The translations under genes were made by a program, and so were the position numbers. From positions 20,463-84,462 of the forward strand of contig JAJQDV010000032.1 in the NCBI GenBank assembly GCA_021202015.1: a stretch of 64,000 bases of DNA, read 5' to 3'. Of the stretch, positions 1 through 64,000 are shown in pieces. Numbering within the stretch: the stretch's first letter is position 1; every line of letters starts with the position of its first letter. The DNA comes from Clostridiales bacterium (lineage in GTDB: Bacteria > Bacillota > Clostridia > Lachnospirales > Lachnospiraceae). A model generated the notes under the pieces. It saw only the letters and a list, made by a program, of their open reading frames with translations. It was not told where the DNA came from and ran no database searches.

Positions 1-4
1 AATT

Positions 5-1003
5 GTGCGCGATACGGTGCGTGAGATCGGTTATACGAACGGTGCGGGCGGCTATGACGCGGAGACGATCGCGGTACTTACTTCTATTGTAGAGCAGTCG
101 GCGGACATTGCCCTCGGCGTGGACCGGGCATATGAGTCAAAGCAGGAGGGCGTCACGGAGGATTACGGCACCGGGGCGGGTGACCAGGGAATCATTTTCG
201 GCTATGCAACGGATGAGACGCCGGAATATCTTCCGCCCGCCATTTCCTTCGCTCATCGTCTGGCACGGCAGCTGGCAAAGGTGAGGAAGGACGGGACGCT
301 TCCTTATCTCAGACCGGATGGAAAAACGCAGGTGACCGTTGAATTCGGGGAGGATGGAAGAACGGTGAAACGGATTCACACGATCGTCATCTCCACACAG
401 CATGAGGAATCCGTGAGTCTGGAGCAGATTCGCAGAGATATCATCGCGTTCGTGGTTCGTCCTGTCATCCCGGCAGAACTTCTGGATGAAGACACGATCT
501 ATTATGTGAATCCGACCGGACGGTTCGTGATCGGCGGCCCGCAGGGAGATGTCGGACTGACCGGCAGGAAGATCATCGTGGATACTTACGGCGGATCCGG
601 CCACCACGGCGGCGGCGCATTTTCGGGAAAGGATCCGACGAAGGTGGATCGCTCCGCGGCCTATGCGGCCAGATGGGTCGCGAAAAATCTGGTAGCTGCG
701 GGAGCGGCAAAGCGTGCGGAAGTGGAACTCGCCTATGCTATCGGTGTGGCAAAACCGGTATCCATATCCGTTGACACCTTCGGAACGGGAATCGTTTCGG
801 ATGAGAAGCTCGCCGGGGTGATTGAAACAGTCTTTGATTTAAGACCGGCAGCCATCATCGACATATTGGAACTGCGCAGACCGATTTATAAGCAGACGGC
901 GGCGTACGGGCATTTCGGCAGGACAGATATCGACCTGCCGTGGGAGCGGACGGACCGGGTGGAAGAAATCCGGAAGGCGCTGGACAGATCGGCCGGTAAA
1001 TAA
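5..1003 (+). CDS. metK: S-adenosylmethionine synthetase (5'-truncated by window edge)
   Basis: MetK motifs [64 protein letters not shown]. Confidence 0.97.
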
Positions 1004-1055
1004 CAGGATCCGGTTTTGAGAACAGACATAATTACAGAAAGGAACAGAGACAGGT

Positions 1056-1931
1056 ATGGCCGAAAAAATCGGAAAACATATAGCAATTTACGGAAAGGGC
1101 GGGATCGGAAAGTCCACGACGACGTCTAATATCAGCGCGGCGCTGGCGGAGGCCGGATACCGGGTCATACAGATCGGATGCGATCCCAAGAGTGATTCGA
1201 CGAACACGCTGCGCGGAAACAATTATTTGCCTACCGTGCTGGACAGTTTGCGCGAAGGAAACAAAATACATCTGGATGATGTGTCAGTGAAAGGATACAG
1301 AGATGTGCTGTGTATCGAATCGGGCGGCCCGGTTCCAGGCGTCGGATGTGCGGGGCGCGGGATCAATGCGGCGGTCAGTCTGCTGCAGGAGCTGAATCTT
1401 TTTGAAGAGTTTAAACCGGATTTTGTCCTGTACGATGTATTGGGCGACGTGGTATGCGGAGGCTTTGCGGTACCGATCCGGGATGGGATCACAGACCGCG
1501 CCTATGTGGTGAGTTCCTCGGATTTCATGGCGGTGTACGCGGCAAACAATCTGTTTAAGGCGATTAATAAATATGCGCCGACAGGCGGTGCGAAACTGGG
1601 CGGAATCATCGCAAACAGTATTACGGCAGGTTATTCGAGGACGATCATCGATGATTTTTCAAAAAAAACCGGGACAGCGGTGGCCGGTTATGTGAACCGC
1701 TCATTGGTGGTTCAGCAGAGTGAACTGTACGGAAAGACAGTGATCGAGGCAAATCCTGAATCCGAACAGGCAGATATTTACCGCAAACTCGCAGCGTATA
1801 TCGCGGAGAACGAGGATCTGGTCGTTCCGAATCCGCTCGGAGTCAGTGAGCTGCGCGACTGGGCCAGAGACTGGGGCGACAAAATATATAATCTGGATGC
1901 CGGTGTGGTTTCCGGAGCGGAAGCAATATGA
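1056..1931 (+). CDS. NifH-like (Group IV nitrogenase-like) Fe protein / ATP-dependent reductase
   Basis: P-loop [34 protein letters not shown] and [13 protein letters not shown]; both [4Fe-4S] Cys ligands are retained. Confidence 0.95.
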
Positions 1932-2025
1932 TGCGGACTGCGGCAAGGCTTTTACAATCTGCGATTCGTGCGTCAGGCGGTGCAAGATGCATAAGTTATT
2001 TCATAAAAGAAAGGTGAACATATGA
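1897..2025 (+). CDS. Candidate 42-aa Cys-rich small protein [42 protein letters not shown] (absent from ORF track)
   Basis: Translated by hand. ATG at 1897, CX6CX2CX3C motif, and its TGA (2023-2025) overlaps the ATG (2022) of the NifD-like gene (ATGA coupling). The RBS is weak. Confidence 0.55.
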
Positions 2026-3428
2026 GTTTGACAGAAAAGAAAGCTCTGACAAGAGAAAAGAGGCTGAGCACCCTCAGCCATTATAACGGTTCTCTGGAGC
2101 AGCTTCGGGGGGATATAAAGGGATCGCAGATTAAACAGAGGATCCGAACGTTTTCCCAGGTTTCTGACGATGAAATCCTGTACGCGATCCGGGTTCTGAG
2201 CCGGATCGGACAATCCGCGATTGTCGTTCACGGGGCGGTGGGCTGCGCCGCTTCCGGGATTTATTTTAACAGTGAACATCCGCTGAACTGGTATTCTACG
2301 AATCTGAACGAGCGCGATACGATACTGGGCGGGGATGAGAAGCTTCGCAGAGCGATCCTCCGCGCTTATGAGGAACAGAATCCGGAGGTGATTTTTGTTA
2401 TCGGAACTCCGGTGGTTGCCATCAATAATGACGATATTAATTCCTGCATTCTGGAACTGGAAGCGGAGCTGGATGTGAAAATCCTGTCCATCTACACAGA
2501 CGGATTCAAGTCCAAAGCGCCGACGACCGGATACGATATCGTGCTTCACGCATTGCTGAACGGTGTGGTGAACAGGGAGAATATCGTGAAAGAAGATATT
2601 ATCAACGTGGTGACTGTGTCAGAGAACCGGGAGGACATTGCGTCGGTTGTAAAAATACTGAGGGATCTGGATATTCCCTACCGGCTTTTACCCCGGTATT
2701 CCACCATAGAAGAAATCCGGAATGCGGGAAACGCAAGGGCGTCCATCTGCCTGGATGCGGATGAGGGCGGTTCTTTTGCGGAGGGTCTCGCGGAGCTGAC
2801 CGGGGTGCCGTACATAAAAACGGACCCGCCGGTGGGTCTTCGGGGAACGAGGCAGTTTATCCGGAAGCTGGCGCAGGCATTGTCCATCGAAGACCGGGCG
2901 TCACAGTATATTGAAGAAAAAGAGGCTGTCGTACAGAAAAAAGTACAGCGGAGAATCTTTGCGGGCAGGAGCGTGTTTCTGGATACGCGGACGTCCCTGG
3001 CGGGAAATCTGGTTGATTTTACAGAGAGTCTCGGCGGACAGGTGGCGGGTCTTGCTGTCACTTATGTCGACCTGAACAATCGCAGCGTGATTGAAAAGCT
3101 GGACAGTCTGGCTAATGCTACGCCTGTGGTGATCGCGAACGGACAGCCTTTTGAAAAGGCAAACGCGTTGTCAAAGGATCATGTGCATTTTTATATCAGT
3201 ACAGAGGGTGATGTGGCTTTTGCGGCAAAGCAGGGAAGTATCCCCGTTTCCCTTTCCGACACAGCGATTCTGGGATATGAGGGGATCGAACAGTTTGCAG
3301 ACCGGATTATCCTCTCGGAAGCTGCCGTTGGGCTCGGGAAATATCTGCAGCAGGATAAGAATCCGTTTTACCGGACTTCCTGGCTGAAAAAAAGCGGCAA
3401 CTGGTATGTGAAGCAGGAGGTGAGGTAA
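2022..3428 (+). CDS. Nitrogenase component-1 family protein, NifD/NifE-like subunit (degenerate Cys pattern)
   Basis: IVVHGAVGC, STNLNERDTILGGDEKL, NNDDI, DGFKS and GYEG motifs of the oxidoreductase/nitrogenase component 1 fold; only 3 Cys in total. Confidence 0.9.
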   Translation: MSLTEKKALTREKRLSTLSHYNGSLEQLRGDIKGSQIKQRIRTFSQVSDDEILYAIRVLSRIGQSAIVVHGAVGCAASGIYFNSEHPLNWYSTNLNERDTILGGDEKLRRAILRAYEEQNPEVIFVIGTPVVAINNDDINSCILELEAELDVKILSIYTDGFKSKAPTTGYDIVLHALLNGVVNRENIVKEDIINVVTVSENREDIASVVKILRDLDIPYRLLPRYSTIEEIRNAGNARASICLDADEGGSFAEGLAELTGVPYIKTDPPVGLRGTRQFIRKLAQALSIEDRASQYIEEKEAVVQKKVQRRIFAGRSVFLDTRTSLAGNLVDFTESLGGQVAGLAVTYVDLNNRSVIEKLDSLANATPVVIANGQPFEKANALSKDHVHFYISTEGDVAFAAKQGSIPVSLSDTAILGYEGIEQFADRIILSEAAVGLGKYLQQDKNPFYRTSWLKKSGNWYVKQEVR

Positions 3429-4765
3429 TGCAGACAGTGATTGAGAATCCCAGAAACGGCTGCGGGATGCATGGCGTGCTCCAGACCGTACAGGAGATCC
3501 GGGGCGTCGTACCCATTGTACACTCGAACGCAGGCTGCGCAGTCTCCAATTATCTGGCAAACCGGGCTTCCGGTTCGGGAAACGGCTATGTCAGCGGCTA
3601 TGACATTCCGGGAACGAATGTACAGGAACGGCATGTGATCTTCGGCGGAGCCTCCCGGCTTCGGGAGCAGATCAAGAACACTCTGAAAGTGGCGGATGGC
3701 AGGCTCTACATTGTACTGAACAGCTGTGAATCCGCCATGGTCGGGGATGATGTGGACGCCATGACCCGGGAAGCGCAGGAACAGCATGAGAGCGTCATCG
3801 ATTCCCTGACGGCGGGTTTTCACGGAGACAGCCATTTCGGATATGAGAGTGTACTGGTGGACATTATCCGACAGCTTCCGACTGTAAGACCTGTTCCGGA
3901 GGAAAACATACCGAACCTTGTAAATGTTTTCGGAATCGTGCCGCAGAAGGATGTCTGTTTTAAGGGAAACCTGGAGGAAATCAGACGGATCCTGGAGGGA
4001 ATCGGCGTAAAGGCCAATATCTTTTTCGGCTTCGAGGACGGGACAGAGGAATTTGCGAAAGCCCCTGCGGCCAGCCTGAATCTGGTCTTTTCAAAATGGG
4101 GAATCCGGGCGGCAAAGGAACTTGAAAAGCTGTACAAAACGCAGTATCTCGTCTTCCCGTACATACCGACCGGAATTCGGGAAGTGCGGGCGTTTGCGGA
4201 GGAGATCCTTGATAAGCTGGCTCTGGATCCGGAACCGGCGGATCGTTTTCTGGAAGAGGAGGAGCGGCAGTTTCGCTATTATCTCAGCGGAATTGCGGAA
4301 AGCTTTTACAGAGAAAATGCGGGAAGACGGATTGCAATCGTGGGCGATGAGAGCGATGTGCGCCGATATTCCTCGTATCTGAGCGAATATCTGGGTGCTG
4401 TCGTAACGGACGCCGTCATCACGGATGATTTTCCGGATGGCGAGACGACACAGAATGAGCGGGCGGAAGCGTTAAAGGACGTCGCCGGGCAGGTTTGTTT
4501 TTCGCAGGACAGCGCGGAAATCGCGAAAATCATAAAAAACAGCGAGGCACAGCTGATTCTGGCCAGCTCGCTGGAGGATGAGGCGGCGGGCAGGAAGGGC
4601 ATCCCGAATCTGGCCGTGTCCTACCCGGTATACGGAAAAGCGATTCTTACAAAAAGTCATGCGGGGATTCACGGAGCACTGACTCTCACTGAGGATTATA
4701 TGACGAAAATCAAAGAGAGCAGTCAGGCGAGGGAAAGGGAACTGGAAGCGTTTCTTATCTCATAG
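3428..4765 (+). CDS. Nitrogenase component-1 family protein, NifK/NifN-like subunit
   Basis: ENPRNGC, HSNAGC, NSCESAMVGDD (three NifK-type Cys) and TNVQERHVIFGGASRL; start overlaps upstream stop (TAATG). Confidence 0.9.
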   Translation: MQTVIENPRNGCGMHGVLQTVQEIRGVVPIVHSNAGCAVSNYLANRASGSGNGYVSGYDIPGTNVQERHVIFGGASRLREQIKNTLKVADGRLYIVLNSCESAMVGDDVDAMTREAQEQHESVIDSLTAGFHGDSHFGYESVLVDIIRQLPTVRPVPEENIPNLVNVFGIVPQKDVCFKGNLEEIRRILEGIGVKANIFFGFEDGTEEFAKAPAASLNLVFSKWGIRAAKELEKLYKTQYLVFPYIPTGIREVRAFAEEILDKLALDPEPADRFLEEEERQFRYYLSGIAESFYRENAGRRIAIVGDESDVRRYSSYLSEYLGAVVTDAVITDDFPDGETTQNERAEALKDVAGQVCFSQDSAEIAKIIKNSEAQLILASSLEDEAAGRKGIPNLAVSYPVYGKAILTKSHAGIHGALTLTEDYMTKIKESSQARERELEAFLIS

Positions 4766-4792
4766 GACGAACTTTCCCATGAGATAAAAAAC
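4746..4792 (-). repeat. Truncated inverted copy (A) of the multi-hairpin element, overlapping the NifK-like stop codon
   Basis: AGCGTTTCTTATCTCATAGGACGAACTTTCCCATGAGATAAAAAA is the reverse complement of the copy B first hairpin with 2 mismatches. Confidence 0.8.
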
Positions 4793-4864
4793 ATAAATCG
4801 CTGCATTCCGGAGCGGGGCAGACGATTCACGCGGAAAAACCTGAGAAATAAGGAAAGAGAGGAA

Positions 4865-5332
4865 ATGAACATGGCCTGGAACAGGGAAGAAATAATAAAC
4901 TACATAAAGGACAGCAGAAGTCTGGTGCTGGCGACCGTGGATGAAAACGGATTCGCGCAGCTGCGGTCAATCGGAGGGTATGGTGCGGATGGTCTGCAGG
5001 TGTATTTCGGCACGGCAAAGACGAGCGGGAAGGTGAAACAGATTGAGCAAAACCCTCATGTCGCCCTGCTTTTTCAGCACGAGGGACAGCAGGTTCCGAA
5101 AAATGTCACGCTGTACGGAACGGCGGCTGTTCTGGGAGAGGAAGAGTTTGAATCCGGGGCAGCGGTGATTCGGGAGAGAAGGCCTCAGATTGCTTTTCAG
5201 AAAGAGGAAAGCAATCTATACAGGGTCGATGTTGAAAAAGTAAAAATACTTGATTTCGGAAGTGAGACGAAGATCAAAGAAGTCCGCGCGGAGGAACTGC
5301 GCCGGACAACGGATTCAGGAGGTTCAAAATGA
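4865..5332 (+). CDS. Pyridoxamine 5'-phosphate oxidase-like FMN-binding split-barrel protein
   Basis: LVLATVDENG..LRSI, YFGTAKTSGKVKQIEQNPHVAL pattern; stop overlaps next start (ATGA). Confidence 0.8.
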   Translation: MNMAWNREEIINYIKDSRSLVLATVDENGFAQLRSIGGYGADGLQVYFGTAKTSGKVKQIEQNPHVALLFQHEGQQVPKNVTLYGTAAVLGEEEFESGAAVIRERRPQIAFQKEESNLYRVDVEKVKILDFGSETKIKEVRAEELRRTTDSGGSK

Positions 5333-6396
5333 TAACGATGAAATGGAAAAGTATGAGCGCATTACTGCTTGCGGGAGTTGTTCTGCTTGCGGGCTGCGGC
5401 AGTTCAGACAGCGGTACAACCGCGGAAAGCGGCGGGGAGGAGGGTACGGTCAGTGTGACGGATGAGACAGCGGGCTCTACGAATGAGGAATTCACGGTAC
5501 GCGTAGGCGTAAATTCAGGAGATCAGAATTCAATTCTGAAAATTGTCGATGAGCATACCGGACTGTTCTCAGATAAAGGAATTCATCTGGAAACAACTGA
5601 ATTTGCTGCGGGAATCAATACGATCGACGCCATAGAGCTGGATCAGGTTGATATCGGACTTTTTGCCGATTATGCGGGAGTAAACAGATTCGGAAACACA
5701 TCCGGCAGCTCAGAGCTTCGTGCATTTACGCAAATGACAAAATCAGATGCATGGGATCTGTATGTCAATCCAGATGCGATTCAGAAACCGGAGGATCTGT
5801 ATGACGCCAGTCTGATTTCGTCTGCGGGTGTTGTATTCGAATATTATTATGCAAGGCTTTTTGAAGTGTATGGGCTGGATATATCAGAGGTAACACTTCA
5901 AAATGTTACAAGCACACAGGAAGCACTGGCGCTGGCGGCTGCCGGAACAGGCGATGCCTATTGGTGCAGTTCACAGACGGCTTCCCTTTTTGAAAAATAC
6001 GGATGGGAACCGTTTGTATCCATAAGTGATATAGATGCAGCCATGTACACATTTATGGTGGCCGGAGAGTCATATCTGACGGAACATAGCGACGAGGTGA
6101 TTCGTTTCCTTGAAGTAAGCGAAGAAGGATTTGAATATATTGCGGAGAATCTGGAGCAGGTTGCTCAGTGGGTAGAGGATGATCTGGGACTTGATCAGGA
6201 GCTGTTTATCAGTGATTGGGAAAGCACGGAACATGTATATGAATTTACCCAGGAAGCCTATGATGATCTGGTCAGTGTCAAGGACTGGTGCTATCAGAAC
6301 GGGAAATTTGATACGGATTTTGATATTTCTGATTTTATCAATACAGATGTATTGAAGCAGATGGATCCGGACAGAGTCACGTATACAGCAGAATAA
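5329..6396 (+). CDS. ABC transporter substrate-binding lipoprotein, SsuA/TauA/NMT1 (sulfonate/nitrate) type
   Basis: Signal peptide with lipobox LLAGC; GLFSDKGIHLETTEFAAGINTIDAIELDQVDIG resembles the SsuA-family N-terminal segment. Confidence 0.8.
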   Translation: MITMKWKSMSALLLAGVVLLAGCGSSDSGTTAESGGEEGTVSVTDETAGSTNEEFTVRVGVNSGDQNSILKIVDEHTGLFSDKGIHLETTEFAAGINTIDAIELDQVDIGLFADYAGVNRFGNTSGSSELRAFTQMTKSDAWDLYVNPDAIQKPEDLYDASLISSAGVVFEYYYARLFEVYGLDISEVTLQNVTSTQEALALAAAGTGDAYWCSSQTASLFEKYGWEPFVSISDIDAAMYTFMVAGESYLTEHSDEVIRFLEVSEEGFEYIAENLEQVAQWVEDDLGLDQELFISDWESTEHVYEFTQEAYDDLVSVKDWCYQNGKFDTDFDISDFINTDVLKQMDPDRVTYTAE

Positions 6397-6443
6397 CCGG
6401 CGCCTTTTGCTTTTCGGAATGATGCGGTGAAGGAGATCAAAGG

Positions 6444-7505
6444 ATGTACATAGAATTAAAGCATATTAATAAAACGTTCGGAAATTTCAAAGCATCTGAC
6501 GATGTGAGTTTTGGAATCGAAAAAGGGAAACTGGTCGCGCTTCTGGGACCGAGCGGAAGCGGAAAGACTACCATCCTGCGCATGATTGCCGGTCTGGAGC
6601 ATCAGGACGACGGAGATATCTGTATTGATGGAAAATGTGTGAACCGCGTGCCGGTGCGGGAACGGGAAATCGGATTTGTGTTTCAGAATTACGCTCTTTT
6701 TCCTTATCTGACGGTATACGACAATATTGCATACGGTTTGAAGGCGAGAAAGAAGGATAAAGCGGCTGTCAGGGAGCGGGTCACAGAACTGTTGGAGCTG
6801 GTGGGTCTTCCGGGACTGGAGAAGCGATATCCGTCCCAGCTCTCCGGCGGTCAGAAGCAGCGGGTGGCCTTTGCCAGGGCACTGGCGCCGCAGCCGCATG
6901 TTCTGCTGCTGGACGAACCGTTTGCCGCTATTGACGCGAAGGTTCGCAAAGAACTTCGGAGCTGGCTGAAGGAGATGATCGGAAAAATCGGCATCACCAG
7001 TATCTTTGTGACCCACGACCAGGACGAGGCCGTGGAGGTGGCTGACGAGATCATTGTGACGAATCTGGGTCGGGTGGAGCAGGTGGGAAAACCGACGGAT
7101 ATCTATAAACATCCGCAGACGCTGTTTGTGGCGCAGTTTATCGGGGAATCCACGTTGCTGACCGATTACGATCGGATCAAAGGGTTTGATATCTATAACG
7201 GAAAGCGAACGGCGATCATCCGGCCGGAATTTGTGAAGGTGATAAAGTATGGGTCAGTAAAGCAGTATGAGAGCCTGTATGCGGAAGGCGTGGTGGAGCA
7301 GATCTCCTTTGGTGGAAATTGCATGGAGCTGCTTGTGAATGTAAACGGTATCCGCATAAAAGCCAGGCAGTCTCTGGAAGAAGAACCTTTCGAAAAAGGA
7401 GAAAAGGTAGAGGTGATTGTATACCGCCTGTATGTGGTGGATGAAAATGAAGCGCATCTTTTGCAGAATAAAGGGATGCAGGAGCAGGGAATGTTTTATA
7501 TTTAG
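6444..7505 (+). CDS. cysA: ABC ATP-binding protein, CysA (sulfate/thiosulfate)-type with C-terminal TOBE-like extension
   Basis: Walker A GPSGSGKT, FVFQNYALF, signature LSGGQKQR, Walker B LLLDEPF, VTHDQDEA, FVAQFIGE; 353 aa. Confidence 0.75.
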   Translation: MYIELKHINKTFGNFKASDDVSFGIEKGKLVALLGPSGSGKTTILRMIAGLEHQDDGDICIDGKCVNRVPVREREIGFVFQNYALFPYLTVYDNIAYGLKARKKDKAAVRERVTELLELVGLPGLEKRYPSQLSGGQKQRVAFARALAPQPHVLLLDEPFAAIDAKVRKELRSWLKEMIGKIGITSIFVTHDQDEAVEVADEIIVTNLGRVEQVGKPTDIYKHPQTLFVAQFIGESTLLTDYDRIKGFDIYNGKRTAIIRPEFVKVIKYGSVKQYESLYAEGVVEQISFGGNCMELLVNVNGIRIKARQSLEEEPFEKGEKVEVIVYRLYVVDENEAHLLQNKGMQEQGMFYI

Positions 7506-7524
7506 AAAAGAAAGGAAGAAAAAA

Positions 7525-8748
7525 ATGTCAGAAGCAATCAGCAGAAAAGAATTTTACAGAGAGGTGGAACTGGGAGAACGGATCGGAAATGATGGCATCG
7601 ATTTCGGGGAAGGCGTGCTGGAAAGTCTGGACTTTGAAAATAAGGTTCAGGAGCAGATCCGGGCATGCTTTGATATGAACCATGAGTCTTACGTAAAGAA
7701 TAGGCTTCCTTCCGGGGTCAGACTGCCCAGCAACTATCGTCTGGGGGTTCCTTATCGAAACGGAGCTCCGTTTCATATTGAACTGGAAGGCGGAAGATAC
7801 CTGCTGTACGATAAAAAGAATTTCCTGTATGAGGTAACTTTTATAGAGAAACCTGCGTTTTACAATAAGAAAACGTCAGATGGCGTGAACATGAGCACCA
7901 TCGCCAATGAGATCGGAAAAACGAAAATCTCAGTGGCGTACAGCAATGAATGCGCGCTGCGTGACAAAGGGCTTGACTGCAAATTCTGCAACATTAACGC
8001 CACAAAAGACCGATTTGCACAGCTGCAGGGAATTGAGTGGAAAAACCCGAAACAGATCGCGGAGACCGTGAAAGAGGCCTATGCGGAGGGGTATCAGAGG
8101 ATTACGATTACCGGCGGATTTATACCGGAGCGCAGGGAAGTGGAATATTACATTGATGTGGCGGAGGAAATCCGTGATCTGACCGGACTGGATGATTTTG
8201 GGGGAACCGCGTGTGTGGGAGCCCCGGCGGATCTGAGCGTGATCGAGAAATATAAAGAGGCCGGATACAGCGCCATCTCTTCCAATATGGAGATCTGGGA
8301 TGAAAATATTTTTAAGACGATCTGCCCGGGGAAAGATCAGATCTGCGGAGGACGGCAGAACTGGATAGAGGCGCTGAAAGAGGAAGTGCGGGTATTCGGG
8401 AAAGGTAATGTGAGATCCTTCTTTGTGGCCGGGATTGAGCCGAAATCCACATTGCTCGAGGGAATTGAGTACCTGGCGTCTCTGGGCGTGGTCGCAATCC
8501 CGCTGCACTGGCTTCCGAATCCGGGATCGGAGCTGGAGGGACATCGGGCGCCCAAAGCGGAATGGTACACGGATCTTTATCAGAAGACATACAACATTTT
8601 AAAGAAAAACGGGCTTACGCATCTGGATCTTTACCGCTCCGCAAATGTAGAAAATTCAATTTTTGATTATCTTTATGATATGGACGGGGATCTTCTCCCG
8701 TTCGAGCGCCACAATGCGGATGCCGTACAATTTCTGCCCGCGGTGTAA
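7525..8748 (+). CDS. Radical SAM enzyme with non-canonical CX8CX2C motif
   Basis: ECALRDKGLDCKFC; ITITGG, SSNMEIWD..FKTICPGK. Start placed at ATG 7525 after an AGGAAG RBS. Confidence 0.85.
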   Translation: MSEAISRKEFYREVELGERIGNDGIDFGEGVLESLDFENKVQEQIRACFDMNHESYVKNRLPSGVRLPSNYRLGVPYRNGAPFHIELEGGRYLLYDKKNFLYEVTFIEKPAFYNKKTSDGVNMSTIANEIGKTKISVAYSNECALRDKGLDCKFCNINATKDRFAQLQGIEWKNPKQIAETVKEAYAEGYQRITITGGFIPERREVEYYIDVAEEIRDLTGLDDFGGTACVGAPADLSVIEKYKEAGYSAISSNMEIWDENIFKTICPGKDQICGGRQNWIEALKEEVRVFGKGNVRSFFVAGIEPKSTLLEGIEYLASLGVVAIPLHWLPNPGSELEGHRAPKAEWYTDLYQKTYNILKKNGLTHLDLYRSANVENSIFDYLYDMDGDLLPFERHNADAVQFLPAV

Positions 8749-8759
8749 GGGAAGCGTAA

Positions 8760-9533
8760 ATGGATATGAAGAAAGACAGGAAGATATTTGACAGAATTTT
8801 AAAATGCGGCGTCGTCACATGGATTCTTCTGGTGTTGATCTGGCAGTTCGGATCACTGTTTTACAGTGATGATTTTCTCCCCGGACCGCTTGTAACACTG
8901 GCAGGAGCAGGGAAACTGGTGGCGAACGGCACTCTGTGGGAGGATATCCTGATCAGTCTGCAGCGTGTATTGAAGGGGTGGATTCTGGGAATCGCGGTTG
9001 CGATTCCCCTGGGATTGTGCATCGGATACTTCAAAAAGGTCGGTTATCTTCTGGAGCCTTTTCTGAATTTTTTCCGCTTTATCCCTGCCATCGGTCTTAT
9101 TACGCTGTTTCTGATGTGGTTCGGTGTGGGAGAAACATCCAAGGTCGCCCTGATTTTTTATGCGGTGATTTTTCCGGTGATGATTAATACGATCGCGGGA
9201 GTTAAGACGGTAGACCCGGCTTTGGTGGAAGCGGCCGAGTCCCTGGGTTCTGCGGATGTCCGGACATTTTTCACTGTGATCGTTCCTTCTGCCGTACCGA
9301 ATATTTTTACGGGAGTACGTCTGGGGCTGAGCAGTGCCATCATATGTATTGTGGCGGCTGAGATGCTGGCCGCGTCGGAAGGACTGGGATATCTGATCTA
9401 TACCTCCAGACTATATTACAGAACAGACTGGATCTTTGTCGGCATTTTCACGCTTGGGATTCTCGGGTTCCTGGCTGACAGACTGCTGCAGTTTCTGGGA
9501 AAAAGGTTTCTGAAAAGATTTGGCGTAAAGTGA
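8760..9533 (+). CDS. ABC permease, SsuC/TauC type
   Basis: ISLQRVLKGW..GI, LEPFLNFFRFIPAIG, EAAESLG (EAA motif), IVAAEMLAASEGLGYLI. Confidence 0.9.
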   Translation: MDMKKDRKIFDRILKCGVVTWILLVLIWQFGSLFYSDDFLPGPLVTLAGAGKLVANGTLWEDILISLQRVLKGWILGIAVAIPLGLCIGYFKKVGYLLEPFLNFFRFIPAIGLITLFLMWFGVGETSKVALIFYAVIFPVMINTIAGVKTVDPALVEAAESLGSADVRTFFTVIVPSAVPNIFTGVRLGLSSAIICIVAAEMLAASEGLGYLIYTSRLYYRTDWIFVGIFTLGILGFLADRLLQFLGKRFLKRFGVK

Positions 9534-9583
9534 GGGAAAATGAGACATAAATAAGCCATCCATCATAATAATCTATAAACCCG

Positions 9584-9616
9584 AAAGGCCTGCAGAAAAA
9601 TATTTGCAGGCCTTTT
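9584..9616 (+). terminator. Intrinsic terminator closing the nitrogenase-like operon
   Basis: AAAGGCCTGCA-loop-TGCAGGCCTTTT inverted repeat with T-run. Confidence 0.7.
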
Positions 9617-9703
9617 GGAAACCGCACAGGTGGAAAATATTCGTGCCTTGATTTACTTTTCTCCTTCGCGTTATAATAAGCAAAAGCGGAAAGAGGTAAT
9701 CCT

Positions 9704-10099
9704 ATGATTTCAACCAAAGGACGTTATGCACTCCGTCTCATGATAGATATTGCCGAACATTCGGACGAAGGCTGTATTCCATTGAAGGACATAGCAGAGC
9801 GCCAGGAGATATCCAAAAAATACCTTGAAATTATTGCGAAGGAGCTGGTAAAAGGTAAGATGATATCCGGCCATGGCGGGCGCGGCGGCGGCTATGTTTT
9901 ATGTCGCCGTCCGGAAGAATACACAGTTGGGGAGATCCTTGAATGGACAGAAGGGTCTCTGGCAACGGTAGCCTGTCTTGCGAAGGATGCGCTCCCCTGC
10001 AGCAGATCCTCTGTTTGCAAAACGCTTCCCCTATGGAAAGAGTTTGACAAAATGACAGTTGATTATTTTTATGGAAAGACGTTGGCTGATCTGCTGTAA
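9704..10099 (+). CDS. Rrf2-family transcriptional regulator (IscR/CymR-like, 3 Cys)
   Basis: MISTKGRYALR, IAERQEISKKYLE, GGRGGGY, C-x7-C-x5-C near the C-terminus. Confidence 0.92.
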   Translation: MISTKGRYALRLMIDIAEHSDEGCIPLKDIAERQEISKKYLEIIAKELVKGKMISGHGGRGGGYVLCRRPEEYTVGEILEWTEGSLATVACLAKDALPCSRSSVCKTLPLWKEFDKMTVDYFYGKTLADLL

Positions 10100-10174
10100 T
10101 CAGTTGACCCTCTGATTTTTCTTTGGCTGCTTCTACAGAGATTACCAGCCTGCTTGTGCAGAAGATCACCAGCC

Positions 10175-10239
10175 TTGACATTGACCTCATTGTAAGTTAT
10201 AATCCCCCTATTCGCCTATACATATAATAGGTGAATAGG
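10175..10239 (+). promoter_or_regulatory. Consensus sigma-A promoter followed by a palindromic operator
   Basis: TTGACA (10175)-17 bp-TATAAT (10198); inverted repeat CCTATTCGCCTAT-N7-ATAGGTGAATAGG directly downstream. Confidence 0.75.
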
Positions 10240-10274
10240 TAAATTGATTTTGCAGAAAAAATGTGAGGTGTGGA

Positions 10275-10805
10275 ATGAAAATGCGCAACAGAAAAATACG
10301 GTTTTTCGCAGGGGTTTTCGCAGCAGCCGCGGTTGTTATGGCCGGTTGTTCTTCCGGTACAGAGCAGGAGGAAACACAGGAACATACATCTGAAGCAGAT
10401 TCGGGCGAAACACAGGAAAATGCATCCGGCACAGCTGAGGACGGAATCGAAATCAATGTAGAAGATATAAGCACCGAGGCCAGCTATTATGATACTGAAA
10501 TTGATGGAACAGATGTCGAAATCTTCGCGGTTCTCGCTTCTGATGGCACAGTTCGTCTTGCAATGAATACCTGCCAGGTTTGCAACGGATCCCCCTATGC
10601 TTATTTTGAACAGGAAGGCGATGATTTTGTCTGCCAGAACTGCGGGAATCACTTTTCATCCGATGAAATCGGGCTTACAGCCGGAGGCTGCAATCCCGTC
10701 CCGATTACGGAGGATGATTACACCGAAGAAAACGGGATCATTACGGTTTCCGACTCTTTTCTGGAAGAAAACGCATATCGTTTTTCCAACTGGAAACAGT
10801 TTTAA
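10275..10805 (+). CDS. DUF2318 (FtrD-like, Cys-rich) lipoprotein
   Basis: Lipobox MAGC; NTCQVC...VCQNCG...GGCNPVP motif. Confidence 0.8.
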   Translation: MKMRNRKIRFFAGVFAAAAVVMAGCSSGTEQEETQEHTSEADSGETQENASGTAEDGIEINVEDISTEASYYDTEIDGTDVEIFAVLASDGTVRLAMNTCQVCNGSPYAYFEQEGDDFVCQNCGNHFSSDEIGLTAGGCNPVPITEDDYTEENGIITVSDSFLEENAYRFSNWKQF

Positions 10806-10818
10806 AGGGGGGACTTAA

Positions 10819-12102
10819 GTGAGTAAGGTTGTTTTTCACGTTACCGGCATGACCTGCTCCGGTTGTGAGCGCCGACTGGAAGGAGCTGTATCAGCACTTC
10901 AAGGCGTACATTCCGTAACTGCGGATTACAGCAGAGGGGAATTAACAGCTGAATTCAATCCTCCCTGCACGGAAAGCGTCATCATTGAAACAATTCAAAA
11001 GACCGGTTACGGAGTTGCGAAAAACGCAAAAAAAGCCCGGGATACGGTGGCTGTTCTGGTTATTATTCTCGGAATCTATGTTATCGCCCGGCAGATGGGA
11101 TGGCTGGAGATATTTCAGAACATCCCGACGATCAGTGAAGAACGAATGAGTTATCTTGCTCTGTTCGCGATTGGCCTGCTGACAAGCGTCCATTGTATTG
11201 CCATGTGCGGAGGATTAAATCTGGCTCAGAGTATTTCTTCCGGAGATATAAAACCCGTGCGTCGCAGTATCTTATACAATCTCGGGCGGCTGACCAGTTA
11301 CACTTTGATCGGCGGTATCCTGGGTTTTATCGGTGAAAAAGCTGCCATTACCTTACAGGTGAGGGGTTTGATCGGTCTGATCGCCGGCGGGGTTATGCTG
11401 CTCATGGGCGTCAATATGCTGGGAGGCCTTTCCCTGTCTGTTCGCCTGTTTCCGAAGCTGTCCGGGAAACTTTCTGCCGGAATACAGAGCGTGGGGAAAC
11501 ATAGTTCCTTTGCGACAGGTCTGGCAAATGGTTTGATGCCCTGCGGGCCGTTGCAGTCCATGCAGATTTACGCAATCGCCAGCGGCAGTATGCTGGCCGG
11601 AGCGCTGTCCATGTTTTCCTTTTGTTCAGGCACGATTCCCCTTGTCTTTGCATTTGGCCTGGCGGCGGGGATGCTGAAAATGCACTGGCGGCAGCGAATG
11701 CTTCAGGTCGGGTCTGTCCTGCTGCTTATCATGGGAATCTTTATGATACAGAACAATCTTGTCCTGACAGGCTTTAATGTCTCATCGACAGTTGCTGAAA
11801 CAGATGGGACTGTCGTTTCAACCATTGATGGAGACGTCCAGTATGTTACTACAGAACTTCATGCCAACGGCTACGACGATATTCAGGTCGTAGCAGGGAT
11901 TCCTGTCATATGGACGATAGATGTTGATGAGAATAATCTGAACGGCTGCAATAATGAGATTGTGTTGTCGGCGTTTGACCAGCAGGTGAAGCTTATCGCA
12001 GGCGAAGTTGTCATAGAGTTTACACCTGAGGAAGAAGGAACATATACATATTCCTGTTGGATGGGAATGTTAAAAAATACGATTACAGTCGTTGAGAATT
12101 AA
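10819..12102 (+). CDS. HMA domain + DsbD_2/TauE-like membrane domain + cupredoxin-like domain protein
   Basis: GMTCSGC HMA motif; GLLTSVHCIAMCGG and GLMPCGPLQ membrane motifs; C-terminal GCNNEI..YSCWMGM. Confidence 0.85.
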   Translation: MSKVVFHVTGMTCSGCERRLEGAVSALQGVHSVTADYSRGELTAEFNPPCTESVIIETIQKTGYGVAKNAKKARDTVAVLVIILGIYVIARQMGWLEIFQNIPTISEERMSYLALFAIGLLTSVHCIAMCGGLNLAQSISSGDIKPVRRSILYNLGRLTSYTLIGGILGFIGEKAAITLQVRGLIGLIAGGVMLLMGVNMLGGLSLSVRLFPKLSGKLSAGIQSVGKHSSFATGLANGLMPCGPLQSMQIYAIASGSMLAGALSMFSFCSGTIPLVFAFGLAAGMLKMHWRQRMLQVGSVLLLIMGIFMIQNNLVLTGFNVSSTVAETDGTVVSTIDGDVQYVTTELHANGYDDIQVVAGIPVIWTIDVDENNLNGCNNEIVLSAFDQQVKLIAGEVVIEFTPEEEGTYTYSCWMGMLKNTITVVEN

Positions 12103-12192
12103 GTTGCAGGAAAGGGATTTGAATTCAGATATATCATGCTTTATTCAGAAATGAACAGTGCCTGTAGGGAAGCCGGGGGAGGGGGTTAGCTG

Positions 12193-12221
12193 TTGACAAA
12201 TGGCAAGTATTAGTATAAAAT
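12193..12221 (+). promoter_or_regulatory. Sigma-A promoter for the gshA-like operon
   Basis: TTGACA-17 bp-TAAAAT. Confidence 0.65.
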
Positions 12222-12300
12222 ACCCTCAATAACATACTAAACATATATGAATGATTAGATATAAAAACGACCGGTAAACCGGATACAGAAGGAGAATACC

Positions 12301-13629
12301 ATGGGTTTTCTGCTGGACGAACGAGAATTAAAAAAATATATTTCCAAAGGGGAGTTCGGACTGGAGAAGGAGAGCCTGCGAGTGGATGCGCAGGGTTACC
12401 TCTCTCATACGCCGCATCCTTTCCCGGGTGACAGCAGGATTGACAGGGATTTCTGTGAGAATCAGGTAGAACTGATTACGGGCGTGAGTGACAGTATTGA
12501 AAAGGTGTGGGCGGAGCTGGCCGGTCTCTATCGCGAGACGGCGGACTGCCTGCTGAAACTGGAAACGGGCAGGGAGTATCTCTGGCCTTTTTCCAACCCT
12601 CCCTATGTCCGCGGCGAGGAGGATATTCCGATTGCGCAATTTTTCGGAAGCCAGACGGGAAAGGGCGTTTACCGGGAATATCTGGCCGGGAAATACGGCA
12701 AGAAAAAAATGCTTTATTCGGGGATACACTATAATTTTTCCTTTTCAGAGGAATTGCTGCGGGCGGATTTTGTCTGCCACAGAGAGAAGAAACCCGTTGA
12801 TCATGGAAAGGATGAAGAGAAGGCATACCGTGACTATAAGGATCGGATATATCTGGAACTTGGTAAGAAAGCCGTCAAATACAGCTGGCTGATCGTTTAT
12901 CTGACAGCGGCGAGTCCTGTCCTGGACGGTTCGTATTATCGGGCCGGCGATCTGGATGAAACGGTGGTCAGCAGTTACGCTTCGCCGCGGTGCAGCGAGA
13001 TCGGCTACTGGAATTCTTTTGTGCCGATTCTGGATTTTACGAGTCTGAACGGTTACGCGGACAGCATCGACGGTTATGTGAAGAACCGGATGATCACCGC
13101 ATCCACGGAGCTTTATTATCCGGTGCGCTTAAAAGCGCGCGGCGCGAATACGACGGATAACCTCCGGAAAAACGGCGTCAGCCATGTGGAACTGCGGATG
13201 CTGGACTTAAATCCGCTCTGCCCGGTGGGAATCCGGCGGCAGGATCTTAAGTTTATCCATCTGCTGCTGGTCTGGCTGATGCTTCAGGAGGATGAGGCAT
13301 TCGGGACGACGGAGCAGACGATCGCGATCCGCAATATGAAGGAGGCGGCGCGTTTTGCACCGGAAGAGATTCAGATCGAGTCCGGCTGGTATCAGATCCG
13401 GCCGGTGCGGGAGGCTGCGGCGGAAATTCTGAATGATATGACAGAGAAGCTGCCGGGATATTTTCCCGGTCAGGAGGCTGCGGTACTGGAGTGCCTGAAT
13501 TCTCAGCTGGAAAAAGCGGAGGATCCGTCGAAACGATATGCGGCGCAGATCCGGGAGCGGTTTCAGAAAGGGTATGTGAAGAAGGGAATGCGGCTGGCGG
13601 TAGAATATGCGAAGGGATTTCAAAATTAG
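12301..13629 (+). CDS. gshA: Glutamate--cysteine ligase (GshA domain, no fused GshB domain)
   Basis: FGLEKESLRV, DFCENQVELIT, WPFSNPP, SGIHYNFSF, ELYYPVRLK, GVSHVELRMLDLNP. Confidence 0.8.
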   Translation: MGFLLDERELKKYISKGEFGLEKESLRVDAQGYLSHTPHPFPGDSRIDRDFCENQVELITGVSDSIEKVWAELAGLYRETADCLLKLETGREYLWPFSNPPYVRGEEDIPIAQFFGSQTGKGVYREYLAGKYGKKKMLYSGIHYNFSFSEELLRADFVCHREKKPVDHGKDEEKAYRDYKDRIYLELGKKAVKYSWLIVYLTAASPVLDGSYYRAGDLDETVVSSYASPRCSEIGYWNSFVPILDFTSLNGYADSIDGYVKNRMITASTELYYPVRLKARGANTTDNLRKNGVSHVELRMLDLNPLCPVGIRRQDLKFIHLLLVWLMLQEDEAFGTTEQTIAIRNMKEAARFAPEEIQIESGWYQIRPVREAAAEILNDMTEKLPGYFPGQEAAVLECLNSQLEKAEDPSKRYAAQIRERFQKGYVKKGMRLAVEYAKGFQN

Positions 13630-13670
13630 GAACAGACCGTGTAATATAGCACTACGAGGTTTATGTTGTC

Positions 13671-14441
13671 ATGTGTGAATTATTTGGCGTATGTGCACGC
13701 CGGCCGGTAGAGTGCCGGGATTATTTAAAAGAGTTTTACCGACACAGCCCTCAGCATCCGAACGGATGGGGGCTGGCAATCCTGGACGGGAACAGTGCGG
13801 CCATTGAGAAAGAACCGTTAGAGGCGGAGAAAAGCAATTATCTTCACGAGCGGCTGACGGTTCCGGTGGAGGGCAGACTGCTTCTGGCGCATATCCGTTA
13901 CGCGACCATCGGGAATGTGGAGTATAAAAACTGCCATCCGTTTTCGGGTGTGGACTGTACCGGACGGCGGTGGACCCTGATCCACAATGGGACGATTTTT
14001 GAGTATGAGCCGCTGCATCGTTATGTGGAGCGCCAGCGTGGTGATACGGACAGCGAAAGGATTTTTCTTTTCCTCATGGATGAGGTGAACAGAAGGACCA
14101 GGTCAGAGGGTAAGCTGGACGCGGAAAAACGTTTTCGGTTGCTGGATGAACTGATCGGCGGCATGGCGACGGGCAATAAGCTGAATCTTCTGATCAGCGA
14201 CGGGGAATGCATGTATGTACATACGAATTATGAGAATTCTCTGCACTTTCGCCAACGGAAAGGGCAGGTGTTTTTTTCCACGGAGCCGCTCGGACGGGAT
14301 GCCTGGGAATGTGTGCCGTTGACTACGCTTCTGGCCTGGCGGAACGGGGAACTTCTGTACACAGGGACAGATCACGGACAGGTATTTGAGGATAATGAGG
14401 AGAATATGAAGTTCCTGTATCAGATTTTCTCGAATTTGTAA
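13671..14441 (+). CDS. Class II glutamine amidotransferase-like (Ntn hydrolase; YafJ/EgtC-like)
   Basis: N-terminal MCELFG (Cys2 nucleophile), HPNGWG, AHIRYATIG, NCHPF, HNGTI, GDTDSE. Confidence 0.88.
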   Translation: MCELFGVCARRPVECRDYLKEFYRHSPQHPNGWGLAILDGNSAAIEKEPLEAEKSNYLHERLTVPVEGRLLLAHIRYATIGNVEYKNCHPFSGVDCTGRRWTLIHNGTIFEYEPLHRYVERQRGDTDSERIFLFLMDEVNRRTRSEGKLDAEKRFRLLDELIGGMATGNKLNLLISDGECMYVHTNYENSLHFRQRKGQVFFSTEPLGRDAWECVPLTTLLAWRNGELLYTGTDHGQVFEDNEENMKFLYQIFSNL

Positions 14442-14489
14442 GGAACTGATAAGATTCATTCTTTAACAGTTCCTGAGGGGAGGTTACCC

Positions 14490-15881
14490 ATGATAGATGA
14501 AAAAACAGTGCGCGAGCACCTGTATCGAAAATATATTGAACCAACAAAAAAGGAACGGGAGCTTTATATCGGCATTGAACTGGAACTGCCCATTGTGAAT
14601 CTGGACAGAAAGGCGGTGGATTTTGCCAATGTCCATCAGGCTGCGCGGGAATTTGTCGAGCATTTTCAGTTTCGCCCGACCGGATGGGATGACGAGGGAA
14701 ATATGTGCGCTGCCGAATGTCCGAAAACAGGGGATATTCTTTCTTTTGACTGTTCTTATAATAACCTGGAGCTTTCTATGGGAAGGGAAAAAGAACTTCA
14801 TACGCTGAATAAACGGTTTTCCGGATATTACCGTTATCTGAATAAGTTGCTGGGGCGTTACCATTACACCCTGACCGGGATGGGGATCAATCCATATCGG
14901 ATTTATAATCATAATGTTCCCATTGAAAACGGGCGATACCGGATGCTTTTTCATCATCTGGGTCTCCGGGATAAATATCAGCAGGAAGAGCCGATGTATT
15001 TTCATGAGTACCCGGCGTTCGGAACATTCTGCAGCGCGTCCCAGGTACAGCTGGATGTGAGTTATGACGATCTGCTGCTGACAGTGAATGTGTTTTCGCG
15101 TCTGGAACCGATCACCGCGCTGCTTTTCGGAAACTCCGTCCTGTTGGGGGAGCATGAGGATCTGCTCTGCAGCCGGGATATGCTCTGGGAAAACAGTTCG
15201 CAGGGAATCAATCCGCACAATATCGGCATGTTTGACTGCCATTTTGATACGGTGGAGGATTTGCTGTCGTACATAGAGTCCACGAGTATCTATTGTGTTG
15301 AGCGCGAGGAAAAATATATTAATTTCCGGCCTATGTGTGTCCGGGATTATTTTCAGAAAGAATCGGTTCAGGGAGAATACTTTGCGGACGGCGGTTATCA
15401 TGAGATCGATGTGATTCCTCAGATTGAGGATCTGGCCTGGCTTCGAACCTTTAAGTTCGAGGATCTGACATTTCGCGGAACGGTCGAGTTTCGGAGCGCG
15501 TGCTGCCAGCCGGTTTCCGACAGTATGGCGGTCGCGGCTTTTTACGTGGGACTGAAGGAAAAGCTGTCGGAGCTGTCCGGGATTCTGGCAAATGACCGCG
15601 TGATCTATCACCATGGCTATAACCAGATGGAGCTGCGGAAACTCTTTGTGAAGAGAGAATTGCCGGGGTTTGTGGATGCCGACAGCCTCTATCGTCTGAC
15701 CGGCCGGATTGTGAAGCTGGCCGAAGAAGGACTGCGGGAGAGAGGGTTTGGCGAGGAGTGTTATCTTAGGCCTTTGTATGGCCGCGTAAAATCGAGAGAA
15801 AATCCGGCCATGCGGATGCTGAGGGAGCGTGACGCGGGGCGCAGCATAGAAGAGATTATTCTGGAATATCGGGAATTGTGA
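14490..15881 (+). CDS. GCS2-family glutamate--cysteine/amine ligase (EgtA-like)
   Basis: IGIELELP, NNLELS, GMGINP, SASQVQLD, RGTVEFRS..Q. Confidence 0.8.
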   Translation: MIDEKTVREHLYRKYIEPTKKERELYIGIELELPIVNLDRKAVDFANVHQAAREFVEHFQFRPTGWDDEGNMCAAECPKTGDILSFDCSYNNLELSMGREKELHTLNKRFSGYYRYLNKLLGRYHYTLTGMGINPYRIYNHNVPIENGRYRMLFHHLGLRDKYQQEEPMYFHEYPAFGTFCSASQVQLDVSYDDLLLTVNVFSRLEPITALLFGNSVLLGEHEDLLCSRDMLWENSSQGINPHNIGMFDCHFDTVEDLLSYIESTSIYCVEREEKYINFRPMCVRDYFQKESVQGEYFADGGYHEIDVIPQIEDLAWLRTFKFEDLTFRGTVEFRSACCQPVSDSMAVAAFYVGLKEKLSELSGILANDRVIYHHGYNQMELRKLFVKRELPGFVDADSLYRLTGRIVKLAEEGLRERGFGEECYLRPLYGRVKSRENPAMRMLRERDAGRSIEEIILEYREL

Positions 15882-15894
15882 GCGCAGGCGGAGT

Positions 15895-16767
15895 TTAGGA
15901 TTCGATCACCTCCCGAATCATATCAATGAAAACTTTAATCAACGGTGTAAGCTGATATTTTTTATAAAACATACCATAGGAGAGATGCTCCGCGCCCTGT
16001 AACGGCACATATTTCACACCGGCGTTATAGTAGTCAATTTTTGGCGCTATGGTAAAACCGTAACCCGCACGTATCATAAATAATGCTGCCTGCAGATTTT
16101 CACACATATACGTTTTTTCAATCAGAATATGTGATGCAGCCTGTTCCTGCATAACAACCGCTTTTGACGGAACTTCTTTACAGAGAATGATGCTTTCTGA
16201 ATAAAGCTCGGATTCGAGGATGGATTCACGGCTTGAATATGGATGCGATTCGGGAAAAACACAACAGAGCGGAACCTTATCCAGCTCTTTATAAACCATG
16301 CCGCCGCGAAGCGGAATATCATCTTTGAATCCGAAAAGTATATCAATGTCCCCCTGTGAAAACAATGACAAAATAGAGCGGTGAGGGATGATTTTCAAAA
16401 AAGGATGAATCTCGGGAAGCCGCTTTTTTGATTCTTCTAAAATAATATACAGAAAATCCAGATCAACCTCGTTCCCGCATCCGATCGTTATGACCTGTAT
16501 ATTTGTCTCTGTGTGCTGATGGATTTTGGCGGTAGCGGTGCGGAGAGTCATCATAATTTTTTTTGTATCTTCTAAAAAGCTGAGTCCGGCCGGCGTGAGC
16601 GTTACCGCTCTGGTTGTTCGCAGTAAAAGCTGAACACCAAGTTCTTCCTCAAGCGCACGAATCTGGCGCGATACATTGGACTGCGTCATGTTCAGGACCT
16701 CGGCAGCTCTTGCAAAGTTGAGATTTTCAGCAACCTGTATGAAGGTTTCTAATTGTTGAATGTTCAA
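15895..16767 (-). CDS. LysR-family transcriptional regulator
   Basis: MNIQQLETFIQVAENLNFARAAEVLNMTQSNVSRQIRALEEELGVQLLLRT HTH; TTG start; divergent from the MATE gene. Confidence 0.95.
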   Translation of the reverse strand: MNIQQLETFIQVAENLNFARAAEVLNMTQSNVSRQIRALEEELGVQLLLRTTRAVTLTPAGLSFLEDTKKIMMTLRTATAKIHQHTETNIQVITIGCGNEVDLDFLYIILEESKKRLPEIHPFLKIIPHRSILSLFSQGDIDILFGFKDDIPLRGGMVYKELDKVPLCCVFPESHPYSSRESILESELYSESIILCKEVPSKAVVMQEQAASHILIEKTYMCENLQAALFMIRAGYGFTIAPKIDYYNAGVKYVPLQGAEHLSYGMFYKKYQLTPLIKVFIDMIREVIES

Positions 16768-16878
16768 TTTTTTTACCTCGATTATTGCAATTTTCTCATT
16801 AACGATACCATATATTCATGTATGAATCAAGAAATCCTGTGCTATAATTCCTGCGAATTGCAACAGGAGGTATTACAT

Positions 16879-18237
16879 ATGAGTGAAAATTGTGCAGCTG
16901 CCAATCCGCTTGGAACGGAACGAATTGGTAAATTGATAGTAATGTTCAGTATACCGAGCATTATATCTCTGGTAGTAAATGCTTTCTACAACATTGTTGA
17001 CCAGATTTTTATCGGGCAGAGCGTTGGATATCTCGGAAATGGCGCGACCAACGTCGTGATGCCGCTTACCGTTATTATCATTGCTCTGGCTCTGATGATC
17101 GGAGACGGATCTGCGGCATTTCTAAGCCTGAAGCTTGGGCAGTCGGACGCGGAATCCGCGGCAAAAGGCGTCGGCAACGGGATTGTCATGACCATTGCGG
17201 CGGGAATTATTTTATGTATTCTGTTTCAGATTTTTCTCAGACCGCTGTGCCTGCTGTTCGGCGCCACGGCAGACATCCTGCCCTATGCGCTTGATTACGG
17301 CCGTATCATTTCATGGGGAGTCCTGTTCGCGGCCATCGATTCTTCGCTTGCGAGTATCATCCGGGCGGACGGCAGTCCGAAATACAGCATGGCCGGGCTG
17401 CTGATCGGATGTGCCACAAATATTATTCTTGACCCGGTGTTCATTTTTATCTGCGGCTGGGGCGTAAAGGGCGCCGCGACGGCGACGATTCTCGGAGAGA
17501 TATTCAATGCCGTTTTTTATCTGGCCTATCTTCGGAAATTCAAGAGCATCCGGATGAAAAAAGAATGCTTTGTCCTTTCCGGAAATGTGATGAAAAAAGT
17601 ATGCAGTCTCGGAATTTCAAGCTTTATTCAACAGTTTGCCATTGTTCTGATCATGGCGGTCACAAACAATGTCCTTGTCATATACGGCGCGCAGTCTGTC
17701 TATGGTTCGGATATTCCGCTGACAACCATCGGTATCACCATGAAGGTGAATCAGATCCTGATTGCCGCTGTCATGGGTATGGCCTCCGGCGCCCAGCCGA
17801 TCTTCGGATATAATTACGGCAATCAGCAGGTGGATCGGGTAAAAAAGACTTATCGCCTGGTGCTGACGGCGTCAACGGTCATACTGATTATCGCCTTCCT
17901 GATCTTTCAGTTGAAACCCATGAGTATTGTGAGACTGTTCGGATCGGAATCTGATCTGTATAACGAGTTTGCCGTCAAATGTTTCCGCATTTTCCTTCTG
18001 GCCTGCCCTCTGAACGGATGTCAGATGGTGTCCAGCGTGTTTTTCCAGGCGATCGGGAAACCAAGGCTGGCGACGGTGTTGTCACTTACCAGACAGGTGA
18101 TATTCTTTATACCGGCTGCGCTTTTGCTGCCGCTGGCGTTAGGTGTGGAAGGTGTCCTGTGGACGGGAGCGTTTGCGGATTCGCTGGCCTTTATTGTGTC
18201 AGTGATCCTGATAAAAAGAAACTGGAAAAAACTTTAA
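16879..18237 (+). CDS. MATE-family efflux transporter
   Basis: LGTERIGKLI..FSIPSII, YNIVDQIFIGQ, RADGSPKY; ATG 16879 after an AGGAGG RBS. Confidence 0.93.
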   Translation: MSENCAAANPLGTERIGKLIVMFSIPSIISLVVNAFYNIVDQIFIGQSVGYLGNGATNVVMPLTVIIIALALMIGDGSAAFLSLKLGQSDAESAAKGVGNGIVMTIAAGIILCILFQIFLRPLCLLFGATADILPYALDYGRIISWGVLFAAIDSSLASIIRADGSPKYSMAGLLIGCATNIILDPVFIFICGWGVKGAATATILGEIFNAVFYLAYLRKFKSIRMKKECFVLSGNVMKKVCSLGISSFIQQFAIVLIMAVTNNVLVIYGAQSVYGSDIPLTTIGITMKVNQILIAAVMGMASGAQPIFGYNYGNQQVDRVKKTYRLVLTASTVILIIAFLIFQLKPMSIVRLFGSESDLYNEFAVKCFRIFLLACPLNGCQMVSSVFFQAIGKPRLATVLSLTRQVIFFIPAALLLPLALGVEGVLWTGAFADSLAFIVSVILIKRNWKKL

Positions 18238-18254
18238 GGAAAGGACGATGAAAA

Positions 18255-18860
18255 ATGGAAAAAAATCTGGTTGTTTCGATTGGCCGCCAATATGGAAGCG
18301 GCGGCAGAGAAATCGGAAAAAAACTTGCCGAAAGACTGGGATATGACTACTATGACACACTTCTTTTGGAGAATGCTTCAAAAGGCAGCGGATTATCGGA
18401 GGAAGTGATTGCGAAGTATGATGAAAAGCTTGCCAACAAATGGTTCCACGGATCCCTGGGAATGGTGAGTGCTTCGGAACGTCATATGCTGCCTGTCCCT
18501 CTCAGAACAGCCATTGTTCAGTTTGAGGAAATCCGGAAAATCGGCAAAAAGGGCCGGGCGGTGATCGTTGGCCGCTGCGCGGATCAGATATTGAAGGAAC
18601 AGGGCAATGTTCTCTCCGTCTTTATCCATGCGGAAACGGAACATCGCATCCGGCGTGTCTCGGAGAGAAATCACCTGTCTGAAGCAGAAGCAAAAAAGCG
18701 GATTCGAAACATAGATAAAGAGAGAGCTGCCTATTACAATTACTACACGGATAAAGAATGGGGAAAAACGGAAACGTATCATCTGTGCGTGGACAGCGGT
18801 CTGTTCGGGATAGACGGTGTGGTAAATATTTTGTATGAAGCGGCCGGCGCCTGTGAATAA
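18255..18860 (+). CDS. Cytidylate kinase-like family protein
   Basis: SIGRQYGSGGREIG, AVIVGRCAD, DKERAAYYNYYT..WG. Confidence 0.88.
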   Translation: MEKNLVVSIGRQYGSGGREIGKKLAERLGYDYYDTLLLENASKGSGLSEEVIAKYDEKLANKWFHGSLGMVSASERHMLPVPLRTAIVQFEEIRKIGKKGRAVIVGRCADQILKEQGNVLSVFIHAETEHRIRRVSERNHLSEAEAKKRIRNIDKERAAYYNYYTDKEWGKTETYHLCVDSGLFGIDGVVNILYEAAGACE

Positions 18861-18910
18861 GCAGTGAAAACAGCGACAGAGTAAGAGTCCTGTGGTTTTG
18901 GCGGCAGAAA

Positions 18911-19002
18911 AATAACCTGTTATAGATACAAGCTATAATGGGTTATTTTTTTTATGTATTAGACACTCGGATTTTGGCGTGTTAATATATTGCATATAAA
19001 AT
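18911..19002 (+). promoter_or_regulatory. Palindromic operator (TATAG-N7-CTATA) and promoter upstream of the metY-like gene
   Basis: AAAATAACC..TATAGATACAAGCTATA..GGTTATTTT; TTGGCG-17 bp-TAAAAT at 18974-19002. Confidence 0.55.
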
Positions 19003-19066
19003 CGGTATATAAACTTGGTTTTTAATATGAAAGATGAAGAAACTGATATTCCTGTAAGAGGGGATT

Positions 19067-20314
19067 GTGATGAAATTTAACACGACTTTGTTACACGGGA
19101 CGAAGGAAATCCCGTTTTTCGGGGATGCAGAATCGGGGGCGACTCAGCCGCCGGTCTGTCAGTCCAGCGCCTTCCGGCATACATCGGCGAAGCGCATGGA
19201 GCAGATTTTTCACAATAAAGCGCCGGGGTTTTCATATTCAAGGCTGGGAAATCCGACGGTGGAGGCATTTGAAAAGCGGATGACCGTTCTGGAGGGCGGG
19301 ATCGCCAGTGTGGCCTGCGCCTCCGGCATGGCGGCGGTTTTTAATTCGTTGATGAATATTCTGCGGGCGGGAGATGAGATTGTTTCCAGTGCCAGTTTGT
19401 ACGGCGGGACGATCGATCTGTTCCGGGAACTGAAAGCCTTCGGAATCACAGTGCATTACGTGGAAAATAATGATTGGAAAGCGTTTACGGCAAATACGAA
19501 TGAACACACCCGATGTTACTTTGCGGAAACCATCGGAAATCCCAAACTGGACGTCACGGATATCCGGTGTCTGGCAGATCTGGCTCACAGTAAGGGGTTG
19601 CCGCTTTTTGTGGATAATACAGCAGCGACGGCTTATCTTGTAAAACCGATCGAACTGGGAGCGGACATTGTTATCAATTCTACCTCCAAATATGTCAACG
19701 GCAGCAGCAATTCCATCAGCGGCGTCATCACGGATGGAGGAGGGTTTCGCTGGGATACGAAAAAATATCCGGGATTGCGCGATTTTGCGAAGTTCGGCCC
19801 ATTTGCTTATACTGTGAAGCTGCGCAACGGATTTTTTCGCAACACAGGCGGATGCCTGTCCCCGCAAAATGCGTTTTACAATATCATCGGTATGGAGACG
19901 CTGGGACTTCGGATGGAGCGGATCTCTGACAATGCGCTGGCGCTGGCGCGGTGGCTGCAAAAGGAATTTCCGGATATTACGGTAAATTATCCCGGACTGG
20001 AGACGAATCCCTGTTATGAGCTTGCAAAGGAACAGTTTGGCAGTCATTTCGGCGGGATTCTTACAATCCGCGTCGGAAGCAGGGAACGGGCCTATCGAAT
20101 TCTGGACAGTCTGAAGATTCCGCTGCAGGTGTCGAACATTGGAGATACCAAAACACTTGTGATTCACCCGGAGTCAACGCTGGCGGTGCACAGCACAGAA
20201 GAGGAGAAAGCCGCGGCGGGTGTATACGATGACCTGATCCGGGTGAGCGTCGGGATTGAGGATGCGGAGGATCTCATGAAAGATTTCGGGAGAGCAATCC
20301 GGGAAATGAAATGA
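19067..20314 (+). CDS. metY: O-acetylhomoserine aminocarboxypropyltransferase/sulfhydrylase (Cys/Met PLP family)
   Basis: YSRLGNPT, ASGMAA, ETIGNP, VDNT, NSTSKY (PLP Lys), NIGDTKTLVIHP, LIRVSVGIED. Confidence 0.8.
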   Translation: MMKFNTTLLHGTKEIPFFGDAESGATQPPVCQSSAFRHTSAKRMEQIFHNKAPGFSYSRLGNPTVEAFEKRMTVLEGGIASVACASGMAAVFNSLMNILRAGDEIVSSASLYGGTIDLFRELKAFGITVHYVENNDWKAFTANTNEHTRCYFAETIGNPKLDVTDIRCLADLAHSKGLPLFVDNTAATAYLVKPIELGADIVINSTSKYVNGSSNSISGVITDGGGFRWDTKKYPGLRDFAKFGPFAYTVKLRNGFFRNTGGCLSPQNAFYNIIGMETLGLRMERISDNALALARWLQKEFPDITVNYPGLETNPCYELAKEQFGSHFGGILTIRVGSRERAYRILDSLKIPLQVSNIGDTKTLVIHPESTLAVHSTEEEKAAAGVYDDLIRVSVGIEDAEDLMKDFGRAIREMK

Positions 20315-20324
20315 AAGGAATGGA

Positions 20325-20579
20325 ATGAATATGAGCACAACTTATGAGATTGACGAGACAGTTGACATTACCGACGTGGTATGTCCGGTCACTTTTGTAA
20401 AAGCAAAGGTGGCGCTGGAAGAACTGGATGAGGGTCAGATCCTGTCGATTCACATGAATGACGGGGAAGCGGTGCAGAATGTCCCGCGAAGCATCAAAGA
20501 GGAGGGACATCAGATTTTGAAGCTTTTGAAAAATGAGGACGACACCTATGATCTGATCGTGAGAAAGGCGGGTGATTAG
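20325..20579 (+). CDS. TusA/SirA-family sulfurtransferase
   Basis: VDITDVVCPVTFVKAKVALEEL CP motif; VQNVPRSIKEEGH. Confidence 0.9.
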   Translation: MNMSTTYEIDETVDITDVVCPVTFVKAKVALEELDEGQILSIHMNDGEAVQNVPRSIKEEGHQILKLLKNEDDTYDLIVRKAGD

Positions 20580-20582
20580 ATT

Positions 20583-20900
20583 ATGGCGAAGAGATGGACG
20601 GAGGCGGATTTTGATACGGAAGCATTCGCCGGTGAAAAACTGACCATCGTGGATTTTTATTCTGACAGATGCCTGCCGTGCAGGGCTCTTTCACCGGTGT
20701 TGGCAGAACTGGAGGAGACCTATGCAGATCAGCTGATTGTGGGCAAGGTGAATGCGGTGTATGAGAGCGGGCTGGTTTCCCGCTGGGAGGTAGCTTCGGT
20801 GCCGACGGTTTTATTTCTGAAAAACGGAAAAGAGATTGCGAGATTCAGCGGAGTGCAGAAGAAGGATGACCTGATCCGGGAAATTGAGAAGAATCTGTAG
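20583..20900 (+). CDS. Thioredoxin
   Basis: VDFYSDRCLPC (CXXC), VGKVN, VASVPT. Confidence 0.9.
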   Translation: MAKRWTEADFDTEAFAGEKLTIVDFYSDRCLPCRALSPVLAELEETYADQLIVGKVNAVYESGLVSRWEVASVPTVLFLKNGKEIARFSGVQKKDDLIREIEKNL

Positions 20901-20990
20901 CCGTTCCTGCATGTTGACAGAAGATAATTCATATTGTGATGTAAAATAATTTTTGATAAAATACAGAAATCAGAAAGGATTGATATTATC

Positions 20991-21197
20991 ATGAACATTA
21001 TTGTAGCAGGGGAAAAGAAAACTTATGAGGAAGGCATTACTGTCGAGAAGCTCATTGAGGAGGAAAAAGTGGAGACGCCGCAGTATGTAACCGTTTCCGT
21101 CAATGAAGAATTTGTGCAGAGAGCGGATTTTGCCACCCGTCAGCTGGCGGAAGGGGACGAGGTGGAGTTTTTGTATTTTATGGGAGGCGGAAGATAA
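20991..21197 (+). CDS. ThiS/HcyS-type sulfur carrier protein with capped C-terminus (GGG-R)
   Basis: VTVSVNEEFV..LAEGDEVEFLYFMGGGR; stop overlaps ThiF start (TAATG). Confidence 0.9.
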   Translation: MNIIVAGEKKTYEEGITVEKLIEEEKVETPQYVTVSVNEEFVQRADFATRQLAEGDEVEFLYFMGGGR

Positions 21198-22003
21198 TGG
21201 CTTTCACGAATGAACAGCTGGAGCGCTATTCCAGACATATTATACTGAAAGAAATCGGCGTGAAAGGTCAGAAGAAGCTTTTAAATGCGAAGGTGCTGAT
21301 CATCGGCGCCGGTGGACTGGGGGCGCCTGCCGCCATGTATCTGGCTGCAGCCGGAGTCGGAACGATCGGGATCGCCGACGCGGATGAGGTGGATCTCTCA
21401 AATCTGCAGCGCCAGATCATCCACGGAACGCCGGATGTGGGCAAGGCGAAGGTGCAGTCCGCAAAAGAGACGATGAACCGGATGAATCCGGATGTGACAG
21501 TCAACACGTACCGGACGTTTGTGGCGTCTGACAATATTCTGGATCTGATCCGTAATTATGATTTTATTATTGACGGGACAGATAATTTTCCGGCCAAGTT
21601 TCTGATCAACGATGCCTGTGTGATGGCGAAAAAGCCGTTCTCCCATGCGGGGATCATCCGTTTCCAGGGGCAGCTGATGACATATGTGCCGGGAGAGGGG
21701 CCGTGTTATCGATGTGTATTTCGCGACCCGCCGCCAAAGGATGCGGTACCGACCTGTAAACAGGCCGGTGTGGTGGGCGCCATGGGCGGCGTGATCGGCA
21801 GCCTTCAGGCCATGGAGGCAATCAAATATATCGTGGGGCAGGGCGAGCTTCTGACGGGGACGCTTCTGACTTATGACGCATTGAGCATGACGTTCCGTAA
21901 GGTACCGCTGCCGAAGGATACTTCCGACTGTCCCGTCTGCGGAAATCATCCGACGATCACACGGCTGATTGATTATGAACAGACGGAGTGTGAAGGAATA
22001 TAA
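21197..22003 (+). CDS. ThiF/MoeB/HcyF-family adenylyltransferase
   Basis: ERYSRHI, IIGAGGLG, DEVDLSNLQRQI, DGTDNF, CYRC and CPVC zinc motifs. Confidence 0.93.
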   Translation: MAFTNEQLERYSRHIILKEIGVKGQKKLLNAKVLIIGAGGLGAPAAMYLAAAGVGTIGIADADEVDLSNLQRQIIHGTPDVGKAKVQSAKETMNRMNPDVTVNTYRTFVASDNILDLIRNYDFIIDGTDNFPAKFLINDACVMAKKPFSHAGIIRFQGQLMTYVPGEGPCYRCVFRDPPPKDAVPTCKQAGVVGAMGGVIGSLQAMEAIKYIVGQGELLTGTLLTYDALSMTFRKVPLPKDTSDCPVCGNHPTITRLIDYEQTECEGI

Positions 22004-22005
22004 AT

Positions 22006-22431
22006 ATGAAGATCCAGATTAAAGAAGACGACATAAGGATGATGATTACTTTTGCAAAAGAAAGAACTCCGGAGGAGGCCTGCGGCCTGATTGCCGGGAC
22101 GGAGTCAGAGGGGATCCGGCGCATTGAGAAAGTATATTTTCTGACAAACACGGATCACAGCAGCGAACATTTTTCGCTGGATCCGGCGGAGCACTTAAGT
22201 GCCGTAAAAGACATGCGGCGTTTGGGATATATCCCGCTCGGGAACTGGCATTCTCATCCGCAGACGCCGTCCCGTCCCTCGGCGGAGGATATCCGGTTGG
22301 CTTATGACAGCACGGCGAGCTATCTGATCCTGTCTCTGGAGAATGAGGATGAGCCTGTTCTTAATTCTTTTCATGTAGAGAATGGCAATGCAGAGAAAGA
22401 AGAACTTATCGTGTTTCGTACAGGAGAGTGA
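22006..22431 (+). CDS. JAB/Mov34 (M67) metalloprotease, HcyD/Mec-like
   Basis: EEACG; WHSHPQTPSRPSAED (HXH-X7-S-X2-D JAMM motif). Confidence 0.92.
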   Translation: MKIQIKEDDIRMMITFAKERTPEEACGLIAGTESEGIRRIEKVYFLTNTDHSSEHFSLDPAEHLSAVKDMRRLGYIPLGNWHSHPQTPSRPSAEDIRLAYDSTASYLILSLENEDEPVLNSFHVENGNAEKEELIVFRTGE

Positions 22432-22612
22432 GGAACACGGGAGAACACAGGTCTGGAATACGATATTTTTACGTTTTGCGTCTGTCAGAAATGGCAGGCG
22501 CATTCTTTCATAGATTGACTTGTCGCGGAAGCCTGTGATATAATTTTCCACGGTATTTATGATTTTGTATAGCAGTCTTTGCCCCCGTTATGGGGGAAAT
22601 AAAGGGGCTTTT

Positions 22613-23068
22613 ATGTCGGTAAAGGTGGGAATTATATCGGATACGCACGGCCTTTTGCGGCCGGAGGTGGTTGGTACGCTCAAGAACTGCGATTATATTC
22701 TGCATGCGGGTGATTTTGCGGATGAGCGTATTCTGGAGAAGCTGCGCTTCCTGGGAGGAAAGTTTTATGCCGTGCGGGGGAATAATGATTTTTACTGGGC
22801 GACGGATCTTCAGCACAGATTGCGGTTTCGGATCGAGGATCTGGAGTTTCTGATGGTTCACGACCGCTATGACGCCGGGAAAGCGGCTCAGGAGGCCGAC
22901 GTGATCGTATACGGACACACGCATCGCTATTCCGAGGAAGTGTCGGGCGGCAGACTTTGGCTGAATCCGGGCAGCTGCGGACGGGCCCGGTTCGGCGGGG
23001 AGGTATCCTTTGCCGTGATGGAGATCAGCGGGCGGGAGTATACGGTCCGCAGGATTCTTCTCTCCTGA
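22613..23068 (+). CDS. YfcE-like metallophosphoesterase
   Basis: ISDTHG, HAGD, VRGNND, GHTH, LNPGS. Confidence 0.9.
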   Translation: MSVKVGIISDTHGLLRPEVVGTLKNCDYILHAGDFADERILEKLRFLGGKFYAVRGNNDFYWATDLQHRLRFRIEDLEFLMVHDRYDAGKAAQEADVIVYGHTHRYSEEVSGGRLWLNPGSCGRARFGGEVSFAVMEISGREYTVRRILLS

Positions 23069-23144
23069 AAGCAGCGCCGGCAGTCTGAAATCACTGCGCA
23101 GCTGTTCATCCGGTTCTTTTTCGGGCGAAGAAAAGCCAAAAGAT

Positions 23145-23531
23145 TCAGCTCAGCATGCCGCCGATCATTCCAGCTGCCATGCACATGACCAGAGCGGTGA
23201 CCGTATGTACCGTGTCGGAACTGATTCCCCGGTTCATAAGGAGAGATCCTGCCAGAAGAATCAGGAAATAGACCGCTCCCATCAGGACGCCCCACAGGAA
23301 TTTGCGCGTCCGCATCCGTTTTCCGGCAATGAGACCGCCGAGCAGGCACGACAGGATATAGGTTGCCAGAATGCCGATGTTGATGACGTTTTCATCCGGC
23401 TGCAGTTTCAGCAGCAGCAGCGCAAGGATCAGCAGGGCAAGTCCGGTGATCACATACATGATAAGAAGTGTGCTGATAATCATCAGCGGTCTGTTTTTTT
23501 TCTTTTCTGTTCTTTCCATTTTGATCTCCAT
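23145..23531 (-). CDS. Small integral membrane protein (TIGR04086-like)
   Basis: Four hydrophobic helices; GGLIAGKRMRTRKFLWG..G..Y and AGMIGGMLS end. Confidence 0.7.
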   Translation of the reverse strand: MEIKMERTEKKKNRPLMIISTLLIMYVITGLALLILALLLLKLQPDENVINIGILATYILSCLLGGLIAGKRMRTRKFLWGVLMGAVYFLILLAGSLLMNRGISSDTVHTVTALVMCMAAGMIGGMLS

Positions 23532-23700
23532 TCCGCCGCCTTTTCATCCTGCGGCACAAACAGTAATTAGAATCTGCGTTTTTTCAAAGGAATTCCTCCT
23601 GTTTATATGTATGTTTTTCTTGAAAAAATATACCGGGTGGAGTATCATAAAATTCTATTCGTCAAATTATTTGAAATAAGTATCACATTTTTACGGGAGA

Positions 23701-24975
23701 GTGAAATTTTTGGATTATAATGCTGTGATACAGCTTATCGTTTTGGTGATTTTGCTGGCGCTGTCCGCTTTTTTTTCTTCGGCGGAGACCGCTCTTACCA
23801 CTGTGAGCAAGATTCGTATGAAAACACTGGCTGAGGAGGGAGACCGACGGGCGCAGCTGGTGATTAAGATTACCGATGAGCCTTCCCGGATGCTCAGCAC
23901 CATACTGATCGGGAACAATCTGGTAAATATACTTGCTTCGTCCCTTGCTACGGTACTGGCCGTCCGGGCTTTCGGAAATGCGGGCACGGGGATTGCGACG
24001 GGCGTGCTGACCGTGCTGGTTCTCATCTTCGGTGAGATTTCTCCGAAGACGATGGCGACGATCCGGTCGGAGAGGATCTCGCTGCGCTACAGCAGGGTGA
24101 TCTGGGTGCTCATGTGTGTGCTGACGCCGGTGATTGCTGTGATCAATCGTCTTGCCAACGGAGTGCTCCGAATCCTCCGGGTTGATCCGGGAGAAAAAAA
24201 CAATGTTCTGACGGAGCGTGAGCTCCGTACAGTGGTAGAGATGGGACATCAGTCCGGCGTGATCGAGACGGAAGAAAAGCAGATGATCACCAATGTGTTT
24301 GACTTTGGAGACACAAAGGCGGAGGACATTATGATCCAGCGGATCGATATGGTCTTTGTCCACATCGACGCTTCCTTTGACGAGGTGGCGGAGATCTTCC
24401 GCGAGGAAAAGCTTACCCGTCTTCCGGTATATGAGGAGTCCCGGGATAAGGTGATCGGCATTTTAAATATGAAGGATCTGATCCTTTGCGACCGGGACAG
24501 TTTTTCCGTCCGCGCGATGATGCGGGAGCCCTTTTTTACCTATGAGCACAAAAATACGGCAGATCTTTTCATGGAGCTTCGAAAACGTAAGATCAATATC
24601 GCCATTGTCCTGGACGATTACGGCATGACCGCCGGACTTATTACGACGCAGGACCTGGTTGAGGAGATCGTGGGCGAGTTTCGGGACGATTATGATGAGG
24701 AAGAGGAGGAGCCTCTGCAGAAAATTTCCGACCGTGAATATCTGGTCGAGGGAAATGTGAGGCTGGACGACCTCAATGAGGCGCTGCACCTGCATCTGGA
24801 GTCGGAGGATTATGATTCCGTGGGCGGCTATCTGATCGGGCTGCTGGACCGTCTGCCGGATGTGACCGATTCCTGCATCACGCCGGACGGCATTTTTATG
24901 CAGGTGTGGGGGAAGGAGAAACACCGCATTTCCAGAATATATCTGAGGCTGCCGGAGAACGGGGAGGAAACCTAA
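23701..24975 (+). CDS. HlyC/CorC (CNNM) family CBS-domain transporter
   Basis: LSAFFSSAETA, TILIGNN, FGEISPK, TRLPVY, DDYG.TAGL.T..DLVEEIVGE. Confidence 0.92.
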   Translation: MKFLDYNAVIQLIVLVILLALSAFFSSAETALTTVSKIRMKTLAEEGDRRAQLVIKITDEPSRMLSTILIGNNLVNILASSLATVLAVRAFGNAGTGIATGVLTVLVLIFGEISPKTMATIRSERISLRYSRVIWVLMCVLTPVIAVINRLANGVLRILRVDPGEKNNVLTERELRTVVEMGHQSGVIETEEKQMITNVFDFGDTKAEDIMIQRIDMVFVHIDASFDEVAEIFREEKLTRLPVYEESRDKVIGILNMKDLILCDRDSFSVRAMMREPFFTYEHKNTADLFMELRKRKINIAIVLDDYGMTAGLITTQDLVEEIVGEFRDDYDEEEEEPLQKISDREYLVEGNVRLDDLNEALHLHLESEDYDSVGGYLIGLLDRLPDVTDSCITPDGIFMQVWGKEKHRISRIYLRLPENGEET

Positions 24976-24985
24976 GACACCTGAT

Positions 24986-25471
24986 TCAGAATCCAAGTGC
25001 CTGCAGCATCTTTCTTGCGCAGAGCGCAAGCTCGCGTTTGAGGGACAGACTGCCCGCGCACAGATAAGGAGCCTGGGATTTCAGCGGATTTTTCCGAGTG
25101 CTGTTCCGAAGCGCCGGATGATAGGGAATGCATGCGAGGCGGGTCTGCGGAATCCGCCAGACAGAGGCGATTTTTGACAGATTGAACTCCGGATCCGGGA
25201 CATAGTCCGAGATCAGAATGATATAGTTTGGAAAAGGCAGGGGGCTTTCACAGAGCAGACCGGAGATGTCTTTTGCGTTTTGCGGTAGCGCAATCACGAC
25301 GAGATCTGCCTGCCGCATCAGCCGCAGAGTCCGCCTGTCCCGACCGTTTTTGCAGTCCAGACACTGGATGTCCCCGTATTTTCGGAAAAAGGACGAGAAA
25401 TAGTCCATACAGAGATCAGAGATGAACGTCGGCGACGGACTCCAGAATGCTATATAATAGGAATGATTCAT
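24986..25471 (-). CDS. Hypothetical protein
   Basis: 161-aa ORF filling the gap between convergent/divergent genes; no motif recognised. Confidence 0.55.
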   Translation of the reverse strand: MNHSYYIAFWSPSPTFISDLCMDYFSSFFRKYGDIQCLDCKNGRDRRTLRLMRQADLVVIALPQNAKDISGLLCESPLPFPNYIILISDYVPDPEFNLSKIASVWRIPQTRLACIPYHPALRNSTRKNPLKSQAPYLCAGSLSLKRELALCARKMLQALGF

Positions 25472-25577
25472 TTTTCGGAAAACAAGAATCGAAAAGATCT
25501 TCTATATTGTAGCAGTGTCGTATCGGAATGTAAATAGCGTTTTTGTTCTGAAAAAGGAACAGTTGCGGTATACCGGA

Positions 25578-25705
25578 TTTTTTATCTCATAGGAAAGTTC
25601 GTCCTATGAGATAAAAAACGCTCCGCGGGGATGCACAGCTCGCGGATAGGAAATTTTGCGATGCAACCGCTCGCGCGCGAAGTGTCGCAAGCGACACTTT
25701 ATTTT
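25578..25705 (+). repeat. Dispersed multi-hairpin intergenic element, copy B
   Basis: 17-bp perfect stem TTTTTTATCTCATAGGA/TCCTATGAGATAAAAAA, then CGCTCCGC..GGATGCACA.., terminal hairpin AAGTGTCGC-AA-GCGACACTT, then TATTTT. Confidence 0.85.
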
Positions 25706-25725
25706 CAGCTTCGCGAGTTTACAAG

Positions 25726-25754
25726 TTGACAAAATGAAATCCGTAATTTATGAT
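25726..25754 (+). promoter_or_regulatory. Sigma-A promoter of fabH
   Basis: TTGACA-17 bp-TATGAT. Confidence 0.7.
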
Positions 25755-25827
25755 TAAATGAACGCAAGTGACACATTTATCACTTCGCGTCCTGAATATT
25801 TTTAAACAGATATAACTGGAGGACTGT

Positions 25828-26793
25828 ATGAGAGCACAGATCATCGGAACCGGAAGCTGTCTGCCGGAGAAAATAGTGACAAACGATTTCCTGTCCACCA
25901 TTGTTGACACGAGTGATGAGTGGGTCAGCAGCCGAACGGGGATTCGGGAGAGGCATGTTTCCATTGAGGAGACTACAGTTTCATTGTCCGCGGAGGCGGG
26001 ACGGCGGGCCATGGACATGGCGGGAATCCGGGCGGAGGAACTGGATCTGATCATTGTCGCGACCTGTACGGCGGATACGCTGGTTCCGAGCACGGCCTGT
26101 CTGGTTCAGGACGAGCTGGGCGCGGTGCGGGCAACGGCTTTTGATATCAACGCGGCCTGTTCCGGTTTCGTGTTTGCGCTCAATCTCGCGGATGTCTATA
26201 TGCAGACAGGCACGTACCGGACGGCGCTGGTGATCGGCGCGGAGACGCTCTCCCGCATTGTTGACTGGAAGGATCGGACGACCTGTGTGCTTTTTGCGGA
26301 CGGCGCAGGCGCGGCGGTCGTGCGTGCGGCCGAGACGGGTGTCTCCGTGTCAACGCTCGGCAGTGACGGGAGCCGCGGCGGCGCGATTTATGTAAAAAGC
26401 AGGGAGAATTATAATCCTTTCGTCCCGGAGCAGAAGCCCATGGATTTCTTATATATGGACGGCGGGGAAGTTTTCAAATTCGCGGTGAAAAAGATCCCGG
26501 AGGCTATCCTGGAGACGCTCGGCAAGGCGGGTCTTACCGTGGATGATATCGACTGGTTCCTGCTGCACCAGGCGAACGCACGCATCAATCAGGTCATTGC
26601 GAAGAAGCTGAAGATTTCCATCGACAGGGTGCCGATGAATGTGGATCACTGCGGCAATACCTCAGGGGGGAGCGTGCCGATTCTTCTTGACGAGGTGAAC
26701 CGGAAGGGTCTGTTGAAATCCGGAGACCGGATTGTCTTTGCGGGCTTCGGTTCAGGTCTGACCTGGGGGGTAATGGTCCTGACCTGGGCATAA
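25828..26793 (+). CDS. fabH: 3-oxoacyl-ACP synthase III
   Basis: RTGIRER, AFDINAACSGF (catalytic Cys), LHQAN, CGNTS. Confidence 0.95.
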   Translation: MRAQIIGTGSCLPEKIVTNDFLSTIVDTSDEWVSSRTGIRERHVSIEETTVSLSAEAGRRAMDMAGIRAEELDLIIVATCTADTLVPSTACLVQDELGAVRATAFDINAACSGFVFALNLADVYMQTGTYRTALVIGAETLSRIVDWKDRTTCVLFADGAGAAVVRAAETGVSVSTLGSDGSRGGAIYVKSRENYNPFVPEQKPMDFLYMDGGEVFKFAVKKIPEAILETLGKAGLTVDDIDWFLLHQANARINQVIAKKLKISIDRVPMNVDHCGNTSGGSVPILLDEVNRKGLLKSGDRIVFAGFGSGLTWGVMVLTWA

Positions 26794-26927
26794 AACATTA
26801 GGTTGCTTTTCATTTTAAACTGTGTTATACTCTGACGTGGAATGCGGAAAGCCGATATGAAAACGTCCTGATTCATCCGATGTTTCTTCTGATTCGGCAA
26901 TCTTATTCGGAAAGGAGCGGTTGTGTC

Positions 26928-27068
26928 GTGAAACATGTAAAGACTTTACATACAAAGAGATTACAGAGCACGGTGAAAAAGGGCGGTTGCGGCGAATGCC
27001 AGACATCCTGCCAGTCTGCGTGCAAGACTTCCTGTACTGTTGGCAACCAGAGCTGTGAGAAGAAATAG
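26928..27068 (+). CDS. scfA: SCIFF (six-cysteine-in-45) ranthipeptide precursor
   Basis: GTG start after AAGGAG; MKHVKTL..KKGGCGECQTSCQSACKTSCTVGNQSCE. Confidence 0.96.
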   Translation: MKHVKTLHTKRLQSTVKKGGCGECQTSCQSACKTSCTVGNQSCEKK

Positions 27069-27186
27069 AGAGTGATATTTACATATGAATGATCAGGCCG
27101 TATGCCGGAATGCATGCGGTCAATTTGTTGCGCGGGAGCGCGAATGGAAAATTCACTTTAGATAAGGTATTTTAAGCGAGGCGTTC

Positions 27187-28560
27187 ATGGTTCACCAGTA
27201 TAAAAACAACGGTTATAATATTGTCCTCGATGTGAACAGCGGCTCGATTCATGTGGTAGATGACATTTCCTATGAGATTATCGCCATGTATGAGGATCAC
27301 TCGAGGGAGGAGATCCTCCGCTCCCTGTCCGCTTTCGGACCGGAGGAGGAGTTGGCTGAGGCGTACGACGAGATTCGGGAGCTGGCTGAGGACGGTCAGC
27401 TTTTTACGGAGGATGAGTATGAGCCTTATCTCTCGGATTTTAAAAATCGCCCTACGGTGGTGAAGGCGCTCTGCCTTCACATCGCGCATGACTGCAATCT
27501 GTCCTGCCGATACTGTTTTGCCCAGGAGGGCGAGTATCACGGACGCCGGGATCTGATGAGTTTTGAGGTGGGCAGACGCGCGCTGGATTTTCTGATCGCG
27601 AATTCCGGCAACAGACGGAATCTCGAAGTGGATTTCTTCGGCGGCGAGCCTCTTATGAACTGGGACGTTGTCAGGGAGCTTGTGGCCTACGGGCGGGAGC
27701 AGGAGAAGATCCATGACAAGAATTTCCGTTTCACCCTGACGACAAACGGCGTTCTCCTGGATGATGAGATCATGGAGTTCGCGAACCGTGAGATGGCGAA
27801 TGTGGTCCTGAGTATCGACGGCCGGAAGGAAGTCAACGATCACATGCGTCCGTTCCGCGGGGGACAGGGCAGCTACGACCGGATCGTACCGAAGTTTCAG
27901 AGGTTTGCGGAGAGCAGACATCAGGACAGGTATTATGTCCGGGGTACCTATACGCATTATAATCTTGATTTTTCCGAGGATGTGCTCCATCTGGCCGATC
28001 TGGGATTCCGGCAGATTTCCGTGGAACCGGTGGTGGCGGAGGACTCGCAGGCCTATGCGCTGCGGGAGGAGGATCTGCCGACGCTGTTTGCGGAGTATGA
28101 TAAGCTTGCGGCGGAGATGGTCAGGCGGAAAAACGAGGGCGGAGATTTTAATTTCTTTCATTTTATGATCGATCTGGAGGGCGGTCCCTGTGTGGCGAAG
28201 CGCCTGTCGGGGTGCGGTTCCGGGACGGAGTATCTGGCGGTGACGCCGTGGGGGGATCTGTATCCCTGTCATCAGTTTGTCGGGAATGAACGCTTTCGGA
28301 TGGGAAATGTGTGGGACGGTGTGGTCCGCACGGATATCAGGGATGCGTTTCAGTCCTGCAATGTCTATGCGAAGGAAAAGTGCCGGAGCTGTTTTGCGAG
28401 GTTCTACTGCAGCGGGGGCTGTGCCGCGAATTCCTATCATTTCCACGGGCATATCAACGATGCGTATGACATTGGCTGCGAGCTGCAGAAAAAGCGGATT
28501 GAATGCGCGATCATGATCCGGGCTGCCGAGGCGCAGTCGGAATCCTTTTATGAGAAATAA
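27187..28560 (+). CDS. scfB: SCIFF radical SAM/SPASM thioether maturase
   Basis: CLHIAHDCNLSCRYC, FFGGEP, GCGSGTEY, YPCHQF, CRSCFARFYCSGGC; adjacent to scfA. Confidence 0.95.
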   Translation: MVHQYKNNGYNIVLDVNSGSIHVVDDISYEIIAMYEDHSREEILRSLSAFGPEEELAEAYDEIRELAEDGQLFTEDEYEPYLSDFKNRPTVVKALCLHIAHDCNLSCRYCFAQEGEYHGRRDLMSFEVGRRALDFLIANSGNRRNLEVDFFGGEPLMNWDVVRELVAYGREQEKIHDKNFRFTLTTNGVLLDDEIMEFANREMANVVLSIDGRKEVNDHMRPFRGGQGSYDRIVPKFQRFAESRHQDRYYVRGTYTHYNLDFSEDVLHLADLGFRQISVEPVVAEDSQAYALREEDLPTLFAEYDKLAAEMVRRKNEGGDFNFFHFMIDLEGGPCVAKRLSGCGSGTEYLAVTPWGDLYPCHQFVGNERFRMGNVWDGVVRTDIRDAFQSCNVYAKEKCRSCFARFYCSGGCAANSYHFHGHINDAYDIGCELQKKRIECAIMIRAAEAQSESFYEK

Positions 28561-28648
28561 GGACGTCATTATATTCAGACAAAAGAAACATGTGACGAAA
28601 AGGGGCCGATCGTTGCAGTGTGAATAAATTTTGGAGGTAAAGGACACA

Positions 28649-30883
28649 ATGAAGAAAAGGAAATCATCAGTAGTGGTCTTTATTATAATGATCGCTATTG
28701 TGGCATTGCTGGGATATTACACGTTCGGCATCGTTAAGGGTACCGTGGCGAAGGACAGCGATGCCGGCATTAAGCTGGGTCTGGATCTGGCCGGCGGCGT
28801 GAGTATCACGTATCAGGTTGCCGGGGACGAGGATCCCACTTCGGAGGAAATGTCGGATACGATCTATCAGCTTCAGCAGCGTGTCAGCGCTTACAGCACG
28901 GAGGCTGAGGTATATCAGGTCGGCGACGACCGGATCACGGTGGAGATCCCTGGCGTGTCGGACGCGAACGAGATTCTTTCAGAGCTCGGTTCTCCCGGTT
29001 CTCTGGAGTTCCAGACTCCGGACGGAGAGGTCTATATGACCGGCGAATATGTGGCGGACGCGCAGGCGACGACGACCACGAACTCCACGACCGGCGTGAC
29101 GTCCTACTGCGTGGAACTGACGCTGACCAGTGAAGGCGCGGAGATCTTCGCGGAGTATACGGAGGAGTATCTCAACGATTACCTGCCGATCTATTATGAC
29201 GGCGAATGCATCACCTATCCCGAGGTACAGTCGGTCATCTCAAACGGTGTGGCGGAGATCACCGGCATGGACAGCTATGAGGACGCTGAGATCCTGGCGA
29301 CGCAGATCCGAAGCGGCGCGCTGACGCTGGAGCTTGAGGAGCTGCAGTCTGAGGTGGTGGGCGCAAAGCTCGGTTCCCAGGCGTTGAACACCAGCATTAT
29401 CGCTGCCATGATCGGTATTCTGATCATCATCATCTTTATGTTGATCGCATACCGGATTCCCGGTCTGGCGGCGGCTCTCGCGCTGCTGATCTATGCCGGT
29501 ATCCTGCTTTCCATCCTGCATCTGTATCACATTACGCTGACGCTGCCGGGCATCGCGGGTATCATCCTGTCCATCGGTATGGCGGTCGATGCGAATGTCA
29601 TTATCTTTGCCCGTATCCGGGAGGAGATCGGCGCCGGAAAGAGTGTTGATACGGCGATCAAAACCGGTTTCAAAAAAGCGTTTTCCGCGATCCTGGACGG
29701 CAACGTTACGACGCTGATCGCGGCGGTCGTATTGTATCTGCGGGGTACGGGTTCGATTCGCGGATTCGCGATCACGCTGGCGCTCGGTATTATTTTCTCC
29801 ATGTTCACCGCACTGGTGATCACCCGTCTGCTGCTGAGAGCCCTGTACGGCATGGGCTGTAAGGATAAAAAGCTTTACGGCGAGAAGAAGCAGAGAGAGC
29901 CGATCAACTTTCTCGGAAAGCGTTTCATCTGCATCGGTATTTCGGTGGCGGTCATTGTGGCCGGATTTATCGGGATGGGCGCTTATAAGGCCGGAAGCGG
30001 CAATGTGCTGAATTTCAGTCTGGAGTTTATGGGCGGTACCTCCACAACGGTTACGTTTGATACGGATTATACGATCGAAGAGATTGATGAGGAGATTGTT
30101 CCTTATATAGAGGAAGTGACCGGCGACAGCAATGTCCAGACCCAGAAGGTTTCCGACAGCACGGATGTGATCTTCAAGACACGTACGCTGTCCCTTGACG
30201 AGAGAGAGGAGCTCGTATCGACGCTGGAGGAGAACTTCGGTGTGACAGAGGACGACATCTCCGAGTCGCAGAACATCAGCTCCACGATCAGCAGCGAGAT
30301 GAGACAGGATGCGATCTGGGCCGTGATCATAGCGACGATCTGCATGCTGATCTATATCTGGTTCCGGTTCAAGGATATCCGGTTCGCGGGCAGCGCGGTC
30401 ATCGCCCTGGTTCACGATGTACTGATCGTGCTGGCGTTCTACGCGTTGTCGCGGACAAGCGTAGGCACGACGTTTATCGCCTGTATGCTGACGCTGGTCG
30501 GTTATTCGATCAACGCGACGATCGTCATCTTTGACCGTATCCGTGAGAATATGGCGCTGGAGGCGGGCAACCGCAGCCCGGATCTGAAGCGCGTGGTGAA
30601 CAACAGTATCACGCAGACGCTCTCGCGAAGTATCAATACTTCCCTGACGACCTTTATCATGGTATTTATGATCTTCCTGCTGGGCGTATCTTCCATCCGG
30701 GAGTTCACCGGTCCTCTGATGATCGGCGTGGTCTGCGGCGCGTACTCATCCGTCTTCCTGACCGGGTCGATCTGGTATATGATGAAGAACCGGTCGCTGA
30801 AGAAACAGCAGGCGCAGATCGAGGCGGCGAAGGCAGCGAAATCATCAAAGAAGAAAAAGAAAGCACAATCGGAAAAAGAATAA
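28649..30883 (+). CDS. secDF: Fused protein translocase subunit SecDF
   Basis: LGLDLAGGVS, GMAVDANVIIFARIREE, LEFMGGT, GYSINATIVIFDRIREN. Confidence 0.95.
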   Translation: MKKRKSSVVVFIIMIAIVALLGYYTFGIVKGTVAKDSDAGIKLGLDLAGGVSITYQVAGDEDPTSEEMSDTIYQLQQRVSAYSTEAEVYQVGDDRITVEIPGVSDANEILSELGSPGSLEFQTPDGEVYMTGEYVADAQATTTTNSTTGVTSYCVELTLTSEGAEIFAEYTEEYLNDYLPIYYDGECITYPEVQSVISNGVAEITGMDSYEDAEILATQIRSGALTLELEELQSEVVGAKLGSQALNTSIIAAMIGILIIIIFMLIAYRIPGLAAALALLIYAGILLSILHLYHITLTLPGIAGIILSIGMAVDANVIIFARIREEIGAGKSVDTAIKTGFKKAFSAILDGNVTTLIAAVVLYLRGTGSIRGFAITLALGIIFSMFTALVITRLLLRALYGMGCKDKKLYGEKKQREPINFLGKRFICIGISVAVIVAGFIGMGAYKAGSGNVLNFSLEFMGGTSTTVTFDTDYTIEEIDEEIVPYIEEVTGDSNVQTQKVSDSTDVIFKTRTLSLDEREELVSTLEENFGVTEDDISESQNISSTISSEMRQDAIWAVIIATICMLIYIWFRFKDIRFAGSAVIALVHDVLIVLAFYALSRTSVGTTFIACMLTLVGYSINATIVIFDRIRENMALEAGNRSPDLKRVVNNSITQTLSRSINTSLTTFIMVFMIFLLGVSSIREFTGPLMIGVVCGAYSSVFLTGSIWYMMKNRSLKKQQAQIEAAKAAKSSKKKKKAQSEKE

Positions 30884-30890
30884 CAGGAGG

Positions 30891-30917
30891 GACCCGGTGG
30901 AAAAGCCGGGTCTTTTT
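30891..30917 (+). terminator. Intrinsic terminator after secDF
   Basis: GACCCGG-N8-CCGGGTC followed by TTTTT. Confidence 0.75.
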
Positions 30918-31054
30918 CACCATATAGGAAAGTTCTTCGAACTTCCTATATGATAAAAAACGCTCCGCTGTGGATGCACATGCCGCGCAAAGGAAGATGT
31001 TTGCTTACGCAAACGCGCGGCAGCGCAGGAATCCCGCAAGCGGGATTCTATTTT
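30913..31054 (+). repeat. Dispersed multi-hairpin intergenic element, copy C
   Basis: Near-identical to copy D; hairpins CATATAGGAAAGTTC/GAACTTCCTATATG, GTTTGC-TTAC-GCAAAC, GAATCCCGC-AA-GCGGGATTC. Confidence 0.9.
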
Positions 31055-31077
31055 AACATAAAGGAAGGGGGACCGGT

Positions 31078-31221
31078 ATGAATTTACTGCATTCGGGCAT
31101 CCTGTTTTTGTGGGATTTGTCCAGGTCGTTTTTCGGAACCGTGTTTGTCGCGTGCGTTCTGATGAGCTTTGTCCTGTTTCTGGCGGAACTGGTCATTTAT
31201 CACGCGAAGAAAACAAATTAA
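31078..31221 (+). CDS. Candidate 47-aa single-pass membrane protein (absent from ORF track)
   Basis: AAGGAAGGGG RBS; MNLLHSGILFLWDLSRSFFGTVFVACVLMSFVLFLAELVIYHAKKTN. Confidence 0.6.
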   Translation: MNLLHSGILFLWDLSRSFFGTVFVACVLMSFVLFLAELVIYHAKKTN

Positions 31222-31233
31222 GGGAAAAGAGGG

Positions 31234-32022
31234 ATGATTATGCGGATTGCGTTGATCACGGGTGCATCCAGCGGCCTTGGGAAAACGTTCGCGCAGCACA
31301 TTGACGATTCGGAGAGGGAGATCGATGAGATCTGGCTGGTGGCAAGGCGCAGGGAACGGCTGGAGGAGGTCGCACGGCAGCTGTCCCATCCGGCGAAGAT
31401 CATCGCGCTGGATCTGGTCGCGGAAGGCAGCATGGAGGAGCTGGAGGATCTGCTGAAAGAAAATGTTCAGGTGGGTCTGTTTGTCAACTGCGCGGGCTAT
31501 GCCAAGATCGGAAATTATGAGAAAGTAAGCCGCGCGGATTCGGAGCGGATGATCGATTTAAACTGCCGGGCGGCGGTAAGCACGACCCTTGCGGTTCTCC
31601 CCTTTATGCGGGCCGGAGACCGGATCATGGAGATCTGCTCCACCTCGTCCTTTCAGCCGATCCCGCATCTGAATATCTACGCGGCGAGCAAGGCCTTTCT
31701 GTACAGCTACACGCGGGCGCTGCGGATGGAGCTCCTGCCGCGCGGGATCATAGTGACGGCCGTCTGTCCCTGGTGGGTGAAGGATACGGAGTTTATCTCC
31801 GTCGCCCGGGACAACCGCGCCAACGCGGATGTGGCGGATTCGATCCGCGGCTTTCCCCTGGCGACCAGGCAGGAGGATGTCGTAAGGCGGGCGCTGCGCG
31901 ACAGTCGTCTGAAGCTGGCGGTGTCGACGCCCGGCGTCATGTGCTTTTTTCACCGGATCTTCGCGAAAGTCATTCCGCGGAAGTGGCTGCTGTATTTCTG
32001 GGAAATCTTCCGCCGGATCTGA
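31234..32022 (+). CDS. Short-chain dehydrogenase/reductase
   Basis: ITGASSGLG, VNCAGY, YAASK catalytic motif. Confidence 0.93.
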   Translation: MIMRIALITGASSGLGKTFAQHIDDSEREIDEIWLVARRRERLEEVARQLSHPAKIIALDLVAEGSMEELEDLLKENVQVGLFVNCAGYAKIGNYEKVSRADSERMIDLNCRAAVSTTLAVLPFMRAGDRIMEICSTSSFQPIPHLNIYAASKAFLYSYTRALRMELLPRGIIVTAVCPWWVKDTEFISVARDNRANADVADSIRGFPLATRQEDVVRRALRDSRLKLAVSTPGVMCFFHRIFAKVIPRKWLLYFWEIFRRI

Positions 32023-32370
32023 CGCCGCGGAAATTATGTGTTACATGTCACTCCCTGACTACGCACTTGCTGCGGGGTCAGGCCGAACACGTTGTGGTTT
32101 CAGGCATCCGTCCCATCGCGAAGCGATTTTGCATGGACGGATGCTGTTGCAAGTCACATCCTGTAAGGATTACAAAGCATAAATTCGGTGAAGATGTGAC
32201 TTGTAACAATTTTGTCATGAAATGTTTGCAGTTGCCATGTATCCTGTGGTAAGATAGAACCTGCGGAATGATAAATGTAACTTACCGGAAGTTCACGGCG
32301 CTTGCGGCAGGGGACTTCGTAAGTTAAAGAGCAGCCGGTTTTGCTGCGAGTTCAGAAAGGATGTGTGATT

Positions 32371-32913
32371 ATGCCGCTGCTGAAAGAAAAAGTTTATACG
32401 ATCGATGATATTTATGCCTTACCGGACGGACAGAGGGCAGAGCTGATCGACGGACAGATTTATGATATGGCGCCTCCGAATCGGAGACATCAGTACCTTA
32501 TTTCGGAATTACATTATCAGATTAAAGATTATATCAGGCGAAAGGGAGGTCCTTGCGAGGTGTATCCCGCTCCGTTTGCCGTGAAATTAAATGCCGACGA
32601 CAGAACATACGTTGAACCGGACATCTCTGTGATCTGTGATTCGAAAAAGCTGACGGAGAAGGGCTGCACGGGTGCGCCGGACTGGATTATTGAGGTGGTC
32701 TCTCCGAGTAGCATACGGATGGATTATTCCGTAAAGCTTTTTAAATACCGCACGGCAAGAGTCCGGGAATACTGGATCGTCGATCCGGATAAAAACCGGA
32801 TCATGCTTCACGACCTGGAGGAGGATAATATGGAGGAGTATACATTTTCGGACACTGTGAAAGCGGGTATTTACGATGATCTGATCATTGATTTTTCCGA
32901 ATTGCATCTTTGA
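32371..32913 (+). CDS. Uma2-family (PD-(D/E)XK) endonuclease
   Basis: RAELIDGQIYDMAPP..HQ, VEPDISVICD, GAPDWIIEVVSPS, EYWIVDP. Confidence 0.92.
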   Translation: MPLLKEKVYTIDDIYALPDGQRAELIDGQIYDMAPPNRRHQYLISELHYQIKDYIRRKGGPCEVYPAPFAVKLNADDRTYVEPDISVICDSKKLTEKGCTGAPDWIIEVVSPSSIRMDYSVKLFKYRTARVREYWIVDPDKNRIMLHDLEEDNMEEYTFSDTVKAGIYDDLIIDFSELHL

Positions 32914-32950
32914 TATAAAAAAGAAACCGGGACGGAGGATTTGAGAGAAC

Positions 32951-34051
32951 ATGAAACTTGGAATTGTGGGGCTCCCGAATGTCGGGAAGAGTACGCTGTT
33001 TAATTCGCTTACGAAAGCGGGCGCGGAGTCGGCCAACTATCCATTCTGCACGATCGACCCGAATGTCGGGATCGTGGCGGTGCCAGATGAACGTATCCGG
33101 CTGTTGGGCGACATGTACCATTCGAAAAAGGTGACGCCGGCCGTGATCGAGTTCGTGGATATTGCCGGCCTTGTGAAGGGCGCCAGCAAAGGCGAGGGGC
33201 TGGGGAACCAGTTTCTGGCGAACATCCGCGAGGTGGACGCTATCGTCCATGTGGTACGGTGCTTTGAGGATGAGAATGTTGTCCATGTGGACGGCAGCGT
33301 GGATCCGGCGCGGGACATTGAGACGATCAATCTGGAGCTGATCTTTTCGGATATTGAGATCCTGGAGCGCAGGCTTGCGAAGGTGGGACGGACGGCCCGC
33401 ATGGATAAGAAGGCGGCGAAGGAGGAGGATCTGGTCAAAAGGATCGTGAGCCATCTGGAGGACGGGAAACCGGCAAAGACCTTTGCGGTCGGGGATGATG
33501 AAGACGAACAGGGATGGTTTTCTTCCTACAATCTTTTGACGGCGAAGCCGGTCATTTATGCGGCGAATGTCTCCGAGGACGATCTGGCGGACGACGGAGC
33601 GTCGAACGCTTATGTGCAGTCCGTTCGTGAACTGGCGGCGCGGGAAGGCAGCGAGGTGTTTGCTCTCTGTGCGAGCATCGAAGCCGAGATGGCGGAGCTG
33701 GACGATGAGGAGCGGGCGATGTTTCTCGAGGAGCTCGGTATCCGGCAGTCCGGTCTGGAGAAACTGATTCAGGCAAGCTACAGTCTGCTCGGGCTGATGA
33801 GCTTCCTGACCGCGGGCGAGGATGAGACCCGTGCCTGGACGATCCGGAAGGGAACGAAAGCGCCGCAGGCGGCCGGAAAGATACATACGGATTTTGAGCG
33901 TGGATTTATCCGCGCGGAGGTGGTCAACTACAAGGATCTTCTGGAGTGCGGCTCTCTGGCGGCGGCGCGGGAGAAGGGAATTGTCGGCCTTGAGGGGAAG
34001 GATTATGTTGTCCGGGACGGGGATGTGATCCTGTTCCGTTTTAATGTATAA
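32951..34051 (+). CDS. ychF: Redox-regulated ATPase YchF
   Basis: GIVGLPNVGKSTLFN, NYPFCTIDPN, DIAGLVKGASKGEGLGNQFL. Confidence 0.98.
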   Translation: MKLGIVGLPNVGKSTLFNSLTKAGAESANYPFCTIDPNVGIVAVPDERIRLLGDMYHSKKVTPAVIEFVDIAGLVKGASKGEGLGNQFLANIREVDAIVHVVRCFEDENVVHVDGSVDPARDIETINLELIFSDIEILERRLAKVGRTARMDKKAAKEEDLVKRIVSHLEDGKPAKTFAVGDDEDEQGWFSSYNLLTAKPVIYAANVSEDDLADDGASNAYVQSVRELAAREGSEVFALCASIEAEMAELDDEERAMFLEELGIRQSGLEKLIQASYSLLGLMSFLTAGEDETRAWTIRKGTKAPQAAGKIHTDFERGFIRAEVVNYKDLLECGSLAAAREKGIVGLEGKDYVVRDGDVILFRFNV

Positions 34052-34104
34052 CGGCGCTTTCACACTGTGCGGAGAAACGCATAGAATGAAAAAAAAGGAT
34101 TTTT

Positions 34105-34359
34105 ATGCGCTTTTCAGAATTTTCTAAAAAAGAGGTTGTCAATATTTCCGATGGAAAATGCCTGGGCTGTGTCAGTGACATACAGTTCGATGAATGCCGG
34201 GATCAGATTCAGGCAATTATCATCCGGGGACCGGCGAAATGGTTCCATGCCATCGGCTGCGACAGCGAGTACATTGTGGCCTGGGATCGGATCGTCCGGA
34301 TCGGACCGGACGTCATCCTGGTGGAGGTTTGCGTCGATCAGGTGCTGAAGAAACTGTAA
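34105..34359 (+). CDS. YlmC/YmxH-family PRC-barrel sporulation protein
   Basis: KEVVNISDGKCLGCVSDI, IVAWDRIVRIGPDVILV. Confidence 0.88.
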   Translation: MRFSEFSKKEVVNISDGKCLGCVSDIQFDECRDQIQAIIIRGPAKWFHAIGCDSEYIVAWDRIVRIGPDVILVEVCVDQVLKKL

Positions 34360-34383
34360 TTGGAAAAAACCGGAGGATACATT

Positions 34384-34845
34384 ATGAAATGCCCATACTG
34401 CAGCAGCGATAATACGCGCGTGATCGATTCGCGCCCCGTGGACGACAATACAGCGATCCGACGCCGACGGAACTGCGACGACTGCGGGCGGCGCTTTACC
34501 ACCTTTGAAAAGGTGGAGACGATTCCGTTGATGATTATCAAAAAGGATAATACCAGGGAACGCTACGACCGCTCGAAGATTGAGGACGGCGTCCTGCGCG
34601 CCTGCCATAAACGCCCGGTCTCCGCGGAGCAGATCGGGAAACTGGTGGATGAGGTGGAGACGGAGATCTACAGCAGGGCGGACCGGGAGATCCCCAGCAG
34701 TGACATCGGAGAGCTTGTCATGGATAAGCTGAAGGATCTGGAGGCGGTCGCCTATGTCCGATTTGCCTCTGTGTATCGTGAATTCAAGGATGTGAATACT
34801 TTTGTAAATGAGCTGAAGAAAATGTTGGACAGCGAGGATAAATAG
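34384..34845 (+). CDS. nrdR: Transcriptional repressor NrdR
   Basis: MKCPYC..DSRP..RRRRNCDDCGRRFTTFE; VAYVRFASVYREF. Confidence 0.97.
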   Translation: MKCPYCSSDNTRVIDSRPVDDNTAIRRRRNCDDCGRRFTTFEKVETIPLMIIKKDNTRERYDRSKIEDGVLRACHKRPVSAEQIGKLVDEVETEIYSRADREIPSSDIGELVMDKLKDLEAVAYVRFASVYREFKDVNTFVNELKKMLDSEDK

Positions 34846-34848
34846 CCG

Positions 34849-35388
34849 ATGTTTCAGAAGTTTTATCCCGACATTTACGTGGAGTCCGCTTACGAGATCG
34901 ATTTTGACAGCCTCTATGCGGACGGCTACCGCGGACTGATCTTTGACATTGACAATACGCTCGTGACACACGGAGCGCCCGCGAATGATCAGGCAAGGGC
35001 GCTGTTTGCGCATCTGAAGGAGCTGGGATTTGAATGCTGCCTGCTTTCCAACAACAAGGAACCGCGCGTGAAGATGTTCAATGAGGATGTTCAGGTACAT
35101 TATATCTGCGAGGCGCACAAGCCGTCCGCGGATAATTACGAAAAAGCCATGGAGCTGATGCATACGGATAAAAGCACCACCCTCTTTATCGGTGATCAGA
35201 TTTTTACGGATATTTTCGGCGCGAACCGGGCGGGCATACCGTCCGTCATGGTAAAATACATATACTGGAAAGAAGAAATCCAGATCGTCTTCAAACGAAG
35301 GCTTGAAGCGATCATATTATTATGTTATCGTAGATACAGGAAAAAGAACAGGACCGCGGCAAGAGGGGCGTTTTTCGGGAATCCCTGA
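34849..35388 (+). CDS. yqeG: YqeG-family HAD IIIA phosphatase
   Basis: DIDNTL, LSNN, IGDQIFTDIFGANRAG. Confidence 0.88.
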   Translation: MFQKFYPDIYVESAYEIDFDSLYADGYRGLIFDIDNTLVTHGAPANDQARALFAHLKELGFECCLLSNNKEPRVKMFNEDVQVHYICEAHKPSADNYEKAMELMHTDKSTTLFIGDQIFTDIFGANRAGIPSVMVKYIYWKEEIQIVFKRRLEAIILLCYRRYRKKNRTAARGAFFGNP

Positions 35389-35417
35389 TCCGGTTCAGAA
35401 ACAGAGAGGAAATACAG

Positions 35418-35849
35418 ATGAAGATTTTGATAGCGAACGACCACGCGGCAGTCGATCTGAAAATGGAGGTGAAGGCTTACCTGGAGGGGCTCGGGCACGA
35501 GATCGTCGATGTCGGGGCGATGGAGAAGAAAAGTTGTCACTATCCGGAGATCGGCGCGCGCGCCGGCCGCATGATAGCTGCGGGCGAGGCGGACTGCGGT
35601 GTGCTGATGTGCGGCACGGGAGCCGGGATCGCCATGGCTGCGAATAAGATTAAAGGTATTCGCGCGGTGGCCTGCTCGGAGCCGGTGACGGCGCGGCTGG
35701 CGAAGGAACACAACCACGCGAATATCATCGCGTTCGGCGAACGGATCATCGGCGTGGAGATGGCGAAGGCGATCCTGGACGCCTGGCTGAATGCCGAATG
35801 CCTGGAAGGGCGGCATCAGCTGCGGGCGGACATGCTCGACGCACTGTAG
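35418..35849 (+). CDS. rpiB: RpiB/LacAB-family sugar-phosphate isomerase
   Basis: ANDHAA, CGTGAGIAMAANKIKGIRA, EHNHANII, GRHQLR. Confidence 0.9.
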   Translation: MKILIANDHAAVDLKMEVKAYLEGLGHEIVDVGAMEKKSCHYPEIGARAGRMIAAGEADCGVLMCGTGAGIAMAANKIKGIRAVACSEPVTARLAKEHNHANIIAFGERIIGVEMAKAILDAWLNAECLEGRHQLRADMLDAL

Positions 35850-35917
35850 GATTGATAAGCTGGTTTGCCACAACGTGACGGCAGGCGAAGCGGGCGGACA
35901 TGCTCGACGCGCTGTAG
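35822..35917 (+). repeat. 28-bp direct duplication of the rpiB 3' end
   Basis: GCGGGCGGACATGCTCGACGC(A/G)CTGTAG at 35822-35849 and 35890-35917. Confidence 0.9.
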
Positions 35918-36041
35918 AATCGTCGGGCGGATGAGATTCACAGGAAAAAGTGGTTGAAATATCGCCTGATTTCATATAGAATAGTTTCAATACACCGGTG
36001 TGTCGTCTCACGCCACACCAGAATACGAGGAGGATTTGAAA

Positions 36042-36602
36042 ATGGCAGATGCAGGCAGCGTGATCAAAAAGGGAGTCACGATCGAGCTGGAGGGAAAAGT
36101 ATACAGAGTGGAGGATTTCCAGCATGTAAAACCGGGCAAGGGAGCCGCTTTTATCCGGACGAAGTTAAAGGATGTGATCAACGGCGGAGTCGTGGAGAAG
36201 TCCTTCCGTCCCGCGGAGAATGTCGATACGGCGCATGTTGAGAGAACCGTGAAGCAGTATCTGTATAAGGATGATGATTTTTATCATTTCATGGACGCGG
36301 AGACTTATGACCAGATCGATATGACGCACGAGGATGTAGAGGAGGAGATGAAGTTCGTCAAGGAGAATGAGAACGTGACGATGCTCTCTCATAACGGCAA
36401 GATCTTCGCGGTGGAGCCCCCGCTGTTTGTGGAGCTTGATATCATTGATACCGAGCCCGGCTTCAAGGGCAATACAGCCACCGGTACGTTCAAGCCGGCT
36501 ACGGTGGAGACCGGAGCGGTCGTCCAGGTTCCTCTGTTTGTCAACCAGGGTGACAAGATCAAGATCGATACGAGGACCGGGGAGTATCTCTCCAGGGTAT
36601 AA
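36042..36602 (+). CDS. efp: Translation elongation factor P
   Basis: [40 protein letters not shown]. Confidence 0.97.
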
Positions 36603-36644
36603 GGCTGATACAGGGACAGGGTGCGCAGGAGATGTGTCACCCTG

Positions 36645-36788
36645 TTTTTTATCATATAGGAAAGTTCTCCGAACTTTCCTATATGATAAAAAACGCTCCG
36701 CTGTGGATGCACATGCCGCGCAAAGGGAGATGTCTGCTTACGCAGACGCGCGGCAGCGCGGGAATCCCGCGAAGCGGGATTCTATTTT
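36645..36788 (+). repeat. Dispersed multi-hairpin intergenic element, copy D
   Basis: Perfect 23-bp stem (36645-36693), GTCTGC-TTAC-GCAGAC, GAATCCCGC-GAA-GCGGGATTC; starts in the T-run of the efp terminator. Confidence 0.9.
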
Positions 36789-36794
36789 ATTAAT

Positions 36795-37868
36795 ATGGAA
36801 CATTTTGATTTGAGAAAAACAATACAAGAATATACGGAGCAGATCTCTCCGCCGGATGAAACGGCCATGGCGCAGAGCCGCCGCCGCTGGGACAGCCTTG
36901 CGAAACCGCTGGGCAGTCTCGGCAGGCTGGAGGAGGCGGTCACGCAGATCGCCGGCATTCAGGGCACGCCGGAGATCAGCATTGACAGAAAAGCGCTCGT
37001 CATTATGTGCGCGGATAACGGCGTAGTCGGGGAGGGCGTTTCACAGTGCGGACAGGAGGTAACAGCCACCGTCGCGGAGAATTTTTCGGAAGGAAAATCC
37101 TGCGTTTCCATCATGTGTCAGAAAACCGGAACGGATATTTTTCCGGTTGATATCGGGATGGCGGCGGATACGCCGCGGACGGAAAAGCGCAAGATCGCGT
37201 ACGGCACGCGGAATATGGCGCGGGAAGCCGCCATGACGCGGCGGCAGGCGGAGGATGCCATACATGTGGGCATTCAAAAAGCCTGTGAACTGAAGGAGTC
37301 CGGCTATCAGATCCTGGCGACCGGTGAGATGGGTATCGGAAATACCACGACCGGAAGCGCTGTCACGGCGGTCCTGCTCGATGTCCCGGTCGAGGAGGTA
37401 ACCGGGCGGGGCGCCGGACTTTCCTCTGAGGGACTGGAGAGAAAGATTCAGGTCATCAAACAGGCGATTCGCATGAACCGGCCGGATCCGGCTGACCCGC
37501 TGGAAGTTTTGGCAAAGGTCGGCGGACTGGATATCGCGGGAATGGCCGGCTGTTTTATCGGCGGGGCGTACTGCGGGCTGCCGGTTGTGATCGACGGACT
37601 TATCTCATCCGCCGCCGCGCTGATCGCCGTTCGGCTGGCGCCCGCGTGCGCGCCGTATCTCCTGGCTTCCCATGTCTCAAAGGAACCCGCGGCGAAGCTG
37701 CTTCTGTCGGAATTAAAAAAAGACGCTTTTCTGACCTGCGAGATGGGTCTCGGCGAGGGGAGCGGCGCGGTGGCGCTGTTTCCGCTGCTGGATCTGGCGG
37801 CGGAGGTGTATCGTAAAATGAGTGATTTTGAGGCGGCGGGGATTGAGGCGTATGAAAAGAAGCGTTAA
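36795..37868 (+). CDS. cobT: Nicotinate-nucleotide--dimethylbenzimidazole phosphoribosyltransferase
   Basis: KPLGSLGRLE, ADNGV, GEMGIGNTT, VGGLDIA, MGLGEGSGA. Confidence 0.96.
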   Translation: MEHFDLRKTIQEYTEQISPPDETAMAQSRRRWDSLAKPLGSLGRLEEAVTQIAGIQGTPEISIDRKALVIMCADNGVVGEGVSQCGQEVTATVAENFSEGKSCVSIMCQKTGTDIFPVDIGMAADTPRTEKRKIAYGTRNMAREAAMTRRQAEDAIHVGIQKACELKESGYQILATGEMGIGNTTTGSAVTAVLLDVPVEEVTGRGAGLSSEGLERKIQVIKQAIRMNRPDPADPLEVLAKVGGLDIAGMAGCFIGGAYCGLPVVIDGLISSAAALIAVRLAPACAPYLLASHVSKEPAAKLLLSELKKDAFLTCEMGLGEGSGAVALFPLLDLAAEVYRKMSDFEAAGIEAYEKKR

Positions 37869-38117
37869 CGCTGCATTCGTAATCAGGCTGCAGATATTTT
37901 TCCCGATGATTCTTCCAAAATCAGAGCCGGTTTTTCGGCGACATCCCTTCCGTATAACGGTGATGCCTTGCTTTTTACGGCAGATGCATGAAAATTTTGG
38001 CAGAAAGTTAAAATAAAGGCATCACAGGTTTTACAGGAGGAATTCAAAGTGAACGGCGAAATGATCATTACAGAAGAACAGATTGCGGCATATGGAGTGA
38101 CAGTCAATGGCAGATAA

Positions 38118-38225
38118 AAGGGTTGGAATGGCGTTGTTAACAAGACATTCGTTCAGATAATGGAAACACTGGGGTATGATGTTGAGTTGACTTATGTGAA
38201 GCGCGAGGATGGAGGGGATTTATGA
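38118..38225 (+). pseudogene. 3' remnant of a small phage/ICE HTH protein gene
   Basis: Startless frame NGVVNKTFVQIMETLGYDVELTYVKRE..*, stop overlapping the next ATG. Confidence 0.55.
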
Positions 38226-39307
38226 AAGAACAACTGGTTCAATCCGAAAACGAGTTAGGACTTGGAGATTTATATAAAAAAGCAAAACAGCTGATTGATA
38301 ACGCAAGAGACAGCATAGGATTGATGGCAAATGCGGTTACAGTTTATACCAGCTTTGAACTTGGCAGATATATTGTTGAGCAGGAACAACAGGGACAGGA
38401 TAGAGCGAAATACGGCGCGAAAGTTCTGGATTCTCTGTCGGCTTATCTTACGGAAGAATATGGGAAAGGATTTTCTCGTAGTAATGTTGCCGGTATGCGT
38501 CAGTTTTATATTACCTATCGTGACCGTGAAACAGCAATTGTCCAATCGGGAGTTGGACAATTGCAGATTAACTATGACGAATGGCCGTTTCGTTTAAGCT
38601 GGACACATTATCAGGTTTTGATGAGAATTTCGGACCCACAGGAAAGAGAATTTTACGAAAAGGAAGCCATACGCAGCAACTGGAACGTAAAAACACTGAA
38701 GCGACAGTACAGTTCCAGTCTTTATGAGAGATTAGCGTTAAGCAGAGATAAGGAAGATGTCCTGCGTTTGTCGAGTGAAGGTGCTACGCCACAGAAGCCT
38801 TCGGATATTTTACATACGCCATATATTCTTGAGTTTTCAGGATTGGACGACAAGGCATCTTATCATGAAAGTGATTTGGAACAATCGGTTATCGATAAGA
38901 TGCAAAACTTTCTCTTAGAGATGGGAAAAGGATTTTTGTTTGAACAGCGTCAGAAGAGATTTACCTTTCATGATAAAAATTTCTATCTGGACCTGGTTCT
39001 ATACAATCGTTTCCTGCGCTGCTATGTACTTATTGATTTTAAAATTGATGAGCTTACGCATCAGGATTTAGGACAGATGCAGATGTATGTCAATTACTAT
39101 GACCGGTACGAGATAACGGAAAATGAAAATCCGACAATAGGGATTCTCATTTGCAAGCAGAGCGATGAGGCATTGGTTGATTTGACACTGCCAAAGGATG
39201 CCAATATTTACGCGAAAGAATATAAACTGTATCTGCCGGACAAGAAACTGTTGCAGAGAAAACTGCAAGAGTGGCTTGATGAAGCTGATGAGAAGGATTT
39301 ATTATGA
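38222..39307 (+). CDS. DUF1016/YhcG PD-(D/E)XK nuclease-domain protein
   Basis: YGAKVLDSLS..LTEEYGKGFS, LSWTHY, FYEKEA..NW, FLLEMGKGFLF..RQKR, DLVLYNRFLRCYVLIDFK, DLGQMQMYVNYYD. Confidence 0.92.
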   Translation: MKEQLVQSENELGLGDLYKKAKQLIDNARDSIGLMANAVTVYTSFELGRYIVEQEQQGQDRAKYGAKVLDSLSAYLTEEYGKGFSRSNVAGMRQFYITYRDRETAIVQSGVGQLQINYDEWPFRLSWTHYQVLMRISDPQEREFYEKEAIRSNWNVKTLKRQYSSSLYERLALSRDKEDVLRLSSEGATPQKPSDILHTPYILEFSGLDDKASYHESDLEQSVIDKMQNFLLEMGKGFLFEQRQKRFTFHDKNFYLDLVLYNRFLRCYVLIDFKIDELTHQDLGQMQMYVNYYDRYEITENENPTIGILICKQSDEALVDLTLPKDANIYAKEYKLYLPDKKLLQRKLQEWLDEADEKDLL

Positions 39308-39455
39308 GGAGTTCCAATAATGACTGCAACGACGCGACAAATGTCTATCATGCGCAAAACAATTAAACTCCACAACGATGAACATGGTGCATTATCGTTG
39401 AAAGGGTATGTGCGTTCATCGTTGAGTGAGTATGTGCGTTCATCGTTACATTGTA

Positions 39456-40499
39456 TCAAAATTGGCAGGGCATTGGAAATTCCCACTCAACTTTTAATAC
39501 AATCTGGCGATAACAGACACGTCCTTCCAGTTCTTCCGGGTCTACGTTAAACGCACAGGCATCCCATTTCTCCATCGGCATCCAGCGCACCGCCTGCTTG
39601 ACCCACTGGTTTAAGCGGAGCTGCCGGAAGGAGTTTTCTTCTCCCGGATTCTGTCTGGCCGACTCGCACGCCGCCTTTACCTTATCCACACCGACCGTGA
39701 TACCGAGCGATGGATTTGCCTTCTTCCAGACCTTTGGATCTGTCCAGTCCTCTGTTTCATCCGCTCCGTAAATCACAGGGTAGAAGGTCGGGTCTATTTT
39801 CCTGCCTTCGAGGATGTCCTTCGCCTTCTGGTGTGTCTCATAGCAGATCGAGTTGGTATCCGTCCCGGCTGTCGTGATCAGGAAATAGAGGGGCTGCATC
39901 CTGGCATCGCCGGAGCCTTTCGTCATAACATCAAACAGCTTCCGGTTTGGCTGGGTATGAAGCTCATCAAAGACCACGCCGTGTATATTAAAGCCGTGCT
40001 TGGAGTAAGCCTCCGCCGACAGCACCTGATAGAAGCTGTTGGTCGGTTGGTAGATAATCCGTTTCTGTGAAGCAAGGATTTTCACACGCTTCGAAAGGGC
40101 CGGACACATCCGCACCATATCCGCAGCCACATCAAATACGATTGTGGCCTGCTGCCGGTCAGCAGCGCACCCATACACCTCGGCACGTTCCTCACCGTCA
40201 CCGCAGGTGAGTAGCAGTGCGACCGCTGCCGCAAGCTCCGACTTGCCCTGTTTTTTCGGTATCTCGATGTATGCCGTATTAAACTGCCGATACCCATTCG
40301 GTTTTAAGATGCCGAACAGGTCGCGGATAATCCGCTCCTGCCAGTCAATCAGTTCAAACGGTTTTCCAGCCCAGGTGCCTTTTGTGTGGCACAGGCACTC
40401 GATAAAGCTCACCGCATAATCGGCGGCATCCTTATCATATACAGAGTCCTTTGCCTTAAATTTTGTAGGACTGTATTTTCTTAATTTCCGCATTGCCAC
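39456..40499 (-). pseudogene. terL: Phage terminase large subunit, C-terminal nuclease domain lost
   Basis: IPKKQGKS Walker A, AADRQQA, VVFDELH, ITTAG; homology ends at GRVCY (about 39508) before the expected GGLDL nuclease motif. Confidence 0.9.
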
Positions 40500-40575
40500 A
40501 TGTGCCACCTCCAAACTGGCATGAAAAAAGAGCGGCTCCTCAGTGAGAAGTCACTCTTCATAAAATCAAACAAAC

Positions 40576-41238
40576 TTATTTCTCATATTTTTCAAAATAT
40601 CCCTTATCGTCAAAAGCAAAACGCCTGCTCCTGACTTTTATCGATATCGCAAACGGCAACAGAATTAAGAAGACTGCTATGCCCATAAATATTCCGATTC
40701 CGCCCAAAATCTGCATTCCGGTAAATGAGTGTACCGTCAGCCACTTAACTCCCGCTGCACTCAGCGGAATCATCATACACCATGAAGTGACCGTTCCCGG
40801 ACCATAGATCGTTTTCTTACCTTTTTCGCGATAGCGTCTATACATAAGTATTCCGCTCCGGGTATGGTTTATCGTCTCCCCAAGTCCAAAGAAAATCACA
40901 AGCGTAACAGCGCTGACTTCTATTTTAAGAGTTGAAATTGTCACTAAAATCAAAACAATTTCAGCGCCCAGATTCGTAACCATATTTGTGCACTGGTTTT
41001 GCGGATATACCATAGGCTCCTCAGAGCGAAATCCTACATTGTTCATAAAATAAAATCCCGCAGGGAACGAGTTTTCCTCAAATATGTGCATCGGCACAAG
41101 AATAGCCAGTATGCAGACGAGCTTTTGTGACTGTTCCCACGAACCCCAGTTCCAAATCAGGGTACAGCCCATTGCCACTCCAAGGAAATACACCGCATAC
41201 AGCCATGTCCTGTCACACCACCTTTTTAACATATCCAT
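40576..41238 (-). CDS. HXXEE-domain membrane protein (moron-like cargo)
   Basis: VPMHIFEE motif, several TM helices; own terminator (40521-40559) and putative promoter. Confidence 0.8.
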   Translation of the reverse strand: MDMLKRWCDRTWLYAVYFLGVAMGCTLIWNWGSWEQSQKLVCILAILVPMHIFEENSFPAGFYFMNNVGFRSEEPMVYPQNQCTNMVTNLGAEIVLILVTISTLKIEVSAVTLVIFFGLGETINHTRSGILMYRRYREKGKKTIYGPGTVTSWCMMIPLSAAGVKWLTVHSFTGMQILGGIGIFMGIAVFLILLPFAISIKVRSRRFAFDDKGYFEKYEK

Positions 41239-41365
41239 TGTTTAGACTGCCATCCTTCCACTTGATTTTCTCAAGAAAATCATACTAGCATATGGGATGA
41301 GTATACCACATAAAAACAGAAATTGAAAGACAGCAGTCCACCTAATCTGTGAAATTTTTATCAAA

Positions 41366-41569
41366 TCACTGACCGTCCGTGTATCTGTGGATGGTGTCGA
41401 GAATCTGCGCCTGCTCGGCGCTGTCAACACCGATGCTCTCTAAGGCTTCTCTAATTCCGCAATCAGGGCAGATAAGAGTTTCGTTGTCCTCACGCGAAAG
41501 CGCCGGAGTGGAGCAGTAGGTTTTGCCGCATCGCGGACACACACGTTTTTCAAATTCATCTTTCTTCAT
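41366..41569 (-). CDS. Small phage zinc-finger protein
   Basis: CPRCG..ALSREDNETLICPDCGIREAL; GAAAGGA RBS. Confidence 0.75.
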   Translation of the reverse strand: MKKDEFEKRVCPRCGKTYCSTPALSREDNETLICPDCGIREALESIGVDSAEQAQILDTIHRYTDGQ

Positions 41570-41675
41570 AATCGGTTCCGTCCTTTCAATTTTCGATATT
41601 CGAAGGGGACACCCTTCTACCACCTTAAGACCGCCGTAGCGGTCGGGGAGGTGTCAGGGGGCTGGCTCCTGCGGG

Positions 41676-42320
41676 TTATGCGGTCCTGCTGTTCCGGAAG
41701 GCTGCGTCTCCAGCAAGCCGTCTGGTGAGCAGGTCTCTTGCGGTAGCGAATTCGTCTCCGATGAAGCCGAGGCGGAGGAGCCAGGTGCGCATGTCGCACC
41801 ATTCTTTGAGGAGCGGAGCCACCTGCTTCGTGAGCTTGGTTTCCCAGCGGTCATACGCGCCCATCTCATCCGGCTGTTCGAACTTGCGCATCTTCGCGTG
41901 GGCTGTCACCACCACATGGACACCAGAAGCAATGACCTTATCCAAAGTAATCAGGAACCGTCCGAATTCCTCTGCCAGGTACACATATCCCTTCGAGTAC
42001 CCGAATTCTTCGATACCGTTCTTTTTGTACTTGCCGCAGATATAAGTGGTGGCGAGCTGCTCCGCCCAGTCTGCCGTGTCAACCACAAGCGTCTTGCAGA
42101 TACCGCTCGTTGCCGCGACTTCATTGATAATGGCGATGAGCTCATCCCAGGTCGCCGGTCGGTCAATGCAGCGCACATCCATGTGTGCCGTGCCGCCTTC
42201 CGTATCAATGAAAAGCGGCTCCGGGAACTGCGCCGCCAGCGTGGTCTTCCCAACACCCTCCGGACCGTAGATGACCACGCGCTGCGGCCTGGGGATTTTT
42301 CCGTTTCGAATATTCAGCAT
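41676..42320 (-). pseudogene. Chimeric ORF: phage AAA_24 (Sak4-like) ATPase N-terminus fused to amidoligase-like C-terminal tail
   Basis: YGPEGVGKT, DTEGGT, VVDTADW ... KEWCDM then RTWLLRLGFIGDEFATAR..LAGDAAFR; junction near 41790. Confidence 0.75.
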
Positions 42321-42331
42321 AAAAGCCTCCT

Positions 42332-42452
42332 TTACTTCAGCGAGCAGGACTTATCCTCGACCACGGCACAGCCGGGTACTTTGATTCCTGCGTTAATCAG
42401 TTTCTTTACCTCGGTTTTCGCAACCTCCGGATCCTTCACCCGGTAGAGCGAT
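42332..42452 (-). pseudogene. 3' remnant of a siphovirus Gp157-like gene
   Basis: RVKDPEVAKTEVKKLINAGIKVPGCAVVEDKSCSLK* directly upstream of the AAA gene RBS. Confidence 0.55.
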
Positions 42453-42462
42453 TATCCGAAGG

Positions 42463-42768
42463 ATGGATCAGATCGGCATACGCAATGGTTATCTGACGGA
42501 GCGGAATGAACTCAGTTACGTTTCTGAGATGCAGAGAATCATCGCCCAACTGGAGATTTATGATCAGGCTTGGTATGTTCGTGAAAAGGATTACGCTGAT
42601 TCCCCAGAAGAGAAGCATCATAGCAGGCATGCGAAAAAACTTGTTGAAGAGATGCTTGATATATTGGAGTACTGGGAAGAGAGCAGCACAGCGGAGTGTT
42701 TTCCTATAGATCAGATTGATGAGTTGGAAAAGGAATATGGGATTGTAAGAAAGCATCATTGGAAATGA
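42463..42768 (+). CDS. Hypothetical protein
   Basis: 101-aa ORF with AAGGA RBS; no family recognised. Confidence 0.55.
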   Translation: MDQIGIRNGYLTERNELSYVSEMQRIIAQLEIYDQAWYVREKDYADSPEEKHHSRHAKKLVEEMLDILEYWEESSTAECFPIDQIDELEKEYGIVRKHHWK

Positions 42769-42907
42769 AGTTTATTTCCCTACAGATATGCATAATACTT
42801 TTTGAATGTTATTGCGCGAGTGATTCTTTTTAGTGAAAATGTTTTGAGTGGCACAATTTCAGGAAGTTGACGATGAATATTAAGGGCTGATCCTTCTGCA
42901 AAAAAGA

Positions 42908-42979
42908 TTGCAATTTGATATTTCTGCCGTTATAATGTGAGATGAATGTCAACCATTTGAGGTGGAAAGAAGGTATACA
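42908..42979 (+). promoter_or_regulatory. bioB promoter and possible BirA-type operator
   Basis: TTGCAA-17 bp-TATAAT; TGTCAACC-N17-GGTATACA overlaps the RBS, with a spacer longer than usual. Confidence 0.45.
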
Positions 42980-44011
42980 ATGAATTTGTCAGTTTTAGCA
43001 GATGAGATCATCGAAGGACGACGGCTGACCCGGGAGGATGATCTGTCCGGTTTTGTCGACTGTTCCCTAGAGGAATTGCGCCGGGGCGCGGACCGGATCC
43101 GGGCGCATTTTCGCGGGGACAGGGTGGATCTCTGTACGATCATCAACGGGAGGAGCGGACATTGCAGCGAGGACTGCAAATATTGCGCACAGTCCGGCCA
43201 CAATCACACAGGGATAGAGGAGTACGAATTTCTTTCAACGGAACAGATTGTCCGGGAAGCTCTTGCGAACGAGCGCGGGGGCGTGGACCGATTTTCCATT
43301 GTAACGGCGGGACGTTGTCTCAGTGACAGTGATTTTGAGAAGGCGATCGACGCGTACAGGGCGATGAGCCGACAGTGTAAGCTGGAGCTCTGCGCTTCCC
43401 ATGGGCTGCTCACGGCGGATCAGCTTCGCAGGCTGCGGGAGGCGGGGGTGACCGGATATCACGCGAATATTGAGACGTCCCGCAGGTTTTTCCCGTACAT
43501 CTGCACAACACATACATATGACGACAGGATTGATACAATCCGGCGGGCGCAGGAGGCGGGGCTGCGCGTCTGTTCCGGCGGCATTATCGGTATGGGCGAG
43601 ACGTGGGAGGATCGTCTGGATATGGCGGTCAGTCTGTCGGAGCTTCATGTGATGTCCATTCCGATCAATGCGCTCAACCCGATTCCCGGCACGCCGCTGG
43701 CAGGGCGGGAGAGGCTGGAGGAGAAGGACATCCTGCGGACGATCGCGTTTTTCCGGTATCTGAATCCGGAGGCGGATATCCGGCTGGCTGCCGGGAGAGC
43801 GCTGCTGACGGAGTCCGGGAAGGAAGCGTTTTCCGGCGGAGCCAGTGCAACGATCACGGGAAATATGCTGACGACCACGGGATCGGATATTTGCAGCGAC
43901 CGCAGGATGCTGACGGCGATCGGGCGCAGGATTGCACCGGGCACAGTGCCCAATGATTCGCCGGATGATGCGTCGACTGCAGGGCACAGTGAAATGATAC
44001 GGGGGAAATGA
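42980..44011 (+). CDS. bioB: Biotin synthase
   Basis: CSEDCKYCAQS, LCASHG, HANIETS, CSGGIIGMGE, PINALNPIPGTPL, IRLAAGR, TITGNMLTT. Confidence 0.96.
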   Translation: MNLSVLADEIIEGRRLTREDDLSGFVDCSLEELRRGADRIRAHFRGDRVDLCTIINGRSGHCSEDCKYCAQSGHNHTGIEEYEFLSTEQIVREALANERGGVDRFSIVTAGRCLSDSDFEKAIDAYRAMSRQCKLELCASHGLLTADQLRRLREAGVTGYHANIETSRRFFPYICTTHTYDDRIDTIRRAQEAGLRVCSGGIIGMGETWEDRLDMAVSLSELHVMSIPINALNPIPGTPLAGRERLEEKDILRTIAFFRYLNPEADIRLAAGRALLTESGKEAFSGGASATITGNMLTTTGSDICSDRRMLTAIGRRIAPGTVPNDSPDDASTAGHSEMIRGK

Positions 44012-44014
44012 CTT

Positions 44015-44767
44015 ATGCCGGATCAATTTTCACGGACGGAGCTTTTGCTTGGCAGGGAACGGATGGAAAAGCTTTTTTCATCGCGCGTCGCCGTGTTCGG
44101 GATCGGCGGCGTGGGGGGTTACACCGTGGAGGCATTGGCGCGAAGCGGTGTCGGAACACTGGATCTGATCGACGACGACCGGATCTGTCTGACAAATCTG
44201 AATCGTCAGATCCTGGCGACGAGGCAGACCGTCGGGCAATACAAGGTGGACGTGGCAGAAGAACGAATTCGTTCGATCAATCCGGCCGCGGTGGTTCATA
44301 CTTATAAGACTTTTTATATGCCGGATACCGCGGAGCAGTTTGATTTTTCCGCGTATGATTATGTGGTGGACGCCATCGACACGGTGACGGGCAAGCTGGC
44401 TCTGGTCGTGCGTGCAGAGCAGTCCGGCACGCCCATCATCAGCTGCATGGGCGCGGGAAACAAGATGGACGCTTCCGCCTTTGAGGTGGCGGATATCTAT
44501 GAGACGAGCATCTGCCCGCTGGCGCGCGTGATGCGCCGTGAACTGAAAAAGCGCGGCATAAAAAAACTGAAAGTCGTCTACTCCAGAGAACCGGCCATGC
44601 AGCTCACGGAAGATTCGAAGCTCTGCTGTGAGAGCGGCTGCATCTGTCCTCCGGATACTGCGCGGAACTGTTCGCAGCGCCGCCAGGTGCCGGGCAGCAA
44701 CGCGTTCGTACCGGCTGTGGCTGGATTGATCATCGCAGGGGAAGTCGTGCGGGATCTGAGCGTGTGA
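44015..44767 (+). CDS. tcdA: tRNA threonylcarbamoyladenosine dehydratase (ThiF family)
   Basis: FSRTELLLG, FGIGGVGG, TNLNRQ, VDAIDT, SCMGAGNK, CPLARVMR. Confidence 0.88.
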   Translation: MPDQFSRTELLLGRERMEKLFSSRVAVFGIGGVGGYTVEALARSGVGTLDLIDDDRICLTNLNRQILATRQTVGQYKVDVAEERIRSINPAAVVHTYKTFYMPDTAEQFDFSAYDYVVDAIDTVTGKLALVVRAEQSGTPIISCMGAGNKMDASAFEVADIYETSICPLARVMRRELKKRGIKKLKVVYSREPAMQLTEDSKLCCESGCICPPDTARNCSQRRQVPGSNAFVPAVAGLIIAGEVVRDLSV

Positions 44768-44878
44768 TTTTTTAAGTCTTGCAGTTTCAAAAAACCTATG
44801 CTAGAATAATCACCGGATTACTCCGTTCCGCAGGGGATGGAGTATTTTGGATGAATATAATGAATATGGAGAATCAAC

Positions 44879-45898
44879 ATGCAGGAAAAATTAAAACAGA
44901 TCAGGGAGCGTGCCGTGCATGAGATCGAGATTGCCGACAGTCTGGACAGTCTGAACGCGGTTCGCGTCGCGATCCTCGGAAAGAAGGGGGAACTGACCGC
45001 CGTGCTGAAGGGCATGAAGGATGTCAGCCCCGAGGAGCGGCCGCTGGTCGGTCAGATGGTGAATGAGACCCGTACGGTCATAGAGAAGAAGCTGGAAGAG
45101 AAGAAGAAGAAAATGGAGGCACAGGCTCTGGAGCTGAAATTGCAGGAGGAGGTCATCGATGTGACGCTTCCGTCGAAAGGAAGTCCGGCGGGCCACAGCC
45201 ATCCGAATACGATCGCTCTGGAGGAGGTGGAACGCATCTTCATCGGTATGGGCTATGAGGTCGTGGAGGGCCCTGAGATCGAATATGATTATTATAATTT
45301 CGAGGCGCTGAATATTCCGGCGAATCATCCGGCGAAGGACGAGCAGGATACCTTTTATATCGGAAATGATATCCTGCTTCGGACGCAGACTTCTCCGGTT
45401 CAGGTGCGTGTGATGGAGCAGGGAAAGCTTCCCATCCGCATGATCGCTCCGGGGCGCGTGTTCCGCTCCGATGAGGTGGACGCGACGCACTCCCCTTCCT
45501 TCCACCAGATCGAGGGTCTTGTCATCGATAAAAATATTACGTTTTCAGATTTAAAGGGAACGCTGCAGGAGTTTGCGAAGGAACTGTTCGGAGAGGGTAC
45601 GAAGGTCAAGTTCCGCCCGCATCATTTCCCGTTCACGGAGCCGAGCGCGGAGGTGGATGTGACCTGTTTCAAGTGCGGCGGGAGCGGCTGTCGGTTCTGC
45701 AAGGGCGAGGGATGGATCGAGATTCTCGGCTGCGGCATGGTGCATCCTCATGTACTGGAGATGAGCAACATCGACCCGAAGGAGTACACGGGATTTGCAT
45801 TCGGCGTCGGCCTGGAGCGGATCGCGCTGTTAAAATATGAGATCGACGACATGCGTCTGCTGTATGAGAATGATATACGCTTCCTGAAACAGTTTTAG
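44879..45898 (+). CDS. pheS: Phenylalanine--tRNA ligase alpha subunit
   Basis: [46 protein letters not shown]. Confidence 0.98.
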
Positions 45899-45926
45899 CG
45901 TTGGCATTGAGAAGAAAGGGATAAAA

Positions 45927-48344
45927 ATGGTTACATCTTTAAAATGGATACAGGCCTATGTGCCGGATCTGGACGTTGACGCGCAGGAGTACATGGACGC
46001 GATGACCCTGTCCGGTTCCAAGGTGGAGGGTTATCGCAAACTGGACGTGGATCTGGAGAATATCGTGATCGGACATGTGTTGTCGGTGGAGCCGCATCCG
46101 AACGCGGACAAGCTGCTCATCTGCCGGGTGGATATCGGCGGCAGGACCGTTCAGATCGTCACCGGCGCTTCAAATGTTTTTGAGGGCGCGAAGGTCATCG
46201 TTGTTCTGGACGGCGGCCGTGTAGCCGGAACGCATGCGGACGGAAAGACCGTTCCCGGAGGCGTGAAGATCACCGCCGGCAAACTGCGCGGCGTGGATTC
46301 CTACGGGATGATGTGCTCAATCGAGGAACTGGGTTCGACGACGGATATGTACCCGGACGCGCCGGAGGACGGACTGTATATCCTGCCGGAGGACGCGCCG
46401 GTGGGAGAGAGCGCGCCGGCTTATCTCGGACTGGACGACGTGGTGGTGGAGTATGAGATCACATCAAACAGGGTGGACTGTTTTTCCGTGATCGGCATTG
46501 CCAGGGAGGCCGCCGCGACGTTTCATAAGGATTTTATTCCACCGGTTATCACGGAGACGGGGAATGACGAGGACGTCAATGATTATATTAAAGTGACGGT
46601 GGAGGACAGCGATCTCTGCGCTCGATATACGGCGCGTGTGGTGAAAAATATCCGGCTGGCGCCTTCGCCGGAGTGGATGCAGCGCAGACTGGCCGCGCAC
46701 GGCATCCGTCCGATCAATAATATTGTCGATATTACGAATTATGTCATGGAAGAGTATGGGCAGCCGATGCACGCCTATGATCTGGATCATATCGCGGGCC
46801 GGGAGATCCGTGTGCGCCGTGCCGCACAGGGGGAGACTTTCACTACGCTGGACGGGCAGGAGCGGGTGCTGGACGATTCGGTTCTCATGATCTGTGACGG
46901 AGAAAAGGGCGTCGGCATTGCCGGGATCATGGGCGGCGAGAACTCCATGATCACCGATGACGTGAAAACGATGCTGTTTGAGGCGGCCTGTTTCGACGGG
47001 ACGAATATCCGTCTCTCTTCGAAAAAAATCGGGCTGCGCACGGACGCCTCCGCGAAATTTGAAAAGGGTCTGGACCCGAACAACGCCATGGAAGCGATGA
47101 ACCGTGCCTGCCAGCTGATCGAGGAGCTCGGCGCCGGCGAGGTGGTCGGCGGGGCGGTTGACGTTTACAACCGGCCGATGACGGAGCACAGGGTTCCGTT
47201 TGATCCGGCGTGGATCAACGGTCTGCTCGGCACAGATATTGATGAGGAGACCATGATCGGGTATCTGAAGAAGATCAATCTGGAGGTAGACCGCGCGGCG
47301 CATGAGGTGATCGCGCCGTCCTGGCGGCAGGATCTCCTGCGGGATGCCGATATCGCGGAAGAGATCGCGCGGTTTTACGGGTATGACAATATCCCGACGA
47401 CGTTGCCGCATTCCTCCACGACCGGAAAGCTTTCTTATAAACTCCGCATCGAGGAGATAGCCCGGATGACGGCGCAGCACTGCGGATTTTCCCAGGGGAT
47501 GACCTACTCCTTTGAGAGCCCGAAGGTATTTGACCGGCTTCTGATCCCGGAGGACAGTGACCTTCGAAGAGCGGTGGAGATATCGAATCCTCTCGGAGAG
47601 GATTTCAGTATCATGCGGACGCAGTCGGCTGCCGGGATGCTGACATCCCTGGCTACGAATTTTAACCGGAGAAATAAAAATGTCCGTCTGTATGAGTTGG
47701 GGAATATTTATCTTCCGAAACAGCTTCCGCTCACGGAGCTTCCCGATGAGAGGATGCAGTTTACCCTTGGCTTCTACGGCGACGGGGATTTTTATACCAT
47801 GAAGGGCGCGGTCGAGGAGTTCCTGGCTGCCGTCGGCATGAGGAAACGGCCGGTCTTTGATCCGGACGCCGGAATTCCGTTTCTGCATCCCGGCCGTCAG
47901 GCGAATGTTCTTTATGAAAAAGAAAAAATCGCGTATCTCGGCGAGGTTCACCCGGCGGTGTCCGCGGCCTATGGGAGCAAGGGACGTGTGTATCTGGCTG
48001 TCATCGATATGCCGGAGATTGTGAAGCGGGCGGGCTTTGATCGGAAATACGAGGGGATCGCGCGTTTCCCGGCCGTGACCCGCGACCTGTCTCTGGTTGT
48101 TCCTAAGTCTGTGCTGGCGGGGGAGATCGAGGCGATGTTTATCCAGCGGGGAGGAAAACTGTTGGAGTCCTGCGAGCTCTTTGATATTTATGAGGGAGAG
48201 CAGATTCAGGCGGGATTCAAGTCGCTGGCTTACACCCTGACTTTCCGGTTGAAAGACCGTACGCTTGAGGAGAGCGACATTACGTCCGTGATGAAAAAGA
48301 TCATGAACGGGCTGGAGCGTATGGGGATAGAGCTTCGTCAGTAA
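45927..48344 (+). CDS. pheT: Phenylalanine--tRNA ligase beta subunit
   Basis: HPNADKL, GMMCS, ITSNRVDC, INNIVDITNY, RTDASAKFEKG, FPAVTRDLS. Confidence 0.97.
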   Translation: MVTSLKWIQAYVPDLDVDAQEYMDAMTLSGSKVEGYRKLDVDLENIVIGHVLSVEPHPNADKLLICRVDIGGRTVQIVTGASNVFEGAKVIVVLDGGRVAGTHADGKTVPGGVKITAGKLRGVDSYGMMCSIEELGSTTDMYPDAPEDGLYILPEDAPVGESAPAYLGLDDVVVEYEITSNRVDCFSVIGIAREAAATFHKDFIPPVITETGNDEDVNDYIKVTVEDSDLCARYTARVVKNIRLAPSPEWMQRRLAAHGIRPINNIVDITNYVMEEYGQPMHAYDLDHIAGREIRVRRAAQGETFTTLDGQERVLDDSVLMICDGEKGVGIAGIMGGENSMITDDVKTMLFEAACFDGTNIRLSSKKIGLRTDASAKFEKGLDPNNAMEAMNRACQLIEELGAGEVVGGAVDVYNRPMTEHRVPFDPAWINGLLGTDIDEETMIGYLKKINLEVDRAAHEVIAPSWRQDLLRDADIAEEIARFYGYDNIPTTLPHSSTTGKLSYKLRIEEIARMTAQHCGFSQGMTYSFESPKVFDRLLIPEDSDLRRAVEISNPLGEDFSIMRTQSAAGMLTSLATNFNRRNKNVRLYELGNIYLPKQLPLTELPDERMQFTLGFYGDGDFYTMKGAVEEFLAAVGMRKRPVFDPDAGIPFLHPGRQANVLYEKEKIAYLGEVHPAVSAAYGSKGRVYLAVIDMPEIVKRAGFDRKYEGIARFPAVTRDLSLVVPKSVLAGEIEAMFIQRGGKLLESCELFDIYEGEQIQAGFKSLAYTLTFRLKDRTLEESDITSVMKKIMNGLERMGIELRQ

Positions 48345-48418
48345 ACCGGCCGTAACGTTCTGCGTCAGTTTCCGGAGCGGTTTACAGCCATACGGATTGA
48401 CGGATATGGAATCTTATC

Positions 48419-49462
48419 ATGAAAACAAGTGATTTTTACTTTGATCTGCCGCAGGAGCAGATTGCGCAGGATCCCCTGGAGGATCGTTCGGCGTCACGGC
48501 TGCTTGTTCTGGACAGGGAGACCGGGAAGACGGAGCATACTGTTTTTAAAAATATTTCGGATTATCTGAACCCCGGCGACTGTCTGGTCCTGAATAATAC
48601 GAAGGTGATTCCTGCCCGCCTGTTCGGAGAACGGGAGGGAACGGGCGCACAGATCGAGATCCTGCTGCTGAGACGGCGGGAGAATGATATCTGGGAGACG
48701 CTGGTCAAACCGGGTAAAAAGGCGAAGCCCGGGACGAGGATCCTGTTTGGCGGGGGTCTTCTGACCGGCGAGGTGATCGACATCGTGGAGGACGGAAACC
48801 GGCTGATTCAATTTTCCTATGATGGGATTTTTGAGGAGATTCTGGACCGGCTCGGACAGATGCCGCTGCCTCCCTATATCACACATGAACTGAAGGACAA
48901 AAACCGGTATCAGACGGTTTACGCAAAATATGACGGCTCCGCCGCCGCACCGACGGCCGGACTTCATTTCACACCGGAGCTGCTTCGACAGGTGCGGGAG
49001 GCGGGCGTCGATATCGCGGAGGTGACGCTTCATGTCGGGTTGGGCACCTTCCGTCCGGTAAAGGCGGAGAATGTGACGGATCATCATATGCATTCGGAGT
49101 TCTATCAGATTACGGAAGAGGCTGCGGATGTGATCAACCGGACGAAGGGGCGCGGAGGGCGCGTGATCTGCGTCGGGACGACGAGCTGCCGTACGATCGA
49201 GTCGGCGGCGGATGAGAGCGGGCAGATCCGGCCGTGCAGCGGCTGGACGGATATCTTTATCTACCCCGGCTATCGGTTTAAGGTACTGGACGGCCTGATC
49301 ACGAATTTCCATCTGCCGGAGTCCACGCTGCTTATGCTGGTGTCGGCGCTGGCGGGACGGGAGCATGTGCTGGCGGCGTATGAGGAGGCCGTGCGGACAG
49401 GGTATCGTTTTTTCAGCTTCGGTGATGCGATGCTCATCATAACCGTGATGCCAGAAAAATAA
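48419..49462 (+). CDS. queA: S-adenosylmethionine:tRNA ribosyltransferase-isomerase
   Basis: [50 protein letters not shown]. Confidence 0.98.
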
Positions 49463-49634
49463 CAAAGTCGGATCACGGTTGCTGTCAGCATCGGGCCGCC
49501 ATGCAGATAAACTGATATGGTAATAAACAGTTTTTTTGTATAAAAAGGCGAATACCATTGACAAATCGGATCTTTTCCGATAAAGTAACTGAGTAAGCAT
49601 TTTGTCTGTTTTTATATGGCTTGAAAATGTTTGT

Positions 49635-49707
49635 GGAGATATAGCTCAGCTGGGAGAGCATCTGCTTGACGTGTAGAGGGTCACAGGTTCGAGTCCTGCT
49701 ATCTCCA
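49635..49707 (+). tRNA. tRNA-Val (anticodon GAC)
   Basis: GGAGATA/TATCTCC acceptor stem, TAGCTCAGCTGGGAGAGC D-arm, TCTGC-TTGACGT-GTAGA anticodon arm, GGTTCGAGTCC T-arm; promoter TTGACA-17-TAAAGT at 49558; CCA not encoded. Confidence 0.93.
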
Positions 49708-49900
49708 TTGGAGAACCCCGGAGCGGGTCCTAAGCAAAGATAAGGGAGTCGGCAAACGTCGGCTCTCTGTTTTTTCGTTTATTAACCACTCATAACTTAT
49801 ACCGGAGCCAGCATTGAACGTGCGGTTGAAATACGGAAAAAATCCTGATACAATAACGAACGGTACGGTTCGGTACGATTTCAACCAGGAGGAAAAATAA

Positions 49901-50197
49901 ATGGAAATCAGTAAAAACGGAAGCGGAAGTAACCTGACTTTGTGCCTGAGCGGGCGTCTCGATACAGCGACGGCTCCGCAGCTGGAGGAAGAATTAAAGA
50001 ATACTCTTACCGGTGTGTCGCAGTTGATATTGGATTTTACGGATCTGGCGTATATATCGTCAGCCGGTCTGCGCGTGCTTCTTTTCGCGCAAAAGACGAT
50101 GAACAAACAGGGCAGTATGCTCATCCGAAATGCCAATGAGACAATCATGGAGGTGTTTGATATTACCGGATTCAGTGAAATTCTCACGATAGAATAA
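49901..50197 (+). CDS. STAS anti-sigma-factor antagonist
   Basis: LSGRLDTATAP, LDFTDLAYISSAGLRVL (phospho-Ser), VFDITGF. Confidence 0.92.
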   Translation: MEISKNGSGSNLTLCLSGRLDTATAPQLEEELKNTLTGVSQLILDFTDLAYISSAGLRVLLFAQKTMNKQGSMLIRNANETIMEVFDITGFSEILTIE

Positions 50198-50244
50198 ACG
50201 GCTGCCGGAATGGAGCCTGAAAAAGGGTTTTTATTGAGGATCTT

Positions 50245-52077
50245 ATGCATAAAAAAGATAAGAAAAAGTCTCAGAGAAGAATCACGCGCCTGCTTGGACA
50301 ATGGCTGCTTCTCTGCGTCTGCATTGCTTTAATCTGTTCAGGACTGTTTGTCTGTTTTCTGCAGAACTGGCTGTCAGACAGGGAGACGAAGAATCTCCTT
50401 TCCATTAACATCTCTGATGTGACTGCGGATATTTCGGATGCGTCAGATGAAAATCTTCTGGCGTTGACGCATACGGTGGCAGATCTGCTGGAAGAGGGAA
50501 CAACAGACCTCGACGCGATCGCTGAGGAATACAGCATTGCGGAAATTAATGTCGTCAATGCGGACGGCGTGGTTACGGCAAGCACCTATGAATCTTTTCT
50601 CGGTTATCAGATGGCGGATGGAGAGCAGTCGGGGGAATTCTGTGTGCTTCTGGGTGATGCGGAAGAATACGTGCAGAGTTATCAGGCGATTTCCTATGAT
50701 GAGAGCATTTCCCGCAAATACGCCGGCGTTTCTCTTAGCAGCGGAGGATTTGTACAGGTGGGATATGACGCGGAAGAGTTTCAGAAGGATATCGATGCGC
50801 AGGTGATCGGTGTGACGCGCAATCGGCACGTCGGTCAGAACGGTTATATTATTATTTCCGATGAGAGCGGTATGATTGTTTCTGATCGAAACGGCGGGGA
50901 AGGCGAAGACCTGTCCGTGACCGGTATCACACTCGATACAGATTCCGTGTCTGTTGAGGAGAAGTTTCGCTCCGATGTATATGGGGAATCATGTTTTTGC
51001 ATGTATGAATATACGGAAGGCTATTATATCATTTCGGTGCTTCCGGTGAGTGAAGCATTTTCTTCCAGAAACATGGCTGTCGTGACTACGGTCATCATGG
51101 AAATCATTGTGTTTGCGTGCGAATTTTTCCTGATTTGTTTTCTGATGTGGCATCTTGTCGTAAAAAATATTTATATAATCAATGACAGTCTTTCTGAAAT
51201 TACGGATGGCCATCTGGATGTGACTGTCGATGTCTGCACCAACAGGGAATTTACATCTCTGTCCCATGATATCAATGCGACGGTAGATACACTGAAGCGG
51301 TACATCGCGGAAACGGCTGCACGGATTGACCGGGAGCTTGCATATGCAAAGGAGATTCAGTATTCTTCCCTTCCGGGTATTTTTCCGCCGTACACTGACT
51401 GCATACAGTTTGATCTGTTTGCGTCCATGAACACGGCAAAGGAAGTGGGCGGTGATTTTTACGATTTTTATTTTGCCGGAGAAGACAGACTGGCATTTCT
51501 GGTCGCTGACGTTTCCGGAAAAGGAATCCCCGCAGCGATGTTCATGATGCGTGCGAAGACATTGATTAAGGGGTTTGCGGAATCCGGCATGGAGGTCGAC
51601 GAGGTTTTTACAGAGGCGAATACGCGTCTTTGTGAAAACAATGAAGCGAATATGTTTGTGACGGCATGGCTCGGAGTACTTGATTTGAAGACCGGCATTG
51701 TCGAATATGTGAATGCAGGGCATAATCCGCCGCTGGTGAAATGCAGGGGCAATGAGTTTCATTATCTGAAATCCCATCCGGGATTTGTTCTTGCCGGGAT
51801 GGAAGGTATCCGTTATCGCAAAAATGAGTTGCAGCTTTCTCCGGGGGATACCATTTTCCTGTATACGGACGGTGTCACGGAAGCGGCGGATGCACAGATG
51901 ATACTTTACGGTGAGAGCCGGCTGCTTGCAGTTGTAAACAGGGAAGAGATGACACCGGAGGAGCTTTGTGCCGCGGTGAAAGCAGATGTAGATCTGTTTG
52001 TCGGCGACGCCCCGCAGTTTGATGATATCACAATGCTTGCACTGAAATATAAGGGAGACGGCACAGAAGGAAATTGA
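50245..52077 (+). CDS. Membrane SpoIIE/RsbU-type PP2C phosphatase with extracellular sensor and HAMP domains
   Basis: Two TM segments, HAMP, AKEVGGDFYDF, ADVSGKGIPAA, NAGHNPP, YTDGVTEA, QFDDITML. Confidence 0.92.
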   Translation: MHKKDKKKSQRRITRLLGQWLLLCVCIALICSGLFVCFLQNWLSDRETKNLLSINISDVTADISDASDENLLALTHTVADLLEEGTTDLDAIAEEYSIAEINVVNADGVVTASTYESFLGYQMADGEQSGEFCVLLGDAEEYVQSYQAISYDESISRKYAGVSLSSGGFVQVGYDAEEFQKDIDAQVIGVTRNRHVGQNGYIIISDESGMIVSDRNGGEGEDLSVTGITLDTDSVSVEEKFRSDVYGESCFCMYEYTEGYYIISVLPVSEAFSSRNMAVVTTVIMEIIVFACEFFLICFLMWHLVVKNIYIINDSLSEITDGHLDVTVDVCTNREFTSLSHDINATVDTLKRYIAETAARIDRELAYAKEIQYSSLPGIFPPYTDCIQFDLFASMNTAKEVGGDFYDFYFAGEDRLAFLVADVSGKGIPAAMFMMRAKTLIKGFAESGMEVDEVFTEANTRLCENNEANMFVTAWLGVLDLKTGIVEYVNAGHNPPLVKCRGNEFHYLKSHPGFVLAGMEGIRYRKNELQLSPGDTIFLYTDGVTEAADAQMILYGESRLLAVVNREEMTPEELCAAVKADVDLFVGDAPQFDDITMLALKYKGDGTEGN

Positions 52078-52116
52078 AAACCGGATGATTCTGCATGTGC
52101 TTAAACTGTATATGTA

Positions 52117-52545
52117 ATGATGAGGGAGTATGTAATCATGAATGAATTATCTGTAGACGCAGTTGTTGAAAATATAGAAACGGTTACAGATTTCGTAAAT
52201 AAGTATCTGGAAGCATATGGTTGTCCGATGAAGGCTCAGATGCAGATTGATATCGCCATCGATGAGCTGTTTGGAAATATCGCGCATTATGCTTATCATC
52301 CGGAAATCGGACCGGCGACCGTCCGTGTTGAGGTAATGGAAGATCCCCTGTCGGTCATTATCACGTTTATCGACCGTGGCGCTCCGTTTGATCCGCTGAG
52401 AGCAGGCGATCCGGATACGACACTCTCAGCGGACGAGAGAAGCTTTGGCGGTCTTGGCATCTATACGGTGAAAAAAATCATGGATGATATTTCTTATGAA
52501 TACAGGGACGGGAAAAATATCCTTCGAATCAGGAAGAAAATATAA
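52117..52545 (+). CDS. Anti-sigma factor / Ser kinase (HATPase_c_2)
   Basis: DIAIDELFGNIAHYAY, FIDRGAPFDP, GGLGI. Confidence 0.9.
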   Translation: MMREYVIMNELSVDAVVENIETVTDFVNKYLEAYGCPMKAQMQIDIAIDELFGNIAHYAYHPEIGPATVRVEVMEDPLSVIITFIDRGAPFDPLRAGDPDTTLSADERSFGGLGIYTVKKIMDDISYEYRDGKNILRIRKKI

Positions 52546-52557
52546 AGACAGGGGAAA

Positions 52558-52875
52558 TTGGATTCCCGACACTACCTATGGATCAGGGAGAGATTTATGA
52601 GGACGGCACGCCGGCAGGATACCCTGTGCCGCGCATTTGAGGAAATCTGTGCGATGAATATTATTCCGAATCAGTCGGAAGCATATGTCCTGCGTATTTC
52701 GACGGAATATGAAGAGGATACCGATACGCTCGAAATGCGGTTTGAGTGGAGCGGAGAGCCGTATAACCCGATGGAAGAAGGAGACGAACTTTCCATCACA
52801 CTTGTAAAGGCATATTTGAAGGATGCGGACTATACATATGCAGATGGAGAAAACAGACTGCGGGTGTCCATGTAA
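52558..52875 (+). CDS. Hypothetical protein, degenerate HATPase-like fold
   Basis: FEEIC..., WSGEPYNP, Y..GENRL resemble the upstream HATPase without the N-box Asn or GXG; TTG start. Confidence 0.5.
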   Translation: MDSRHYLWIRERFMRTARRQDTLCRAFEEICAMNIIPNQSEAYVLRISTEYEEDTDTLEMRFEWSGEPYNPMEEGDELSITLVKAYLKDADYTYADGENRLRVSM

Positions 52876-52887
52876 TCCTGAAATATA

Positions 52888-53985
52888 TTATTTTTCATAT
52901 ATTGTATAATGATGCCTGTTCAGCAGCTGTACCGCTTTATCATAGGACGCCTGATCGTAAAACTCCACCTGCAGTACGCCCTGCTGGAACTCGCGGTTGT
53001 GGATGATGCCGATATTCCTGATGCTGATCCCGTTCGTCGCCAGTATGGTGGCGATCGTAGCGATTCCGCCCGCCTCGTCGATCAGATCGAGGAACAGCCG
53101 GTAGATCGGACGGAGCGCGCCGCGGTTGATGTTGAAGGAATCGCGGTATTCCTTTGCGGAACTGAAAAAGTCCCGGATCTCCGTTTCATCGCCGCCATTG
53201 ATGGTATCTCTGGTTTTCTGAATCTCCTCCACATATGCGTCGATCAGATCAAGGATCTGATCCTTGTTGGCGATGCAGATATTCTCCCACATGCAGGGAT
53301 CGGAGGAGGCCACACGCGTGATATCCCTGAAACCGCCGGCCGCGATCGTCCGCAGCGTTTCACTGTCATCGTCCAGATTCTTCACGAGATTGACCAGCGT
53401 GCAGGCGATGACCGTCGGCAGATGGCTGATGGATCCCACGGAGAAATCATGCTTTTTGTAATCCAGAATCAGCGGAATCGCACCGATGCTCTTAATAAAA
53501 GCCTCAAATTCCATGACCTTTGAATGGGAGACCGTCGGCGTCGGGGTCAGGACATAATACGCGTTTTCCAGCATGTAAGGCGTGGAATTCTCATAACCGG
53601 TGTGCTCCGTGCCGCACATGGGATGTCCGCCGATGAAATGCTTTTCCAGTTCCGGGTACAGCTGAATATTTTCATGAATCCTGTTTTTTACGCTTCCGAC
53701 GTCCGTCAGCAGCATATTTGCGTGAAGAAGGCCGGAAAGCTTCTGCACGTAATCGTTATTATCCAGAACCGGGGCGCACAGATAGATATATTCGCAGTCC
53801 GCGAAAGCGTCCGTCACGCCGTCGCAGGCCTCTGTGATCACGCCGTCTTCGAGCGCGGCTGCCAGTGTCTCCGCGGATGTGTCGTATGCGATCAGCGGGA
53901 TATCCGGATAAATGCGGTGAATGGTCTTTGCGACGGAACCGCCGATATGTCCGAGCCCGATAAAGCCGATTTTTTCTGGTTTCAT
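52888..53985 (-). CDS. tyrA: Prephenate dehydrogenase with C-terminal ACT domain
   Basis: IGLGHIGGS, TDVGSVK, GGHPMCGTE, ISHLP, AGGFRDITRVASS, NIGIIHNRE. Confidence 0.93.
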   Translation of the reverse strand: MKPEKIGFIGLGHIGGSVAKTIHRIYPDIPLIAYDTSAETLAAALEDGVITEACDGVTDAFADCEYIYLCAPVLDNNDYVQKLSGLLHANMLLTDVGSVKNRIHENIQLYPELEKHFIGGHPMCGTEHTGYENSTPYMLENAYYVLTPTPTVSHSKVMEFEAFIKSIGAIPLILDYKKHDFSVGSISHLPTVIACTLVNLVKNLDDDSETLRTIAAGGFRDITRVASSDPCMWENICIANKDQILDLIDAYVEEIQKTRDTINGGDETEIRDFFSSAKEYRDSFNINRGALRPIYRLFLDLIDEAGGIATIATILATNGISIRNIGIIHNREFQQGVLQVEFYDQASYDKAVQLLNRHHYTIYEK

Positions 53986-54358
53986 ACTCTTTTCTCCTGC
54001 TGTAATTAAATCCTGCTGTAAGTAAGTTTGAATATACAGATCGTGGCAGCTGCAACGGAGTCTTTTTGTTTACAATACATCAGAAAATACTGCAATGCAG
54101 CCAGATATGATGATAATCTTTTTGCCCGGAAAAGTCAACGCTTTAAAGAGCAAAAGAATCATTTCCATTTTGCCTTTACAAAATCCGGAAACAGGGAAAA
54201 GAATCGCATGGACAGATTGCATAAAAGAGTTGCAAAAACCTCTAAAGTTTAGTAGAATGTAACCAGTGCTGAAAACACGGAGCGGTTGACTTTTTTGTTT
54301 GACAGTATGCTGTGATGTGATGCAGGCACATATGAATCTGGTATTGGAGGAACAGAAT

Positions 54359-56431
54359 ATGAAGATTTACACCACAGACAAGATCCGCAACGTTGCCGTA
54401 CTCGGACACGGAGGAGCCGGCAAGACGACGCTGGTCGAGGCGATGGCCTATCTTGCGGGCGTGACCGGCCGCATGGGAAAGGTGACGGATGGCAACACGA
54501 TCAGCGATTACGATAAAGAGGAGATCAAACGCGGTTTTTCCATCAGCACGTCGATCGTGCCGATCGAGTGGGGCGATACGAAGATCAATCTTCTCGACAC
54601 GCCCGGATTTTTCGATTTCGTCGGCGAGGTAGAGGAGGCGGTTGCGGCTGCGGACGCCGCGATTATCGTGATCAACGGCAAGTCCGGCGTGGAGGTCGGC
54701 ACACAGAAGGCATGGGAGATCTGCGAGAAGTACAATCTTCCGCGTCTGATCTGCGTGACCGGTATGGACGATGACAACGCCAGCTTCCGTCAGGTCGTGC
54801 AGGATATGCAGGAGCTGTATGGGAAGAAGATCGCGCCTTTCCATATCCCGCTTCGCGCGAATGAGAAGTTTATCGGCCTGATCAACCTGATCACGCAGGA
54901 GGCATATAAATGGGACCGCAACGGCAACACAGTTCCGACCGACGTGCCGGATTACTCCAGACCGAATATCGAGCTGCTCCGTGAGGCGCTCCTGGAGGCG
55001 GTGGCCGAGACCAGCGAGGAGTATATGGACCGTTATTTCGAGGGAGATGAGTTCTCTGAGAATGAGATCCGCCAGGCGCTTCGCGTCAGCGTGACGGACG
55101 GCTCCATCGTTCCGATCTCCGTTGCGTCCGGTATCGTTGCGCACGGTGTCTTTACCCTGCTGGATGATATTATAAAATATCTCCCGGGACCGGACAAGAA
55201 ACAGTGCAAGGCGATCAATATCAAATCCAACGAAGTATACGATGCGGATTTCAACTTCTCGAAGGCGAAGAGCGCCTATATTTTCAAGACGATCGTGGAT
55301 CCTTTTATCGGGAAATACTCCCTGATCAAGGTGACCTCCGGCGTCATCAAGACGGACGATGTGCTTTACAACGAGGAGCACGGCATGGATGACAAGATCG
55401 GCAAGGTCTACATCCTGCGCGGCAATAAGCCGGAGGAGGTCGCCGAGCTGCACGCCGGCGATATCGGCGCCCTTGCGAAGCTGAACAAGGTCGTTACGAC
55501 CGACACCCTGTCCACGAAGTCTACGCCGCTTACCTTTGTGAAGACCGCGATCTCGAAGCCGTATACATACATGGCATACAAGCCGGTCAACAAGGCGGAT
55601 GTGGATAAGGTCTCTCAGGCACTGCAGAAGCTGATGCAGGAGGATCTGACGCTGAAGGTGGTCAATGACAGCGAGAATCATCAGACGCTGCTCTACGGGA
55701 TCGGCGAGCAGCAGCTCGATGTCGTTGTAAGCAAGCTGGCTGATAAGTATAAGGTTCAGATTACGCTGGAGAAGCCGAGGGTTCCGTTCCGCGAGACGAT
55801 CCGCAAGAAGGCGGATGTGGAGTCCAAGTATAAAAAACAGTCCGGCGGACACGGACAGTACGGGCATGTAAAGATGACGTTTGAACCCTCCGGAGATCTG
55901 GAGACGCCCTATGAGTTCGATCAGATCGTAGTCGGCGGCGCGGTTCCGAAGAACTATTTCCCGGCCGTGGAGAAGGGTGTTCAGGACGCAGTGGAGAAAG
56001 GACCGCTGGCCGGTTATCCGGTTGTCGGTGTGAAGGCCGTGCTCTACGACGGATCCTACCATCCGGTGGATTCTTCCGAGATGGCTTTCAAGACCGCCTC
56101 TATTCAGGCGTTCAAGAAGGGCTTCATGGAGGCTTCCCCGGTACTGCTGGAGCCGATCTCTTCGCTGAAGGTTCTTGTGCCCGACGCTTACACCGGCGAT
56201 ATCATGGGCGACCTGAACAAACGGCGCGGCCGTGTCCTCGGCATGAACCCCGTGGAGGGCGGCAAGCAGGAGATCGTCGCGGACATCCCGACCTCCGAGC
56301 TGTACGGTTACAATACCGACCTGCGTTCCATGACAGGCGGCAGCGGCACCTATTCCTATGAGTTCGCGCGCTACGAGCAGGCGCCTTCCGACATTCAGGA
56401 GAAGGAGATCGCGGCCCGGGCGGAGGAGTAG
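54359..56431 (+). CDS. Elongation factor G paralogue (EF-G2/FusA2) with divergent G motifs
   Basis: GHGGAGKT, RGFSI, DTPGFFDF, TGMD; YKKQSGGHGQYG, DGSYHPVDSSEMAF, LLEPI. Confidence 0.92.
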   Translation: MKIYTTDKIRNVAVLGHGGAGKTTLVEAMAYLAGVTGRMGKVTDGNTISDYDKEEIKRGFSISTSIVPIEWGDTKINLLDTPGFFDFVGEVEEAVAAADAAIIVINGKSGVEVGTQKAWEICEKYNLPRLICVTGMDDDNASFRQVVQDMQELYGKKIAPFHIPLRANEKFIGLINLITQEAYKWDRNGNTVPTDVPDYSRPNIELLREALLEAVAETSEEYMDRYFEGDEFSENEIRQALRVSVTDGSIVPISVASGIVAHGVFTLLDDIIKYLPGPDKKQCKAINIKSNEVYDADFNFSKAKSAYIFKTIVDPFIGKYSLIKVTSGVIKTDDVLYNEEHGMDDKIGKVYILRGNKPEEVAELHAGDIGALAKLNKVVTTDTLSTKSTPLTFVKTAISKPYTYMAYKPVNKADVDKVSQALQKLMQEDLTLKVVNDSENHQTLLYGIGEQQLDVVVSKLADKYKVQITLEKPRVPFRETIRKKADVESKYKKQSGGHGQYGHVKMTFEPSGDLETPYEFDQIVVGGAVPKNYFPAVEKGVQDAVEKGPLAGYPVVGVKAVLYDGSYHPVDSSEMAFKTASIQAFKKGFMEASPVLLEPISSLKVLVPDAYTGDIMGDLNKRRGRVLGMNPVEGGKQEIVADIPTSELYGYNTDLRSMTGGSGTYSYEFARYEQAPSDIQEKEIAARAEE

Positions 56432-56462
56432 GATTTTGAATTAACGACTGAAATATAATGAT

Positions 56463-56512
56463 AAAAAATCGGCATATCCGGTACAAAATACCGGCCTGTG
56501 CCGATTTTTTTT
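56463..56512 (+). terminator. Intrinsic terminator after the EF-G paralogue
   Basis: AAAAAATCGGCA...TGCCGATTTTTTT inverted repeat. Confidence 0.75.
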
Positions 56513-56634
56513 AGTGGAAATTCTTTTGGTTGCTTTCAGTTTCGTATTGTGCTAAACTTTTGTAGATATCGAAAAAAATTATTTTTGAAATTTAATAAGC
56601 ATAAAATGATTTGTATTATATATGGAGGAAACGC

Positions 56635-59052
56635 ATGGCTGAGTTATACAATCACAAGGTGGTAGAACCGAAATGGCAGAAGATTTGGGATGATGAGAAG
56701 GCTTTTGCCGCGACAGATGATTATACAAAACCGAAATATTACGCGCTGGTAGAGTTTCCTTATCCGTCGGGGCAGGGGCTTCACGTCGGGCATCCGCGGC
56801 CGTACACCGCGCTGGATATCGTAGCCAGGAAGCGCCGGATGCAGGGATACAACGTGCTTTATCCGATGGGATGGGACGCGTTCGGACTTCCGACGGAGAA
56901 TTACGCGATCAAAAACAAAATCCACCCGGCCGTTGTGACAGAGAACAATGTCGCGCGGTTTAAGGGACAGCTCCATGCGCTGGGCTATTCCTTTGACTGG
57001 GACCGCGAGGTGAATACGACGGATCCGGAGTATTACAGATGGACGCAGTGGATTTTCTTGCAGCTGTTCAAAAAGGGTCTTGCCTATAAAAAGGAGATGC
57101 CGATCAACTGGTGTACCTCCTGCAAGGTCGGCCTGGCCAATGAGGAGGTCGTAAACGGCGTCTGTGAGCGCTGCGGCGCGCCGGTGGTGCGCAAGGTCAA
57201 GAGCGAGTGGATGCTGAAGATCACGGATTACGCAGACAAGCTCATCGACGGGCTCGCGGATGTGGATTATATCGAGCGCGTAAAGGTTTCCCAGAAAAAC
57301 TGGATCGGCCGTTCCACAGGGGCGGAGGTAGATTTTCCAATCAAAGGAAAGGAAGAGAAGCTTCGCATCTATACGACGCGGGCAGATACGCTGTTCGGCG
57401 TGACTTATATGGTTGTTTCTCCGGAGCATCCGTATCTGGATCAGTTTAAGGATGAGATCAAAAACTGGGACGAGATCGCGGCCTACCGCGAACAGGCTTC
57501 CCGGAAGTCCGATTTTGAGCGGGCGGAACTGGCGAAGGAGAAGACCGGCGTCGCCATTGACGGGCTTGCCGCGGTCAATCCGGTGAATCAGAAGGAGGTG
57601 CCGATCTGGGTATCGGATTATGTCCTGATGAGCTACGGGACCGGCGCGATCATGGCGGTTCCGGGTCACGACAGCAGAGACTGGGAGTTCGCGAAAAAGT
57701 TCGGACTTCCGATCATTCAGGTGGTTGCAAAGAACGGCGAAGAGGTTGACATCAATGAGGCGGCCTTTACGGACGTGGCGACCGGCATCCTCGTGAACTC
57801 CGGTTTTCTGAACGGCCTGGAGGTGCGCGATGCGAAGAATAAAATGATCTCCTGGCTCGAGGAGCAGGGCATCGGAACGGCAAAGGTGAATTACAAGCTG
57901 CGCGACTGGGTTTTTTCCCGCCAGAGATACTGGGGAGAACCGATTCCGATCGTGGAGTGCGAAAAGTGCGGATTTGTTCCCATTGATGAGAGCGAACTGC
58001 CGCTGCTCCTGCCGGAGGTGGAGAGCTATATGCCGACGGACAACGGCGAGTCACCGCTCGCAGCCATGACGGACTGGGTGAACACGACCTGTCCCTGCTG
58101 CGGCGGCCCGGCGAAGCGGGAGACGGACACGATGCCCCAGTGGGCGGGTTCCTCCTGGTATTTCCTCCGCTATACCGACCCGAAAAATAAAGAGGCGCTT
58201 GCAAGTAAAGAAGCGTTGGATTACTGGATGCCGGTGGACTGGTATAACGGCGGCATGGAGCACACGACGCTCCATCTGCTGTATTCGCGGTTCTGGCACA
58301 AGTTCCTCTACGATGAGGGCGTGGTGCCCTGTCCGGAGCCGTATCAGAAGCGGACGTCTCACGGCATGATTCTCGGTGAGAATGGGGAGAAGATGTCGAA
58401 GTCCCGCGGCAATGTCGTGAATCCGGATGATATTGTCCGGGAGTACGGCGCAGATACGCTGCGCACCTATGAGATGTTTATCGGCGCCTTTGATCTGGCG
58501 GCTTCGTGGTCTGAGGACGGCGTGAAGGGCTGCCGGCGGTTTCTGGAGCGCGTCTGGAGACTGCAGGATATTGTGACGGAGGAGACCGGTTATTCGAAGG
58601 ATCTCGAGACAAAGATGCACCAGACGATCAAAAAGGTGTCCTCTGATTTTGAAAATTTAAAATATAATACAGCCATCGCGGCCATGATGGCGCTGTTAAA
58701 TGATTTTTACGCAAAAGGTTCTCTGACGAGGGATGAGTTTCAAACGCTCCTGATCCTGCTGAATCCGGTGGCTCCGCATATTACGGAGGAGATCTGGAGC
58801 CGGATCGGCTGTGCGGGCAGGATCTATCAGCAGACCTGGCCGGAGTATGACGAGGCGAAGACGGTAGAGAGCACGGTGGAGATCGCGGTTCAGATCAACG
58901 GAAAGATGCGCGCGACCATCGCCATCGGCAAGGACGACCCGAAGGAAGAGGTTCTTGCGAAGGCGAAGGAGGCTGTCGCCGCAAAACTGACCGGCACGAT
59001 CGTGAAGGAAATCTATGTGCCGGGGCGCATTGTGAACATCGTACAGAAATAG
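56635..59052 (+). CDS. leuS: Leucine--tRNA ligase
   Basis: [39 protein letters not shown]. Confidence 0.98.
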
Positions 59053-59109
59053 CAACAGAAACAACGTTTCATAATCACAATTTATTCGGATTGACAGCGA
59101 GGATAATTT

Positions 59110-59898
59110 ATGCGAGTTGATTTGTTTTCAATTGGAAATTTTACGATTCATACCTATGGCCTGATGATCGCGATCGGTATCGTTCTGGCTGTGATCGTTG
59201 GCATGAAGCGGGCGCCGAAAAAGGATCTGGTCAGCGAAGAGGTTTTAAACGTCGCGATTGTCTGCGTGGTGTTCGGTTTCATCGGAGCCAAGCTGCTGTT
59301 TGTTCTGGAGAATTTCAGAGAGTTCCTGGAAAGTCCGCTGTCTGTCATCGGTTCGTCCGGATTTGTGGTATACGGCGGCATTGTGATCGGACTGGTCTGC
59401 GTATTCATCTACTGCAGGCTGATCAAAAAGATCAGTTTTCTGCGCTATATCGACCTGATTTTTCCGGAGCTGTCACTGGCGCAGGCCTTCGGGCGGCTCG
59501 GGTGTTTCTTCGCGGGCTGCTGCTACGGACATGAGACGGACGCCTGGTGGGGCGTGGTATTTCCGGAGGGGAGTTTTGCGCCTTCAGGTGTTGCGTTGAT
59601 TCCGACACAGCTCATCTCATCGGCCGGAGATTTCGCGATCATGATCATACTGATGCTCTACAGCAAAAGAGCGAAAAAGGTGGGCGATGTGGCGGCTCTT
59701 TACCTGTTGCTTTACGGAATCGGGCGATTTTTTGTGGAGTTCCTGCGGGAGAATACGCAGGGGTGGTTCGGTCCGCTCACGACGGCGCAGTTTACATCCG
59801 TGCTTTTCGTTGCGGCGGCGATTATTTTCTTCATCCGGAACCGGGTGTCGCGGCATTCGGAGAACTATGAGGAAAAGATCCATTCGATCTGGTTATGA
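59110..59898 (+). CDS. lgt: Prolipoprotein diacylglyceryl transferase
   Basis: TYGLMIAIG, YGGI, AFGRLGCFFAGCCYG, PTQL, RFFVEFLR. Confidence 0.92.
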   Translation: MRVDLFSIGNFTIHTYGLMIAIGIVLAVIVGMKRAPKKDLVSEEVLNVAIVCVVFGFIGAKLLFVLENFREFLESPLSVIGSSGFVVYGGIVIGLVCVFIYCRLIKKISFLRYIDLIFPELSLAQAFGRLGCFFAGCCYGHETDAWWGVVFPEGSFAPSGVALIPTQLISSAGDFAIMIILMLYSKRAKKVGDVAALYLLLYGIGRFFVEFLRENTQGWFGPLTTAQFTSVLFVAAAIIFFIRNRVSRHSENYEEKIHSIWL

Positions 59899-59985
59899 TT
59901 CTATACCTTTTTGATTTCCGCGCGAAGCGCATGGGTTTACGAGTGCCTGGAAGGTATGAAATTTTGAGTGAAGGAGAATCCCCCT

Positions 59986-61059
59986 TTGATTAAAAAAGCA
60001 CTGATCGCCATGAGCGGCGGCGTGGATTCCGGCGTGGCGGCCTTTTTGATGAAGGAAGCCGGTTATGACTGCATCGGCGTGACGATGAAGCTTTTTGCGA
60101 ATGAGGACGCCGGTCTGCCGCGGGAGCACAGCTGCTGTTCCCTGGATGACGTGGAAGATGCGAGAAGCGTCGCGTTTTCGCTGAGCATGCCGCATTATGT
60201 ATTCAACTTTACCGACCGATTTCGCGAGACTGTGATCGACGGTTTTATCGACGCGTATGAGAACGGCAGGACGCCGAATCCGTGTATTGACTGCAACCGC
60301 TATCTGAAATTTGAAAAACTGTTTCAGCGGGCAAAGGAACTGTCCTGCGACTTTGTGGTGACCGGACATTACGCGAGGATCGAACATGATGAAAACACCG
60401 GTCGGTTTCTTCTGAAAAAGGGGCTGGACCACACGAAGGATCAGAGCTACGTGCTCTATTCCATGACGCAGGAACAGCTGGCGCATGTACAGTTTCCGCT
60501 CGGATGTCTGCGAAAAACAGAGGTGCGGCGGATTGCCGAAGCACACGGATTTATCAATGCCGGAAAGCATGACAGCCAGGACATCTGTTTTGTACAGAAT
60601 GGCAAATACAGTGATTTTATCGAGTCCTACACCGGAAAACACTACCCGGAGGGTGATTTTATCGACCGGGACGGCCATGTGCTCGGAAGACATAAAGGGA
60701 TTATCCGCTATACTATAGGGCAGAGAAAAGGTTTGGGCATTGCATTTTCAGAGCCTCTGTATGTGGTGAACGTCAATCTCCTGGACAATACCGTAACGCT
60801 CGGCACGAACGAGGAATTGTTTTCCACAGAACTGACAGCGAAGGATATCAATCTGATTTCCACGGAGCGGCTGGATGAGCCGATGCGTGTGAAGGCAAAG
60901 GTACGCTATCGTCATACAGAGCAGTGGGCGACGGCGGAGCAGCTGGATGCCGATACGATTCGGGTCGTATTTGATGAACCGCAGCGGGCGATCACGGCCG
61001 GACAGGCTGTGGTGCTATATGACGGGGATGTTGTTGTCGGAGGCGGCACGATCTGTTAG
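59986..61059 (+). CDS. mnmA: tRNA 2-thiouridine(34) synthase
   Basis: AMSGGVDS, TPNPCIDCN, TGHYAR, KDQSY, DSQDICF, TIGQRKGL, AGQAVVLY; TTG start after AAGGAG. Confidence 0.97.
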   Translation: MIKKALIAMSGGVDSGVAAFLMKEAGYDCIGVTMKLFANEDAGLPREHSCCSLDDVEDARSVAFSLSMPHYVFNFTDRFRETVIDGFIDAYENGRTPNPCIDCNRYLKFEKLFQRAKELSCDFVVTGHYARIEHDENTGRFLLKKGLDHTKDQSYVLYSMTQEQLAHVQFPLGCLRKTEVRRIAEAHGFINAGKHDSQDICFVQNGKYSDFIESYTGKHYPEGDFIDRDGHVLGRHKGIIRYTIGQRKGLGIAFSEPLYVVNVNLLDNTVTLGTNEELFSTELTAKDINLISTERLDEPMRVKAKVRYRHTEQWATAEQLDADTIRVVFDEPQRAITAGQAVVLYDGDVVVGGGTIC

Positions 61060-61224
61060 GCACTTATTAATGATTTTATGCAAAAATGTCAAATTTCTAT
61101 TCCGGTTTACCCGGGTTAGATGTTTATTGACGATTTTTTCCTACTTTGTGCAGGAAATATTGGACGGCAGGGACTTTGCGCATGATCTTTTATCTCTGGT
61201 ATCATTCACATGCCGGAGACGATT

Positions 61225-61336
61225 ACGGACGACGAGCAGAAAAGCTGAGGAATCGTCCGTAGATGATAGAGCAGCCAACGGACGAAAAGCAGAAGAACTG
61301 AGGAATCGTCCGTAGGTAATGGGGCAGCCAACGGAC
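61225..61336 (+). repeat. 53-bp tandem repeat (about 2.1 units), each unit with an internal ACGGACGA/TCGTCCGT inverted repeat
   Basis: Units at 61225-61277, 61278-61330 and a partial unit at 61331. Confidence 0.85.
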
Positions 61337-61408
61337 AATGCAGGCAGGAAATAACAATACATATGAGACGGAAGTGCGGCATCACATGAAGAGCGGGAAT
61401 CAGAAGTA

Positions 61409-62605
61409 ATGAATATAGAAGATAAATTAATTCGAGAGCATAAATTAAACCGGGAAGAGTACATCGAGCTCCTACAGCAGTTTGAACAGGAAAATGTCGG
61501 TAACAGTACAGGGAACAGTTCGCAGCAGAGCCTTTTGAGGCAACCTGCAGAAAGCATCGACAGAGCCGGGACAAAGAACAAAGTCGGGACAAAGGACAGA
61601 GCCGGGATAAAGGACAGAGCCGCGAGCAGCGAACAAAAAACCCTCGCAAAGTGCCTGGCCAACGAAGCCGTGCGCCTGCGGCAGGAAATCTACGGCACGG
61701 ACGTCTACGTCCGCGGACTGATCGAGTTTACGAACATCTGTAAGAATGACTGCCTGTACTGCGGCATCCGCAGAAGCAATCCGAATATTGAGCGCTACCG
61801 TCTGACGAAGGAGGAGATCCTTTCCTGCTGTGAGAACGGATATGAACTGGGCTACCGTACCTTTGTCCTGCAGGGCGGGGAGGACGGATACTACACGGAT
61901 GAGCGCATGACCGATATCGTAAGTACGATCCGCAGAATGTGGCCTGACTGCGCGATCACCCTCTCGGTGGGAGAGCGCTCTTACGAGAGTTATAAGCTGC
62001 TGAAGGAGGCGGGCGCCGACCGTTATCTGCTGCGTCATGAGACCGCCAATCCGGAGCATTACCGCATGCTTCATCCGGCGGCGCTGAGCCATGCGAACCG
62101 GATGAAGTGCCTGCAAAATCTCCGCAGCCTCGGCTATCAGGTGGGCGCGGGTTTTATGGTCGGAAGTCCGTATCAGACGACAGAGCATCTGGCGGAGGAT
62201 CTCGTGTTTTTACAGGAGTTCCGTCCGGAGATGGTCGGGATCGGGCCTTTCATTCCGCATCACGATACGCAGTTCGCCGATCATCCGGCCGGCAGTGTGA
62301 AACTTACGCTGTTTCTGCTCTCGGTCATCCGGATCATGCTGCCGTATGTCCTGCTTCCGGCGACCACGGCGCTCGGAACGATGGATCCGCTCGGCAGGGA
62401 GAAGGGGATGCTCGCCGGGGCGAACGTCGTCATGCCGAATCTGTCCCCGGTGAAAAACAGGAAGCAGTATGAACTGTATGACAATAAGATCTGCACCGGA
62501 GAGGAGGCCGCGGAGTGCCGCGGCTGTCTGGCGCATCGGATGAATACGGTGGGATATCAGCTGGTCTCCGACCGCGGCGACTGCAGACCGGTTCGGAGAG
62601 CGTGA
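61409..62605 (+). CDS. hydE: [FeFe]-hydrogenase H-cluster radical SAM maturase HydE, with low-complexity N-terminal insertion
   Basis: RGLIEFTNICKNDCLYCGIR, LRHETA, GPFIPH, LPATTALG, GANVVMPN, YELYDNKIC. Confidence 0.9.
   Translation: MNIEDKLIREHKLNREEYIELLQQFEQENVGNSTGNSSQQSLLRQPAESIDRAGTKNKVGTKDRAGIKDRAASSEQKTLAKCLANEAVRLRQEIYGTDVYVRGLIEFTNICKNDCLYCGIRRSNPNIERYRLTKEEILSCCENGYELGYRTFVLQGGEDGYYTDERMTDIVSTIRRMWPDCAITLSVGERSYESYKLLKEAGADRYLLRHETANPEHYRMLHPAALSHANRMKCLQNLRSLGYQVGAGFMVGSPYQTTEHLAEDLVFLQEFRPEMVGIGPFIPHHDTQFADHPAGSVKLTLFLLSVIRIMLPYVLLPATTALGTMDPLGREKGMLAGANVVMPNLSPVKNRKQYELYDNKICTGEEAAECRGCLAHRMNTVGYQLVSDRGDCRPVRRA
61559..61622 (+). repeat. 18-bp in-frame tandem repeat (about 3.5 units) inside hydE
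   Basis: GACAGAGCCGGGACAAAG-type units encoding DRAGTK/NKVGTK/DRAGIK. Confidence 0.85.
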
Positions 62606-62681
62606 AACCCGGCTCCCGGTTTCGCAGATTATTGAGGGTCGGACTCACAGAGCTTAGAAGTTCAGAAAGGAAAACAGGAGG

Positions 62682-63650
62682 ATGAGTACAAACATAAATC
62701 AGAAGGGTCCCGTTCAGGACGCGGATCTGATCGTCCGCGCGATCCTGGAGGATTATCAGCTGGGAAGGCATATTGATAAAAAGGATGATTTTTTTGATAT
62801 GCCGAGCAAGGAAGTGATCATTGAGATTATCAGTAAGTTGATGAAGATCGTCTATCCCGGTTACTTCCGCGACCGCACATATAAAAGCTACAATTCGGCA
62901 AACCATCTGGCGACGCTGATCGAGGATGTGATGTACCGCCTGCATGCACAGATTGTGAAAGTCGGCAAGTTTTCTCCCGATTTTGAGAACGTATGCCGCG
63001 AGAAAATAGAGCATGAGTCCTATCGTATCACGGTGGAGTTTCTGAACCGGATTCCGAAGATCCGCGCCTATCTGGAGGAGGATCTGGAGGCGGCGCTGGA
63101 GGGAGACCCGGCGGCGAAAACCTATGACGAGGTCATTTTGTCCTATCCTGGTCTGTACGCGATCACGGTCAACCGTCTGGCGCATGAACTGTTTTTGCTG
63201 AAGGTGCCGCTCATCCCGCGCATTATGACGGAGCATGCCCACAGTCTGACCGGTATTGATATCCATCCGGGTGCGACGATCGGACACCATTTCTTTATCG
63301 ATCACGGAACCGGTATTGTCGTCGGTGAGACGACGATGATCGGGGATAACGTTAAGATTTACCAGGGCGTGACGCTCGGCGCGCTGTCGACACGCGGCGG
63401 GCAGAAGCTGCGCGATGTGAGGAGACATCCCACGATCGAGGACAACGTGACCATCTACGCCGGGGCGTCCATCCTTGGCGGCGATACCGTGATCGGGCAT
63501 GACTCCGTCATCGGCAGCAACGCCTTTATCACAAAATCCATCCCGGCGGGAACCCGGGTCAGCATCCGGCAGCAGGAACTGAATTTTTCCGGAAGTTCGA
63601 AAACCGGTGAAAACGATCTTACGGATGATACCTGGTTCTATATCATTTGA
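62682..63650 (+). CDS. cysE: Serine O-acetyltransferase (long EpsC-type)
   Basis: GDPAA, YPGLYAI..RLAHEL, TGIDIHPGATIG, FIDHGTGIVVGET, YQGVTLG, RHPTIED. Confidence 0.92.
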   Translation: MSTNINQKGPVQDADLIVRAILEDYQLGRHIDKKDDFFDMPSKEVIIEIISKLMKIVYPGYFRDRTYKSYNSANHLATLIEDVMYRLHAQIVKVGKFSPDFENVCREKIEHESYRITVEFLNRIPKIRAYLEEDLEAALEGDPAAKTYDEVILSYPGLYAITVNRLAHELFLLKVPLIPRIMTEHAHSLTGIDIHPGATIGHHFFIDHGTGIVVGETTMIGDNVKIYQGVTLGALSTRGGQKLRDVRRHPTIEDNVTIYAGASILGGDTVIGHDSVIGSNAFITKSIPAGTRVSIRQQELNFSGSSKTGENDLTDDTWFYII

Positions 63651-63779
63651 TGATACCAGGAGTAGTTTTTACGGAGCAATCCGCAGGTATCATCATTTGC
63701 AGGGACTTCTGCTTCCAACATTCTGATGACCCCGGGAAAAAAGATTCTGACAGAGGATAATTAAAAAAGGGAATCATAT

Positions 63780-64000
63780 ATGGAGAGAAACCTGACTACC
63801 GGCAGTGTTTTAAAAACTGTCATTTATTTTTCGCTGCCCTATCTGCTCTCGTACTTTTTGCAGACATTGTACGGCATGGCGGATCTGTTTATCATCGGAC
63901 AATTTAACGGCGTGGAGAGCACGACGGCGGTTTCGGTCGGCAGTCAGGTCATGCATATGATCACGGTGATGATCGTGGGGCTTGCCATGGGTACGACGGT
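63780..64000 (+). CDS. MATE-family efflux transporter (3'-truncated by window edge)
   Basis: MERNLTTGSVLKTVIYFSLPYLLSYFLQTLYGMADLFIIGQF. Confidence 0.85.
   Translation, partial: MERNLTTGSVLKTVIYFSLPYLLSYFLQTLYGMADLFIIGQFNGVESTTAVSVGSQVMHMITVMIVGLAMGTT

Follow-up and report, generated by a model that had tools for sequence, protein, structure and literature searches.

A Lachnospiraceae-wide family of short, gene-less mobile DNA elements at the T-tracts of intrinsic terminators

The 64,000-nt stretch of Lachnospiraceae DNA analyzed here (the window) contains several copies of an intergenic multi-hairpin repeat, which raises the question of whether such a repeat is mobile DNA or a structured RNA kept for its function. 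The first-pass annotation had offered both readings, namely a non-autonomous element mobilized as single-stranded DNA by an HUH enzyme or an undescribed structured RNA motif. We find that the repeats are a Lachnospiraceae-wide family of 120–140 bp mobile DNA elements without protein genes.

Copies in the window

The window was scanned with filters off, using a covariance model built with copies from other genomes only. Three full copies (A, C and D) were found on the plus strand with scores of 98.7, 100.7 and 107.9 bits (E from 7e-21 to 6e-23), together with one truncated relic on the minus strand; besides these, no match in the window exceeded 37 bits. The folding of each full copy was compared with dinucleotide shuffles, and none of 200 shuffles was as good (z from −5.9 to −9.4). 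The features are as follows.

4735–4792, minus strand: truncated relic, P1 and the first ~13 nt of the core (AAGAAACGCTTCC), 36.6 bits
25534–25506, minus strand: divergent promoter-like site near copy A
25578–25584, plus strand: T-run and A (TTTTTTA) adjoining copy A, its putative target side
25585–25706, plus strand: copy A, full element (122 nt), 98.7 bits, E 7e-21, fold z −6.3
Parts of copy A: P1 hairpin 25585–25611; guide-like TAAAAAA 25612–25618; core CGCTCCGCGGGGATGCACA 25619–25637; P2 25638–25674; GCGC linker 25675–25678; P3 25679–25699; tail TATTTTC 25700–25706
25726–25754, plus strand: fabH promoter TTGACA-17-TATGAT (promoter scan, 11/12 match), 20 nt 3' of copy A
30891–30919, plus strand: secDF intrinsic terminator (hairpin 30891–30912) and T-tract TTTTTCA, target of copy C
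30920–31055, plus strand: copy C, full element (136 nt), 100.7 bits, 3' end uncertain by ~3 nt
Parts of copy C: P1 30920–30953; guide-like TAAAAAA 30954–30960; core 30961–30980; P2 30981–31022; linker 31023–31027; P3 31028–31048; tail TATTTTA 31049–31055
36616–36651, plus strand: efp intrinsic terminator (hairpin 36616–36645) and T-tract TTTTTTA, target of copy D
36652–36789, plus strand: copy D, full element (138 nt), 107.9 bits
Parts of copy D: P1 36652–36686; guide-like TAAAAAA 36687–36693; core 36694–36713; P2 36714–36755; linker 36756–36760; P3 36761–36782; tail TATTTTA 36783–36789

These data agree with the first-pass description, which had placed three copies here and had drawn for them a long first stem, a CGCTCCGC..GGATGCACA linker, a nested GC stem with a small hairpin, a last hairpin and a T-rich tail. 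The three compensatory stem pairs that it quoted are real on re-inspection of the sequences, copies C and D do begin directly 3' of the terminator T-runs of secDF and efp, and terminal inverted repeats and target duplications are absent, as it had claimed.

Copy D is followed by the cobT start codon at 36795, and the efp terminator at its site is also present in strains L118–L122. Upstream of the TTTTTTA beside copy A there is only a weak CGGTATACCG palindrome; this heptamer is complementary to the element's own TAAAAAA and, by analogy with the empty thrS site described below, is probably target-derived. The relic, which scores 36.6 bits on the minus strand versus 19.3 on the plus strand, extends over the 3'-terminal 31 nt of a plus-strand ORF (3428–4765), including its stop codon.

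Mobility and target choice

The element is mobile DNA. It enters a T-tract after a hairpin as a discrete unit and in a single orientation. In the T-box leader of thrS, the filled allele differs by exactly 129 bp inserted between TTTTTTTA and TTTTACC: the filled locus L049 reads GGGGCTTTTTTTA, the 129-nt element and TTTTACCGGGC, and the empty locus L127 reads GGGGCTTTTTTTATTTTACCGGGCC. Locus L132 (ThrS 98–99% identical) has the same uninterrupted junction as L127, and relatives at 91–93% identity are empty too. The target is neither duplicated nor lost in this comparison, which is the one fully clean filled/empty pair (n = 1, L049 versus L127/L132). The empty-site comparison proposed in the first-pass annotation yielded a clean polymorphism without target duplication, which bears out the mobility in its first reading; the HUH/single-stranded DNA part of that reading we only infer.

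The distribution of copies between genomes is in line with this result. The related metagenome-assembled genome JAZLJJ contributes 36 copies to the alignment, with a median identity of 94%, and their flanks are unrelated (about 52% identical); for this genome the first-pass expectation of numerous further copies is borne out. No full copy was found in the 21 kb syntenic to the window in relatives with FabH 84–92% identical. Close relatives differ widely in copy number, with 0 copies in 21 kb at one extreme and 3 in 11 kb at the other. Copy C is absent from the syntenic region of L124–L126, and the secDF terminator of relatives has the same hairpin followed by GGGTCTTTTCCAA(T/C)CTG without the element, so their left junction is empty. 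At site D, strains with identical EF-P have the element in full, half-deleted or nearly lost, with only fragments of copy D kept in strains other than the host of the window; these differences reflect decay and not precise excision. Tandem arrays are head-to-tail, not inverted, and their junctions vary by 0–2 nt.

Intrinsic terminators serve as targets, in mRNAs, T-box attenuators and tRNA operons alike. Of 101 copies, 79 (78%) adjoin a T-run of 4 nt or more that is preceded by a hairpin with a folding energy of −8 kcal/mol or lower, as against 3.0% of random positions, and the T-run lies on the same strand in all copies, 5' of P1. Among the sites are the T-box attenuators of valS (L015), trpE (L028) and thrS (L049), and at L114 the terminator of a tRNA operon.

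We observed a correlation between the last target bases (the T-run and a variable base N) and a complementary segment of the element directly 3' of P1 (N' and an A-run), whose pairing with the flank lengthens P1 in the inserted element. Over the whole family, 77 of 104 copies have a Watson–Crick pair between the first flank base and its partner (48.7 expected; 0/2000 shuffles), and across species a flank TTTTTTG is accompanied by an internal CAAAAAC. In the non-tandem JAZLJJ copies the flank/partner combinations are A/T (18 copies), C/G (3), G/C (2), G/T (4), T/G (1) and T/T (1), and C/T occurs only in tandem second copies. This pairing of the flank base with the base 3' of P1 ahead of the A-run points to target choice by base pairing. 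The −1/+1 complementarity could instead stem from quasi-palindrome correction after insertion; however, the copies with +1=C (L009 and L116) have a private indel in common, and such a sublineage fits guide inheritance better than repeated correction. For the right end, no guide is evident.

Correction of this kind is part of a wider explanation without a dedicated enzyme, in which template switching or illegitimate recombination at a hairpin and T-run would place the element, and palindrome correction would maintain both the hairpins and the flank/guide pairing. Both junctions are indeed T-rich (TTTTTTTA before the element, ...CTTTGTTC at its end and TTTT after it), the array junctions vary as described, G:T and A:C mismatches are equally frequent (59 versus 68), about 10% of P3 loops are inverted, which is typical of DNA palindrome dynamics, and no associated gene was found in the sampled loci. 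We nevertheless consider this explanation unlikely. The 36 JAZLJJ copies with their high identity and precise ends are too many for microhomology accidents in one genome, the return junction is poorly homologous (TTGTTC versus TTTTTA), the +1=C sublineage favors guide inheritance, and a passive process would not conserve the core, the asymmetric P2 loop and the GCGC linker family-wide.

Family structure and the structured-RNA reading

A scan for the exact core pattern gave at least 117 loci, nearly all of them from Lachnospiraceae among the matches listed; two Planctomycetes loci with the pattern (L014 and L102) contain no element. The Lachnospiraceae hosts are inhabitants of gut and rumen. 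Covariance model R1 collected 106 copies at E < 1e-11, and in their alignment 34/34 base pairs have changes on both sides (0/500 shuffles equal this), with 95.1% of paired cells being complementary versus 29–52% when the partners are slid. The unpaired core, the asymmetric internal loop of P2 and the GCGC linker are conserved across the bacterial family in one strand orientation. P1 and P3 have no sequence likeness to each other, the element ends (TCTCATAGG... and ...CTTTGTTC) are likewise unrelated, and the inverted P3 loops have TT in place of AA. The GCGAAGC loop of copy D and the TTAC loop of copies C and D, to which the first-pass annotation drew attention, are present but are not family features (4/106 and 3/106 copies, respectively).

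The whole window has a single match at the Rfam 15 gathering thresholds, a tRNA at 49635–49707, and an E-value scan of 36500–36900 gave only sub-threshold noise from miRNA-type hairpins on P1. The element thus matches no Rfam family, and nothing that the first-pass annotation had named as speaking against its proposal was encountered.

Covarying stems around strongly conserved unpaired nucleotides are also what a structured RNA kept for function would have. Such an RNA might come from a small RNA gene, belong to a 3'UTR, or act in cis as a leader or attenuator, and it might back up terminators, protect against RNases or, as a decoy, titrate CsrA or another GGA-binding protein. Consistent with this are a covarying mini-hairpin in variant cores (CGC-UCC-GCG / GCCC-UCC-GGGC), three GGA motifs per copy, the resemblance of P3 and the tail to an intrinsic terminator, and element fragments in mouse-gut metatranscriptome contigs, although these contigs are unstranded and may contain DNA. 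The terminator resemblance varies: the family tail TT[G/C]TT[C/A] is a weak U-tract, and in a terminator scan of P3 and the tail copy D passes as terminator-like but copies A and C do not. A full copy sits within the JAZLJJ thrS leader, and this speaks against efficient termination at P3.

Other observations make the structured-RNA reading very improbable. Copy A lies upstream of the −35/−10 of the conserved fabH promoter, which is kept in element-free relatives (alignment with L124–L126), and downstream of a divergent one; because it is flanked by divergent promoters, it is in neither a 5'UTR nor a 3'UTR. No promoter was predicted inside the window copies, and most copies of the family lie behind a terminator, where little transcription arrives. 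Mismatches in the stems show no G:U excess (59 of G:U type versus 68 of A:C type), the copies are followed by housekeeping genes without relation to one another, in some cases in convergent orientation, close relatives have none of the copies, and strains with identical EF-P differ at site D. Thus, the undescribed RNA motif of the first-pass annotation is not supported, given the divergent promoters, the mismatch counts and the decay between strains. A riboswitch or attenuator leader was also considered; the position of copy A and the diverse neighbors do not correspond to 5'UTR placement with related downstream genes.

Known systems and candidate modes of mobilization

Gene-less PATE-like derivatives of IS200/IS605 have been described, for example, the ISGst-like elements of Geobacillus (PMC10055086), and a 2026 survey found terminator-like sequences immediately upstream of ISs, most strongly for IS200/IS605 (PMC13548323), a placement that our element shares. 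In having neither terminal inverted repeats nor target duplications, the element resembles these derivatives; matching end hairpins and a Y1 TnpA were not found in the sampled loci. Like the PATEs, it is short and gene-less, has hairpins near both ends and inserts in strict orientation 3' of a short target; it may also read this target via pairing with a segment beside the left-end hairpin. Unlike them, it has no autonomous relative among the sampled loci, the hairpins at its two ends show no sequence similarity, it targets a T-run and one base where they use a fixed tetra- or pentanucleotide, and it has a large conserved middle module (core and P2). Its target sits immediately 5' of the hairpin and the guide-like segment 3' of it, so that the two make one continuous helix. 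In IS608 the end hairpins resemble each other, and both guides reportedly lie 5' of their hairpins (Barabas 2008; Guynet 2009).

With REP/REPIN-RAYT systems the element has in common high-copy extragenic palindromes behind genes, occurrence in clusters or tandems, use as an insertion target by other ISs and, since REPs are thought to move as single-stranded DNA via a trans-acting HUH enzyme, possibly the mode of transfer. REPs are single palindromes of 20–40 nt with a GTAG/CGTC head, usually in inverted pairs and mostly proteobacterial, whereas here the unit is 120–140 nt with four different hairpins in one orientation. The element is not a member of this group, as it has no such head, its arrays are head-to-tail, and no flanked RAYT gene was found in the sampled loci. 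BOX (pneumococcal), bcr1 (Bacillus), Correia (Neisseria) and ERIC (enterobacterial) repeats are similar as intergenic multi-hairpin repeats of ~100–150 bp that reach tens to hundreds of copies, include subfamilies with additional modules and have a mobilizing activity that is in trans or unknown. No sequence similarity to them was found, and they are not known to target terminator T-tracts or to pair a flank with an internal segment. Correia and bcr1, like true MITEs in general, carry inverted repeats at their ends and duplicate their target; the element, without terminal inverted repeats and a fixed-length duplication, is not a classical DDE-derived MITE.

The search for a mobilizing gene covered the sampled loci. 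Among the matches listed, no core match, full or truncated, had a transposase-like ORF downstream, and a Y1-transposase consensus (of low sensitivity) gave nothing convincing against ~950 kb of loci. The only recurrent neighbors assigned to a family were ABC ATPases, the other families not being Pfam-typed, and no RT-like family stood out among them. Neither an autonomous parent element or Y1/HUH gene nor a repeat-flanked RAYT-like gene was found in these loci, so that the element-flanked RAYT/TnpA or reverse transcriptase genes that the first-pass annotation had proposed to look for did not appear there.

The target class is also that of group IIC introns, which reportedly insert after terminator hairpins and T's in sense orientation, without duplication and with flank/internal pairing (Robart, Seo and Zimmerly 2007). 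Group II introns are ribozymes of 0.7–2.5 kb with domains I–VI and usually an RT gene. The shared preference (79/101 copies, sense orientation, versus the 3% background) suggests a further explanation, RNA-guided homing, in which N' and the A-run would pair like an EBS1 with an IBS1-like T-run and a trans-acting RT or RNP would copy the element in. The tolerated G/T and T/G wobble combinations fit this scheme, as do partial copies outside the search-pattern selection, which tend to keep the terminator-proximal end (~8 versus ~3), resembling incomplete copying from a T-run primer, although this bias is not significant. However, the element is only 120–140 nt long, has no ribozyme domains (5' GUGYG, domain V/VI) and matches no Rfam group II intron, so that it is not itself a group IIC intron; the window copies contain no predicted promoter and copy A lies between divergent ones, the stems have no excess of G:U over A:C, and no RT-like family stood out among the recurrent neighbors, of which the ABC ATPase cluster was Pfam-typed. 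We therefore regard RT-mediated homing as having a low probability.

The absence of inverted repeats and duplications, strictly oriented insertion, hairpins at the ends and an apparently base-paired targeting make an HUH/IS200-IS605-like mechanism the best fit. A gene-less family with terminator T-tracts as targets, a built-in guide and trans-acting HUH/Y1-type mobilization of single-stranded DNA is the best explanation, and we consider it somewhat probable. N' and the A-run would serve as the guide, choosing the target through base pairing that also allows wobble; the element would move as single-stranded DNA; and a transposase supplied in trans would recognize hairpins P1 and P3 together with the conserved core, cutting and joining much as for IS200/IS605 elements and their PATE derivatives. 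Insertion behind a terminator by an element with a terminator-like P3 and T-rich tail may be nearly harmless, which would explain accumulation, tandem arrays and slow decay by deletion.

A bolder version, which we put forward tentatively and as rather doubtful, is an unrecognized guide-directed mini-transposon, in which a 6–8 nt guide (N' and the A-run) at the foot of P1 would pair with any intrinsic terminator T-tract, and a divergent HUH enzyme or an RT/intron-like machine would be the mobilizer. If so, insertion would be directed into a genomic "safe harbor" with a specificity reprogrammable by single-base changes of the guide, and the mobilizing enzyme or RNP would be one not yet linked to such elements, possibly a divergent HUH with a new end geometry; with a trans-acting reverse-transcriptase/intron-like machine, the element would be a bacterial analogue of SINEs.

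Compatible with HUH-type mobilization is a later domestication, in which a once mobile REP/BIME-like repeat would now serve the host as a terminator insulator or a nucleoid/topoisomerase binding site. We think this quite improbable in view of the copy-number differences between close relatives, the decay of copies and the lack of a flanked RAYT-like gene in the sampled loci. In its favor are persistence across the family, the REP-like position behind genes and a chromosome-only distribution: there were zero matches in 2.9 million IMG/VR viral contigs and none in PLSDB plasmids, which is unusual for a promiscuous parasite and also weighs against the best explanation above. As REPs do for ISs (PMC1525189), P1 also serves as an insertion target for another element: a true MITE (20-bp TIR, 7-bp TSD) sits inserted inside P1.

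Architecture and spread of the repeat

The first-pass annotation had described three related intergenic multi-hairpin copies in the window, and this observation is borne out. Copies A, C and D align with one another over their whole length, with an identity of 91–96% between C and D, depending on the stretch compared, and of ~72–75% between A and either of them, and on both strands they fold much better than dinucleotide-preserving shuffles (z −5.4 to −9.4). In a filters-off scan of the 64 kb, the covariance model R1, trained on 11 copies that all come from genomes other than the window's, gave them 98.7 (A), 100.7 (C) and 107.9 bits (D); its sole additional significant match was a truncated copy. 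The GCGAAGC mini-hairpin and the TTAC loop pointed out in the same annotation are rare variants among the copies and do not characterize the family.

Copies in the window
25585–25706, plus strand: copy A, near fabH
30920–31055, plus strand: copy C, behind secDF
36652–36789, plus strand: copy D, between efp and cobT
4735–4792, minus strand: truncated copy, P1 and the start of the core

Parts of the element in order
1, target side: T-run and one base
2, P1: long hairpin, AYAGGAAA in every case
3: T, C or G (N′), then an A-run
4, core: CGCTCCGC-N1-4-GGATGCACA
5, P2: outer stem, asymmetric purine-rich internal loop (ARAGGWA...), small GC hairpin at the tip
6: GCGC linker
7: P3 hairpin
8: T-rich tail

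The minus-strand relic provides the final 31 nt and the TAG stop of the plus-strand ORF 3428–4765, so that an old insertion has reshaped the 3′ end of that gene. Other direct repeats in the window are unrelated: two 53-nt units (85% identical) and three overlapping units of 18-nt period (61225–61330, 61559–61625), as well as a 42-nt repeat upstream of efp (35811–35920; 83%, spacing 68 nt).

Searched exactly in one genome per species, the pattern AAAACGCTCCGC-N1-4-GGATGCAC gave at least 117 loci, with ~55 assemblies among the matches listed. Almost all of the matches listed are Lachnospiraceae, including Roseburia, Butyrivibrio, Anaerostipes, Anaerocolumna, Cuneatibacter, Mediterraneibacter, [Clostridium] aminophilum and numerous MAGs from human, mouse, rumen, horse and deer sources; two Planctomycetes matches look like chance. 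R1 at E<1e-11 recovered 106 copies in 100 sources, and among the extra copies there is a second core type, AAAAGCCCTCCGGGCAGGATCGCAC. Since the exact scan demanded the first core, the invariance of the core in the aligned set is partly ascertainment. Comparison of the two types exposes a covarying mini-hairpin, CGC-TCC-GCG versus GCCC-TCC-GGGC. Extra hairpins, placed either 3′ of the core or in the stretch from P2 to P3, mark some subfamilies, and others have a lengthened P1 with an inner hairpin. The divergent cores listed below are invisible to the exact pattern, and the family therefore exceeds the 117 or more loci.

Divergent subfamilies, with core GCCCTCCGGGCAGGATCGCAC or a long hairpin replacing the CGC-TCC-GCG mini-hairpin (loci from other genomes)
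L112: 2591–2736 and 3998–4143
L023: 4284–4416
L039: 1844–2011
L047: 5524–5679

One relative, otherwise copy-free in the region, carries an internally deleted copy with P1 joined directly to P3 (L126, 19083–19162); its P3 is nearly identical to that of copy A (AAGTGTCGC...GCGACACTT), which indicates an A-type subfamily common to these species. Copies of the Lachnospiraceae type on contigs labelled Bacteroidaceae (L030, L036) and Thermoguttaceae (L077, a near match to Roseburia copies) probably reflect mis-binned or contaminating contigs, not spread beyond the family.

We found no published description of a Lachnospiraceae repeat of this kind in the literature. The family is real and widespread and, it appears, undescribed; it is a structured, terminator-homing, non-autonomous repeat that we class with the REP/PATE/BOX-type interspersed repeats (PATE, a gene-less IS200/IS605 derivative). 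Lachnospiraceae, whose small repeats are essentially uncharted, belong to the most abundant bacteria of gut and rumen.

Terminator targets and mobility

The terminator target of the element is well supported. An upstream hairpin (−8 kcal/mol or better) and, within the 12 nt before P1, a run of four or more Ts occur together at 79 of the 101 copies with enough flank, and at 3.0% of positions drawn at random from the same loci. In the flank profile, six positions are T in 81–97%, followed by A (63) or G (23), and the tail 3′ of P3 reads TT[G/C]TT[C/A]. Among the hairpins used are ordinary mRNA terminators as well as those listed below.

Regulatory and tRNA terminators used as targets
L015, 4928–5330: valS T-box attenuator terminator (Rfam T-box 4928–5175, element from 5189), P1 and core only
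L028, 1930–2115: trpE T-box attenuator terminator, P1 and core only
L049, 1–330 (MAG JAZLJJ): thrS T-box attenuator terminator, full copy
L114: tRNA-operon terminator
L040: terminator downstream of a cobalamin riboswitch

At thrS, valS and trpE, the copy lies downstream of the T-box attenuator terminator and upstream of the start codon. Because these are insertions within leaders of essential genes, the association with terminators reflects a target preference and not merely survival in harmless spots. Carriage by phages or plasmids was rejected, as no copy was found among 2.9 million viral contigs or the PLSDB plasmids.

That the element is mobile DNA is well supported. The MAG JAZLJJ has 36 copies with a median identity of 94%, between flanks of random-level similarity (~52%), and some are in head-to-tail tandem with a period of 128–130 nt. 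The comparison with empty sites in relatives bears out the proposal of mobility at thrS, where the insert is exactly 129 bp and the target is neither duplicated nor lost.

The thrS T-box leader
Filled, JAZLJJ (L049): ...CAGCGGGGCTTTTTTTA[TCTCATAGG...GATATGCTTTGTTC]TTTTACCGGGC...
Empty, L127 (independent assembly, ThrS 98% identical): ...CAGCGGGGCTTTTTTTATTTTACCGGGCC...
Empty, L132 (ThrS 99% identical): ...GGGGCTTTTTTCATTTTACCGGGCC..., junction uninterrupted, one T -> C

The site is likewise empty in four further relatives (ThrS 91–93%). Insertion is discrete, oriented and free of duplication, into terminator T-tracts. A second filled/empty pair, sought at the PPDK terminator, was not obtained, the downstream regions being non-homologous. 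The element has proliferated to tens of copies per genome, which disrupts assemblies, and many of the contigs examined end inside an element.

Three relatives of the window's organism (FabH 84–92% identical) keep the order CNNM...fabH-SCIFF-rSAM-secDF...SDR and have no full copy in 21 kb; their secDF terminator hairpin is followed by TTTTCCAA(T/C)CTG, and that of the window by TTTTTCA and the element. No identical-protein records were found for the window's secDF and SDR gene.

Strains with identical EF-P differ at the efp-cobT site.

States of the efp-cobT site
Window: full copy
L118, L120, L122: P1 and part of the core
L119, L121: half of P1 only

These three states indicate that copies decay by deletion and are dispensable. 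Among truncated copies, ~8 retain only the 5′ part and ~3 only the 3′ part, which is suggestive but not significant. REP-like domestication of the repeat is kept as an alternative to a purely mobile element.

The gene content of the region also varies. Between efp and cobT, L118 (1822–2927), L120 and L122 have a gene for a 260-aa Fic-domain protein, bordered by GGAGTCAGACCCCG / GGGGTCAGACCCCG repeats, with the efp-type terminator and truncated element kept behind it. The window lacks an Amidase_3/SPOR gene that L124–L126 carry upstream of fabH (window 25472–25827, the copy A site) and the DUF1294 and alpha/beta-hydrolase genes that they have between secDF and the small membrane ORF/SDR (30884–31233, copy C). 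These differences may be due to deletion by recombination between copies or to separate gain in the relatives; as the missing genes coincide exactly with copies A and C, the element may promote deletions.

Covariation and the question of an RNA

The first-pass annotation had offered an undescribed structured RNA as an alternative. A known RNA family is ruled out: the window contains no Rfam 15 family for the element at gathering thresholds, and a permissive scan of copy D gave nothing meaningful. In the 106-copy alignment, 95.1% of cells hold standard pairs, as against 29–52% with partners slid by 1–3 columns, and both-sided changes occur in all 34 modelled pairs; none of 500 shuffles reached the observed pairing and covariation values. 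It should be noted that hairpin covariation, even if perfect, is not in itself a sign of functional RNA, and that of the element does not argue for one. For an RNA under selection, one would normally expect its own strand to show a clear excess of G:U. Plus-strand mismatches comprise 59 of G:T type versus 68 of A:C type, with no G:T excess, and hence show no asymmetry that would point to a strand of selection. The P3 loop is TT, the reverse complement of the usual AA, in ~10%, which is the behaviour of a DNA palindrome.

Promoters around copy A
25534–25506, minus strand: predicted promoter-like site, divergent from fabH
25726–25754, plus strand: fabH promoter TTGACA-17-TATGAT, kept in relatives without the element

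Lying between these two divergent promoters, copy A is in no UTR, and the genes 3′ of the copies are unrelated housekeeping genes, part of them convergent. RNA function is kept as a rival to the mobile-DNA reading, and the lack of G:U excess, the position of copy A and the unrelated downstream genes speak against it.

Three further roles were rejected. No sigma-70 promoter is predicted within the window copies, whose candidate hexamers vary; a small ORF in P2 (with SD-like AGAGGAAAAATG) has a start codon and frame that vary among copies; and a riboswitch or T-box-like leader of aaRS genes is discounted, the aaRS cases being insertions behind genuine T-box terminators. The element lies within T-box leaders of essential genes, and it also misleads the annotation of ncRNAs and terminators.

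The window's organism is nearly missing from public RNA runs. At the related locus L040, mouse-gut metatranscriptome contigs are interrupted at the repeat and carry no strand, and are thus uninformative on element RNA. The same locus has a cobalamin riboswitch (5207–5378, 103 bits) with no ORF of at least 90 aa between it and the element (5675–5820), and the stretch 5263–5650 has contig depths of ~39–390 in four RNA runs, each above the neighbouring gene.

Target complementarity and a proposed mobilising enzyme

The P1 helix extends into the flank. The last target base before the element (−1) and the base just 3′ of P1 (+1, N′) form a Watson–Crick pair in 77 of 104 copies, with 10 additional wobbles (48.7 expected; 0 of 2000 shuffles as high). 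Pairing of the second flank base is likewise above expectation, and further out the T-run stands opposite the A-run. The A before the element is already present in the empty thrS site; as the −1 base there is target-derived, the complementarity is between target and element. Non-tandem insertions in JAZLJJ give −1/+1 combinations A/T (18), C/G (3), G/C (2), G/T (4), T/G (1) and T/T (1); the mismatch C/T is limited to four tandem second copies, which a duplication, and not an insertion, may have produced. L009 and L116 (+1 = C) have a common private 1-nt insertion and represent one lineage. In other species, the flank TTTTTTG accompanies internal CAAAAAC.

These data fit an inherited guide that picks complementary targets, with wobble allowed. 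They also fit templated quasi-palindrome correction following insertion. Enzyme-free template switching with palindrome correction is kept as a rival. Intron-like or reverse-transcriptase-mediated homing is kept as well, having its target class and EBS/IBS logic in common with group IIC introns. We infer that the element is transposed as a single strand by an HUH/Y1-type enzyme acting in trans. This enzyme would bind to the hairpins P1 and P3 and to the conserved core, N′ and the A-run being the putative guide.

IS608 and ISDra2 locate both their cleavage sites and their targets through base pairing with a tetranucleotide beside the end hairpin. The putative guide beside the end hairpin of our element resembles this logic. 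Unlike in IS200/IS605, however, P1 and P3 are dissimilar, the putative guide follows the hairpin on its 3′ side while the target adjoins the hairpin itself, and a right-end guide is not evident. Of the HUH proposal of the first-pass annotation, mobility is borne out (129 bp without target duplication at thrS; the JAZLJJ copies), and an HUH enzyme is the best-fitting candidate. No TnpA or autonomous parent was found in the sampled loci. The suggested search for TnpA-type genes beside the copies returned only ABC ATPases as recurrent neighbours and no transposase, and a low-power consensus search for Y1 TnpA gave nothing convincing. By analogy, the element would work like an IS200/IS605 PATE; given this outcome and the differences in hairpins, guide geometry and right end, we do not file it as a member.

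Gene-less PATE-like relatives of IS200/IS605 have been described (PMC10055086), and a 2026 survey reported terminator-like sequences directly 5′ of ISs, most strongly in IS200/IS605 (PMC13548323). If a matching enzyme is found, it would account for such sequences upstream of IS200/IS605-type elements and make the element a candidate for small programmable insertion tools. Clean T-tract insertion with a target-complementary segment would be a simple natural case of base-pair-programmed, harmless-site integration. The interest for mobile-DNA and gut-microbe genomics is high, and confirmation of the guide idea and of a new mobiliser would raise it further.

The element is itself used by other repeats. 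P1 seems to attract insertions of another transposon, in the way that REPs attract some ISs: a MITE of ~160–190 bp with ~20-bp terminal inverted repeats, GATT(C/A)GGGTGTCAAAAGG, lies within P1 at L062 (215–372), and repeats of the same type occur at L009 (703–714), L116 (110–121), L001 (35–46) and L090 (7737–7748). For the insertion in P1, at least 4 genomes show a target duplication of 7 bp (CTATGAT / CTCATAG), and several contigs end there. A second short repeat, ...TTCACTA(A/G)GCTCGAAAAAACCTCGC..., is nested between the core and P2 or inside P2.

Loci of the nested TTCACTA(A/G)GCTCGAAAAAACCTCGC repeat
L110: 5771–5970
L089: 3690–3916
L072: 520–665
L062: 84–222
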